Origin: Phyllobates terribilis
Taxonomy: Eukaryota
Length of the DNA: 64,000 nt
Direction of reading: 5' to 3'
Assembly: GCF_046119375.1 (NCBI RefSeq)
Contig: NW_027362763.1
Location: 893,482,001-893,546,000, forward strand
The position numbers and the translations under genes were made by a program. This document shows positions 1 through 64,000 of this stretch, piece by piece (position 1 is the stretch's first letter; the number at the start of each line of letters is the position of its first letter). The notes below the pieces were generated by a model. The model did not search any database, was not told where the DNA came from, and saw nothing but the letters and a program-made list of their open reading frames with translations.

Positions 1-299
1 TGCGCTTTCCGCTGAGCATTTATGTTGTGGTTTCTGTGTAAATTCACCAAAACAGCAATTCAGACAAAAAACTCAAATGGAGCCCCTCACTTATGAGACT
101 GATGGAGTCCCTTTGGACTGGTTTCTGCTCCGGCGCCGTACCATCATTTTAGGCTTTTTTTAGCGCTCAAGTGTGGACAACCACAGATCTGTGTACGCCT
201 AAAAAGATGGAGACCACCAGAGCAGACGTCAAACAGACTTCAAAGTGTCTTCATCGGCAACTTTGAGGTGGGTGGATCAGTTGGGGGTGTCGTCTGTAT

Positions 300-2788
300 C
301 GCATTTTTGTGGGATTTACACAGAAACACCGTTGTAAGTGCTCAGAATCTTATTCTGGAAGCAATCGAAAATTATGTACCCCAAAATATTACCAATAAAA
401 CCCCTAATTTATCCCACACAAAACCAGCCCCCTCTCAGGTCTGTCATCTTTCACTGGGACTATTGGGGGTCCCATGTAACTGGTAGAACAAAGACTCTGG
501 AAAAGCGACATGGCTCCTGCCCCCTCAAATTAAATTGAGTGAATTCTGCACTCCTAAATCCAAATGCCGCCTCCTTCTGAGTCCCACTGTGTCTAAACCG
601 CAGTAAGCGGCAACATGTTTGGCATTATTGTAGCGGGGAGAGCACTTAATTTACAGGGTGTGTGTCACCAGGATAAATGTATGGGGCCACTACACTTTAT
701 GGGGGCACTACACTTTATGGGGGCACAATGTATGGGTCACTTTTGAGGCTTTTCTGTTGTTCTGGCATCTTCGGAGCTCCACAAATGTCACCCACAAACT
801 ATTCTACCAAAATCTATGCTCAAAAGGCCAAATAGTAATCCTTCCTTCTCACCCCTGATATGTGGCCTAACAGTAATTTTTGATGACATATGGGGCATCA
901 TCGCATTCGGGAGAAATAGCATAACAAATTATGGGGTCCGTTTTCTTCTATTATCCATTGCAAAATTACAAATTTGTGGCTAAAACTACATTTTCGTGAA
1001 AAAAATGAAAATTTTCAGTATGATGACCTAATGTTATCAAATTACTTATAGTACCTGTGGGTTCAAAATGCTCACTCTACCCCTGGATAAAATCCTTGAG
1101 GGGTCTAGTTTCCAAAATGGGGTAATTTGTGGGGGGTTTTCATTGTTTAGGCACATCAGAGGCTCCCCAAACACGACATGGCATCCGCTAATTATTTAAG
1201 CAAATTTTATATTCAAAAAGTCAAATGGCGCTCCTTCTTTTCTGAACCCTGCTGTGTGCCAAACAGTTGTTTTCCACCACATATGGGGCATTGGCTTACT
1301 CAGGAGGAAATTCAAATCAAATGGTATGGGGCAATTTCTCCTGTTACCCTTATGAAAATGCAAAATTGAGGGCTGAAAAACATTTTTGTGGGAAAAATGT
1401 GAAAATTGTATTTTTACCGCTCAATGTTATAAACTTCTGTGAAGCACCTTGGGGTTCAAGGTGTTCACCACAAATCTAGATAAGTTCCCTGAGGGGTCTA
1501 GTTTCCAAAATGGGGTCACTTGTGGGGGGTTTCCACTATTTAGGCACATCAGGGGCTCCCCAAACACGACATGGCATCCGCTAATTATTCAAGTAAATTT
1601 TACATTTAAAAAGTCAAATGGTGCTCCTATCCCTTCTGAACCTTGCCGTGCACCCAAACAGTGATTTTTCCCCACATATGGGGCATCAGCTTACTCAGGA
1701 GGAATTGCAAAATAAATAGTTTGGGGCAATTTCTCCTGCTACCCTTATGAAAATGCAAAATTGGGGGCTTAAAAACATTTTTGTGGGGAAAAATGTGAAA
1801 ATTTTATTTTTACTGCTCAATGTTATAGATTTATGTGCAGCACTTGGGGGTTCAAGGTATTCACCACACATATAGATAAGTTCCCTGAGGGGTCTAGTTT
1901 CCAAAATTGTGTCACTTATGGAGGGTTTCCACTGTTTAAGCACATCAGGGGCTCCCCAAACACGACATGGCGTCCGCTAATTGTTCAAGCAAAAAAAAGT
2001 CAAATGGTGCTCCTTCCTTTCCGAACCCTGCTGTGCGCCCAAACAGTAGTTTTACCTTACATATGGGGTATCAGCGTACTCAGGCGAAATTGCACTGCAA
2101 ACTTTGTGGTCCATTTTCTCTCCTTACCCTTGTGAAAATAAAAAAATTGGGTCTGAAGTAAACATTTTGTGAAAAAAAGTTAAATGTTCATTTTTTCCTT
2201 CCACGTTGCTTCAGTTCCTGTGAAGCACGTGAATGGTTAATAAACTTCTTGAATGTGGTTTTGAGCACCTTGAGAGGAGCAGTTTTAAGAATGGTGTCAC
2301 TTTTGAGTATTTTCTGTCATATAGATCCCTCAAAATCACTTCATATGTGACATAGTCCCTAAAAAATTGTTTTGTAAATTTTGTTAGAAAAATGAGAAAT
2401 CGCTGGTCAACTTTTAACCCTTATAACTTCCGAATAAAAAATAATTTTGGTTCCAAAATTGTTCTGATGTAAAGTAGACATGTGGGAAATGTTATTTATG
2501 AACTATTTTGTGTGACATATCTCTCTGACTTAAGGGCATGATTATTCAAAGTTTGAAAATTGCAAAATGTTCAAAATTTTCACCAAATTTCCATTTTTTT
2601 CACAAGTAAACGTAAGTTTTATCGAAGAAATTTTACCATTATCATTAAGAACAATATGTCATGAAAAAACACTCTCAAAATCAGTGGGACCCGTTGAAGC
2701 GTTCCAGAGTTATTACTTCATAAAGTGACACTGGTCAGAATTGTAAAATTTGACTTGGACCTAATTGGCTCCTTCCTTAAGGGGTTAA
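300..2788. mobile_element. Kolobok/T2-type non-autonomous DNA transposon (right part) with internal ~394-bp tandem units
   Basis: GGGTCTAGTTTCCAAAAT recurs at ~1101, ~1495 and ~1890. The element ends in ...CTTAAGGGG-TTAA (2776-2788), the AGGGG/TTAA terminus typical of amphibian T2/Kolobok elements. Left boundary not resolved. Confidence 0.6.
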
Positions 2789-3574
2789 AATTAAGTATAT
2801 TTTTTTATTTGAATAAACATTCTACTATTGCTTCATACAGTCTGTGCATGTCAAATCAGCACAGTGTCATTATTTAATTTTAGCTTTTAAAATATTTGTA
2901 TACAATTCTTAATGACTATTAATGGTAAGACTGCAGTCAGGATTCCTAGATCTAGATCTTTGATATGTAATATAGCATTATTGTAAAGGTTCACTGTCCA
3001 AGGAAGACTAGCAGCTCTTAACAGGACTTCCACTAACATGCTTTGCACAAGACACTGCACTTAGCAGATTCCAGATGAACCCTGGCTATAACTCTTTAAC
3101 CCCTATACAGGGATATGGACTTAAGCAGGACCCCCTGGGTAAAGTCCAGAGAGTGGCTGCTGGCCAGTGGAGTAAACTGGCAAAGAGAAGGGAAGTCAGG
3201 GATCTGGTCAGTAGTAAGCTGAGATTAATAACGTGGGTCAATCAGGTTGAATCAGAGAATGGTAACAGAAGAATAAAAAAAATGAGTAAGTATAACTTAT
3301 AACTGAGAGCTAGGGATAGTCTGCCAGGAGTTTAAAGCTAGCTAGCAGAGAATCAGAGAATGAGCTAGCAGAGAGAATGGACATCATACTGGGTCGCTTC
3401 CCATCCAGAAAGTCAAATCAAGGACAAAATCAGAAGTCAGGGATGTGGTCAGGAGGATTCCAAGATCAGTAACTGGAATAAAGCAGGCTAAATCAGAGCA
3501 GGGTAAGAGGAAGATAAACCAGAGCAAATACAACTTATAACTGTCAGTTAGAGAAAGACTGCTAGGAGTTTACA

Positions 3575-4310
3575 TATTATTATTATTATTATTATTTATT
3601 ATTATAGCACCATTTATTCCATGGCGCTTTACATGTGAAAAAGGGGGTATAATACAAGAACAATTTCAATAATCTTGAACACAATGTGACAGCGACTGGT
3701 ACAGGCGGAGCGAGGACCCTGCCCGCGAGGGCTCACAATCAACGAGGGATGGGTGAGGATACAGTAGGTGAGGGTAGAGCTGGTCGTGCAGCGGTGGTTA
3801 CTGCAGGTTGTAGGCTTGTCGGAAGAGGTGGGTCTTCAGGTTCCTTTTGAAGGTTTCCACGGTAGGCGAGAGTCTGATACGTTGGGGTAGAGAGTTCCAG
3901 AGTAGGGCGGAAGCACAGGAGAAATCTTGTATATGGTTGTGGGAGGAGGAGATAAGAGGGGAGTAGAGCAGGAGATCTTGTGAGGATCGGAGGTTGCGTG
4001 CAGGTATGTAACGGGAGACTAGGTCGGAGATATATGGAGGAGACAGGTTGTGAATGGCTTTGTATGTCATGGTTAGAGTTTTGAACTGGAGTCTCTGAGC
4101 AATGGGGAGCCAGTGAAGAGATTGACAGAGAGGAGAGGCCGGGGAATAGCGGGGGGACAGGTTGATTAGTCGAGCAGCAGAGTTTATGATAGATTGGAGG
4201 GGTGCGAGAGTGTTAGAGGGGAGGCCACAGAGCAGGAGGTTGCAGTAGTCAAGGCGGGAGATGATGAGGGCGTGCACTAGTGTTTTTGCAGATTCATGGT
4301 TTAGGATATG
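3575..4310 (-). mobile_element. 5'-truncated L2/CR1-clade LINE, 3' end of ORF2 plus (TAA)n tail
   Basis: ORF 3798-4367(-) contains LVHALIISRLDYCN...LQSIINSAARL...LHWLPI..RLQFK, the C-terminal L2 ORF2 signature. A (TAT)n microsatellite tail lies at ~3575-3605. Confidence 0.85.
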
Positions 4311-4489
4311 GAAGAACCCCTTCATGGCTCCCAGCAGAGAGCTAATTACAACTGATAACCAAGTCAAAAATTTATAAGGGCCCGCACTCCAGGAAGCAAT
4401 GAATGGTTCATGCTCAGAAGGTAAAAGAATCCATATATAAAGAGATAACCTTCGGCACAGAACACAACATCAAAAGTTCAAAATCTCTT

Positions 4490-4585
4490 ATTTATTCTAG
4501 AAGCTCAATAACCAACAAATGAAAAACAGATATATTCTTTAAACGTTTTGGCTTACATGCCTTCACCAGGTTTATCTGTACTTAT
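4490..4585 (-). mobile_element. Penelope-like element terminal (pLTR) remnant with degenerate hammerhead core
   Basis: Reverse complement reads AAACCTGGTGAAGGCATGTAAGCCAAAACGTTT...AATAAA. An inverted partner lies at 28265-28350. Confidence 0.5.
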
Positions 4586-6454
4586 GAATATAAATGCAAA
4601 CATATGGTAAGAGTAAAAAATAAAACAAAAAAATAAAACAAAAACAATAACAAAATTATATATGGCAGACTACATCAAATTCTACATATAAATTCTCCAT
4701 ATAAGTATATAAGGCGCTGTACGGAATTCTACCATCCATTTAAAGCCGGCTTATGCCCGGGTCTAGACGCAGTCTCCCTAGCCCACTGGACACCAATCAG
4801 ACAGGTATGTTTTCCCTGCAATGTTCATGCACAGCTGTATTTGTTAAATAGTGTCTTTGCATCTGTAGTAGTGCACCCTATTATTTTTTCTCACTTTAAT
4901 TCACTTTATCTAGATTGTGCAGCACCTTATATAGCCTCTATGCCAACCGACACCACACAGGTATGGATGTTGTTTCTGTATTTACCTGCATTTAATGTTG
5001 GCCTCCATCTATTAACCCTTTGTGCCTATCTGACCCTGTGGTCTTTGTATTTTTTTCTCTTAATTTTTTTTCTTTTTCTTTATGTATACTCTTATTATTA
5101 GTCCGTTTTCTTCTTTTGGTCTTTTTGTCCTTTTCTTTCTTTTTTCCTTCATTTTGCTTCCATTTTATTTATTTATTTTTTTTCTACCTTCCCTGTCCTA
5201 TATCACTCCCCCTCTACGTCTTTATCTTGAGACATGGGACCATATTTGATCTAGTAATATTTATTCTTCGTTTGGACTATGTATGCTAGTTGATACTCAT
5301 GTGGCATGTGATCTGATATTTTATCCTAGATTGCACATCAAGTGTTTATATATATAGAATTTTTTTTATATGTATTCTACTATTTATGATTGATTTGTTT
5401 CCATATGTGTGTTATATATGTGGCACCCCAGGGGTCTGGTTTCCACAGTAACAAGCAATGTTATGTCTGAGAGCAGGTGGGAGGTCTCTTTGTCAGGAAT
5501 CCTATGCATGCCACACCTCCTGCCCAGTCCTGGGAGGGGAAGAATTTCCCCTGTATAAACCTGGGGCTGAGGCAGGGTTAGAGAGTTGAGAGGGAGAGTT
5601 CAGCCAGGAGGGCTGACAGGGAGCTGTGGCTCCGGCTGGGCCCAGCTCCTGGGCCATGCCAGAAGTAGAGAAGAGAAGCAGCATAGGAAGAAACAACAGG
5701 AGCTCTGTGGGAGCAGTGTTACAAAGAGTCAGGGGCTGGCAGCTGCAGAGCTCGCCCTGACTGAGAAGATTTCTTACCGGACCCGGAGTCCGAGGCTGTG
5801 GGGACTAACTCCTACCCAGCAGCAGAATCCGTCAGGCAGGGGATTTCAGGTCCTCTGGCCAAGAAACCCGAAGGCACGGTCACACGCATGGGACCAGCAC
5901 CGCCGTCGTGGAGCGGAAGCTACTAGAAGGCCCCGAGTCACCGGCCATACGGGTGAGCACTAGTGTTGAGCCACCCCCGTAGTGTTCGAGTTCGGTTCGT
6001 CGAACACCCGTGTGTTCGCCGAACTGTTCGTCGAACTGTTCGTCGAACACCTTCGAACACCGTTAAAACCAATGGCAGGCAAACAAAAACACATAGAAAC
6101 ACATAGAAAACACCTTCAAAGGTGTCCAAAAGCTGACAAACTGCTCAGAAGACACAACTAACACATGGAAAAGTGACAAGTACATATAGTCATGCGAAAA
6201 GAAAAGAGGTGGAGGAGTAAAAGGAGGGGGAGACACAGATATAGGCATGTCATGCCCTTCTAAAATCCAAAAAGTGAGAAGCCGAGACGGACAGTCCGCT
6301 CCTGCCCGTGCCACCTCCGTGTCGCCGGGTTTGTGCCAGAGCCGCGGTGAACCCTGACGGCCAGCCCCCCTCTCCCAATACTGGTGCCTGTCCGCTGGTG
6401 GGTCGAGAGAGCCCCCCTGTGGTGGAGGCAGCTCTAAGCTTTTTAATTTAAATT

Positions 6455-6735
6455 GTCCCTCTAATTTGAATGAATACACTTTAAATCCATTTACAAGGAT
6501 CTATTGGAGGGCAAGTCTCATGCCAGCAGCCGCGTAATTCCAGCTCCAGTAGCGTCCACTAAAGCTGCTGCAGTTAAAAAGCTTTTATAAGGATCGAGCT
6601 CGGCTGTCCACCGCAAGGCATCCTAGTGCCAGTCCCAGCCCCTATGCCTTGGGGTGCCTCCTGATGCTCTTCACTAAGTATCCCGTGGTCCCGAAGCATT
6701 TCCTTTGAAAAAATTAAGTGTCCAAACTACAGGTG
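6455..6735 (+). pseudogene. Degenerate 18S rRNA fragment carried in the hAT (outer copy)
   Basis: TTGGAGGGCAAGTCT..TGCCAGCAGCCGCG-TAATTCCAGCTCCA..AGCG...AAAGCTGCTGCAGTTAAAAAGCT matches the universally conserved SSU core. Similarity continues to CCGAAGC.TTT.CTTTGAAAAAATT. Confidence 0.85.
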
Positions 6736-6834
6736 GTGTAGCTTGCTTAACAGCCGGGATAATCCGCTGACTAGCAGACACTGCTACTAGGCACAAAGTA
6801 TTTCCTGGGCTAGATGCAGTTAAAAATTTGTAAG

Positions 6835-8658
6835 TAGATACTCTCGTTGGATGCTGAGAAAGCATTCCATAGAGTCTCCTGGCACGCCATATATGATTCT
6901 CTTAAAAGCTTGGGGTAGGGGTCTAGGGGACCCTTTTATAGCCAAAATCACGGCCCTGTATCACAATACGTCACCTAGGCTGAAGATAAATGGAACTGTA
7001 GCACCGAGGGCTCGGTTGCTACAGACGTATTGCACCTCACCCAGAGGTGTGATATCTCACTCTCAGATAAGGATGGAGTGTGGATCAGGACCCGACACCT
7101 GCATGCATTACACCACATTGCCGTGGGGCAGGGCGACCAATATGCCCCTGAGATGGGCACGACAGTCCCTGTCCCTGGCTGGAGTGGGGGGAGGGAACAC
7201 TGAGGAAGGGGAACCCTGCAGTGCAGGAGCAGGGAGGAAGCAGTTCCTGGGTGCATTGAGAAGGGTGTATAAAAGGTGGGCACCATCTTAGTTCAGTGCA
7301 GAGAAGTCTGAGCAGAAGTGGCAGGGAGCAGGGGCTCTGCATGAGCTCTGCTCCGGAGGCGGGCCTAGTAACAGAGGCCCAGGCCTGCAAGAGGGAGAAG
7401 GAAGGAAGAGGAGCGGAGAAGGCTCCAGGAACGAGGAATGAAGGGATCCCAGGGGTGCGGACGGGCGAGTCGCCACCGCACGCCCGAATCCACCTGCGTG
7501 GAGGGGTCAGGCCAAAGGGGGAGACCGGTCCCCGAACTAGTGGAGGCAGGAAACGACCCTCAGCTAGAAACCGGAGGCTCTGACATTTTATGTGGCACAG
7601 CCCCTTGCTCCACCCGCTAGGAAGGCACCACATAGGGTCAGGGAAACTGGCGCCAAGTTTACCAAGAGGAGGCCCGAGGCAGCCGGACAGAAGTGTTGGT
7701 AAGAAAGGCCAGACAAAGGACACACAAAGGGGGTCCTGTGAAGCGCTCCAAAGTTATCTGGGAGTTGTCTGAGCCCCTCACCTGGTGAGCACAGTACGAC
7801 GTGGGCAGCCGTTACCTGCAGACGTGGTCTGGATAATAAGAACTGTGAGTAAAGGCCCTGAACTGCATCACTGACTCCGTGTCGTTACTGCTGCTGCCCT
7901 GCACCATCACCCCCATCCTCCGCATACACTGCCCTGAGGCTATACTCCTCCCGTGGGGAGTTATGCTACGCTCTGCTGCACCCACAACACCAGCCTTAGC
8001 GGTCTGCCCTGTAGCGGCGGTTCACTCTGACCGCAATCCACGGGTGGCGTAGTCGGACATTTAAACATCAAAACCACATAAATAGTTCCGCCACTGGTTT
8101 GACCGCCCTGAGCCACGGAACCGGATCGCCGCCACGAAGACTACAACCACCAGCATCCACCAAAAAGGGTCCGGCTCCGGGTGTCCCAAGGCCCAGGGGG
8201 TGAGTCAGAACATTTTCATCACCTTTCACAATCACCAATGGGACAAGGCAGGGATGTCCTCTGTCCCCTCTCTTATACATCCTAGTGACGGAGCACCTGC
8301 TCTCATCAATTCGCCATAACCCCAATATTAGGTGGATTGAGGTGGGAGGCACCGAGTACAAGTGCTCTCTATTTGCTGATGATGTCCTAGTATATATCAC
8401 TCAATCACATATATCCATCCCTGCTGTTATGGCTGAAATAGATCACTTTGTTACATGGTAAAATTTTAAAATCAATGCAGCGAAGTCTGAGGCCCTCGAT
8501 GTCTCCCTCCCTAAATCCATATAGGATTCCATCCAGTCCAACTTTCCCTTTGCCTGGCCCTCACAGGGTATCAAATACTTAGGAATTCCTATTCATAGAG
8601 ACCTCTCCCATCTATGTTATCTTAATTTTGGGCCCTTTATTGAACAATTCCATACAGA
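6835..8658 (+). pseudogene. L1-clade reverse transcriptase fragment split by a solo LTR (hAT cargo, outer copy)
   Basis: Joined frame reads ...LKINGT|FSSPFTITNGTRQGCPLSPLLY...LFADDVLVY...INAAKSE...IKYLGI, i.e. L1 RT domains, with in-frame stops. Confidence 0.85.
6997..8207 (+). mobile_element. Solo LTR (TGTAGCAC...GAGTCA) within the L1 fragment
   Basis: 4-bp TSD GAAC (6993-6996 / 8208-8211). Termini and U5 resemble the other LTRs in the window. Confidence 0.88.
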
Positions 8659-11365
8659 CCACGGTTGGCAAGTTGGAACTGTGAGATTCACTACGTGCAC
8701 CACTGGTATTTTTTGGAAAAGCACATGTAAGATTCTGCAACAGTCTCTGCTGATACTCCTGCATGCGTGCATCCCTTTCTATGGCAGGAATAATTTCTGC
8801 AAATTTACTTTTGTACCGGGGATCTAACAGTGTGGCAACCCAGTAGTCAGGATTATTTCTAATTCTCACAATTTGAGGGTCATGTTGCAGGTAGTGCAGC
8901 AAGAAGGCACTCATGTGTGTTGCGCATCCAGGAGCACCAAGTCCCTGTTGTGTTGGTGGCGAGGTAACAATCATGCTTCCTTCCTCTGTCCTCTCCCCCC
9001 AACCTCGCACAACAGAAATGTGATCAAGGTCTCCCTCATCTGATGAGTCTTCCATCAGTTCGTCCTCCACTTCTTCCTGGGCTCCTGCACCTTCCTCACT
9101 AGTTTGGCTGCTACCATGCGCCCTGGTAAAATCATCTCCCCCACCCTCACATGCCTGCCGCCCTGGTGCTGCCGACCGTCTGGACCTTGCAGATGTTAGC
9201 CCTTCCGCATACAACTCCTCCTCCTCTACTTCCTCCACCTCCTCTTGTGCCACCACCTGACTCCGAATTCTGTTTAACATGTGCTCCAGCATGTAAATCA
9301 CCGGAATAGTCATGCTGATAATGGCATCGTCAGCACTAAACATCTTCGTCGCCATTTCAAAACTGTGCAGAAGGGTGCATAGGTCCCTGATCTGAGACCA
9401 CTCCTCCAGCGTGATTTGCCCCACCTCTGAATCTCGTTGGCCCAGGCTATACGTCAGAACGTATTGCACCAGGGCTTGTCGGTGCTGCCACAGTCGCTGC
9501 AACATGTGCAGAGTTGAATTCCACCGGGTAGGCACATCGCATTTTAGCCGGTGAAGTGGCAGGCCCAACGACTTCTGTAGAGATGTAAGTCGCTGAGCTG
9601 CGGGATGCGAACGGCGGAAGTGAGCACACAGCGACCGTGCCCTCTGCAGAAGGCCATCTAGTCTGGGATAGTGGGCTAAAAATTGCTGGACAACCAGGTT
9701 CAACACGTGAGCCATACAAGGCACATGTGTGACATTGCCCCGGCGAAGGGCCGCACCCAGGTTTGCAGCATTGTCGCACACGGCCTTCCCTGGTTTCAGG
9801 TCCAGTGGAGAAAACCATTCATGAAATTGGTTCTCCAGAGCTGACCACAACTCCTCAGCTGTGTGACTCACATTTCCCAGACATTTCAATGTAAAAACCG
9901 CCTGATGACGTTGAGCCCTACTGCCAGCATAGTAAGGAGGTGTGCAGGATCCCTTCTGCGCAGTTAGAAAGCTTGTGGCATGACCAGACAGGCTTTGGGT
10001 GCAGGTGGAAGACCGAGAGGAGGTTGAGGAGGCAGAAGCAGTGGAGGAAAAATGACATAAAGAGGATTGACGCACAACTCGTGGGGACGGCAAGACTTGG
10101 ACAGCAGCCCCTTGTCCTGCTGTCACCATAGTTACCCAGTGCCCAGTCAGCGACATGTAACGCCCCTGTCCATGCCTACTCGTCCAAGTGTCTGTGGTGA
10201 AATGCACCCTGTCACACACAGAGTTTCTCAAAGAAGCGGTGATGTTGTGTGCGACATGCTGGTGGAGCGCAGGCACACCTTTCTTTGAGAAGTAGTGCCG
10301 ACTGGGCATCTGGTACTGGGGCACTGCGACGGACATAAGGTCTCGAAAATCCTCTGTGTCCACCAGGCGGAAAGGCAGCATTTCTGTAGCCAAGAGCTTG
10401 CAGATGGTGAAATTCAACCTCTTAGCTTTCTCATGGCTAGGAGGAAATGGTCTTTTACTTGTCCACATCTGAGGGACCGAGGGCTGGCTATTGTGCTTAG
10501 ACGGGGTTGATAAGGGTGTCCCCGGCAAACTGCCGGTCTGTGAGGAAGATGCAGGCGGACATGTTAGGTTGCCTTGATCCAAAGGTGGTGCTATCGATGT
10601 CGGACAGCGCTCAAGACCAGCTGGTGTTACCACCTCCAAAGAAAATGATGACCTGCCAATCACGCTGGCTGTTGCGGGTAAAGAGGTGGCAGGTCTGCGC
10701 CCCAAAACAGGTGTGACTGCTGTCCCCCCAGTCACAGAGGATGAAGAGGCCGCGGATGCACAAGATATGGCAGACGGTGGTTGGCCCGGCCGGCTAGACC
10801 GCATTGTAGCACACTGAGCTTCCCACTGCAACTTATGCTTCATGTCCATGTGCCGGTTCATGCATGAAGTACTCAAACTATGTATTTTTTGGCCTCTACT
10901 TAGCTTTTGCTGACAAATGTTACAGATAACACGAGTTGGGTCATCTTTATCGATCTGAAAAAATGCCCAGGCTATGCAAGGCTTAGCACTCATGCGACCT
11001 GAAGAGCCACCACGACTTGTGGTGAGAGGCAGAGTTGTGTTTGAGGATGCAGTTGTTGACGTGCTTCCAGTACTACGTCTCTGTCCAGGAAGGCGCAACC
11101 TGACCTCGTCGTCACTAGCATCTTCCTCCACCTCCTCTGCTGACCTCATCTCTTGGCTGACTGTGGGTTGACAGTAAGTGGGATCTCCGACCTCATCATC
11201 ATCACCCTGTGCGTTATCACACCCGTCGTCCTCAGAGCCAACCTGTTCCTGCCCTGACAAAAAACTAAAGTTGTCGCTCCAATCAGGTATTTGAGTCTTA
11301 TCATCATCTTCCTCATTGTCTCCACCAACAGGAGTTACAGTTTGGGAATGAGGGTCTACATTATG
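8659..11365 (-). pseudogene. hAT transposase of the outer copy, central part (C-terminus deleted)
   Basis: Near-identical to residues ~175-1075 of the 14342-18022 ORF. After NLPTV it runs into the L1 cargo, so the third catalytic E and the dimerisation domain are absent. Confidence 0.92.
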
Positions 11366-12290
11366 GTCAGAACTAGAGATGAGCGTTGTTCTACTCGAAC
11401 TGTTCGCCAATCTCAAATTCGAGCTGTTTTGGGCGGTGTTCGAGCCGGTCGGCGAACACGAACAATTTGAGAAAAATTCGGCTGTTCGAGGTTATGTTCG
11501 ATAACTGTTCGTGCACCAAAATCATAACTGGATTTTTTCTCAGTAATGATGAAAATTAATGTTAATACGCAGTTTGAGTGTACAGCGGGGCGGGGGGAGG
11601 GGCAGGGGATGGATCTCTGCAGGAACAATGAAGATCTCCATTTTTTTTTCTCTTTCCCGCATTTGCAGTGGGGAGGTGCAATCTGTCAGCCTATCAGCAG
11701 CGCACACACGGAGCGAAGTGCTTTTTTTCACACAAGCAAGGGCATGTGTGATTGGCAGTGTATGTCACATGTCCTTGCCCTATAAGACCAAGCCATTTTC
11801 CCCGTCGCCACCATTTTCTCACTGCTGCAGCTGCGTGTTAGACGGCACCGCTGTTGCTGTGTGTGCTATACCTTGTTAATTTCAAGCCAATTTTCGCACA
11901 AATATACAGATAGCTTGGGAGTAGGGAATAGTTGTGATTGCAGTCCTTTTAAGGACTAGGTTACAGCATTTCCTACGACTTTTATCAGGGAGGTCTGTGC
12001 TCTTAAATAGATAGGTTGTGGGAGTAAAGACTAATTGTAATTGGAGTCCTTTTCAGGACTAGGTTACATGAGTTCCTATCAGTTTTTGCCAGGCAGGTCT
12101 GTGCCAGTGCTGTGCAAGTTTTTTTCACAGCATTTGGCTGAATCTAGCAAAGCTAATCCTTTTTGGCCTATTGCAGAGTGTGTTAGTCAGTGGAGTAGCC
12201 TATCTGTGTTGCAAGATATAACACCTGTGTATAGAATACCAATTTTTTTACTGCACCTAGTGAAGTAAAATCTTTTGGGCATAGCATCAT

Positions 12291-14224
12291 TCTATTAGTC
12301 CATCTATACTGACCTCCATCAGGTTGCAAACTGAATATAATTTTTTTCTGCATCTAGCTCTGAAAAAATATTTGGGCTTCTAGCGGTGTGTGGGACTTGG
12401 TCTATTAGTCCATCTATACTGACCTCCATCAGGTTGCAAATTAAAAATAATTTTTTTCTGCATCTAGCTCTGAAAAAATATTTGGGCTTCTAGCGGTGTG
12501 TGGGACTTGGTCTATTAGTCCATCTATACTGACCTCCATCAGGTTGCAAATTAAAAATAATTTTTTTCTGCATCTAGCTCTGAAAAAATATTTGGGCTTC
12601 TAGCAGTGTGTGGGACTTGGTCTATTAGTCCATCTATACTGACCTACATCAGGTTGCAAATTAAAAATATTTTTTTTCTGCATCTAGCTCTGAAAAAATA
12701 TTTGGGCTTCTAGCGGTGTGTGGGACTTGGTCTATTAGTCCATCTATACTGACCTCCATCAGGTTGCAAATTAAAAATAATTTTTTTCTGCATCTAGCTC
12801 TGAAAAAATATTTGGGCTTCTAGCAGTGTGTGGGACTTGGTCTATTAGTCCATCTATACTGACCTCCATCAGGTTGCAAATTAAAAATATTTTTTTTCTG
12901 CATCTAGCTCTGAAAAAATATTTGGGCTTCTAGCAGTGTGTGGGACTTGTTCTATTAGTCCTTCTATACTGGCCTCCAGCAGGTTGCAAATTGAATATAA
13001 TTTTTTTCTGCATATAGCTCTGAAAAAATAGTTGGGCTTCTAGCGGTGTGTGGGACTTGGTCTATTAGTCCATCTATACTGACCTCCATCAGGTTGCAAA
13101 TTAAAAATAATTTTTTTCTGCATCTAGCTCTGAAAAAATATTTGGGCTTCTAGCAGTGTGTGGGACTTGGTCTATTAGTCCATCTATACTGACCTCCATC
13201 AGGTTGCAAATTAAAAATAATTTTTTTCTTCATTTATCTCTGAAAAAATATTTGGGCTTCTAGCAGCGTGTGGGACTTGTTCTATTAGTCCATCTATACT
13301 GACCTCCATCAGGTTGCAAATTAAAAATAATTTTTTTCTGCATCTAGCTCTGAAAAAATATTTGGGCTTCTAGCAGTGTGTGGGACTTGGTCTATTAGTC
13401 CATCTATACTGACCTCCATCAGGTTGCAAATTAAAAATAATTTTTTTCTTCATTTATCTCTGAAAAAATATTTGGGCTTCTAGCAGCGTGTGGGACTTGT
13501 TCTATTAGTCCATCTATACTGACCTCCATCAGGTTGCAAATTAAAAATAATTTCTTTCTGCATCTAGCTCTGAAAAAATATTTGGGCTTCTAGCAGTGTG
13601 TGGGACTTGGTCTATTAGTCCATCTATACTGACCTCCATCAGGTTGCAAATTAAAAATAATTTTTTTCTGCATCTAGCTCTGAAAAAATATTTGGGCTTC
13701 TAGCAGTGTGTGGGACTTGGTCTATTAGTCCATCTATACTGACCTCCATCAGGTTGCAAATTGAATAAAAAAAATTTCTGCATCTAGCTCTGAAAAAATA
13801 TTTGGGCTTCTAGCGGTGTGTGGGACTTGGTCTATTAGTCCATCTATACTGACCTCCATCAGGTTGCAAATTAAAAATAATTTTTTTCTTCATTTAGCTC
13901 TGAAAAAATATTTGGGCTTCTAGCAGTGTGTGGGACTTGTTCTATTAGTCCTTCTATACTGACCTCCAGCAGGTTGCAAATTGAATATAATTTTTTCTGC
14001 ATCTAGCTCTGAAAAAATATTTGGGCTTCTAGCGGTGTGTGGGACTTGGTCTATTAGTCCATCTATACTGACCTCCATCAGGTTGCAAATTAAAAATAAT
14101 TTTTTTCTGCATCTAGCTCTGAAAAAATATTTGGGCTTCTAGCGGTGTGTGGGACTTGGTCTATTAGTCCATCTATACTGACCTCCATCAGGTTGCAAAT
14201 TAAAAATAATTTTTTTCTGCATCT
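12291..14224 (+). repeat. 110-bp tandem array (~17.6 units) upstream of the transposase
   Basis: TCTATTAGTCCATCTATACTGACCTCCATCAGGTTGCAAA... restarts every 110 nt from 12291 to ~14160. Confidence 0.95.
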
Positions 14225-14341
14225 AACCCAGCCAATAGTTTTGGCCTAATACCACAGTTTGGCCACTCAGCTCTGCTCGGTTACCATCCATTGTTTTTTT
14301 GTGCAAACAACTCCAGAGTTGTGAATTAGTTAACCACCAAA

Positions 14342-17300
14342 ATGAGTGGAAAAAGGCCTGCTGCTGGTGGAAAGGGGAATAGGCATGTTGGGAAGGGGAA
14401 AAAAGGTTGTGTCCGTGGGGTAGGTGCAGAAGAAAGACCATCTTCCAGCCAAACTAAAATGTCTACTTCTTTTATCGGACAATGTGATAAGATCCCTTTC
14501 TTACGGCCACGCCAATCGCTACAAATTCCAGATGAGGCACAAAAACAGCAGGTGCTTCAACGGATATCAAGTGCTCCTTTAAGTGGGCTCTCCTCCACAT
14601 CAACTTCAACATCACAAATACTCCAGTCCTCAAAGGTGTCACCCAAATCGCACTTGCTTCCTCACAGCTCCCAAATCTCCAGCTGCCCGTCTGAGTATGA
14701 GGTAGAACAGATGGTTGAGTCTGCAGAGCTGTTTACTCATACTATAGCCTGGGAATCAGAGGTCGACTCCAGCGCTTCTGTGAATCCAGACGAGGAAATG
14801 ATCTGCACTGATGCCCAGAATCTTTATGAGTCGGATCCAGGACCAGACGCAGAAGGTTCTGACCATAATGTAGACCCTCATTCCCAAACTGTAACTCCTG
14901 TTGGTGGAGACAATGAGGAAGACGATGATAAGACTCAAATACCTGATTGGAGCGACAACTTTAGTTTTTTGTCAGGGCAGGAACAGGTTGGCTCTGAGGA
15001 CGACGGGTGTGATAACGCACAGGGTGATGATGATGAGGTCGGAGATCCCACTTACTGTCAACCCACAGTCAGCCAAGAGATGAGGTCAGCAGAGGAGGTG
15101 GAGGAAAATGCTAGTGACGACGAGGTCAGGTTGCGCCTTCCTGGACAGAGACGTAGTACTGGAAGCACGTCAACAACTGCATCCTCAAACACAACTCTGC
15201 CTCTCACCACAAGTCGTGGTGGCTCTTCAGGTCGCATGGGTGCTAAGCCTTGCATAGCCTGGGCATTTTTTCAGATCGATAAAGATGACCCAACTCGTGT
15301 TATCTGTAACATTTGTCAGCAAAAGCTAAGTAGAGGCCAAAAAATACATAGTTTGAGTACTTCATGCATGAACCGGCACATGGACATGAAGCATAAGTTG
15401 CAGTGGAAAGCTCAGTGTGCTACAATGCGGTCTAGCCGGCCGGGCCAACCACCGTCTGCCATATCTTGTGCATCCGCGGCCTCTTCATCCTCTGTGACTG
15501 GGGGGACAGCAGTCACACCTGTTTTGGGGCGCAGACCTGCCACCTCTTTACCCGCAACAGCCAGCGTGATTGGCAGGTCATCATTTTCTTTGGAGGTGGT
15601 AACACCAGCTGGTGTTGAGCGCTGTCCGACATCGATAGCACCACCTTTGGATCAAGGCAACCTAACATGTCCGCCTGCATCTTCCTCACAGACCGGCAGT
15701 TTGCCGGGGACACCCTTATCAACCCCGTCTAAGCACAATAGCCAGCCCTCGGTCCCTCAGATGTGGACAAGTAAAAGACCATTTCCTCCTAGCCATGAGA
15801 AAGCTAAGAGGTTGAATTTCACCATCTGCAAGCTCTTGGCTACAGAAATGCTGCCTTTCCGCCTGGTGGACACAGAGGATTTTCGAGACCTTATGTCCGT
15901 CGCAGTGCCCCAGTACCAGATGCCCAGTCGGCACTACTTCTCAAAGAAAGGTGTGCCTGCGCTCCACCAGCATGTCGCACACAACATCACCGCTTCTTTG
16001 AGAAACTCTGTGTGTGACAGGGTGCATTTCACCACAGACACTTGGACGAGTAGGCATGGACAGGGGCGTTACATGTCGCTGACTGGGCACTGGGTAACTA
16101 TGGTGACAGCAGGACAAGGGGCTGCTGTCCAAGTCTTGCCGTCCCCACGAGTTGTGCGTCAATCCTCTTTATGTCATTTTTCCACCACTGCTTCTGCCTC
16201 CTCAACCTCCTCTCGGTCTTCCACCTGCACCCAAAGCCTGTCTGGTCATGCCACAAGCTTTCTAACTGCGCAGAAGGGATCCTGCACACCTCCTTACTAT
16301 GCTGGCAGTAGGGCTCAACGTCATCAGGCGGTTTTTACATTGAAATGTCTGGGAAATGTGAGTCACACAGCTGAGGAGTTGTGGTCAGCTCTGGAGAACC
16401 AATTTCATGAATGGTTGTCTCCACTGGACCTGAAACCAGGGAAGGCCGTGTGCGACAATGCTGCAAACCTGGGTGCGGCCCTTCGCCGGGGCAATGTCAC
16501 ACACGTGCCTTGTATGGCTCACGTGTTGAACCTGGTTGTCCAGCAATTTTTAGCCCACTATCCCAGACTAGATGGCCTTCTGCAGAGGGCACGGTCGCTG
16601 TGTGCTCACTTCCGCCGTTCGCATCCCGCAGCTCAGCGACTTACATCTCTACAGAAGTCGTTGGGCCTGCCACTTCACCGGCTAAAATGCGATGTGCCTA
16701 CCCGGTGGAATTCAACTCTGCACATGTTGCAGCGACTGTGGCAGCACCGACAAGCCCTGGTGCAATACGTTCTGACGTATAGCCTGGGCCAACGAGATTC
16801 AGAGGTGGGGCAAATCACGCTGGAGGAGTGGTCTCAGATCAGGGACCTATGCACCCTTCTGCACAGTTTTGAAATGGCGACGAAGATGTTTAGTGCTGAC
16901 GATGCCATTATCAGCATGACTATTCTGGTGATTTACATGCTGGAGCACATGTTAAACAGAATTCGGAGTCAGGTGGTGGCACAAGAGGAGGTGGAGGAAG
17001 TAGAGGAGGAGGAGTTGTATGCGGAAGGGCTAACATCTGCAAGGTCCAGACGGTCGGCAGCACCAAGGCGGCAGGCATGTGAGGGTGGGGGAGATGGTTT
17101 TACCAGGACGCATGGTAGCAGCCAAACTAGTGAGGAAGGTGCAGGAGCCCAGGAAGAAGTGGAGGACGAACTGATGGAAGACTCATCAGATGAGGGAGAC
17201 CTTGATCACATTTCTGTTGTGCGAGGTTGGGGGGAGAGGACAGAGGAAGGAAGCATGATTGTTACCTCGCCACCAACACAACAGGGACTTGGTGCTCCTG

Positions 17301-18022
17301 GATGCGCAACACACATGAGTGCCTTCTTGCTGCACTACCTGCAACATGACCCTCGAATTGTGAGAATTAGAAATAATCCTGACTACTGGGTTGCCACACT
17401 GTTAGATCCCCGGTACAAAAGTAAATTTGCAGAAATTATTCCTGCCATAGAAAGGGATGCACGCATGCAGGAGTATCAGCAGAGACTGTTGCAGAATCTT
17501 ACATGTGCTTTTCCACAAAATACCAGTGGTGCACGTAGTGAATCTCACAGTTCCAACTTGCCAACCGTGGGACCGTCAAGTGTTCAGCACTCAAACCGTG
17601 ACAGAACCACAGTATCTGCTGGTAACATCAATTTTGCGGAATCATTTCACCACTTTTTTAGCCCATCCTTTGCAAGGCCACAGGAGACAAGAAGTCTGAC
17701 ACATAGTCAACGCCTAGAGACGATGGTACAGGAGTATCTCCAAGTAAACATTGAAGCCACGACTGTGTCACTGGACCCTTGCTCTTTTTGGGCTTCCAAT
17801 CTGGATAAATGGCCGGAGCTAGCCACTTACGCCTTGGAGATCTTGTCATGCCCCGCAGCCAGCGTTCTGTCTGAACGTGTGTTCAGCGCTGCTGGTGGTG
17901 TGCTGACAGATAAGCGCACGCGGCTCTCCACTGATAATGTAGACAGACTCACGTTCATAAAGATGAACAAATCATGGATCCGAAACGACTTTTCTACCCC
18001 TGTGTCATCCTGGGGAGAGTAA
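14342..18022 (+). CDS. hAT (Ac/ZBED-like) transposase, 1226 aa, intact
   Basis: BED finger (AWAFF..VICNICQQKL..MNRHMDMKH), catalytic D (HFTTDTWTS), D (VCDNAAN), CxxH (CMAHVLNL), TRWNST, E (SERVFSAAG) and C-terminal dimerisation motif (LTDKRTRL..DNVDRLTFIKMN). No stops. Confidence 0.95.
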   Translation: MSGKRPAAGGKGNRHVGKGKKGCVRGVGAEERPSSSQTKMSTSFIGQCDKIPFLRPRQSLQIPDEAQKQQVLQRISSAPLSGLSSTSTSTSQILQSSKVSPKSHLLPHSSQISSCPSEYEVEQMVESAELFTHTIAWESEVDSSASVNPDEEMICTDAQNLYESDPGPDAEGSDHNVDPHSQTVTPVGGDNEEDDDKTQIPDWSDNFSFLSGQEQVGSEDDGCDNAQGDDDEVGDPTYCQPTVSQEMRSAEEVEENASDDEVRLRLPGQRRSTGSTSTTASSNTTLPLTTSRGGSSGRMGAKPCIAWAFFQIDKDDPTRVICNICQQKLSRGQKIHSLSTSCMNRHMDMKHKLQWKAQCATMRSSRPGQPPSAISCASAASSSSVTGGTAVTPVLGRRPATSLPATASVIGRSSFSLEVVTPAGVERCPTSIAPPLDQGNLTCPPASSSQTGSLPGTPLSTPSKHNSQPSVPQMWTSKRPFPPSHEKAKRLNFTICKLLATEMLPFRLVDTEDFRDLMSVAVPQYQMPSRHYFSKKGVPALHQHVAHNITASLRNSVCDRVHFTTDTWTSRHGQGRYMSLTGHWVTMVTAGQGAAVQVLPSPRVVRQSSLCHFSTTASASSTSSRSSTCTQSLSGHATSFLTAQKGSCTPPYYAGSRAQRHQAVFTLKCLGNVSHTAEELWSALENQFHEWLSPLDLKPGKAVCDNAANLGAALRRGNVTHVPCMAHVLNLVVQQFLAHYPRLDGLLQRARSLCAHFRRSHPAAQRLTSLQKSLGLPLHRLKCDVPTRWNSTLHMLQRLWQHRQALVQYVLTYSLGQRDSEVGQITLEEWSQIRDLCTLLHSFEMATKMFSADDAIISMTILVIYMLEHMLNRIRSQVVAQEEVEEVEEEELYAEGLTSARSRRSAAPRRQACEGGGDGFTRTHGSSQTSEEGAGAQEEVEDELMEDSSDEGDLDHISVVRGWGERTEEGSMIVTSPPTQQGLGAPGCATHMSAFLLHYLQHDPRIVRIRNNPDYWVATLLDPRYKSKFAEIIPAIERDARMQEYQQRLLQNLTCAFPQNTSGARSESHSSNLPTVGPSSVQHSNRDRTTVSAGNINFAESFHHFFSPSFARPQETRSLTHSQRLETMVQEYLQVNIEATTVSLDPCSFWASNLDKWPELATYALEILSCPAASVLSERVFSAAGGVLTDKRTRLSTDNVDRLTFIKMNKSWIRNDFSTPVSSWGE

Positions 18023-18348
18023 AAGCTTGATGATTGGTTAAAATCACCCTACCAACCGTTTTAAGCTTTCAAATTACTAATCATGTTTATCTGTATCTTG
18101 ACTGGAAAATAATTTGGGCTTTGTAGCAGTGTGCAGCACTGATCCTATTAGGCCATCTATACTAAAGCTTCACCAGATTTAAAATTAAAAATAATTTTTA
18201 GCTGCATCTAGCCCGGAAAATAATTTTGGGGCTCCGAGATGCGCAAGGCACATAAGTGCCTTCTTGCTGCACTACCTGCAGCATGACCCTCATATTGTCA
18301 GAATTCGAAGTAATCATGACTACTGGGTTGCCACACTCTTAGATCCCC

Positions 18349-19722
18349 CAAACTTTTCGATCAACATTTTCATTTTAATAAAGACCAAAAAAATGGTCAT
18401 TTTTGAAATTATAAGCATTAGCAGGTTGTTAGAAACTGAAATCAAACAGTTTTCAACTCAAAACTTTATTCTAGGTGATGTTACATTTTCACATAGGACC
18501 CCTTGTTCGAAAGGAGCTTCTGAACTCTCTCGTCCATTGAATTTGTCAGGTTTTGGATGGTTTCTGCTTCAATTGTTTTGCATGAGGACAGAATACCCTC
18601 CCAGAGCTGTTGCTTAGATGTGAACTGCCTCCCGCCATCATAGACACTCCTTTTAATGATGCTCCAAAGGTTCTGAATGGGGTAGAGGTCAGGGGAGCAT
18701 GGGGGTCACACCATAAGTTTGTCCCCTTTTATGCCCATATCAGCCAGAGATGCAGATGTTTTATGTGCAGCATGAGATGGTGCATTATCATGCAGAAAAA
18801 TGATCTTGCTGTGAAATACATGGTTCTTCTTCTTGAACCATGGCAGGAAGTGCTGTTTGAGAAAATCCACATACATTATGGAGTTCATCTTTAGCGCCTT
18901 CAGGGATCCTAAAGGGGCCGACAATCTCTCTCCCCATGATTCCAGCCCAAAACATTACTCCACCTCCTCCTTGTTGGCGCTGTAGCCGTGTTTGCGTGGG
19001 GTGTCCATCAACCAGCCATCCTCCACTCCATCCATCTGGACCATCGAGCGCTGCACGGCACTCATCCGTGAACAAAACAGTTTTGAAATCAGTCTTCATG
19101 TAATGTTTGGCCCACTGGAGCCGTTTCTGCTTGTGTGAAGTGGATAGAGGAGGTCGACAGGATGGCGCATGCACAGCTGCAAACCTCTGAAGGACCCTGC
19201 ATCTTGTTGTTCGGGGGACGTTGGAGGCACAAGCAGCTTCAAAAACTTGTCTGCTGCTATGACAAGGCTTTTTTGCCGCTGCTCTTTCAACCTGACGTAA
19301 TTGCCTGTAGGAAAGAGTCCTCAATTTGCCCTTATCAGCACGCACACGTGTGTACTGTGAATCAGCTACATACTTCTTGATTGCCAAGACACTTCATCCT
19401 GATCATCGCACAATGTTGATTGTAGTCATGCCTTGACCTAAACACTCCACAATTTGTTGCTTCTCAGCAGCCGACACATCCTTTTTCTTTCCCATTTTGG
19501 CAGAAAATGTAGGCTGCTTAATAATGTGAGAGAGCCTTCTTAAGTAGTCTTGCCTTTCATTGGACACACCTGCCAAACTAATTAGCACAGGTGTCTGCAA
19601 TTGCTTACAGTGATATAAAGAGCCCTGACACACATCACCATCAATGAGTTTAACTGACAAACAAACAAATTCTTCCCTTATCACTCCTAAACACTTTTTG
19701 TATAATAATTTGGAACGCAGTG
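18349..19722 (-). mobile_element. Tc1-family DD37E (TRT-like) transposon, frameshifted, one end lost; cargo of the inner hAT only
   Basis: VLFTDE, FLHDNAPSH and P.SPDL.PI motifs with 37 residues between the second D and the E position (now Q). Frameshifts and a W-to-stop change. One terminus CACTGCGTTCCAAATTATTA with TA at 19723-19724. Confidence 0.85.
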
Positions 19723-19793
19723 TACATGTGCTTTTCCACAAAACACCAGTGGTTCACGTAGTGAATCTTACAGTTCTAACTTGCCAACCGTGG

Positions 19794-21620
19794 TCTGTAT
19801 GGAGTTGTTCAATAAAGGGCCCAAAATTAAGATAACATAGATGGGAGAGGTCTCTATGAATAGGAATTCCTAAGTATTTGATACCCTGTGAGGGCCAGGC
19901 AAAGGGAAAGTTGGACTGGATGGAATCCTATATGGATTTGGGGAGGGAGACATCGAGGGCCTCAGACTTCGCTGCATTGATTTTAAAATTTTACCATGTA
20001 ACAAAGTTATCTATTTCAGCCATAACAGCATGGATGGATATATGTGATTGAGTGATATATACTAGGACATCATCAGCAAATAGAGAGCACTTGTACTCGG
20101 TGCCTCCCACCTCAATCCACCTAATATTGGGGTTATGGCGAATTGATGAGAGCAGGTGCTCCGTCACTAGGATGTATAAGAGAGGGGACAGAGGACATCA
20201 CTGCCTTGTCCCATTGGTGATTGTGAAAGGTGATGAAAATGTTCTGACGCACCCCCTGGGCCTTGGGACACCCGGAGCCGGACCCTTTTTGGTGGATGCT
20301 GGTGGTTGTAGTCTTCGTGGCGGCGACCCAGTTCCGTGGCTCAGGGCGGTCAAACCAGTGGCGGAACTATTTATGTGGTTTTCATGTTTAAATGTCCGAC
20401 TACGCCACCCGTGGATTGCGGTCAGAGTGAACCGCCGCTACAGGGCAGACCACTGAGGCTGGTGTTGTGGGTGCAGCAGAGCGTAGCATAACTCCCCACG
20501 GGAGGAGTATAGCCTCAGGGCAGTGTATGCGGAGGATGGGGGTGATGGTGCAGGGCAGCAGCAGTAACGACACGGAGTCAGTGATGCAGTTCAGGGCCTT
20601 TACTCACAGTTCTTATTATCCAGACCACGTCTGCAGGTAACGGCTGCCCACGTCGTACTGTGCTCACCAGGTGAGGGGCTCAGACAACTCCCAGATAACT
20701 TTGGAGCACTTCACAGGAACCCCTTTGTGTGTCCTTTGTCTGGCCTTTCTTACCAACACTTCTGTCCGGCTGCCTCGGGCCTCCTCTTGGTAAACTTGGC
20801 GCCAGTTTCCCTGACCCTATGTGGTGCCTTCCTAGCGGGTGTAGCGAGGGGCTGCGCCACATAAAATGTCAGAGCCTCCGGTTTCTAGCTGAGGGTCGTT
20901 TCCTGCCTCCACTAGTTCGGGGACCGGTCTCCCCCTTTGGCCTGACCCCTCCACGCAGGTGGATTCGGGCGTGCGGTGGCGACTCGCCCATCCGCACCTC
21001 TGGGATCCCTTCATTCCTCGTTCCTGGAGCCTTCTCCGCTCCTCTTCCTTCCTTCTCCCTCTTCCAGGCCTGGGCCTCTGTTACTAGGCCCGCCTCCGGA
21101 GCAGAGCTCATGCAGAGCCCCTGCTCCCTGCCACTTCTGCTCAGACTTCTCTGCACTGAACTAAGATGGTGCCCATCTTTTATACTCCCTTCTCAATGCA
21201 CCCAGGAACTGCTTCCTCCCTGCTCCTGCACTACAGGGTTCCCCTTCCTCAGTGTTCCCTCCCCCCACTCCAGCCAGGGACAGGGACTGTCGTGCCCATC
21301 TCAGGGGCATATTGGTCGCCCTGCCCCACGGCAATGTGGTGTAATGCATGCAGGTGTCGGGTCCTGATCCACACTCCATCCTTACCTGAGAGTGAGATAT
21401 CACACCTCTGGGTGAGGTGCAATACGTCTTTAGCAACCGAGCCCTCAGGGTGCTACAGTTCCATTTATCTTCAGCCTAGTTGACGTTTTGCGATATAGGG
21501 CCGTGATTTTGGCTATAAAAGGGTCCCCTAGACCCCTACCCCAAGCTTTTTAAGAGAATCATATATGGCGTGCCAGGAGACTCTATGGAATGCTTTCTCA
21601 GCATCCAACGAGAGTATCTA
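19794..21620 (-). pseudogene. L1 RT fragment split by a solo LTR (hAT cargo, inner copy)
   Basis: Inverted near-identical counterpart of 6835-8658. Confidence 0.85.
20245..21457 (-). mobile_element. Solo LTR (inner-copy counterpart of 6997-8207)
   Basis: TGACGCAC...GCTACA with TSD GTTC (20241-20244 / 21458-21461). Confidence 0.88.
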
Positions 21621-21721
21621 ATTACAAATTTTTAACTGCATCTAGCCCAGGAAATACTTTGTGCCTAGTAGCAGTGTCTGCTAGTAAGCGGATTATCCCG
21701 GCTGTTAAGCAAGCTGCACCA

Positions 21722-21997
21722 CCTGTAGTTTAGACACTTAATTTTTTCAAAGGAAATGCTTCGGGACCATGGGATACTTAGTGAAGGGCATCAGGAGGCA
21801 CCCCAAGGCATAGGGGCTGGGACTGGCAGTAGGATGCCTTGCGGTGGACAGCAGAGCTCGATCCTTATAAAAGCTTTTTAACTGCAGCAGCTTTAGTGGA
21901 CGCTACTGGAGCTGGAATTACCGCGGCTGCTGGCATGAGACTTGCCCTCCAATAGATCCTTGTAAATGGATTTAAAGTGTATTCATTCAAATTAGAG
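21722..21997 (-). pseudogene. Degenerate 18S rRNA fragment (inner hAT copy)
   Basis: GCTGGAATTACCGCGGCTGCTGGCA..AGACTTGCCCTCCAA is the reverse complement of the SSU core. Confidence 0.87.
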
Positions 21998-22508
21998 AGA
22001 CAATTTAAATTAAAAAGCTTAGAGCTGCCTCCACCACAGGGGGGCTCGCTCGACCCACCAGCGGACAGGCACCAGTATTGGGAGAGGGGGGCTGGCCGTC
22101 AGGGTTCACCGCGGCTCTGGCACAAACCCGGCGACACGGAGGTGGCACGGGCAGGAGCGGACTGGCCGTGTCGGCTTCTCACTTTTTGGATTTTAGAAGG
22201 GCATGACATGCCTATATCTGTGTCTCCCCCTCCTTTTACTCCTCCACCTCTTTTATTTTCGCATGACTATATGTACTTGTCACTTTTCCATGTGTTAGTT
22301 ATGTCTTCTGAGCAGTTTGTCAGCTTTTGGACACCTTTGAAGGTGTTTTCTATGTGTTTCTATGTGTTTTTGTTTGCCTGCCATTGGTTTTAACGGTGTT
22401 CGAAGGTGTTCGACGAACAGTTCGACGAACAGTTCGGCGAACACACGGGTGTTCGACGAACCGAACCGAACTCGAACACTACGGGGGTGGCTCAACACTA
22501 GTCAGAAC

Positions 22509-23022
22509 CTTCTGCGTCTGGTCCTGGATCCGACTCATAAAGATTCTGGGCATCAGTGCAGATCATTTCCTCGTCTGGATTCACAGAAGCGCTGGAGTCG
22601 ACCTCTGATTCCCAGGCTATAGTATGAGTAAACAGCTCTGCAGACTCAACCATCTGTTCTACCTCATACTCAGACGGGCAGCTGGAGATTTGGGAGCTGT
22701 GAGGAAGCAAGTGCGATTTGGGTGACACCTTTGAGGACTGGAGTATTTGTGATGTTGAAGTTGATGTGGAGGAGAGCCCACTTAAAGGAGCACTTGATAT
22801 CCGTTGAAGCACCTGCTGTTTTTGTGCCTCATCTGGAATTTGTAGCGATTGGCGTGGCCGTAAGAAAGGGATCTTATCACATTGTCCGCTAAAAGAAGTA
22901 GACATTTTAGTTTGGCTGGAAGATGGTCTTTCTTCTGCACCTACCCCACGGACACAACCTTTTTTCCCCTTCCCAACACGCCTATTCCCCTTTCCACCAG
23001 CAGCAGGCCTTTTTCCACTCAT
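22509..23022 (-). pseudogene. hAT transposase N-terminus of the outer copy
   Basis: MSGKRPAAGGKGNR...DAEGSD matches residues 1-174 of the intact ORF and is cut at the GTCAGAAC TSD. Confidence 0.93.
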
Positions 23023-23138
23023 TTTGGTGGTTAACTAATTCACAACTCTGGAGTTGTTTGCACAAAAAAACAATGGATGGTAACCAAGCAGAGCTGAGTG
23101 GCCAAACTGTGGTATTAGGCCAAAACTATTGGCTGGGT

Positions 23139-24085
23139 TAGATGCAGAAAAAAATTATTTTTAATTTGCAACCTGATGGAGGTCAGTATAGATGGACTAA
23201 TAGACCAAGTCCCACACACCGCTAGAAGCCCAAATATTTTTTCAGAGCTAGATGCAGAAAATTTTTTTATTCAATTTGCAACCTGATGGAGGTCAGTATA
23301 GATGGACTAATAGACCAAGTCCCACACACTGCTAGAAGCCCAAATATTTTTTCAGAGCTAGATGCAGAAAAAAATTATTTTTAATTTGCAACCTGATGGA
23401 GGTCAGTATAGATGGACTAATAGACCAAGTCCCACACACTGCTAGAAGCCCAAATATTTTTTCAGAGCTAGATGCAGAAAAAAAATATTTTTAATTTGCA
23501 ACCTGATGGAGGTCAGTATAGATGGACTAATAGAACAAGTCCCACACGCTGCTAGAAGCCCAAATATTTTTTCAGAGATAAATGAAGAAAAAAATTATTT
23601 TTAATTTGCAACCTGATGGAGGTCAGTATAGATGGACTAATAGACCAAGTCCCACACACTGCTAGAAGCCCAAATATTTTTTCAGAGCTAGATGCAGAAA
23701 AAAATTATTTTTAATTTGCAACCTGATGGAGGTCAGTATAGATGGACTAATAGACCAAGTCCCACACACCGCTAGAAGCCCAAATATTTTTTCAGAGCTA
23801 GATGCAGAAAAAAATTATATTCAGTTTGCAACCTGCTGGAGGTCAGTATAGAAGGACTAATAGAACAAGTCCCACACACTGCTAGAAGCCCAAATATTTT
23901 TTCAGAGCTAAATGAAGAAAAAAATTATTTTTAATTTGCAACCTGATGGAGGTCAGTATAGATGGACTAATAGACCAAGTCCCACACACTGCTAGAAGCC
24001 CAAATATTTTTTCAGAGCTAGATGCAGAAAAAAATTATATTCAGTTTGCAACCTGATGGAGGTCAGTATAGATGGACTAATAGAA
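23139..24085 (-). repeat. 110-bp tandem array of the outer hAT copy (~8.6 units)
   Basis: GACTAATAGA recurs at 23195, 23305 ... 24075. Confidence 0.93.
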
Positions 24086-25536
24086 TGATGCTATGCCCAA
24101 AAGATTTTACTTCACTAGGTGCAGTAAAAAAATTGGTATTCTATACACAGGTGGTATATCTTGCAACACAGATAGGCTACTCCACTGACTAACACACTCT
24201 GCAATAGGCCAAAAAGGATTAGCTTTGCTAGATTCAGCCAAATGCTGTGAAAAAAACTTGCACAGCACTGGCACAGACCTGCCTGGCAAAAACTGATAGG
24301 AACTGATGTAACCTAGTCCTGAAAAGGACTCCAATTACAATTAGTCTTTACTCCCACAATCTATCTATTTAAGAGCACAGACCTGCCTGATAAAAGTCGT
24401 AGGAAATGCTGTAACCTAGTCCTTAAAAGTACTGCAATCACAACTATTCCCTACTCCCAAGCTATCTGTATATTTGTGCGAAAATTGGCTTGAAATTAAC
24501 AAGGTATAGAGCATACAGCAACAGCGGTGCCGTCTAACACGCAGCTGCAGCAGTGAGAAAATGGTGGCGACGGGGAAAATGGCTTGGTCTTATAGGGCAA
24601 GGACATGTGACATACACTGCCAATCACACATGCCCTTGCTTGTGTGAAAAAAAGCACTTCGCTCCGTGTGTGCGCTGCTGATAGGCTGACAGATTGCACC
24701 TCCCCACTGCAAATGCGGGAAAGAGAAAAAAAAATGGAGATCTTCATTGTTCCTGCAGAGATCCATCCCCTGCCCCTCCCCCTGCCCCGCTGTACACTCA
24801 AACTGCGTATTAACATTAATTTTCATCATTACTGAGAAAAAATCCAGTTATGATTTTGGTGCACGAACAGTTATCGAACATAACCTCGAACAGCCGAATT
24901 TTTCTCAAATTGTTCGTGTTCGCCGACCGGCTCGAACACCGCCCAAAACAGCTCGAATTTGAGATTGGCGAACAGTTCGAGTAGAACAACGCTCATCTCT
25001 AGTGAGCACCACACGGTACACTCAGGGACGTGGGCTACTTATACTCGCTTCTATCAAGGTAGCCAGAAGAGTATCGTTAGTTTGGGAGGCCTACAACTCC
25101 GCCTGGCCAGGGGAGATCCCATCTGCTCAAGGACTGACCAGGCCCCAACCGCTAGCCAGTACTCCGGGAGGGTCTAGCTTTGTCACCAGTAAAGACCCTG
25201 AACTACACCGCATCGTCTCTGAGTGGTTCCTGCTACCCCCATCATCCACGTCGGCTGCCCTGAGGCCATACCCCTCCCGTTGGGGGTTATACCATCCACG
25301 CTGCACCATCCTTCCACCGGCCTCAGCGGTCTGCCCTGCAGCGGCAGCTCCATAGCTGCATTCAACGGGTGGCGTAGTCGTCCATCATCTACCGCTGATA
25401 CAGCGCCACTTAGTCTGACTCCCTGGGCACGGACCGGATCACCGCCACGAGACTACAACCCTCAAGAGATCCGGCTCCGGGTAAGCTCCCGCGTGCGCAA
25501 CACAGCGCGACACAGGCCCAGGGGCGCGTCAACTTT

Positions 25537-25554
25537 TGGCGTAGTCGGCAGGAT
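25537..25554 (+). promoter_or_regulatory. Primer-binding site, tRNA-Ser
   Basis: TGGCGTAGTCGGCAGGAT is the complement of the vertebrate tRNA-Ser 3' end (ATCCTGCCGACTACG-CCA), 5 nt after the LTR. Confidence 0.9.
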
Positions 25555-25921
25555 CTCGTGCCCGCAACCACCGGGTACTGTGTGCCTGAAAAAGACTGTT
25601 CAAACTTACCAGTGGTGAAGATTCCCGCCATCCGGCGCCATCTTCTGTCTTCTTCCCGCCATCCGCGAAGTTTTCCCGCCATCCGGCGCCATCTTCTGCC
25701 TTCTTCCCGCCATCCGTGGAGTTTTCCCGCCGTTGGACGCCATCTTGAAGACGCCGCGCGGGAAGAAGAGGGGCGTGGACTCAGAAAGCGCGCGAGAACT
25801 GAAGCCCCGCCTCACGTCCGGACGTTGCGTAAGGTCCTGGAAGGAGCCCAGCAGACGCCGACGTCACAGGAGCGCGACGGAAGGTCCTCAACCCTGACGA
25901 TCCACTGCGGAGCCGCGGCCT

Positions 25922-26374
25922 ATGGAAGAGGATCATCGCAAGGTAGGCCACGGTCCACTAGGGGGGAGAAGGATGTCGGATACGGAGGAGAGCTTCACCG
26001 CTTCAACCCCCGCCAGCGCCACCGCTGTTGCGGTCATGCCTTTCACCATGCCCTATATCCCGGGGGCAGCCTGGCTACCCCAGTACTCAGGGGAGTCACA
26101 TACCCTGCATGACTTTAGAGAAAAGCTGGATAGCCTCTTCCAGGTGTACCCCCTCACAGAGGAGCAAAAAGTGAGCATCCTGGTGGCCCAATTAACCGGA
26201 GAAGCCCAAAGGGAGGTAAAGTCCTGGCCATCTGGGGGGAGGACTGTCGCAGAGATACTAACCCAGCTAACCGAGGAGGAGCTGCAGTACTACCAATACG
26301 AGGAAAGCCAAGAGGACCCGGACGGGTCTGAGGACTACCCTCAGGAGGGAGCACAAAGAGGACATAGCTACTGA
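25922..26374 (+). CDS. Truncated PNMA-like gag N-terminus fused in frame to an acidic tail
   Basis: LPQYSGESHTLHDFREKL..EQKVSILVAQLTGEAQREV resembles gypsy/PNMA capsid. It ends in LTEEELQ..QEDPDGSED, shared with the end of the 35501-37441 ORF. Confidence 0.65.
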   Translation: MEEDHRKVGHGPLGGRRMSDTEESFTASTPASATAVAVMPFTMPYIPGAAWLPQYSGESHTLHDFREKLDSLFQVYPLTEEQKVSILVAQLTGEAQREVKSWPSGGRTVAEILTQLTEEELQYYQYEESQEDPDGSEDYPQEGAQRGHSY

Positions 26375-28264
26375 AGGGAAGTAGCGTGAATAAAGAGCTG
26401 TAAATAGTTACCCGTAAGGGTACAAGGACTGCTGCTAATTAAAATATGGTCCCCGTGGGGATTAGTGAATTGTTCCCCGTGTGTCCCTATCCCTTACCAG
26501 GCTGAGGACTGTGAGCAGCCATCCCCTATCCCTTACCAGGCTGAGGACTGTGAGCAGCCAATCCTTATCCCCACTGGCCGAGGACTGAGAGCGGCCATAT
26601 CCTGTAAATAATTATGTGTTTCTAGTAATTTATAGAAGTACTTGGTGGATTTACCGGGAATCCTTTGTACAGTTAGTGGAGCGCAACCCAGGATGGACTA
26701 AAAGACTGTTAAGGACTCGGGGAGGACACGACCCCTATCTGGTTACGTCTCCCTGTTTTGGTGAAATGGACACCTTGCTTTTCTTCAAAGACTGCGCCCG
26801 GTTGCGGACACGCCGTAACCATCTTTATGTGTTTTTCTTATTGTATTATTATTGTTTATACCTTGTTATGTTTTTCTAAAAATATGTTTAGTCCCGGAGT
26901 ACTAAATTTCACTAGGGGGGAATGTGGCACCCCAGGGGTCTGGTTTCCACAGTAACAAGCAATGTTATGTCTGAGAGCAGGTGGGAGGTCTCTTTGTCAG
27001 GAATCCTATGCATGCCACACCTCCTGCCCAGTCCTGGGAGGGGAAGAACTTCCCCTGTATAAACCTGGGGCTGAGGCAGGGTTAGAGAGTTGAGAGGGAG
27101 AGTTCAGCCAGGAGGGCTGACAGGGAGCTGTGGCTCCGGCTAGGCCCAGCTCCTGGGCCATGCCAGAAGTAGAGAAGAGAAGCAGCATAGGAAGAAACAA
27201 CAGGAGCTCTGTGGGAGCAGTGTTACAAAGATTCAGGGGCTGGCAGCTGCAGAGCTCGCCCTGACTGAGAAGATTTCTTACCGGACCCGGAGTCCGAGGC
27301 TGTGGGGACTAACTCCTACCCAGCAGCAGAATCCGTCAGGCAGGGGATTTCAGGTCCTCTGGCCAAGAAACCTGAAGGCACGGTCACACGCATGGGACCA
27401 GCACCGCCGTCGTGGAGCGGAAGCTACTAGAAGGCCCCGAGTCACCGGCCATACGGGTGAGCACCACACGGTACACTCAGGGACGTGGGCTACTTATACT
27501 CGCTTCTAGCAAGGTAGCCAGAAGAGTATCGTTAGTTTGGGAGGCCTACAACTCCGCCTGGCCAGGGGAGATCCCATCTGCTCAAGGACTGACCAGGCCC
27601 CAACCGCTAGCCAGTACTCTGGGAGGGTCTATCTTTGTCACCAGTAAAGACCCTGAACTACACCGCATCGTCTCTGAGTGGTTCCTGCTACCCCCATCAT
27701 CCACGTCGGCTGCCCTGAGGCCATACCCCTCCCGTTGGGGGTTATACCATCCACGCTGCACCATCCTTCCACCGGCCTCAGCGGTCTGCCCTGCAGCGGC
27801 AGCTCCATAGCTGCATTCAACGGGTGGCGTAGTCGCCCATCATCTACCGCTGATACAGCGCCACTTAGTCTGACTCCCTGGGCAAGGACCGGATCACCGC
27901 CACGAGACTACAACCCTCAAGAGATCCGGCTCCGGGTAAGCTCCCGCGTGCGCAACGCAGCGCGACACAGGCCCAGGGGCGCGTCATATATATGTATGTT
28001 TTCTGTTTTATAGACCTGATATGGGCTTGATATATATTTTGTTGATTTGCCTAGTGAATAGGATCTCATCTGACCTCTTGCAATATACTGGAAAATACTG
28101 TGAGGATGACTCTAACCAATTGAATCTTTGATATTATGCGTTCTGCATTTCCTGATAACTGTAGAATTTGATGTAGTCAGCCATGTATACCATTTTGTTA
28201 TTGTTTTTGTTTTCTTTTTTTGTTTTATTCTTTACTCTGACCATATGTTTGCATTTATATTCAT

Positions 28265-28350
28265 ATGTACAGATAAACCTGACGAAGGCATGTAAGCTGA
28301 AATGTTTAAAGAATATATCTGTTTTTCATTTCTTGGTTATTGAGCTTCTC
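28265..28350 (+). mobile_element. Penelope-like pLTR remnant, inverted partner of 4490-4585
   Basis: GTACAGATAAACCTGACGAAGGCATGTAAGCTGAAATGTTTAAAGAATATATCTGTTTTTCATT aligns to the reverse complement of 4490-4585. Confidence 0.5.
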
Positions 28351-28711
28351 GAACTGATAACCAGCTCTCTGCAGCAAAGCATATATGAACTGGAGGAGGG
28401 TCAACAAGTCCCAGCTATACAAAAGTTTAACCATCGTCCAATGACATCCACAGTATTAGTGCGGTGGTGTCTAGTGACAATGGCAGAGGTAGTAGGAGCC
28501 CGTTCAGATATGGATGTTACAATTATTAGATTTATCCAGACCCTAGTGGTTGAATCAGTAAGCATTTATTGGTTTAAGCTTCAATCCTTAGCTAATTAAA
28601 TGATCTTCTGTAATCATCAGTTGCAATGGCACATGTATGGTATATATAAGCATAGAGCACAATTAACAGTGATAACATACATGGAGACTTCTGCAAACTA
28701 TGGCTGATGTA

Positions 28712-29576
28712 CAGTTATATGAAAAAGTTTGGGCACCCCTATTAATCTTAAGCTTAATGTTTTATAAAAATTGGCATTTTTGCAACAGCTATTTCAGTTT
28801 GATATATGTAATAACTGTTGGACACAGTAATGTTTCTGCCTTGAAATGAGGTTTATTGTACTAACAAAAAATGTGCAATCTGCATTCAAACAAAATTTGA
28901 CAGGTGCATAAGTATGGGCACCTCACCAGAAAAGTGACATTAATATTTAGTAGATCCTCCTTTTGCAAAAATAACAGCTTCTAGTCGCTTCCTGTAGCTT
29001 TTAATGATTTCCTGGATCCTGGATGAATGTATTTTTGACCATTCCTCTTTACAAAACAATTCCAGTTCAGTTAAGTTTGATGGTCACCGAGCATGGACAG
29101 CCCTCTTCAAATGATCCCACAGATGTTCAATGATATTCAGGTCTGGGGACTTTGATGGCCATTCCAGAACATTGTAATTGTTCCTCTGCATGAATGCCTG
29201 AGTAGATTTGGAGCGGTGTTTTGGACCATCCCCTGCGTAACTTCAACTTTGTCACTGATTCTTGAACATTATTGTCAAGAATCTGCTGATACTGAGTGGA
29301 ATCCATGCGTCCCTCAACTTTAACAAGATTCCCAGTGCCGGCATTGGCCACACAGCCCCAAAGCATGATGGAACCTCCACCAAATTTTACTGTGGGTAGC
29401 AAGTGCAGATTGCACATTTTCTGTTAGTACAATAAACCTCATTTCAAGGCAGAAACATTACTGTGTCCAACAGTTATTACATATATCAAACTGAAATAGC
29501 TGTTGCAAAAACACAAATTTTTATAAAACATTAAGCTTAAGATTAATAGGGGTGCCCAAACTTTTTCATATAACTG
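28712..29576 (-). mobile_element. Internally deleted Tc1 element with long (~170-200 bp) TIRs
   Basis: TA-CAGTTATATGAAAAAGTTTGGGCACCCC at the left and its reverse complement plus TA at the right. Transposase fragment PTVKFGGGSIMLWGC...MDSTQYQQIL. Confidence 0.9.
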
Positions 29577-30639
29577 TATCTGTAGCAGAAGTACACAACC
29601 CCATTGCAGTGGAGCTGGTCCATGTTTGGACTACCCCTTGAAACATTTTTTCTTTTAAATAATATAGACATGCAGAAAAACAGGTATATGTTGAACTCAC
29701 TGATTTCTTATCAGGATTAGCATAAACTAGACCAGGGCACCAAGGGATTTTACTTTCTTCACCCTCACATCCTAACATAAATACAGACTTCCCTGGAGAA
29801 AATCCTCAGATCTCCATCATGTAATAGTCTCAGATATCAATAGCTCATATATAAAATAGTTGTAAACCTGAAGGAAAGCACCAAGACAATAGATGTTCTT
29901 ATATCAGACTGAGGCTAAGTGAAGTTTTTAAAATATAAAGTTAGTTATATAACAATTGTAAAAGATGGGTAACCAGGCAAAGATTCAAGACAGTTAGCGT
30001 ACTAAAGCAAGTTCAATACTTAAGTCAAGTCAAATTGGAAAAGCTTAGTAGATTACCTGTGCAAAATTATTCCAGAAAGACCTATTTCTCAGGTGTAGAC
30101 ACCCAAACAACCTGGAACGGCAAAGGATGTTTGGTTGTGTGCACTCATCCCCATGAACCTCTATCTTATGTTCCTTTTTAATAAGCAGGAAGCACTGGTG
30201 AAATCTACAAATAGCTGCTGGTTCTGATGTTTTCCTTTGGCTCGCAAGACTTTTCTTCTTAGGCAAAAACTTCACTCAATTGAAAACGTTGGTCCCATTT
30301 TTCCCGAGTGAAGCTTTAGCCTAGAGTTACATGACTGCAACCATCGTGTATGTATGTTGCAGTTACACATATGCAACCAGTGTAACCAATTTGTTTTCCT
30401 TAATCTTTTTTGGTTGTGAATAACAGAATAGAAACACTTGTCTTCTACTGAAACCTATAGGAGGTTAATATTGTTGTATTTTAGCGCATTTGAACAGATA
30501 TTGCAGAAACATTAAGTTGTACATATTGAGTCGCTCAATGCTTTCTTATTTAAGCTTTGATTGTGTCACAGTCAAAGTTATGACTAAAGTCACCATACCT
30601 CCAGTCAGCATACGTGCCATAAATAGAGCAGTTTAATTG

Positions 30640-32313
30640 GCTAGGTGTAAGGAGACAAGACTCTGTGGAACCAGAACAGCATGGCGGCATTGCAGAGGGG
30701 AGGAGTTTCATCAGGACTCCGGGTACAGCGTTGTCAGGGAAAGGAGCTGAGGAGAAAAGCAGCAGGAGTGCAAGTTCTGAGGTGATTCTGACGCCAAAGA
30801 GAGAGACGGGAGGAGCAACAGCATAGTCCTGTCAAGAAGAAACGTAACGCGTATCTGCCCAGCCCAGACGTCAACGGTCAAGCCCTGAAGACCCGAGCGA
30901 CGCCAGTCAAGGTTCCTCACCCGGGTAACATCAGTCGATAGAATGGGAACAGGTTGCAGCAGCACGGTTCTCAGATGTGTGTATAATGCAGGTAAACAGT
31001 ATGCAACAGCGGAGACGCAGGAGGAACAACAGTATATTTATTTTATTTAAGACCTAATATCAATTGTAAAACATGCATTATATGGTAACAATTTCTTTAC
31101 AATGTTTGATAGCAGTAAATCACATAACAGAATAAAATATCAGAATACACTAGAATTCAGGGGCTGGTAGTTTAAAATGATCTACTGGAGGGAAGGGGAA
31201 CTATATTAACTATAGTGAGCAGGGACAGTCTTTTAAAGCTTGGGCAATACTCTGTTTCTATGACAACTCGCTGCCCGTTTCCCCCGTCACTCTCTATCCA
31301 CTTTCGCGATGCCGCTCTGTCGTCTGCTGGTCCCCGACTGACTACTGTCTTTCCCTCTATCCGTGCCCTGTACCATATGTCCCTGTCAGAGGTAATGGCC
31401 TGTCTCATTCATCCTTCCTGGTCGCCGACCCGACTGTGAATCTGCGATCTGACACCTTCAGAGTTTCTGCAACGTCCTGTCACTGGTGCACACGTCTGAA
31501 AACCGTGCCGCCACAACCTGTTCCCGTTCTGTCGACCGACGTCACCCGGGTGAGGAACATTGACTGGCATCGCTCGGATCTTCAGGGCTTGACCGTCGAT
31601 GTCCGGGGTGGGAACCTTGACCGGCATCGCTCGGATCTTTGGGGCTTGACCGTCGATGTCTGGGCTGGGTGGATGCGCGGCACCTTTCTCCCTGACAGGA
31701 GCTCCGGATGCTGCTGTTGCTCCTCCCGTCTCTCTCTGCGGCATCAGAATCACCTCAGAACTTGCACTCGTGCTGTTTTTCTCCCCTTCTTGTGTCCCTG
31801 AAAACGCTGTCCCCAGAGGCCTGATAAAACTGCTCACCTCTGCCACGCCTCCATGCTGTTCTGGTTCCACAGTGGCTTGTCTCCTTACGGCCAGTGACAG
31901 GACATCGTAGAAGCTCTGGAGCTGTCAGATCGTAGATTCACGGTCGGCGACCAGGAAGGACGAACGAGACGGGCCATTACCTCTGACTTGGACATATGGT
32001 ACCGGGCACGGATACATGGAAAGACAGTAAGTCAGACGGGGACCAGCAGACACCAGAGCGGCATCGTGAAAGTGGATAGAGAGTGACAGGGGAAACGGGC
32101 AGCGAGTTGTCATAGGAACAGGGTATTGCCAAAGCTTTAAAAGACTGCCCCTGCCCACTATAGTTAATATAGTTCCCCTTCCCTCCAGTAGATCATTTTA
32201 AACTACCAGCCCCTGAATTCTAGTGTATTCTGATATTTTATTCTGTGATTTACTGCTTATTTTACTATCAAACATTGTAAAGAAATTGTTACCATATAAT
32301 GCCTGCTTTACAA
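30640..32313. repeat. Two ~0.8-kb copies of an unknown repeat in opposite orientation, one nested in the other
   Basis: 31062-31485 is the inverse of 31890-32313, and 31490-31890 is the inverse of 30640-30985. Confidence 0.7.
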
Positions 32314-33094
32314 TTAATATTTGTTGTTAAATAAAAGAAATATAATTAGACAGCATGAAAATAAGTAAGTTTGCAACTGACTTGTTTCATCGATCTGCTG
32401 TCATTCTCCTGCAATGACAGCTTTTATATTTCATAGTGTACAGCTGGTTCCATGGAGCTTGGGCAATACAGCCTGCCCAGACTCTGTCCAAGAGCGAGCA
32501 GTAGTTACAATCTAGCAGAGGAGTTAAGTCTTAACATGACAGCCACCTCTCTCCAGCTCATTGATTTCTATACAGCAGTTATCTGCTCACCTCCCTCTTA
32601 GCTCTGTCCAAAATCTGACATACCAATGTTGCAAACCTTTGCAGGTGCACAGTGGCCCAAAAGGTAAGGGAACCCAATTCCATCTCCAAAACAGGTGAAA
32701 TTGTGCATTATGATGAGTTACTGTTTATACCGTATAAAAATAACATGGAACAGTGATATTTAGCTATGCCGATTTATTTACTTTATCCTATAGAAAAAAA
32801 ATGAATTGATTGCAGCAAACAAATATATATATTAGGCTATGATAAAAACCACAAACCTGTAGATAACAACCCCATTACACTTAGAGCAACACAATGATTC
32901 CAAAACATTTTGTACCACTTGGAAAACACAGATGAATTTAGGCATATTTGCATCGTTTTTGTTTTTTAAGAAATACTTCTACTTTCATAGTCCAAAACAC
33001 TTTTTCTTACACCATTGAATAAAGAAAAATTACAAGAAAAGGGCAAAAGGTGAGGTTAATGTGTGCCCAGAACAAAGATGTGCATTAGATGCAT

Positions 33095-33235
33095 CGTCCT
33101 TGAGTCATTAGGTAAGGGATGACATTTCCTGGAATTAAGCCATAGCAGGAACTCTGGTTTCAGTTAAAGCTGTCAGCAGATAAACAAATTTCCAGGCAGT
33201 TTTAATTTAATTCGTTTAATTTTGGCACAATTTGA
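33095..33235. promoter_or_regulatory. Candidate VIP cytokine-response element (AP-1 + STAT sites)
   Basis: TGAGTCA (33101-33107) and ATTTCCTGGAATTAAG (TTCCTGGAA 33126-33134) in non-repetitive sequence. The STAT context matches my recollection of the human VIP CyRE; not aligned here. Confidence 0.55.
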
Positions 33236-33850
33236 TTAGAATAGAAGATTAGGAATTGCAGAATATTCCATAGACGTTTTAACAAAAGGCAGCATGACCT
33301 GAAGACGCAAGAATTATGTAAAGTAATGCAAGGGAGGCCAGTGCATTGTCATTAACCTGATGACCCTGGGCGCAAACAGATGTTTGAATTGCATGATGAC
33401 ATCAAACAAGCAGAGGAGGCTGGATTTCTGTCATAAACTTAGAAAAAATTAACTGTTTAAATGTTGGTTAAAATATTATTTTTGCTATAAAGTTTAGGAA
33501 AAGCATTATTAAATTTTTATTGATATTGTGATTACCCTAAAAAACATACACACTGCGTACAGAATTATTATTAGGCAAGTGAATATTTTGACCATATCAT
33601 CTGTGGCAATGCTACTCACTTGGGTGCGTGGTGAGATAAGACAGGGACCGTTTCCATTTAAATATCCATGCTGGTTTATTGGTGCTTCATAAACCATGCC
33701 ACAAGCAATGGAAAATAAAAGGCATTTCAGTGCAGGCAAAACAAAGTAAGCAGTTCTTAACAAAGGCTTTAAGCTGGAGTCAGAATAGCGTATGGCATCC
33801 GAAGCCAGATGCGATATGCTAATGACACTAGGCTCCTGCTCTGCTGCTAG

Positions 33851-36800
33851 TGACGCGCCCCCTGGGCCAGTGTTGTTTGGGGGATACCCGGAGCCGGATC
33901 AGATGGGGGTTGTAGTCTCCGAGTGGCGGTGACCCGGTCCGTGCCCAGGGTGTCAAGCTCAGTGTGTGGCAGTCCTACAGATGTTGCTGGATGTTCTTTA
34001 GTGTCGACTACGCCACCCGTTGATTTGCGGTCAATACGGCCGCCGCTGCAGCAGGGTCCGCTGAGGCTGGTGGTGTGTGTGCAGCTTCTGGTAGTATAAC
34101 CCCCAACGGGAGGGGTATAGCCTCAGGGGGTCAGTTGTAGAGGGTGGTGGTTGTGGTGGTGCACTGAGGATGGTATTAAGACTCAGAGTCGGGCTGTGCA
34201 GTTCAGGGTTTTTACTTACTGCTGTTGTTCTGGTCACTCCGGCCTTGAGTGACCGCCCGAGCCGTGCTGCGTCCACCAGGTCCTGGACTCGGCCAACCCC
34301 CAGGTAATTCTGGAGCATGATCCTGAGCTCCCTTTCTGTCGTTCCTTTTCTCTGGCCTTCCCCACCAGGGATCCACCTATGTCCGGCTCCCTCGGGTCTC
34401 TTGGTGGGTACACCTCTTCTGGGTTCCCTGACCCTATACTTGGTCTGCCTTCCTGGTGAATTTAGTGGGGGGTCGTGGCAGATCCTGCCCACAACCTCCG
34501 GTCTCTGGCTGAGGATTAGTGCCCTCCACCAGCTTGGGATCCGGTACCCTTGTGCCAACCCTTCACCCTGTTGCTTGTATTTGGGCTCTTGGGGTTCCCT
34601 CTTCTTCCCCTCTGGGTCCTTCTGACTCCTCTCTCTCTTCTTCCAGGACTGCTTGACCCTCTACAACAGACTGACTAGTAGCTGTCTGCCTGTCTGACTG
34701 TCTGACTGTCTGACCCTGATCTAAGATGGTTCCCACCTTATATACTCCCTCTATGTGTGAGCTCAGGTGACCAGCACCCAATGAGCTCCTAGCATTACCC
34801 AGACTGCTCCCCCTATCTGCCCCTACACTACTGGGATGTTCCAACCCCCTCCCACTCCAGCCAGGGACAGACACTATCGTACCTGCACATATACTGGTGG
34901 GAGTACCGTAGATCTGTCCCCCGGAAATGGGATGTATGTAGTGCATGCAGCCTACTGAGCTCAGTTCCACACTCCATCCTTACCCGGGAGTGGAATATCA
35001 CACCTCTGGCTTGAGGTGCAATACCCCTGTAGCAGCTGAATCCTCAGGGTGCTACATTCCCCCCTGGTAAATCACAGCACGTCCTCGGGCTGTAAGAGAA
35101 TAAAAACATCAAACATACAAATTTTTTTTCATAAAACATAAACATATAAAACATCATATATACTATCAGCATAAAACTTTTTATAAATAACATTCTTGTT
35201 CCTCCGGCCACGGTGCAACTTGTGACCGGGTAAAGTGCGACAGTCTCTTCAAGAAAAACAACAGTTTCCTATAAAACCGGTAGGGGGCGCCTTAGGAAGC
35301 GCAACTATATACAAGGGGATATGGCCGCTCTCAGTCCTCGGCCAGGTATAAGGAAGGAATGACCGCTCTCAGTCCTCGGTCAGTGGGATTAAGGGAAATA
35401 CAGGTTAACAGTTTACGCTTGTCCCAACGGGGACATATTTAAAGCAGCAACAGTTCACTGTACCCCGACAGGTAACTATTTACAGTCTCTTTACCGTACT
35501 TTAACGACAGCGTCCTCCTGCTCCTTCTTTATCTTCAGACCCGTCCGGGTCCTCTTGCTCCTCCTCACACCGCAGCTCCTCCTCCGTCAGGCGATGCACA
35601 TGGAGGGCGTAGGGTCCCTTGGCACACTTGTGCCGGGTGAACGTGACCTCGTCCCCTACGTACAGATCACGACCTCTGTGTCCCTCCGGCAGATGGCTTT
35701 CTACGTCTCTGCGGGTTACAAAGACGTCGCCGGGGGTATGATGGTCTTTTATGAAGCCCCACCCATGCTGCAGGTTGAATTTAATCACAGTCCCGGTGGT
35801 ACGGGGACCATGAGCTGCACGGGGGTTCCTCCTGGTCCGGCTCTTCTGCCCTGCGCTCTGTTCTTGCAGCCGCTGCTCTCGGGCCCGCCTCTCTCTCCGT
35901 TCTCGCTCGAAGTCTGCCAACTGCTGGCGGCAGCACTCCACTCGCTCTGCTGCGGCTGCCCGCGTTTCTTGAGTGAACCCCATGAGATCTCCTCCGGTGG
36001 GGTCCCACTCGAATTGTGCTTCTTCCAGCGGGAGCGGGGTTCTCCTGACGGGCTTCGGAGCCGGAATCAGGGGCTCGCACAGGGGCCTTGCTCTTTGGAG
36101 TTCCAGTTGGTAGTACTCCTGGGGCCATACAAAGGGCTGCCCATCCGGGCACGTGTGCTGGGCAAATAGATCTTCGCCCAGGTGCGGCACTCGAGATGTT
36201 GAGGGCGCGTTGATGGTAGCGGCGCCCGGGTTGACCAGGCCTTGCGACCAGGCTTGGGGCACCCTAAAGGTAAAGGGCACCGTAAGGACGGCGGCGCCCG
36301 GGGGTACTCGGCCCTGCGACCAGGCCGGTGGCTCCGCGGAGGTAGGGGGCGCTGTTGGAATTGCGGCGCCTGGAGGTACTAGACCTTGCGACCAGGCCGA
36401 TGGTATTTCCTGTTTGGTCGCGCTCAGGGTCGAGGCGTGTGACGTCACAGGGGTCGCGGCCGCGGCTTCTACTTGAGGCCTAGTCCGGCACGGTGACGAT
36501 GCAGCGATGGGCACGGCAGGGGGAATTTCGGGCTCTGCGACGGGGAGCTGGGACAGGTACACGGTTTCTCGGCTCGGGGTAGTGACGTCCCCTTTACCTG
36601 CCTCCGTCCGTTCAGCTCCCTCCTCGGCGCCGTCTCCGGCCTTCACTCCTCCTGCACCATCCTCAGAGGCGGTCTGTCTCCTCGTCTCGGGTGGCGTGCT
36701 CCGCTGACGGGTTCCGGTCTGCTGGGCCATCTCACGGCTCCACTCCGTCAGCGTGTCTTGCTGCACCTGGGCCATCCTCCGTGCGAGGCCCTCCAGCGCG

Positions 36801-38672
36801 GTCTGTGCACACTCCCGGTCTCGGGGGAGCTGTGCCAGGATCTCCACTAAGCCTAGTGGGGTTGTTGCTTGCAGCAAGCTCCTGACCACTGGGTCGGTGC
36901 TGCCTGTCTCTCCCTCCATCTCCGGGTACGCTTTCTCTGGACTCCTCTCCAGACTTCTTGTCTCCGGGTGCGCTCTCTTCAGACTCCTCCAGGCTGCACC
37001 CATCTTCGTTCTTCTGTTCAGTCTCCGCCCACATCGAGGGTGGTCCCGGGGCAACTTTGTGATTGTCAGTTCCAGGGGCAGTTCTCTTACGCTGATGGAC
37101 ACTTCCAGCATCACAGTCTCTGTTGGTGGGCGCGGTTTCCGCTTTTGGCGCCATTCTTCGACCTGGCCCACGATGGGAGGTGGCCTCTTGCCACCCTCTG
37201 GCACGCCCATAATGGCGTCCGCTCTTCCAAGGCGGGAAATCTTTGGAAATGGCGAGAATCGCCTCCCAGTGGCGGGAAACTCCATGGATGGCGGGAAAAA
37301 GCTGCAAATGGCGGACAACCGGCGGGAATCGACCTGTGATGGGGTCCGTTGGCGGGGACCCTCCGGAACCGGCGGAAGACTTCTTTTTGAGGTAACGGTG
37401 AACTTTTCTTCAGGCACGCAGTACCCGGTTGTTGCGGGCACGTAATCCTGCCGACTACGCCAAAGTTGACGCGCCCCCTGGTCCAGTGTTGTTTGGGGGA
37501 TACCCGGAGCCGGATCAGATGGGGGTTGTAGTCTCCGAGTGGCGGTGACCCGGTCCGTGCCCAGGGTGTCAAGCTCAGTGTGTGGCAGTCCTACAGATGT
37601 TGCTGGATGTTCTTTAGTGTCGACTACGCCACCCGTTGATTTGCGGTCAATACGGCCGCCGCTGCAGCAGGGTCCGCTGAGGCTGGTGGTGTGTGTGCAG
37701 CTTCTGGTAGTATAACCCCCAACGGGAGGGGTATAGCCTCAGGGGGTCAGTTGTAGAGGGTGGTGGTTGTGGTGGTGCAGTGAGGATGGTATTAAGACTC
37801 AGAGTCGGGCTGTGCAGTTCAGGGTTTTTACTTACTGCTGTTGTTCTGGTCACTCCGGCCTTGAGTGACCGCCCGAGCCGTGCTGCGTCCACCAGGTCCT
37901 GGACTCGGCCAACCCCCAGGTAATTCTGGAGCGTGATCCTGAGCTCCCTTTCTGTTGTTCCTTTTCTCTGGCCTTCCCCACCAGGGATCCACCTATGTCC
38001 GGCTCCCTCGGGTCTCTTGGTGGGTACACCTCTTCTGGGTTCCCTGACCCTATACTTGGTCTGCCTTCCTGGTGGATTTAGTGGGGGGTCGTGGCAGATC
38101 CTGCCCACAACCTCCGGTCTCTGGCTGAGGATTAGTGCCCTCCACCAGCTTGGGATCCGGTACCCTTGTGCCAACCCTTCACCCTGTTGCTTGTATTTGG
38201 GCTCTTGGGGTTCCCTCTTCTTCCCCTCTGGGTCCTTCTGACTCCTCTCTCTCTTCTTCCAGGACTGCTTGACCCTCTACAACAGACTGACTAGTAGCTG
38301 TCTGCCTGTCTGACTGTCTGACTGTCTGACCCTGATCTAAGATGGTTCCCACCTTATATACTCCCTCTATGTGTGAGCTCAGGTGACCAGCACCCAATGA
38401 GCTCCTAGCATTACCCAGACTGCTCCCCCTATCTGCCCCTACACTACTGGGATGTTCCAACCCCCTCCCACTCCAGCCAGGGACAGACACTATCGTACCT
38501 GCACATATACTGGTGGGAGTACCGTAGATCTGTCCCCCGGAAATGGGATGTATGTAGTGCATGCAGCCTACTGAGCTCAGTTCCACACTCCATCCTTACC
38601 CGGGAGTGGAATATCACACCTCTGGCTTGAGGTGCAATACCCCTGTAGCAGCCGAATCCTCAGGGTGCTACA
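33851..38672 (-). mobile_element. Non-autonomous LTR retroelement (1206-bp LTRs) carrying one cold-shock-domain ORF
   Basis: LTRs 33851-35056 and 37467-38672 with about 6 differences by eye. TSD CTAG (33847-33850 / 38673-38676). tRNA-Ser PBS 37445-37462. PPT AGGGGGGAA 35057-35065. No pol. Confidence 0.95.
35501..37441 (-). CDS. Retroelement-encoded protein with 24-aa repeats, coiled-coil/Arg-rich segment, C-terminal cold-shock domain and acidic tail (first ATG 37285, 594 aa)
   Basis: Open 646-codon frame filling the internal region. TGTVIKFNLQHGWGFIKD...DVFVT...LYVGDEVTFT..KGPYALHV contains RNP1- and RNP2-like CSD motifs (35588-35800). Confidence 0.8.
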   Translation of the reverse strand: MPATTGYCVPEEKFTVTSKRSLPPVPEGPRQRTPSQVDSRRLSAICSFFPPSMEFPATGRRFSPFPKISRLGRADAIMGVPEGGKRPPPIVGQVEEWRQKRKPRPPTETVMLEVSISVRELPLELTITKLPRDHPRCGRRLNRRTKMGAAWRSLKRAHPETRSLERSPEKAYPEMEGETGSTDPVVRSLLQATTPLGLVEILAQLPRDRECAQTALEGLARRMAQVQQDTLTEWSREMAQQTGTRQRSTPPETRRQTASEDGAGGVKAGDGAEEGAERTEAGKGDVTTPSRETVYLSQLPVAEPEIPPAVPIAASSPCRTRPQVEAAAATPVTSHASTLSATKQEIPSAWSQGLVPPGAAIPTAPPTSAEPPAWSQGRVPPGAAVLTVPFTFRVPQAWSQGLVNPGAATINAPSTSRVPHLGEDLFAQHTCPDGQPFVWPQEYYQLELQRARPLCEPLIPAPKPVRRTPLPLEEAQFEWDPTGGDLMGFTQETRAAAAERVECCRQQLADFERERRERRAREQRLQEQSAGQKSRTRRNPRAAHGPRTTGTVIKFNLQHGWGFIKDHHTPGDVFVTRRDVESHLPEGHRGRDLYVGDEVTFTRHKCAKGPYALHVHRLTEEELRCEEEQEDPDGSEDKEGAGGRCR

Positions 38673-39459
38673 CTAGCATGAGCCGAGTGTCAGTGCTCCG
38701 ATCCTCTTGTATGAGAGGATCGCAGCACAGCTGCAGAGAAGACGGTGAAATTAATTGCTGCCATCAGTGGGAATTGCACTGCACTCGGTGATATCCGAGT
38801 GTAGTGTGATATTTCACATGCACTCATAGTTTTACATGGGTGCATGTGATCCGAATTCCGCATGCAATCGCAACATGCTGCATTTTTTCCCCGTCCTATA
38901 GTGATCCGATCGGAGCAAAAAAAAACGCCATTGAGAACACAAGCATAGGATAAATTTTTTAATCGGATTGCATTAGTCTGATTTAAATTTAAGTGTGATC
39001 GAGCTCTTAGAGACAGGCCAGGACACACAGGTTGGATAGCATCCAGTATACTGGCTTAGTCTGGAGATAACACACAGGAGGCCTTTTTACCTCCACACAC
39101 ACAGACCATATGTCAAACAGATGCCATTTTACCATGAGAACCACACTCAGGGGTGGTATGTGGGCAGCCAGACCCGCCCATCTCTCAGGCTGCCCATTAA
39201 ACCTGGCCCAGATGCACAAAACAAGCCTCCTAGTACTATGTGCACTAGAGCTTTACCCCAGGTTTACATCACAGATGACAACCACGTTCGTGATACATAC
39301 CTCCCACCAACTATGTGTCTGGCAGCCACCTTGCACATAATTTTTATGCAGATTTTCCAACTCCATACTGTATAAACTTGAATGCTTATTGGCTTGAAGT
39401 AGATTAAGGGATGTGTATTTGTGTATTGAGGGATGGTGTGGCCTAAGGATATCAACACC

Positions 39460-40120
39460 CTTTATCATGGAGTGCAGAATTATTAGGCAGTTTGATTTCC
39501 TCAAGCAAAATGGCCATAAAAAGTGATTTACCTGACTGAAAAGTCAAAAAATGTTAAAAATCTTAAAGATGGATGCAGCTCTCTTGAAATTGCTAAGATA
39601 TTGGGGCATGATCAGAGAACCATCAAAAGTTTTGTTCTAAATAGTCAACAGGGTCGCAACAAATATGTTGTGAAAAACTGCACATTAACTGCCAAAGATT
39701 TCATATGTATCAAACGTGAATCGACCAGGAATCCAACATCCTCCAGAGCTGCTATATTCCAGAATTGCTCAGAAGTACAAGGTGTTCAGCGCTCAGACAT
39801 GGCCAAGATGAGGAAGGCTGAAACCCGACCAAACTGAAAAAGACACATATGTTAAAACATCAAAACTGGGCCAAGAAATATTTGAAGTCAGATTTTCAAA
39901 GGTATTATGGACTGATGAGATAATAGTGACTGCTGACAAACCAGATGGACCGTGACTGGATCAGTAATGGGCACTGACCTCCACATCGACTTTTTCGCCA
40001 GCAGGGTGGAGATGAAGTATTGCTATTGGCTGGTATTATGAAAGATGAGCCAGTTGGACCTTTTCAGGTTGAAGATGGACTCAAAATCAACTCCCAAACC
40101 TACTACCAGTTTTTAGAACT
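39460..40120 (+). mobile_element. Degenerate Tc1/TRT-like fragment
   Basis: GTGCAGAATTATTAGGCA TIR-like start (also seen at ~33549). Broken frames contain VLWTDE and RQQGGDEV..AGIM..VGPFQV..GLKINSQTYYQFL. Confidence 0.7.
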
Positions 40121-40479
40121 TTTTTAATTTAGTATAGAAGGAGGGAGTTCCAGTGTGCAGATCTTCCTTAAAAATAATTATTTAATATTATACAATTGCT
40201 AAAACTCTGATGCTTGTTTCCTCTGTCCCCTCCCGCCAAACACAACCAGAGAGAGATTATCCTCTTCATCTTCTGACTGTTGCTGGCCCATCACCTCTTC
40301 CTCTTCCATTTGTTCCTAGCCTCTTGCACCTTCACTAACAGTTTTTCTGATATCATCAACCCCGCTAGATTGCAGTGAACCACCCTGCCTTGGCACCCTG
40401 AGATGTGCCCTAGTGTATAGATGAGGCCTGTATAACCTAGGAGATATGCTACAAACTGGGATGTCCATGATCTGTCTTG

Positions 40480-41587
40480 CGACAGATAAAAATACTTTTT
40501 GTACTCTGGCTAGCAACAGAAAAAATCTATTTCTTTACTCTGAAAAAAACTGAAGTTCGACACCACTAAAGTAGTAGTTGGCGTATGGCAGACTCTATCA
40601 CACATGTCACAGAAAAGTATATTTTTTGGTCTCTGGCTAGCAACAGAAAAAATCTATTTTTTTACTCTGAAAACAGCTGAAGTTCAACTCCATTAAAGTA
40701 GTAGGTGGCTTTTAGCAGAGTGTATTACGTTTGCGACACAAAAAAATCTTCTGTGGACTCTGTCTAGCAACACAAAAAATATATTTTTTTTACTGTGCAT
40801 ACAGCTGAATTTCACCCACAAAAAATGACAAAGTGGATGACTATAGCTTGCACTATCACATTAGCAAATGGAAAAAAAGTTTTTTTTTGCTCTGCACGCA
40901 GAAGCTCTGCAGAGTATGCATTGCATACAGCTGAATTTCAACCACACAAAATCAAAAGGTGGGCTACAAGGGCTTGCTTGCTTGCTTTATCACATTAGCA
41001 AGTGAAAAAATAGATTGAAGGCATACTCATGCATACAGCACATTACAAGCAGTGCGCAACACATTTATATGCCATGGGCCCTGTTGTTTCTGTCTGCAAG
41101 ATCGATTTCACATGTACACAGCACAGGACTTATCTACACTATCTGACTTACAAACAAGCATCCATCTATCTACCTAATATCTGTCATTAAACACAGGAGC
41201 ACACTGAGCAGCAGCCTCTATCACGAGTGACATGCATAAAATGGCACTGAGAGACCATGTCCGCTCTTTATATAGAGAGGACATGTGATTTCAGCAGCCA
41301 ATGGCAGAAGTCCTTGTGTCTGGACAGTGTGGATGCTTCCTACGCTCTGATTGGCTAGCCGCGCTTTCCTCCCCGCTTATCATACAAAAGCACTATGCTA
41401 GCCAAACTGTTAAAAACGCAGATTGTTTCCCGCAATCATGTTCCCGCACTTATTCGCTGAATTTTGCCAATTTTTCCGAATTGAAGTAAAAATTCTCGCC
41501 TTTCCAATCACGAATCTGAATCTGCCACATTCGTGCCAAATTTAGCTTTTGAGATCGGATTTCAATCTCGATATTCGCACATCTCTA
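40480..41587. mobile_element. Non-autonomous hAT remnant with ~130-bp degenerate tandem units
   Basis: Ends ATATTCGCACATCTCTA (reverse complement TAGAGATGTGCG). CTCTGGCTAGCAACAGAAAAAATC recurs at ~40500, ~40630 and ~40760. The other end was not found. Confidence 0.55.
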
Positions 41588-41931
41588 ATCTATTGTGACA
41601 GTGTCTACCCACTATAACTCTATCTGACCCCGCTGATGTGCTAGAGGGGGACAAGAGTTAGGATCATGTTTACAGAAGTGGGTGGACTCCAAGCAGAGGA
41701 TGAGGCCTCTTGGCATCTGGCGCCCTCATCTCATATGCCATGTAGCAGCTGTGTGCTCTAGTTCCATTGGAGGTATGCCACTGGTTCTTCTCCTCTTCCT
41801 CTTTCTACTCTCAAGCCCTGGAGCCTACTGGGGAAAAGGCAGTGAGGATCATAAAAGAGAAGCAAAACTTTGAATGAACAGCAGAGATAAACATATACAA
41901 AATTGTCCTTGTGCCCTTTGAGTGAGGCACT

Positions 41932-42880
41932 TGACGCGCCCCCTGGGCCATGGGGTACTCGATACTCGGTCTGTGACCCAGGGCGGTCAATAAAAGGGGA
42001 ATTTGGGAAAGGGGATTATAGTTTTTATATAATGTTCGTGACGCCACCTGTGGTATGCGGCTATATGGAGCCGTCGCTGCGGTGCAGAACCTCAGGAGCC
42101 GATGATGACGCAGCAGAGTTGGTTCAGCTCTCCACAGGCAGAGCTTAGCTCCAGGGCAGGAAGTAGTGATTTTATAGATGTTGCTATGCTGTGTAGTGCA
42201 GAGTATGGCGCAGTTAATAATCAGTCCACAACTTAATGGCGGTTTCCTCTTATATTTACTTGCGGGTATTAGCTGGTAGTAGAGGTCCGGGCGGCCTGGA
42301 AGCAAGTTGGGAATCCACCTCACCAGGTGAGTTTGGAGGTCTTCCCTTTGCGCTAATCTCTTTGGCCCTGCTGCTTGTAGCTATGCCGTGGCCCTCGTCC
42401 CTGAGTAAAACGTCTTTGTGCTCACCCGTATGGCAGGCAGCTCGGGCCTTCCTGGAGTGTCGCTCCCACATGGCAGTGCTGGGCCCTATGTGCTGCAGAG
42501 CATCCGGGCGTCGGATGGAGCCAGGAGACCTGCAGTCTCCTGCCCTCCGGTTTCTGCTGCTGGGCCTTCAGTGCCCCACAACCTCGGACTCCGGTGTCTG
42601 GTTCTTTTACGCTCCTCTCTGGGGTGAACTGCTATGCAGCTCCAGTCCCCAGGTCTTTCCTCTTCGCTCTCCTGACTTCAACTCAACTCACTAACTCTTG
42701 CTAACCCCGCCTTCAGATTCCAGTTGCTAAGGGGAGGAGCTCCCCTTGCTGGTCTGGAGCCAGGAATGTATTGTATGCTAGTAAACCTGATTAGGGGACC
42801 CCTCCTTGCTTCCAGGCATGGCATCACCCCTTGTGAGGGAGGCAATGCCACTGTGGCAACCGGACTCCTGGGGTGCCACA
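41932..42880 (-). mobile_element. Solo LTR (949 bp) of the same tRNA-Ser LTR group, ~1.4 kb upstream of the VIP promoter
   Basis: TGACGCGCCCCCTGGGCCA...GGGTGCCACA with TSD CACT (41928-41931 / 42881-42884). Confidence 0.9.
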
Positions 42881-44241
42881 CACTTAAACGCTATCCTTGT
42901 GACTCTCAAGCAAAAACCCTCAGCATTTTTTGGGGTGGACTACTAACCATACATAAACCATTAAAGGGGTGGTCTAAAGTCAAAGTAAATTTCATTCTAA
43001 ATCCCTATCTACACTGTATTTAGTACCATAATCTAAGCTATTTTCTAATATACTTGCATTTAAAATTCCCTATCGTTCCCGACCTACACTGTCTAACTGC
43101 TATTCTATTTTTTTTTTTCTCTTCATTTCTCCCTGAAATGAAGCGTAATCAGTGAAAGGGCTGATTCCTACTGTGTCCCTGCACACTGTGCACTGCTATA
43201 AGCACAATCACAGCTTGCGCTCTGTTGTCGGCTCAGCTCAGTAATAACCAGCCGGCAACAGAGCGATATCACAATACCCTGCCTGCAGAAGACTAGTCAC
43301 ATATGCAGTTTCCTCCCAGCCAGATTTTAAAAAAAAAGATTAATTGGTTAATAGGTGTTCTATGAAATTTGCCCTAATATATGCATCAGAAATAGAAATA
43401 AACAGATTGTGAGCCCCAATGGACAGGGATGTGAGAGATAGATCGATCGATCGATAGATATGGCTGTGGAGTATTCTGGCATCATATCATATACACAGAA
43501 GAAAATAAAAAAACAGAATAAGCAAATAAATAAGTAATGCTCCTGTATGGTGGTACAAGTTGCACACATCATTTTTCCTCCCTGATGTGCAGTATAGAAT
43601 TATCTGCACAATGATGTACATTAAATAGTGAAGCTAGACATGGACACTAATGAAACCTTCCCTAATACCTATAGATCTTGTGCTATGTGAAGCACCTATA
43701 CAGGATTGCAAGCTAATGTTTTACAATATACATCGCCAAAGAATCTGGAGGTGCAATTTAGATTGTAAAATGATAATGTGTTTAGAAATGGCAACAATTT
43801 GAACACAAGTAGAGATACATTTTATAAATGAGATGTTAGGTGCTTTGTGTCAGCCAAATATTCAAGCTTAATTAAAATCCTTTCTGTGAATCAAATAGAA
43901 TCAATAAATCAATCTTCCCCTGGTAATAAATAAGCCCCTGCAGTGTGGATGTGCAGAATTAATTATAGGGGGACCCAAGTATAGCCCTGTGTAATGTATA
44001 CTATGTCTACAGCAGCCAGGCTGGCATGTAATCATCTGTTGTGCGACCACTTGTTGTGTGGTCCAGTTACAAGGGGAGATCTGCTAATGACATTGTGGAT
44101 GTGCAATCATTCATTACCTAAGTAAATTACCCGCTACATAGTTATGTATTGTGAAATCCATTGATCACTCAGGGACTTCAGCTGCAGTCCTAAGCAAGGA
44201 GGTGATGACGACTTTTTAGTGTAACCTCCTGGGATGTGGAG

Positions 44242-44249
44242 TGACGTCT
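44242..44249. promoter_or_regulatory. cAMP-response element of the VIP promoter
   Basis: GTGACGTCTT ~80 nt upstream of a TATA-like TATTAAA (44323-44329). Mammalian VIP has a proximal TGACGTCTT CRE. Confidence 0.7.
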
Positions 44250-44349
44250 TCACATAAGCCACTTGAGTTAGTCTTGTTGACCAGCCCTTCTCTCCCACTC
44301 GTTTTATAGGAGCATGTTTCAGTATTAAATGAGACGTTCCCAGGCTGGC

Positions 44350-44580
44350 TGAGAAGTGCACAGAGTGTGCAGCGCAGGAGGAGAGCATCCAACATCACAG
44401 GCAACTTCCAGCAGCAGCATCAGCAGCAGCAGCAGCAGCACATCTGTCTGCCCTCCACAGACTTGCCTGAGAGTTTCAGCACCAGGGATAGAGCCTCGTC
44501 ATTTTTTAAAAAAAGGACCTTCTGAAAAGTCAGCACTGGTTTAAGGACATACAACTGGGGAAAGGGAAACTGCACTTTAA
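44350..44580 (+). other. vip: VIP exon 1 (5' UTR), start approximate
   Basis: Lies downstream of the CRE and TATA-like motifs and ends at the strong donor AA|GTAAGT (44581). Contains a CAG repeat. Confidence 0.6.
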
Positions 44581-45104
44581 GTAAGTAAGAAAACCTTCAC
44601 CTGTTCACATTCTGTACTGCAGAGAACTCAAAGTAGCTGCTGAAATCTTCAGGAGACATGTTCATGAACTTCTCGATTAACTTCTGAGAAAATATGCAGA
44701 CACGCTAGATATTATATAGTTCTATAGATGTGAAATGTGAGATATAGAATAGAGGTTAAGTATCAGACATTGATTTGAAGTATAAGAAAAAAGAAATAAT
44801 ATATTGCTAAACATTTGATTATTAAATGTGATGATCTATAAAGTTGAGTAAAAAGCAATTGCTTTTCTTATATGTACCGATATACATACATATGTTCTAT
44901 ATTATAGATAATAGTTACATAGATTCATAAATATAAAATAGAACACAGTTATGTTTGAAACATATATCATTTTTTTTATACATATGATAAACATTAAGGA
45001 TAATGAAAGGACAGATATGACATACGTGATGATGAATGAATAGCGTATATATATATGTATGTATACATATATTATTCATAGTTTTAAAATATGATATAGC
45101 TGTC

Positions 45105-45443
45105 NNNNNNNNNNNNNNNNNNNNNNNNNNNNNNNNNNNNNNNNNNNNNNNNNNNNNNNNNNNNNNNNNNNNNNNNNNNNNNNNNNNNNNNNNNNNNNNN
45201 NNNNNNNNNNNNNNNNNNNNNNNNNNNNNNNNNNNNNNNNNNNNNNNNNNNNNNNNNNNNNNNNNNNNNNNNNNNNNNNNNNNNNNNNNNNNNNNNNNNN
45301 NNNNNNNNNNNNNNNNNNNNNNNNNNNNNNNNNNNNNNNNNNNNNNNNNNNNNNNNNNNNNNNNNNNNNNNNNNNNNNNNNNNNNNNNNNNNNNNNNNNN
45401 NNNNNNNNNNNNNNNNNNNNNNNNNNNNNNNNNNNNNNNNNNA
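45105..45443. other. Assembly gap (N run) in VIP intron 1
   Basis: Run of Ns. Confidence 0.99.
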
Positions 45444-46175
45444 AATTTCAAATATATCAGATTGAAAATTAGACTTAACATACATTATGATGAATGGATG
45501 GATACATTAAAACATAGCAAGTTACTGTAGATTAGATTGAGATAGACAGATAAATAACAGGTGTTACATATATTGCTTATAGTTATATATGTGATCTCTA
45601 GATAGATATATTAGGAGACAGATAAAAATATTCAAGCATCGCCAGTCCAAACAATTACTTGGGTACATGCCTTCATCCCCGAACCACTGACTATTATATG
45701 CAAACTCCAAAAAGATCAGGCTTGTAAGAAGCTCACAGTGCATTGTGCCAAACCGTTGTCACATTTTATAAGTTAATAAAGTCAGTTTTGTCACCTCTTT
45801 TTTTCCCTGGAGTGCTGCTTGATCTTTTTGGAGCTAGGAGATGATAGATAGATAAATAGATAGATATTATAGCTACATAATACATCTGATATAGAAGTAT
45901 TTGAAATATAATCAATAGTTTAATAAATAAACACCTTTATGCAGGTAAACTTCTATACAAGTAGTTATGAAGATAATGCCGTCATTAAGATAATTATAAA
46001 TACAGTCATTAATAGTGATAACAGAACATGTATATAGAATAAATACACATTGATAGTTTATGTTATATATTTTTTATATTTTCTATTAATTTTGTTATCA
46101 AAGTTTCAATTTCATTGGGAGCATTGAAATCAAGAAATGATGACAAATTTCTTCTTTTCTATCAGGGTTGAAGCA

Positions 46176-46282
46176 ATGGAACATAGAAGCATTTTCCACC
46201 TTATGGTGTCTTTTACCCTGTTCAGTGTTTTCTACCTTCGAGCACAGGCGTTACCTCCTTTGGGGACGTATTCTAATAGCAG
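46176..46282 (+). CDS. vip: Prepro-VIP coding exon 1 (gene exon 2; signal peptide)
   Basis: Acceptor at 46164-46165, ATG 46176, MEHRSIFHLMVSFTLFSVFYLRAQALPPLGTYSNS, donor AG|GTAAG. 107 nt, phase 2. Confidence 0.9.
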
Positions 46283-46895
46283 GTAAGAAATATTTTTAGA
46301 TTTTCAAATCCTATGTTTGTATGATCTTCAGTATCAGTCAACATCATAGAGAAAACAATACATACCAATAGCTGGATATCTGTGTCATGTATACTTTGTA
46401 AATGAATTGTATTGGAAAACATTGTCGCTTGTTAAGTACAGGGAAGAAGGGGAAACTGTAGATTTTAAACCTTTTGTTCTAAGAATTTCGGCATCATGAC
46501 ATTATATATTCAGAGATCTTACAAAGTGGTCCCATTTTTCATTAAACATATGGTTATTTGAATTTTTGGATTGAAAGTATTGGGCTGTATACTTAGTCAC
46601 CAGTACTGTAAGTAGCACTTTTATGTTCATCCCTTAGCCAGTGGGCAAAGTTCAAAGGCAATGTAGGTCCATCTTTGGTTAACCTATACTTATAAGTTAT
46701 AATACTGAGCATCTAGTCATTCCTAAAATGGGGTCTGTATAAAAAAACTTTAATAGCTTGTTCATACAAAACAGTGATCAGGAAAAGTTTCTCCATAAAT
46801 CCTTAGAGAATTCAGTTTACGACCTTAAAGCACTCTTCACATGAAATGACAGTGAGATACGGGAACAGCTGAAAAAGGTTTACTTCTTGAAATAT

Positions 46896-46936
46896 TACCT
46901 GATGAAGGAGTCAACCCGACTTCGAAACGTGTTGTA
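46896..46936 (+). ncRNA. Minimal Penelope-type hammerhead ribozyme motif in VIP intron 2
   Basis: TAC-CTGATGA-A-GGAGTC-AACCC-GACTTC-GAAAC-GT-GTT-GTA: core boxes, 6-bp stem II, 3-bp stem I and a very short stem III. Confidence 0.45.
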
Positions 46937-47279
46937 TAAATGAATAATGATCCAGAGAACATACACCCTTGTCCTCACCCTTTAGCTGAGCCTGTAAATC
47001 ACTGCTCTTTTTTTCTGTTTGGTTTGAATACTTCTTGAAATAGTTACCTATATGGATTGGAATGAACAAATGAGCAGACACAGGGTATGCATTCTGCTGA
47101 CAGAGGGCAGCAGCGGGGGAAATACCCAAACAACTTCAAGTCTATGTTTGGAGCACTCCCATTGCCTACATTACTGCTTATGAAATGGTTTGAAACAAAC
47201 TCTTTAATTTAAAGAACAGCAATTCATATTTATGCATAGTGATACTAGTAATTTCTCTACCGACATAACTATTGACACA

Positions 47280-47697
47280 TATACACCCTATACTTTAACA
47301 AACACCATATATTACACCCTATACTTTAACAAACACCATATATTACACCCTATACTTTAACAAACACCATTTATTACACCCTATACTTTAACAAACACCA
47401 TTTATTACACCCTATACTTTAACAAACACCATTTATTACACCCTATACTTTAACAAAGACCATTTATTACACCCTATACTTTAACAAACAACATTTATTA
47501 CACCCTATACTTTAGCAAACCCCATTTATTACACCCTATACTTTAACAAACACCATTTATTACACTCTATACTTTAACAAACACCATTTATTACCCCTAT
47601 ACTTTAACGAACACCATTTATTACACCCTATACTTTAACAAACATCATTTATTAGTCCCTATATTTTGACAAACACCATTTATTGAACCCTATACTA
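47280..47697. repeat. 31-bp minisatellite (~13 units), VIP intron 2
   Basis: TTATTACACCCTATACTTTAACAAACACCAT repeated. Confidence 0.95.
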
Positions 47698-49171
47698 TGG
47701 TTCATAACATACAGTATGCTTCAATAGGCTGCCAGAATTCTTCAGCTGTATCTAATTCTACATACAGGTTAAGAAAATGCAATGAAAGTCAATAATATTT
47801 AAAGCGAGTGCATGATCAATTGTAACCTTGATCCACGGCTTCACCAGACCTTGCAATAATATGTTAATTACAGTAAGATCATTCAACATGATTACTTTGA
47901 GTATATAATTTTATCTACTAATGTCGCATTTACACCAGTATTACAGATTGCAACAGACAATATTATTTCACTAATTTATATTATTTTGTTAAAATTCTGA
48001 AAGGTTAGAGAGCCCCACACTTAGCTAGCATTCAACAAACAACACAAATGAAGATGTCTTGCATCTATTAGTATGTTCTTTATTGATTAGGTGCTAACCC
48101 ATGACTGGTGGACACAAAGGGAGCATTCGACAATCTGCACAGTGACTTATATCATTTAATCAATATTAAGGACCCATGCAATCACAATGGAGCTTCCCAT
48201 TTGAAGAACGTATCCAACCTCTCCCTTATAATTGTGACTCAATTGATTAGGAGTGGTATTTTGAAAAGCCATCTTTATGCTTAGGGTATATTCTCTTCTT
48301 TTAATACAGTATTAAATGGATTGTCATTTTTAGGTAACCTATTAAGGCATTCTGAGTTACTACAGGAGAGCCCCTCATAAATAGTATTTTTTCAATTAGC
48401 TAGAGATGAAAGTGGCTACAAAGAGGGTTTCGCCTTCTTCAGGGGATCTATCATTTCATTCATAGTACAGGTAGCCGAGTGAATTAGTGGTCAGTATGGC
48501 ATATTTCGTTTCACCCATGGAGGGACAGATGGGCAATTACACTCATGTTTCCAGGTTTACCAGCACATTATAGCTAACTAATGAGTATTTCAGCAGAGAG
48601 ACCATAGGGTAGATATGAAAACAGTCTAGAAAATTGCGTTTGTTCCCCATAGTAACCAATCACAGCACAGTTTTCATTTTATATTCTGCTGTTGAAAAAT
48701 ATAGCATAGCTGTGATTGGTTGATATGATTTACAAAGATGCTTTCTTTTAGACCATTATCATAAATCTCAACTCTAGTTTTCAGCTTATTTTAAAATGAA
48801 CCACCTAGATACGTACCAATACTTTCTGACCAGAATTTGGGACATTTAAGTTCCACCCCGCAGCCTTGCTGATGGGACTATTCCTACAAAATTCTAGCAA
48901 GAATGCTTCTAACAAAGAGGGATTGTGTAAGTGTGCAACTCCTTTGATATATTTTCATTAAATAAATTATTGATTTCAATTTCTACATGTATTTTTCCAT
49001 TGGTCTGAAGGGAATGTGTCATCATTAGAAATACTGAGATGTTTGAACAGGCAAAACAAGAGGCTGGGTTTTTATGTTTCACAGACAAGATACATTTCCA
49101 CAATTATATATTATATCAAGTGAGATAAAAATGTTTACTGACAGAGAATGTAAGATGTTTTTAAGACTTTT

Positions 49172-49518
49172 TTAAAAGGGGTTTTCCCTTTTCAACCTTT
49201 TTTTTTACAAATTTGTTCTTGACACGATGAAATGTTGGTACTCACCCTCCTGCGTCTCTGCCTCTGCTCTGGCTTATATGTAGCGGTGAGATTACATAAG
49301 CAGCACTGCAGCCAATCACTGAGCTCAGCTGGCTCCATTTTCGGAGACTCTGAACTCAGTGACAGACTGCAGCGCTGTAGATGTGACATCTCCGCTTTTG
49401 CTTTTATACAATCGGCAGAGCAGTGGTGGAGGCTGGACCGGGGGAGGGTAATTTCAAGCTGATTTTATTATTTTTAACGCTGCCAGGAAAAAAATTTGAT
49501 ATGGAAAAACCTCTTTAA
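49172..49518. mobile_element. T2/Kolobok MITE (similar MITEs at ~50085-50967, ~51380-51925, ~53108-53480, ~54463-54766, ~57030-57815, ~42960-43330)
   Basis: TTAA-A(A)GGGGTTTTCC ... GGAAAAACCTCT-TTAA termini. Confidence 0.65.
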
Positions 49519-49661
49519 ATTGCTCACAGTATAACAATTGCTTTAAGGGTGTACTGATATATATAGAAATCATTAATTTAGCTTTATGGGTAATATACAG
49601 GATGATTTGTATTGCATTCACTATTAGGTTTCATATAACTAATATATATCACTACTTTTAG

Positions 49662-49802
49662 GCTTGGAAACAGATTGTCATTTGAGGGAGCAAATGAAGC
49701 TGATCAGACACAAGGGACATTAAAACAAGAAACAGACATTTTACAGAACACTTTACCAGAGAATGACAAGTTTTTTCTGGACATGGCACAAGGAGTTGGC
49801 AG
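49662..49802 (+). CDS. vip: Prepro-VIP coding exon 2 (gene exon 3; N-terminal propeptide)
   Basis: TTTTAG|G-LGNRLSFEGANEADQTQGTLKQETDILQNTLPENDKFFLDMAQGVG-AG|GT. 141 nt, phase 2-2; similar to avian preproVIP. Confidence 0.9.
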
Positions 49803-50185
49803 GTATACCAAATATCTGAGCTATATGTTATATTTAAATTCATTGGTTTGATAAGCTATGGATGATTTGCTCTGCGTATTCATTATCAAAGGCATCAATG
49901 CTTTTTATTTTACAGATTAAGGTAGATTCTTAAAGTATATTATTACAATTCTGATATGTTTAATGAATCTTCATATATAGATTTGTGGTGTCAGTAACAT
50001 GGTGTATAGTCATTGAACAGCAAATTATTATCATTAACACACAGCGATCAATATGTACTGACATTTGTCATAAAACTTCTCTTTCAAGGGGTTGTCCCAT
50101 AAACAACATTTTGTACCTATTCACTGGATAGATAATAAATGTATGAGTGCTAGAAATCCTTCTGCTGAGGCCATTAATGATCCCA

Positions 50186-50764
50186 TGTCACACAAGGTGT
50201 GGGAAAGACTAAGTGCGAAAAGAAGGGATGAGGGCAAGAGAGCCCAGAAACTAGGGAAAGGGGGACTGGAGGCCTCCTAGGCTGATCTGATATCACCCTT
50301 TCTCCCATATCGTCCCTATATTGGATCCTCACCAATCGCCGCACAGTAACCTAAACCCTATATTTTCCTAGAGCTTGGCCCTGGATGGGAAAGTGGGCGT
50401 GAGCACTAGTCAGTCCTCACTAACAACTAAAGACAACAAGGGAGACAACCACGGGGGAAAGTAACTTAGCTTGAGCCGACTTCAGAGAGATGACACCACA
50501 TGTCCTCTTAGCACCAGAGAGGAAGTAAGCAGACTGCAATAGCTCCAAGCCTTCATAAGGGAGCATGTAAATATCACTGGCACCTGACTGGAGCAAACAG
50601 AACGTATTTAAAGACCCAGGCCAGGGTGTCAATTAGCAGGAGGGAGGTAGCCACTGGGTCCTAGAGTGAGACAGATCTAAGAAGGTGTCTGTAATGCCAA
50701 ACAAAGAGATCTTCTGCAACCAACTTCAGGGCGACTGTCTGTCACATCTGACACACCCGTGACA
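50186..50764. mobile_element. Solo LTR (579 bp) nested in a T2 MITE, VIP intron 3
   Basis: TGTCAC...GTGACA termini with 5-bp TSD TCCCA. Confidence 0.8.
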
Positions 50765-52773
50765 TCCCAAGAGGGAAGGCCAACGCCTTCTATGTTAATA
50801 TAGTGGTAGTGAAATGTCATTATGACCATTCATATGCTTACAACTGTTCCATTCATATGTGACAGTGGCCCACACTCTCAGGATCTGAGGGGGTGCCAGT
50901 GATCATACATGTATCACCTATACAGTGGGTAGGTAATGTATGCTATATATGGAACAACCCCTTTAAATGCAAGGATTAATAGATCTTAATTTAATTCTTT
51001 TGTCATGGGAAATACAAACATTCAACCAGTATAAGCCATTTAATTCATTCTCTACATTCACATCTATACTGAATAAAAGCACAGAGACAACGACAATGGA
51101 CAGAATGGAAATGTTGGCCACTGTTTTGTCTTGGAATGAAGTATGTGTTGTCCATCCAGTAGGGTTCTGAGTGCTTCAAGGTAGAATAGAGGGACTAATA
51201 GATGTTAGTAGGGGTTACTCAGGATGGAAAAATATAATACAGGTGCTCCTTTATGGCAAAAATAGTAGTAATTACTGCTATAAACAAACAAACAAACCCT
51301 CTGAATATTCATGATAGATAATCGAAACCTGTAGTATAACCCGTTTTTCTGATGCATTTTCAGAGATAGCTGAGCTGAATTAAAGGAGACCTGCCATGTA
51401 CAATGACGCTAGTAACCTTCAGATATGGGGTAAATCTGCAGGTTAATAGCTTTTTAACATCACGTGCCACCCGCACTGAGTGCCCCGCTTCCGGGAGGAA
51501 ATAATTTTATTTCTCTTAGCAGCATTTGGCGTTCAGTTATAGTGGTAGCACTGGCATGATTTTAGTCACCTCTCTGTGATTAAAGAGCGGCGGATGTAAC
51601 CACGCCTCCGAGACTGACTGACAGCCGGCCCTAATGATGAGCAAGCTATCAGTCAGTGCCGGGGTGTGGTTACAGCCACCACTCTATATGCATTGAGCGG
51701 TGACTGAAACCGCATCAGCGGCATCCCTATGACTGAATGCCAGACGATGCCAGGGGAAATAGAGTTAATTTCCTCCCAGTAGTGCAGGCACCACATGGTG
51801 TGAAAATGCTATTAACCTGCAGATTAACCCCATATATGGGGTTAATAGGTTAACGCTATTAACCTGCAGATTAACCCCATATCTGCAGGTTAATAGCATT
51901 ATTTTACATGACAGGTTCCATTTAGCTCTGCACTAAATCAAGTACATCATGGGTAAATCTAATGCAGAAGGTCTTGTTACAGTCCTTTGTAAAACCACAA
52001 CTAGAGACAATACTAGGACCCTGACCAGCAGCCACGTCAGCTATCTGTGTCTATCAGATGGGAGCGCTGCAAACCGTCTCTTATGTGATAGCATTGCCCC
52101 TCCTCTTTTGATCAGCCTACCTAGCTTGACGTCATTTTTGTAGTGTGACACGTGTCTTCGCGACAGGCCGGCTAATCGAAACAATAACCATGGATGTCAC
52201 CAGGTAGAAGCAGTTCTCAGGACTTCCCACTGGATTACAGGTTACTGACCTAATCGATTCACACCATCTCTAACAATACATATTTATACCACACTTGGGT
52301 TGGTCAAAATGACAATTACTGCTCTGTTGCATCTATGTAATGTATATTACTATGGCCTGGCAACTACGGTTCCATATAATGATTATTTTTGAAAAATTCC
52401 CACAAATCCCAAAAATGATAAAATTATGTCCATGTATGTGAAAAATTATTTGTTACTAAATATCAAAATCTTGAGAATCATGTTGAATTAATACTTTTTC
52501 AAAGGATGTCATACAGACCATCATATAGCTAGCATGAACCAGTAATAAGCCTAGCAAGAAGGGGAAGTGAAGGCTGAAATGTAAAGAAATAATTTTTCTT
52601 TAATATGTTTTGGATCGAATAATACTGAATAAACCTTGCCTACAGACATTTTAATCCCAGATATTTACTATGGTTCAGTGTTGACATCCTTTTTTAATAC
52701 CTTGAAGAATTAATTAGAATATTATACTGCTTTGCCTAATGATGACATGTTTAAACTTTTTTAATGTTGCCAG

Positions 52774-52878
52774 AACATCACGACATGCTGATGGACTTTT
52801 CACTAGTGGATATAGCAAGCTCTTGGGTCAACTGTCTGCAAGAAGATATTTAGAATCTCTAATTGGCAAGAGAGTCAG
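52774..52878 (+). CDS. vip: Prepro-VIP coding exon 3 (gene exon 4; PHI peptide)
   Basis: TSR-HADGLFTSGYSKLLGQLSARRYLESLI-GKR-V. 105 nt, CAG acceptor, AG|GTGAG donor. Confidence 0.97.
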
Positions 52879-55333
52879 GTGAGATTTAGTAATATATCTA
52901 TTATAGTTCTATAAATGTAAATGTATAAACCACTGTAGAGCCCACAAATATATTCTTAGAATGGAAGCTAGTAAAATTCTAAGAATGGATCCTTGAATTT
53001 TAATTTACATCACACATACTCAATTAACAAAGAGAATATTAAACTGCCTGTTACACTAACAACTAATGTTATTTGTGGACCAAATCCATTAAACACAAAA
53101 TGCCCTTTAAAGGGAACCTATCACCATCAAAATGCAGCCCAATTTGTGGGCATCATCTTATATAGCCGGAGGAGCTGAGCAGATTGATATATAGTTTGGT
53201 GAGAAAAGATTCAGTATAACCTGTGTTTTAATCATGTAAACCTTTGCTCTGGGGTTTTTAGTCCAGGAGGCGGTCCTAACAGTGACTGACAGCTATCTCT
53301 TTATGCAGAATTTTACAAAGAAAGCTGTCAGTCACTGATAGGACCGCCCACTGGACCAAAAATCCTAGAAAGAGGTTTAAATGATTAATACACAGGTTAT
53401 ACTGAATCTTTTCTAACAAAACTATTTATCAATCTGCTCAGCTCCTCCTTGTCACATGGTGCCTGCAGATTGGACTTTAAAACTATTCTAATATACAAAA
53501 ATCACATAACACAGTTTAGAGACAATGACCACCAATTCATCATTGTTGTTTCTCCACTTTTTCTAGAGTAAATTGCTCCCTATTAATGCGTTTTTCATTT
53601 GTGCCTTATTCTTTATATTTTTTGGGCCACTTTTTAAGATGTTTTTCTTTTGTAACTCCGTCTTTATTTTTCCTTGACAACTTTTCTTATCCAGATCATT
53701 CATGAAATAAGATTTTTACCAAATGTCACATTTTTTTCTCCTGGCAGAGTGAGGGTTTTGGAGAAGTTTTCAATTTGGCACATTTCTTGCAACTTTTTTT
53801 AAAAATTCTGTGGGTTTCTTGGAGCTAAAAAGTCTCAAAAACAGATTAAAGAAAAAGAGAATTTTTTATTTTGTGCCAAATTCATGAAATTTTTGCACCA
53901 TTTTTGAAGAATTTGTCACAACTAATGTCAGTACCACAAAGCAAAAAAAACAGATAAGCGATTTACATTGGGCCCGATTCATCATTTGTGATTTATGTAT
54001 CAAGGTTTCTTATGCACCATAATAAGATAACGCTGTGTTCATATTAGCACCATGACTTCCATTATTTTGGGAGCTATGAAAATTTTCATACATTTCAAGA
54101 AGAGCTCAAGAAATGTTCATGAGGTCCATTAACATTGAATGAGTCCATCAGGTTTCTGATCGTTTTCAAGTCTTTTAAAGGCAAGAACAGGCTATAAATT
54201 GAATTAATAGATATTCCTTTCATCAAATTAGTAAAGACACCCAATGAAATCAAACTTGGCATCTGTGTAAAGAATGCCTTCATATCTCAGAAGCTTTTTA
54301 CAGTTTTTTTTTTAAAATGTCCAGCTTTGTAATAGTTTTAAATATAGATGTTATGATAGACATTTATGAACACGAGTAAGGGTTTTTCAGGAAAATAACT
54401 TTGCCTATGGAACTTGCTATCCTTCATTTCATATATAACATGTTTATAAATATCTAAAAGCTTAAAGAGGTTATCCACTGCTTTCTAATATAATCTGATC
54501 AATGGGGGTGCGACACCCAACACCCCCACCGATCTGCTAGTATCAGTGGCACCTGGAAGTTCTTGGATGCTGCTAGAATATAGTAATTCCTTAAAAACTA
54601 TAGTGGCCATGGATGGGTGCTACAGATCCAACCCTATCATATGAATAGTGGATTGATCTGCAGTACCCAGTTATGTCCACAGTAGAACTGATAGAGCTGC
54701 GTGCTGGGTGTCACACCCCCAATGATTACACCATCAATAAAAAAAAGTAGTGTTCAGCCCCTTTAAGAGTAAATTATGTCATAGAAAGGACATGACCCCT
54801 AAAAAGTTGGAAGCACTTATATAACCAGATGTGTAACCATTAAATTATTTGAGCACAGTCTGTGATTTGGGAAATCATAGAATAATTTAGAATTTAGGAG
54901 GTTATATACAAGCTTCAGTTTAGAAATGTATCGAGTAAGCAAAGATTTCAATTTCAAGATTCAGTGGTAAAATAACTAACCAACAAAATATATACATATA
55001 ATTAGTTTTTTTAAAGGAGAAAGTTTTATATTAATGTATTTTACTAATAGCTAACAATGTAAAATGGTAGATCTATCATTTAGAATCATCGAATATGTAA
55101 CTCAAATAAACAAATGTATTACATTGTTGTTGAAAGATAAGAAAATATTAGTAAAAATGTGTGTAAAAATGAATTAACACATATTTTTTGTAAATTTTTG
55201 TCAATGAATCAGCAATATAAAATGTATTACTCATCTTATGAATAATGAGAAAATTAATTTTATATTCTTTTTTTACTGAGAATTTTGCATTGTTCCATTA
55301 TGATTTTTTTGTGTTATTTTTTCCCTTTATCAG

Positions 55334-55465
55334 TAACAGTGTTGTGGAAGATCCAGCCCCTGTGAAACGTCACTCTGACGCTGTCTTCACCGATAACTAC
55401 AGCCGATTTAGAAAGCAGATGGCAGTAAAGAAGTACTTAAACTCAGTTCTCACTGGAAAAAGAAG
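55334..55465 (+). CDS. vip: Prepro-VIP coding exon 4 (gene exon 5; VIP peptide 55371-55454)
   Basis: [33 protein letters not shown]. 132 nt, phase 2-2. Confidence 0.98.
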
Positions 55466-56198
55466 GTATTGATGGAGCAGCAGAAGGACTTTAATTAAAA
55501 TACCCCTACCTCTTAGAATTGCAGTGGGACAAATACATCTACTTAGTCATGATTGTCATTATCTAGCGGGATTAATTTGGATACTTTACAGACAAGTGAA
55601 ATGATTGCTATGTTCCGCATCTAATGGGAGAATCCATATAAAGAACATTTATTTTTTGTAGTGTAATAGTGGCTATCAGTAGTAATAGGAAACAGAGACA
55701 ACGTCTTAAGAGATTTTTTTATCCACATACTTTGCATGGTCTTTTGCTTATTACCATTTCTTTATTATTTTCTTTCCATTGTTTTACATGGCTTTAAGCA
55801 TCCTATGGTTAACTGAATATGAGACTGATAATAGATTTTTCTTTTTAATAATGCTGTAACATATATAAAAATATATTGTACAGAGAATTAAGTTTATAAA
55901 CTATGAGCACTATAATAACTATGAGTAATATAATTCATACAGACTGAAAGTAATTAGTTTATAGCATGCAATTTCTTGGTTGTTCATAGAGTATGAAATG
56001 CATGGTATGTACATACCTTTGGTCCAGGTTCTATTTCCCAGGTGTTATCAAACAAGATGAAATGTCTTCTAATACAAAGTGGGTGTACCATTTGGATATT
56101 TTGTCAACACCTGTATAAGAAAATGTAGTACTTATGTTCCTTTTGCAAAAAGAGATAGTGACAATCATATAAAGCAAGCTACTTCTTACTTTTCATAG

Positions 56199-56313
56199 TC
56201 AAGAGGATATCAATCCTTCAAGTCTTCGAGAAGATGCCGATCTAAGTCAAGCCCCATATTCAGAAAACTATGATGATGCCACCATTGATGAGTTGCTGAA
56301 CCACCTACCATTG
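56199..56313 (+). CDS. vip: Prepro-VIP coding exon 5 (gene exon 6; C-terminal peptide)
   Basis: SQEDINPSSLREDADLSQAPYSENYDDATIDELLNHLPL|GTATGT. 115 nt; resembles the avian C-terminal extension. Confidence 0.9.
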
Positions 56314-58264
56314 GTATGTCATTCATTACTGGTTATATGTCCCCACTGAGTCTTATCTTATCATAGCTTACTTTTCTGTGCATCAATAATTAATTTTATT
56401 GTAGACTTCTTAAACCAACTGCCTCAGACACTAGTGAATGTGCTTTTACTATAAGCAGTCCTTTGTCTAAAGGATGAGACATTTCCGAAATATATTACGT
56501 TTAGGAAAATTGATTTCCAAAGCAGTATAATATAACACAGTAAAAAAAAATATTTTCAAATGATATATTATTGTATTTTTCATCTCAAGCCCACTTGTAT
56601 GGCCACACATGTGCATGATCAACTGTGGTATAACAATATTTAAAAAAAAGGATATGTCAAGATTTAGCTTTTTTCCCATCCATAATCAGTTACTTCACTA
56701 GGTTATACTACAGTTCAAGTAAACTCAGCAACAATAAAGCAAATGGCGCAAAACATCTGTTTTATGTAAAATTTATTTCGGCTGACCATCTGTGATTATC
56801 TGTAAACCATGTTAGAAGCAAATACTTCACTGAATACTAAAGCCTACAGTATTATATTAATTGTTTTTGTAACATTGGTTATAATTGCTTTAAAATAACA
56901 TTCAAACAGCAGCACCAACACAATAAAAAAATAAAAAGTACATTTTTATAGGCATCTGGTGCTTGTTTAAAAGTCTCTTATGTCTATATCCGATTCCTAT
57001 ACATTATCTTACTAATTCCACTTTTGTTACAGAGGTGGTCTGAAATACAAATGAATATTCATCCTAAATCCCTATCTATTTAATGCCATAATCGAAACTA
57101 TTTTCTAATATATTGTAGTTAAAAATCTCCTATCCTTCCTTAACTGCACTATGTAACTGCTTTTCTTTTTTCCCCTACTTCCTTTTTGATGATGCTTCAT
57201 TTGAGAATCCCAGTGCTGGGAGCGTCATCGGGGGCAGAGGCTGCGGCCACTGATCATCATTTCAGGGGCTGCATTAGTCCCTGTTCTGTCACTGTGCAAT
57301 GTGCACAATGAAAGCTTTCTCCCTCACCAGCTCAGATCAGTAGTAATGTGCTGGCAACAGAGCGCACTGTCAGTGCGCGATGTCAGAATACCCCCACTTG
57401 CAGTGGTGGTGCTGTTCTCTGCATGCTGGGTTTTCTGACAATGTGCACTGACAGAGTGCTCTGTTGCTAGCTCGTTACTACTCATCTGAGCCAGCAAGAG
57501 AGAGCACTGTCATTGTGCACATTGCACAGTGACACAGCAGGGGCTAGGCCAGCCCCTGACACGAAAGTCACTGATAATATTTTGTTTCAGCCTCTGCTCC
57601 CTGATGATGCTTCATTTGAGTATGCCAGTATGCACTGGGGATTCTCAAGCAAAGTATCATCAAATAAGAAATAGGGGAAAAAAAGAAAAACAGTTAGATT
57701 GTGTAGTAAGATAAGGATAGGGAATTTTTAATAAAAGTATATTAGAAAATAGTTTAGCATTAAATAGATAGGGATTTGGGATTAAAATTAATTTATGTTG
57801 TAGACCACTCCTTTAACAATCTAGTTTTGCCGTTTTTCTTGTGAGAGGAGTCCTACATAGGTGATAGGATGAGACACTGTTGGAAAAGGCCTTCTCTCCA
57901 AATACCCCAAAGCAGTCACATGGTCAGCTTGTATTATGTATATTATATCATGTCTTAACATGTTTGTATGATCAAAGTTTTGCTATGCAAATAGCATTGA
58001 ATGCCACCTGGCAATGTTCAAACAGAGCATCGCCCACCTCTATACCCTTAGTTAATGGTAATATAACAGTTCCATCAGTCCTTCTCAACTCTAGCATTAG
58101 ATAGTCCAGTCACTAAACTGATGATCAGGAACTATGCATGCTGTTTGCAACTAGTTATACTTATGTGACTTTTGTAGAAAGGAATTCTAGTTATGTATTT
58201 GAAAAACTGTTTTCTAATAGAGACGATGTATTTCTAAAATTCTTTTCTCTTCGTTCTCTTCTAG

Positions 58265-58273
58265 AACCTTTGA
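58265..58273 (+). CDS. vip: Prepro-VIP last coding bases (NL-stop), start of exon 7/3' UTR
   Basis: Pyrimidine tract + CTAG acceptor, then AAC CTT TGA. Total CDS 609 nt = 202 aa. Confidence 0.75.
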   Translation, partial: NL

Positions 58274-58530
58274 AGAACGCCTTTTCGTTTAATCAGAAGA
58301 TCAAGTTTACTATATTTTTTGAGTTTGACATAGTATTTCAAAGAGATTACTTCTGTATTCAAACCAAAACCAATTGTCGTGAGGTGAAAATTGTGGCAAA
58401 TATGTTCTTATATTTACAAGTTGATGTTTACACTGTAAATATTACTTTAGAGATCTCTACCTAAAGCTGTACATAGATATGCAAATTCATGGAAAGCCTG
58501 TGATTTCATATGCTTCAAAATCTTTGTTTC

Positions 58531-58536
58531 AATAAA
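58531..58536 (+). terminator. Candidate VIP polyadenylation signal (others at 58562 and in 58930-59490)
   Basis: AATAAA ~260 nt after the stop. AU-rich sequence follows, so the site used cannot be determined. Confidence 0.45.
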
Positions 58537-60699
58537 CGCATTTGAAAGATGAGCGCAGAAAAATAAAGGACAGTCTCACGCTTTTTAGGATCAACTTAAA
58601 TACAAATATTGTATTGAACCCATAAAAAAGGCTGAAGGCTGAGTTAGGCCAAGTGTAGCCTTGTGAAGACATCCCAACTTACTCCCGGTTAAATTAGAGA
58701 TACCTATACCTTCATGTAGCAGAACAAAAGGTAACATCTTTGTCCATATCGGCCAATGACAGTTTAGTTGTTCTTCAAAACTGCACTGTAAAAATAAGTG
58801 ATAGGTTCTGGTTGGCTCTTTGGGTCTACAAAATCATTTTATTCCTATGTTTTGGACATGAGGCGGGACCCACCCTGTCTTGTCTGAGCTTCATATTCAC
58901 CCTTAAAAACTAGATTGGGTTTTGACTACAGAATAAATCTTAAACTCCAAAGATAATGAAATATATGTCTATTTTCCAAAATATATACACGGAACTTGGC
59001 CCATATAAATAATGCATCTTTTCATGATTTGTATTTAACCTTTATTTATTTTTTAAGATTTTGATAATTTCGATAAAATTTAAAGGCTGAATGTATCTGT
59101 CATTTTAATGTTATAATGTAAAATGCTGAGGATCTTAAAAGGTTAAGAAATGCCTAGAGGAAGATAGACAGAAGAGATTTGTTTAATGTAAAAATTTATC
59201 TACAGCATAAATATTCCGAAATTAAACTGTGTATATCTTTGCTGATGACAGCATTACTTATATATAAAGTGGATAATGGGAAATTATAGTATTTTTTCAA
59301 AATGAATGTAACTTATGAAATATGCAGATAATAAAGAGATTTTATCATCACTGCAAATTCGAATGGTTTTGCATTTGGCTTGTGTCATTCTGTCTTACAA
59401 GATGAGACCATGCTTATAGCTGTCACTGTTTTACTCCCGATACCTGCACTTTATATATAACACAATATATGTAAGGTCTAAAAATAAAAGTTAGTTATAT
59501 TGTGAGTTGCAATAATTTGGCAAAACTATCTAAAAGAAAAAGTGTTTTTGTTGCCAAACTGAGCTCTGATTGGTTAATTTAAGCAATAGATGCACTTTTT
59601 CTTCTAGAAACTTTAGATGATGAGGCCTACTATCGTTAATTACAAAAGTGGTTATACTATAGAATCTGTCTCAAAGAATCTAAAATTAATTTGATACAGC
59701 AGAATAAATGCAAACATTGGAATCAGTTTAAAGGCATACCTCAGAACTGTCCTGGATCAAGCGGGACAGTCAAAAATATGGGGAGCTGTCCCGGCTTCAA
59801 CTATATCTGTGTCCTTAAGAGACACATACAGTTGAATATAATGGTGGAACAAGCAACCATTAGATCACTACTCTGCTATGCAGTCTAGGAAAAAACTGAA
59901 GGATCTGCAAGACCTTAAGATCACGTGACTGGCAGCAGAGACAAGCTCAACAGAGAAGCAATATACACCGGAGAATGGAATGCTTTGCAGGGGCATCATA
60001 CTGTGTTGAGTGGACAGGGGGGCATCATACTGTGTTTTGGGCTGTGGGGGAAAGTACTGTGGGGACATCATGTTGTGTGGGGGTATCTACTGTAGGGACA
60101 TCATACTATGTATGGGGGCCGTGTAAGCATCATACTATGATTGGGGGTGCTCTGTTATGGCCATGAAGGGTATACAATACTGTGTGGGAACACTTATGAG
60201 CTTCACTATGAACAATATTTTTTGTTTGGCCACATTTAAAGGACTTCAGGCTAGAATACTGGCTCAGCATAAAATAAACATTTCCTTAGCACACTATGTC
60301 TACCACAGTGTGTGTCCCTTTTATCTTTTAAAGCATTTATAATCCAGCAAACCACACAAATTTTATAGGGATATTTCATTTGTAGCCAAGTTATTCAATG
60401 TGAATTGAATATTACTGTTCTTCTTATGCTTTGAAGTTTCTCCAGACCCCAGAGTGTAATAAATATAGGGCATAAAAAAAATAAATATATACTCACTTCA
60501 CTGGTCACCTGTCCCCCTGCCTCCCCAGCCCTTCGCCTGGTCTTCTGGGCCTGTTCTTTTACCCTGTAAAGATGTTCGCTCTGATGGCACAGCACTCAGG
60601 GACATCAGAGTCCAGTGACTTTGTCAGAGGCAAATGCAGTCTACAAATGTGTTTATGTCCACAGCAATGCCAAAATTCTCCTAGTATAACAAACTATTT

Positions 60700-61240
60700 T
60701 TTTTTATTCCCGAAAATCCTTGGTTACCTACAGAAGGGGAAGATCGATAGGTGACCGCTTAGTGCACAGCTTTTATCAACCCAAAAACCAACAGGGAACC
60801 TGGTTGAACAGTAAGATCTTGAGTACACAGAAAATTTGTCAATTGGATCTTTCCATGTAAAACTGTGACCTGCGCTACCACAGGGATGAACTATACAATA
60901 CATGATTTTGCCAATTGTACAGCAAGGGTAGTGATCTATGCGGTAACCTGCACTTGTCCCTTGGACTACATTCGCAAAAAAAAGAGGGAATTCTGAAGAT
61001 GTTTGGGGGAACATTTGGGGACATCAGAAATGCTAGAGATACCGCATTGTCGAGACATATCAGATCTGTACATGGGGGTAACCTCAATGATCTATCATTC
61101 AGAGTCATTGAGGTAGTGACCCCTTCATTAAGTAAAGAGGACTGGAGTTGCGTGTTGTTACAGAAAGAATGCCAATGGAATTTCCACTTTCAATCAGTAC
61201 AGTCAAAGGGCCACAAAGAGCAGCTCTCATATGGCTAAAT
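60700..61240 (+). mobile_element. Penelope-like element, decayed GIY-YIG endonuclease end
   Basis: Frames give FANCTARVVIYAVTCTCPLDYI and RDTALSRHIRSVHGGN..LSFRVIEVV..LLQKECQWNF..VQSKGHKEQLSY. Confidence 0.75.
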
Positions 61241-61593
61241 AAATGTGTCATTTTGATCACTTGGTTTTTGGAGATAGACATCTTTTGACTCTCATAGATC
61301 CATTAATAGGATTAACATACAAATTATCTCATACTTCTCAGAACCCCATGAACATTGTTGGTGTTGTCTGTTTATTTATATAAAAGTTTATTTACTGTCT
61401 TTCCGGGGAATTAAGTAACAGCACTATCAATAGGTGTGAGAAATATAATGTTAACTCACATCTTTGCACTAATATTGCCAATTTTAACAAAACCTATAGA
61501 TATCCACTAAACTCTGGATAAATCAACATATATCATTGTAAATATAATTACAACTTTTAAACTTAATCACTGTATAAATCTATTATTGAGACC

Positions 61594-63183
61594 TGTGAGG
61601 GATTGTCTAGCTGTGGGACGCAGTATCATGGATTTGCATTCCACCCCAGGAACGCATGCGGCCATTAAAACGAGACGCGCATAGTAGAGTGCGTATATCC
61701 GGTATGTCTTTCACTGCTGGAACGCATATGGTCTTTGGACATGGGACGCATGCATGTAATACCGTGACATAGACTTATGGAGCTCATGCGTGTACCAGCG
61801 GAACGGATACCAGTGTGTTCTATATATGGAACGCACTAAGGATTTATTCTTGTCACAGGGTAACCTCACAATCATGGACAAGGGACCAACAGTATCTAAT
61901 TGAGATGTGGAAGGGACATTTCCTATAAGATTGATATAGGTAATACAGGATATCCCGGAAATTAGACATACTGACTGTGGAATGCACTATGTGTTCCATT
62001 GACACATGACCTGATTACCCACTCTAGTCCATGTGCTTCCTCTAGATAATCTTTATAAGTATGGCCATTTCTTTTCAAACGCCATCCCTTTGTCCATATC
62101 ATAGGTGTGACGATACAGCTTATAATATGAATAAGCCAGACGATTAGATTAGTTAAGCCAAGAGAATTAAACTATTGTGTTCATGTTGACTTGTAAATGT
62201 GTGTGTTTTTCTGTGGCTGATCAAGAAGGACATATGATTATTTGTATAACCTGATTGTTGTCTCCTTTTGGGTCTGTGAACAATGAATGTTTGCTAAATA
62301 TGTTGATTAAGCTTTATGTTAACACTGTGGCTTATTGACTCACAAGAAGGGAGGACAAACTAAGCAAATTCATTAAATGCTCAAACATTGAGGCATGAGG
62401 ATGCTCTCCCTAACCCCTTACCTGTGAATGTGTACTTGAAGGACAACTGTATCTATTTTAAGGGACATGTGCTTCTGTAGCACAGAGTCTTAAATCAGTG
62501 AATCAAGGAGAATCAAGAGGACACACAGACTCTCTGAGTCCATCAGCTTGGAAGCATGGATTTAACCAAAGAGACATAAATTTTGATTCTACATGATTCT
62601 ATAGCCTAAGGGTATATAGCCCTGACTGAAAAGATATGGATCTGCTCCAATAACCATCAGAGAGCTCATGGATACATTTGGGTAGACCAGGTTGGGACAA
62701 TGAAGTCACCTGGCCCCATGGATAATATGTTGTTTGAAGTTGCCAGGAGGGACCCACCGGTCGCATGGAACTCATGGAGACATTCGGAGAAGCCAGATTG
62801 GGACCATCCGGTCATCTGGCCCCATGGAAACTCTCAGAGAGGCCAGGGTGGGACCCTCGGGTCTCCTGGCCTTGTACCTCACTGGACTGCTAGCTTCCTA
62901 AGCTTGCCTTTACCTCTTCTCTGTGGGGGGCCCGCCAGAAGCGGGGGGCCACTGGTTGAGGTAGTTAGCCCTGGAAGACTCAAAGTCGTAGCTGTTCTAT
63001 CTCAGGCGGGCGGAACAGAAGGGTGAGATTGTGTAATGTTGTACCATCTCGGGTATTTGCTGGGACTGTTCTATGTGTTTATTGTCTTATTATGTGGTTC
63101 AATAAAGAATTGCCATGCTGTTTTACCCTCGCTTTGTGTTGTCCGAGTGGTATTACGCCCATGGAAGACCCCGGGTCTTCACA
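61594..63183 (+). mobile_element. Probable long solo LTR
   Basis: TGTGAG...CTTCACA termini and AATAAA + U5-like sequence at 63100-63183. No matching TSD found, so boundaries are uncertain. Confidence 0.5.
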
Positions 63184-63637
63184 ATAGGTGGTTGAGTCAA
63201 GGAAGGGACACAAGTCTCCTGAAGAACCCTGTCAGATAACAGGGGGAAATGCATTGAGACGAGATGAAACTTATCTTATGACCTCAATTTAAAAGGGGAT
63301 CTCTTCATCAAACAAAGTGTAACCCATTTTTTATTTGGTATTTATGTATATTATTGTTTCATACGGTTAGACTTAGCGACACTCTTAGGGACAGTTGATG
63401 GTGAGTGGGGGCACCACATTGTATTTTTAGGATGATAAACCCTGTGGTCAAGCAGGGAGCGGATATAAGGGCTCTGATAGGGCCTACATTGAAATAATTT
63501 TTCTGCAGCCACATACACTTTCTTGTCACTGTATATGGCTGGGTGATAATGCAATAATTTGATGGTGGTACTACATGAAGGAATTGAATCACATTGATCT
63601 ACACTAAAATGTATTGGTTTTAAAAACTTTTAATAAC

Positions 63638-64000
63638 TAGTGATGAGCGAGCATTCTTGCAAGTACTCGGTACTCGCCTGAGCATCTCAGTACTCGAGTA
63701 CTGAGGCCAAGTATTTAAAATTGTGTTTTCTCCGTCACACGGATCACATATACATTTTCAGAAAATACTGCCATTTCTGGCCTCCATGAAAAATTTGTTT
63801 CAGTGTGTCAGCGAAGTTTTTGACACTGGTTTGCTGTTCAAAATAGTTACCTACAGGCCAAGTATCTAAAACTGTGTTTTCTCCATCACATGGATCACAT
63901 ATACGTTTTCAGAAAATACTGCCATTCCTGACCTCCATTAAAAATTTATTTCAGTGTGTCAGCAAAGTTTTTGACACCAGTTTACTGTTCAAAATAGTTA
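63638..64000. mobile_element. End of another hAT-type element with 151-bp tandem units, continuing past the window
   Basis: TAGTGATGAGCGAG terminus, TACTCG subterminal motifs, and GGCCAAGTAT at 63705 and 63856. Confidence 0.7.

Follow-up and report, generated by a model that had tools for sequence, protein, structure and literature searches.

An LTR retroelement of Phyllobates terribilis, probably helper-dependent, whose only gene encodes a cold-shock-domain protein

The window analysed here, 64,000 nucleotides of the Phyllobates terribilis genome, contains on its minus strand an LTR element of 4.8 kb (33851-38672; Table 1). Paired TG...CA LTRs, a target duplication, a tRNA primer site and a polypurine tract identify it as an LTR retrotransposon, and the anatomy originally predicted from the letters alone (two 1206-bp LTRs with about six differences, a 4-bp target-site duplication, a tRNA-Ser primer-binding site and a polypurine tract) was confirmed throughout; the six LTR mismatches lie at 33866, 34164, 34317, 34340, 34459 and 35037. 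The primer site is found 4 nt behind the 5' LTR and a matching tRNA-Ser(TGA) gene exists in the same genome, this tRNA identity relying on an ARAGORN gene at one of four loci, with one locus carrying the same end called tRNA-Ala. A TATA-like box similar to that in U3 occurs at about LTR position 210-315 in all 14 copies of cold-shock-domain (CSD) elements examined. Concerning the leader, its first 50 nt are nearly identical to those of an autonomous family described below, and ATG is depleted strand-specifically (34 ATG against 136 CAT in nine copies, p 1e-15), likewise in the helper leader. RNA folding of the leader and of codons 78-175 gave nothing unusual (z -0.5 and -0.1). The leader likely acts as a packaging signal.

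Table 1. Features of the CSD element and of a chimeric element in the window
Feature	Position	Strand	Remarks
5' LTR	37467..38672	-	1206 bp; TG...CA ends
3' LTR	33851..35056	-	1206 bp
Target-site duplication CTAG	left 33847..33850, right 38673-38676	.	
Primer-binding site, 18 nt	37445..37462	-	complementary to tRNA-Ser(TGA) 3' end; same sequence in autonomous family 1
Polypurine tract	35057..35065	-	same pattern in autonomous family
TATA-like box, U3	38354..38360	-	putative promoter element
Leader	37211..37444	-	frame open, dN/dS about 0.9-1.0
Single ORF	35501..37210	-	569 aa from invariant ATG 37210 (likely start)
N-terminal helical region, aa 184-245	36707..36892	-	dN/dS 0.5-0.6; Gag homology not detected
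Pro/Ala-rich linker, aa 246-420	36182..36706	-	predicted disordered; three internal repeats
Long Arg/Glu-rich helix, aa 492-538	35828..35968	-	dN/dS about 0.2
Cold-shock domain PF00313, aa 549-616	35594..35797	-	dN/dS 0.14-0.18; YBX-like loop
Acidic tail	35504..35584	-	differs among lineages
Piece of CSD-element tail and 3' UTR within second, chimeric element	26269..26602	+	remainder is autonomous-family-1 sequence

The frame from 37441 to 35501 is open without interruption. The original prediction took this whole interval as the gene, which holds for the open frame but not for the protein: translation likely starts at the invariant ATG, and protein-level selection was not seen on codons 1-77. 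An alternative start at ATG 36919 would give 472 aa. The only Pfam match in the open frame is PF00313, which scores 34.4 bits where 27 is the cut-off (E 2e-8); reverse transcriptase (RT), RNase H, integrase, protease, capsid and zinc knuckle gave no Pfam match there, in agreement with the prediction. Gag, protease, RT, RNase H and integrase would all be expected of an autonomous Ty3/Gypsy element; here Pfam finds the CSD alone and Gag homology is absent. Neither the element nor its helper has an env-type Pfam match or a further long ORF, which speaks against an endogenous retrovirus. In the AlphaFold model a helix of 45 residues leads into a five-strand barrel, so that the expected OB fold is recovered, and the Arg-rich helix before the domain and the acidic tail after it are both present as proposed.

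A Gag origin of the ORF was considered and rejected, since the best domain scores were below 0 bits and hhalign gave a probability of 0.08% against the helper Gag. By eye, the N-terminal helix recalls a Gag coiled coil and a linker motif the start of Gag; neither likeness held up. A predicted complex of the N-terminal helical region and residues 45-300 of the helper Gag scored 0.01, which speaks neither for nor against a contact.

Five pairs of copies, pooled, gave a dN/dS of 0.14-0.18 for the CSD (p 1.5e-25 or less with three transition weights), 0.19-0.25 for the helix, 0.59-0.67 for the linker and 0.87-1.01 for the frame before the ATG, all of them counting estimates on recombining elements. 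Four further pair sets repeat the pattern (CSD 0.13-0.28), and differences in the CSD fall 35/29/108 on the three codon positions, a threefold third-position excess. These codon comparisons show purifying selection between lineages on the C-terminal 225 codons. Weak constraint on codons 78-175 and on the linker would suit a neutral passenger ORF, or one open merely because translation stabilises the RNA, but this reading is scarcely credible given that constraint is focused on the folded CSD and the helix, with the third-position excess just mentioned.

The element was predicted to be young, which is correct for this copy, but the copy is one of an abundant, old and diversified frog group. Several diverged CSD-element lineages exist in the 10.6-Gb genome, and the copy number is probably 10^4, with a wide interval. 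Multiplication has been recent and without enzymes of its own: all 150 scored copies, which were the best candidates of the genome searches, are 98-100% identical, and LTR pairs reach 100%. As to whether the ORF might be disrupted or neutral in most copies, a check proposed at the outset, of the 150 copies that scored best, 123 retain 471 or more open codons with no stop within the match. Individual copies decay by private stops and frameshifts, and copies sharing the same stop codon position are not mutual closest relatives, so no amplified dead lineage appears among the 10 compared. Similar proteins are recorded in Ranitomeya and Anomaloglossus. A further candidate for second-species evidence (P0002) was rejected, as it matches a G000 copy at 97% identity.

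Concerning the relatives of the domain, the closest PDB structures to the predicted barrel are CspA, CspE and YBX2/YBX1, and profile scores rank YBX1/2 (38.6 bits) above CspA (32.8), CARHSP1 (19.4) and LIN28 (12-15), in line with the original label "Y-box-like". With YBX1/YBX2 (FRGY2) the element CSD has in common the long loop behind RNP2 and the phenylalanines of RNP1 and RNP2. In Y-box proteins the CSD is N-terminal and near-identical across vertebrates, and an alternating basic/acidic tail comes after it; the element CSD, in contrast, is only about 32% identical, stands at the C-terminus between unrelated flanks and lacks such a tail. The aromatic RNP surface (W, F/Y, F, F, H) is incomplete: two Phe are kept, Tyr has become Trp, and the first Trp and the His are replaced, the 15 aligned proteins all lacking both an aromatic residue where YBX1 has W65 and a His at the RNP2 position equivalent to H87. 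RNA binding may therefore be altered or weak; W65 of YBX1 stacks on m5C, according to the available text of PMC13465095. The phylogeny that had been proposed places the element rows together on one side (support 71/86) but singles out no donor, having just one YBX-like row, a decayed one; a genome search for host YBX genes returned one match, the query itself. In BFVD, phage and giant-virus CSDs were found at 21-26% identity and no close viral relative, and the best ESM Atlas score was 0.77, a lead only. By its profile scores, the domain probably derives from a Y-box gene of the host.

Autonomous partners had been proposed as the place to look for the missing enzymes, and two autonomous Ty3/Gypsy families without CSD do carry cis signals common to the CSD elements, each CSD lineage pairing with one family by primer site and U5. 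The same primer site is present in each of the 12 family-1 copies fetched, and their U5 is 73-76% identical. The oldest CSD lineage uses a second primer site, for tRNA-Ser(CGA), common to autonomous family 2. U5/leader similarity tracks primer type in all 15 copies in which the site was found (12 with family 1, three with family 2). The helper, in the same genome, has the gene order PR-RT-RH-IN and a PNMA-like Gag with its own CCHC knuckle, and is abundant (five RT matches at 94% identity or more in 600 kb sampled). What element and helper have in common is confined to U5, the primer site, the polypurine tract and the start of the leader; their U3 regions are unrelated, and family 1 is therefore a candidate rather than a proven exact partner. 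From these common signals, and indirectly from the chimeric family described below, we infer that the helper's proteins likely mobilise the element, and its identity as a non-autonomous Ty3/Gypsy-type element dependent on a helper is in our view very probable. The core of the original prediction, a helper-dependent LTR element keeping a CSD gene under selection, is supported by anatomy, selection and common cis signals. Less favoured is the suggestion that the CSD replaces the nucleocapsid, given that a capsid is missing from the element and that the helper Gag brings a CCHC knuckle of its own.

The CSD elements could also be deletion derivatives of an unsampled autonomous gag-pol family carrying the CSD gene. 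Bird endogenous retroviruses have CSDs beside gag/pol in the available text of PMC12287698, and our genome searches scored the best 150 candidates only. We nevertheless consider this origin very unlikely, as CSD was found in none of the 12 fetched autonomous copies, and gag-pol, present in four of 29 ten-kb CSD loci, always lay outside the element's LTRs, in another element into which the CSD element had inserted. No longer fusion protein appeared among 7981 scored, in a word-based search that is weak: such searches are insensitive here, as a "near" search from that alignment gave only two proteins.

The second element in the window, the chimera, has an in-frame junction and has itself been amplified (40/40 scored matches near-identical, out of 1137 candidates). 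It is evidence that helper and passenger recombine, the outcome expected if RNAs packaged together undergo template switching. As this amplification took place in a chimera lacking the CSD, mobilisation does not require the protein. The same fact bears on the idea that the domain works on DNA, either as a single-strand chaperone that assists priming or strand transfer inside the particle, or by acting on the element's LTR within the nucleus. The chimera replicates without it, the helper Gag already supplies a CCHC knuckle, and entry into particle or nucleus is purely hypothetical; a role on DNA is accordingly quite improbable.

The mechanism towards which we lean, with fair confidence, is that of a passenger that relies on a gag-pol helper for copying in trans and whose protein would bind and protect its own RNA and aid the loading of that RNA into helper particles. 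The RNA would be transcribed from the LTR and translated from ATG 37210; helper Gag-Pol would provide packaging, tRNA-Ser priming, reverse transcription and integration; and the domain would derive from a host Y-box mRNA, acquired before the dendrobatid/aromobatid split. The protein would act in cis on the RNA encoding it, because a product shared freely by thousands of copies should decay, yet it is conserved. Private and shared variants within a lineage (30 copies) did not differ significantly (p 0.34-1.0; biased by copy choice), so that cis action rests more on argument than on test. The benefit may lie in RNA stability, in shielding from small-RNA silencing or in competing with helper RNA for packaging. 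Host YB-1 supports HIV RNA metabolism and virion production, as far as the available text of PMC6040738 describes.

Two other readings place the benefit elsewhere. The protein may act in trans in oocytes, by Y-box/FRGY2-like masking or counter-silencing of retroelement RNAs generally, those of the helper included; no relative scores higher than YBX, the genome holds very many helper copies, and Gypsy RNA is abundant in poison-frog ova in the available text of PMC6278860. We regard this as unlikely, though to be kept in mind, since a shared product of thousands of copies would hardly stay at dN/dS of about 0.15 in every lineage unless the benefit were local. The C-terminal CSD and the missing alternating tail also speak against Y-box-like masking. 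In the second reading the passenger is a brake on the helper or useful to the host (defective-interfering or half-domesticated), selected through host fitness. The element does draw on helper enzymes and its protein could sequester helper RNA or Gag, but selection is seen between transposing lineages, single copies decay and a single conserved locus was not seen, which makes a brake highly improbable.

Soybean SARE/SNRE, rice RIRE2/Dasheng and mouse MusD/ETn are autonomous/non-autonomous partner pairs in which, as here, passenger and helper share primer site, polypurine tract and LTR ends and recombine; to our knowledge the SNRE, Dasheng and ETn passengers carry no selected host-derived protein gene. 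LINE-1 ORF1p also combines a helical region with a small RNA-binding domain and shows cis preference for its own RNA, but it belongs to another element class without homology; the analogy is one of function only, and cis preference is a proposal for the frog element. TR-GAG plant elements are likewise non-autonomous and still active, with one ORF and no enzymes (PMC4350172, available text); their ORF is Gag, whereas the frog ORF has no homology to the helper Gag. The original prediction knew of no CSD described in LTR retrotransposons; a precedent for its capture by LTR retroelements stands in the available text of PMC12287698, which reports 46 bird endogenous retroviruses with host PF00313 captured repeatedly. 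The frog element resembles these in being an LTR retroelement with a PF00313 domain probably captured from a host; unlike those RT-bearing retroviruses, it is a Ty3/Gypsy-type passenger with the CSD protein as sole gene, in many lineages. In the main text of PMC12287698 the word "selection" occurs just once, in the references. For CSD capture in Ty3/Gypsy, or a CSD as the sole gene of a passenger, we found no report in a literature search without subscription journals, Repbase or Dfam.

Non-autonomous LTR elements are usually non-coding or carry gag only, and this case would add an independent instance to the repeated capture of CSDs by retroelements, in print for bird retroviruses. Tentatively, we may be dealing with a "satellite" LTR class as old as the poison-frog radiation, in which gag-pol was replaced by a captured and remodelled Y-box domain whose cis action wins space in the particles of helpers with unrelated U3, which switches helpers by exchange of primer site and U5, and which adds to giant genomes. 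Recent Ty3 activity tracks genome size in poison frogs (PMC12822217, available text) and much of their repeat DNA is unclassified (PMC12208295, available text); the present work names a family in these genomes that would be overlooked by annotation based on RT. A selected, host-derived sole gene in several lineages points to a protein with which the passenger gains an advantage against its helper or against silencing by the host, and makes it testable how retrotransposon parasites out-compete helper RNA.

The evidence is good that the cold-shock-domain (CSD) elements are a group of non-autonomous Ty3/Gypsy passengers whose gene is under selection and probably derives from a Y-box gene. The original prediction of a helper-dependent retroelement that kept a CSD gene stands, and the window copy shares its primer site with a gag-pol family. 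In the window copy the proposed anatomy was recovered in full: LTRs of 1206 bp each (TG...CA) differ at 6 positions (0.5%), CTAG is duplicated at both ends, 4 bases past the 5' LTR lies an 18-nt primer site for which the genome has a tRNA-Ser(TGA) gene with a matching 3' end, and a polypurine tract adjoins the 3' LTR. With an assumed substitution rate of 1-2e-9 per site per year, the insertion age would be about 1-2.5 million years. A short second copy of the primer-site start lies in U5, upstream of the actual primer site by about 170 nt; the 3' LTR holds it at the corresponding position, and the helper family shares it.

Features of the window and their positions
Feature	Position	Strand	Remark
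CSD element	33851-38672	minus	paired LTRs and duplicated target
Open frame	37441-35501	minus	basis of aa and codon numbers
Likely start ATG	37210	minus	569 aa
Alternative start	36919	minus	
Primer-site-start copy in U5	37633-37644		
Chimera	5418-27986	plus	mixed family-1 and CSD-element sequence
Chimera 5' LTR	5418-5960 and 25002-25531	plus	split
Older-lineage solo LTR	~6997-8210	plus	within hAT composite
Older-lineage solo LTR	20245-21462	minus	within hAT composite
hAT transposase frame	14330-18019	plus	1230 open codons
Truncated hAT transposase copy	8615-11491	minus	inverted

The interior of 2.4 kb holds a single long frame, whose sole Pfam match is the cold-shock domain (PF00313, aa 549-616, E 2e-8, exceeding the curated cut-off); no reverse transcriptase (RT), RNase H, integrase, protease or CCHC knuckle was found, as had been claimed, and Gag homology is absent from the remainder of the frame. 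AlphaFold, with 17 relatives included, predicted a long helix followed by a five-strand barrel, with pLDDT 80-92 across most of both, in agreement with the claimed domain, and the best Foldseek matches of the barrel model in the PDB were CspA, CspE, CspB, YBX2, CARHSP1 and YBX1. In the model of the longer protein, helices also occupy an N-terminal region, and a long linker is predicted to be disordered (mean pLDDT 54).

The gene is under purifying selection. From pairwise counts on open frames (five pairs pooled, each copy used once, ranges spanning three transition weights), estimates made by counting on recombining elements, dN/dS was 0.14-0.18 in the CSD (p 1.5e-25 or less), 0.19-0.25 in the helix, 0.24-0.31 at aa 421-480, 0.52-0.67 at aa 176-420 and 0.87-1.01 at aa 1-77. 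Differences in the CSD fell 35/29/108 on codon positions 1/2/3, and four further pair sets, including the oldest lineage and excluding the frameshifted copy L069, gave 0.13-0.28 for this domain. In codons 78-175 synonymous and non-synonymous change are both low (dN/dS 0.3-1.0 by set), consistent with an N-terminus that is under loose constraint and overlaps an RNA signal. The likely start ATG, in good context, is present in all 13 frames reaching that far (16 in all), and ATG is scarce in the 1.1 kb from a TATA-like box to it, but only in the sense orientation (9 copies hold 34 ATG vs 136 CAT), as in the helper's leader; translation may instead begin at the alternative start.

The last 120 codons returned 40,540 first-look candidates from the 10.6-Gb genome and the Pfam model 33,380, totals that are not copy numbers. 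The best 150 of the 40,540 were scored: all were 98-100% identical, and in 123 the match is free of stops and 471 or more codons stay open, so that disruption of most copies did not hold among those scored. The Pfam-model search also revealed diverged lineages (45-87% identity across helix and CSD). One CSD in 60 systematic ten-kb stretches extrapolates to about 18,000 copies (95% interval 450-98,000). Both LTRs could be delimited in 12 of 14 copies attempted, with interiors of 2.0-2.6 kb; as LTR identity spans 88-100%, the group has long been active. Tandem copies about 3.6 kb apart (contigs C5:295389454 and 295393060; C12:56840100 and 56843690; C2:505528782 and 505532417) have the spacing of one LTR plus interior, that is, two interiors with a common LTR.

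Among the best 150 matches listed when 1.84 billion representatives were searched with a profile, five single-domain relatives stood above the multi-CSD background, from Phyllobates terribilis, Ranitomeya variabilis, R. imitator and Anomaloglossus baeobatrachus (two). The Phyllobates protein is no independent evidence, being 97% identical to a genomic copy; the others are 44-61% identical to the best-matching locus among those compared. The relatives, seen here at the protein level, preserve the helix-CSD order and an identical CSD signature. Dendrobatids and aromobatids split roughly 40 million years ago, and if these relatives are the same elements, the capture would be older than that split. 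The first ~140 residues of P0003 (RefSeq "R3H and coiled-coil domain-containing protein 1") belong to the oldest CSD lineage (78% to locus L159), reflecting either an exonised element or an artefact of the gene model.

Compared with solved structures, the family profile scored 38.6 bits on YBX1/YBX2, 32.8 on CspA, 19.4 on CARHSP1 and 12-15 on LIN28, and one Anomaloglossus protein 33 bits on YBX and at most 19 on every other; for the window sequence by itself bacterial Csp was slightly ahead (26.2 vs 24.1), and the CSD tree does not single out a donor. Judged from these sequence comparisons, a Y-box origin is quite likely. Both RNP phenylalanines are retained and the RNP1 Tyr is Trp, but the RNP2 His is replaced and no member has an aromatic residue at the position of YBX1 W65, on which m5C stacks according to the available text of PMC13465095; the predicted nucleic-acid-binding face is remodelled. 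Separately, tandem intronless CSDE1-like copies with long open frames, retrocopies, lie at L031-L036 (contig C1, ~734.44 Mb), and L037/L038 is an intron-bearing CSDE1-like gene.

Autonomous partners that share U5, primer site, leader start and polypurine tract with the CSD elements were found. Autonomous family 1, reached via the second element of the window, encodes a PNMA-like Gag with CCHC knuckle, then protease, RT, RNase H and integrase, and is abundant (5 RT matches at >=94% in a 600-kb sample). The CSD-element primer site is present in 12 of 12 fetched copies, none of which has a CSD, with 73-76% identity across U5 and leader start. The stretch from the LTR end through spacer and primer site to 40 nt beyond is nearly identical, and the polypurine tracts follow one pattern; the U3 is unrelated. 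The primer site of autonomous family 2 differs, matching tRNA-Ser(CGA), and the oldest CSD lineage carries it. The U5/leader score tracked primer type in all 15 CSD copies with a site found (12 to family 1, 3 to family 2), the pattern having missed 13 older copies. An unsampled autonomous parent is a rival explanation; against it, gag-pol occurred in 4 of 29 ten-kb CSD loci, each time outside the CSD-element LTRs, as the element inserted into. These insertions into the pol region of Gypsy elements (L068, L072, L073, L158) may reflect merely the genome share that such elements cover.

The chimera, which is this second element of the window, has a family-1 LTR, primer site and Gag start (94%) fused in frame to 334 bp from the tail and 3' UTR of a CSD element, and closes with a family-1 3' end. 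Its 334-bp piece is 72-75% identical to the sampled CSD lineages, among which the exact donor was not found. Template switching between RNAs packaged together would, we infer, yield such a product. Its coding capacity is a 133-aa Gag-start/acidic-tail fusion, and it has amplified as its own family; because it did so without a CSD, mobilisation does not require the CSD protein.

A composite of 19 kb, made up of hAT transposons and 110-bp satellite, interrupts the chimera's 5' LTR. Within it, an older CSD lineage is represented by a solo LTR that occupies one fixed site in a repeat with identical flanks, also in 9 of 60 systematic 10-kb samples (L234, L243, L253, L260, L281, L287, L290, L292, L240), and appears to have spread as cargo of a DNA transposon. 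The hAT transposase frame (zf-BED and dimerisation domain) and its truncated copy lie in a large nested inverted structure.

Priming from tRNA-Ser, strand transfer and integration all have their signals in the CSD-element RNA, which, as read from sequence, encodes no enzymes, so helper Gag-Pol must presumably copy it. Selection acts between transposing lineages, single copies decaying via private stops and frameshifts. Ten short-frame copies were compared: copies sharing a stop position did not pair as nearest relatives, and one of the shared positions is a CpG codon. Since a freely shared product would let broken lineages spread, which was not seen in this small sample, the comparison favours action in cis over a trans-acting masking or counter-silencing factor. 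In the simplest cis model, newly made protein would bind its encoding RNA via CSD and basic helix, the bound RNA would gain in germ-line survival and helper-particle entry, and helper Gag-Pol would copy it; a role on DNA and a brake useful to the host are further rivals.

No account of this family turned up in the full-text literature searched, which does not extend to Repbase, Dfam or most subscription journals, and the available text of four poison-frog and anuran genome papers (PMC6278860, bioRxiv 10.1101/2023.11.06.565769, PMC12822217, PMC12208295) does not mention a cold-shock domain. TR-GAG elements are likewise passengers with a single ORF, but theirs is Gag (PMC4350172, available text), whereas that of CSD elements has no Gag homology. 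Bird endogenous retroviruses captured CSDs repeatedly (46 ERVs; PMC12287698, available text) and are a precedent for such capture by retroelements.
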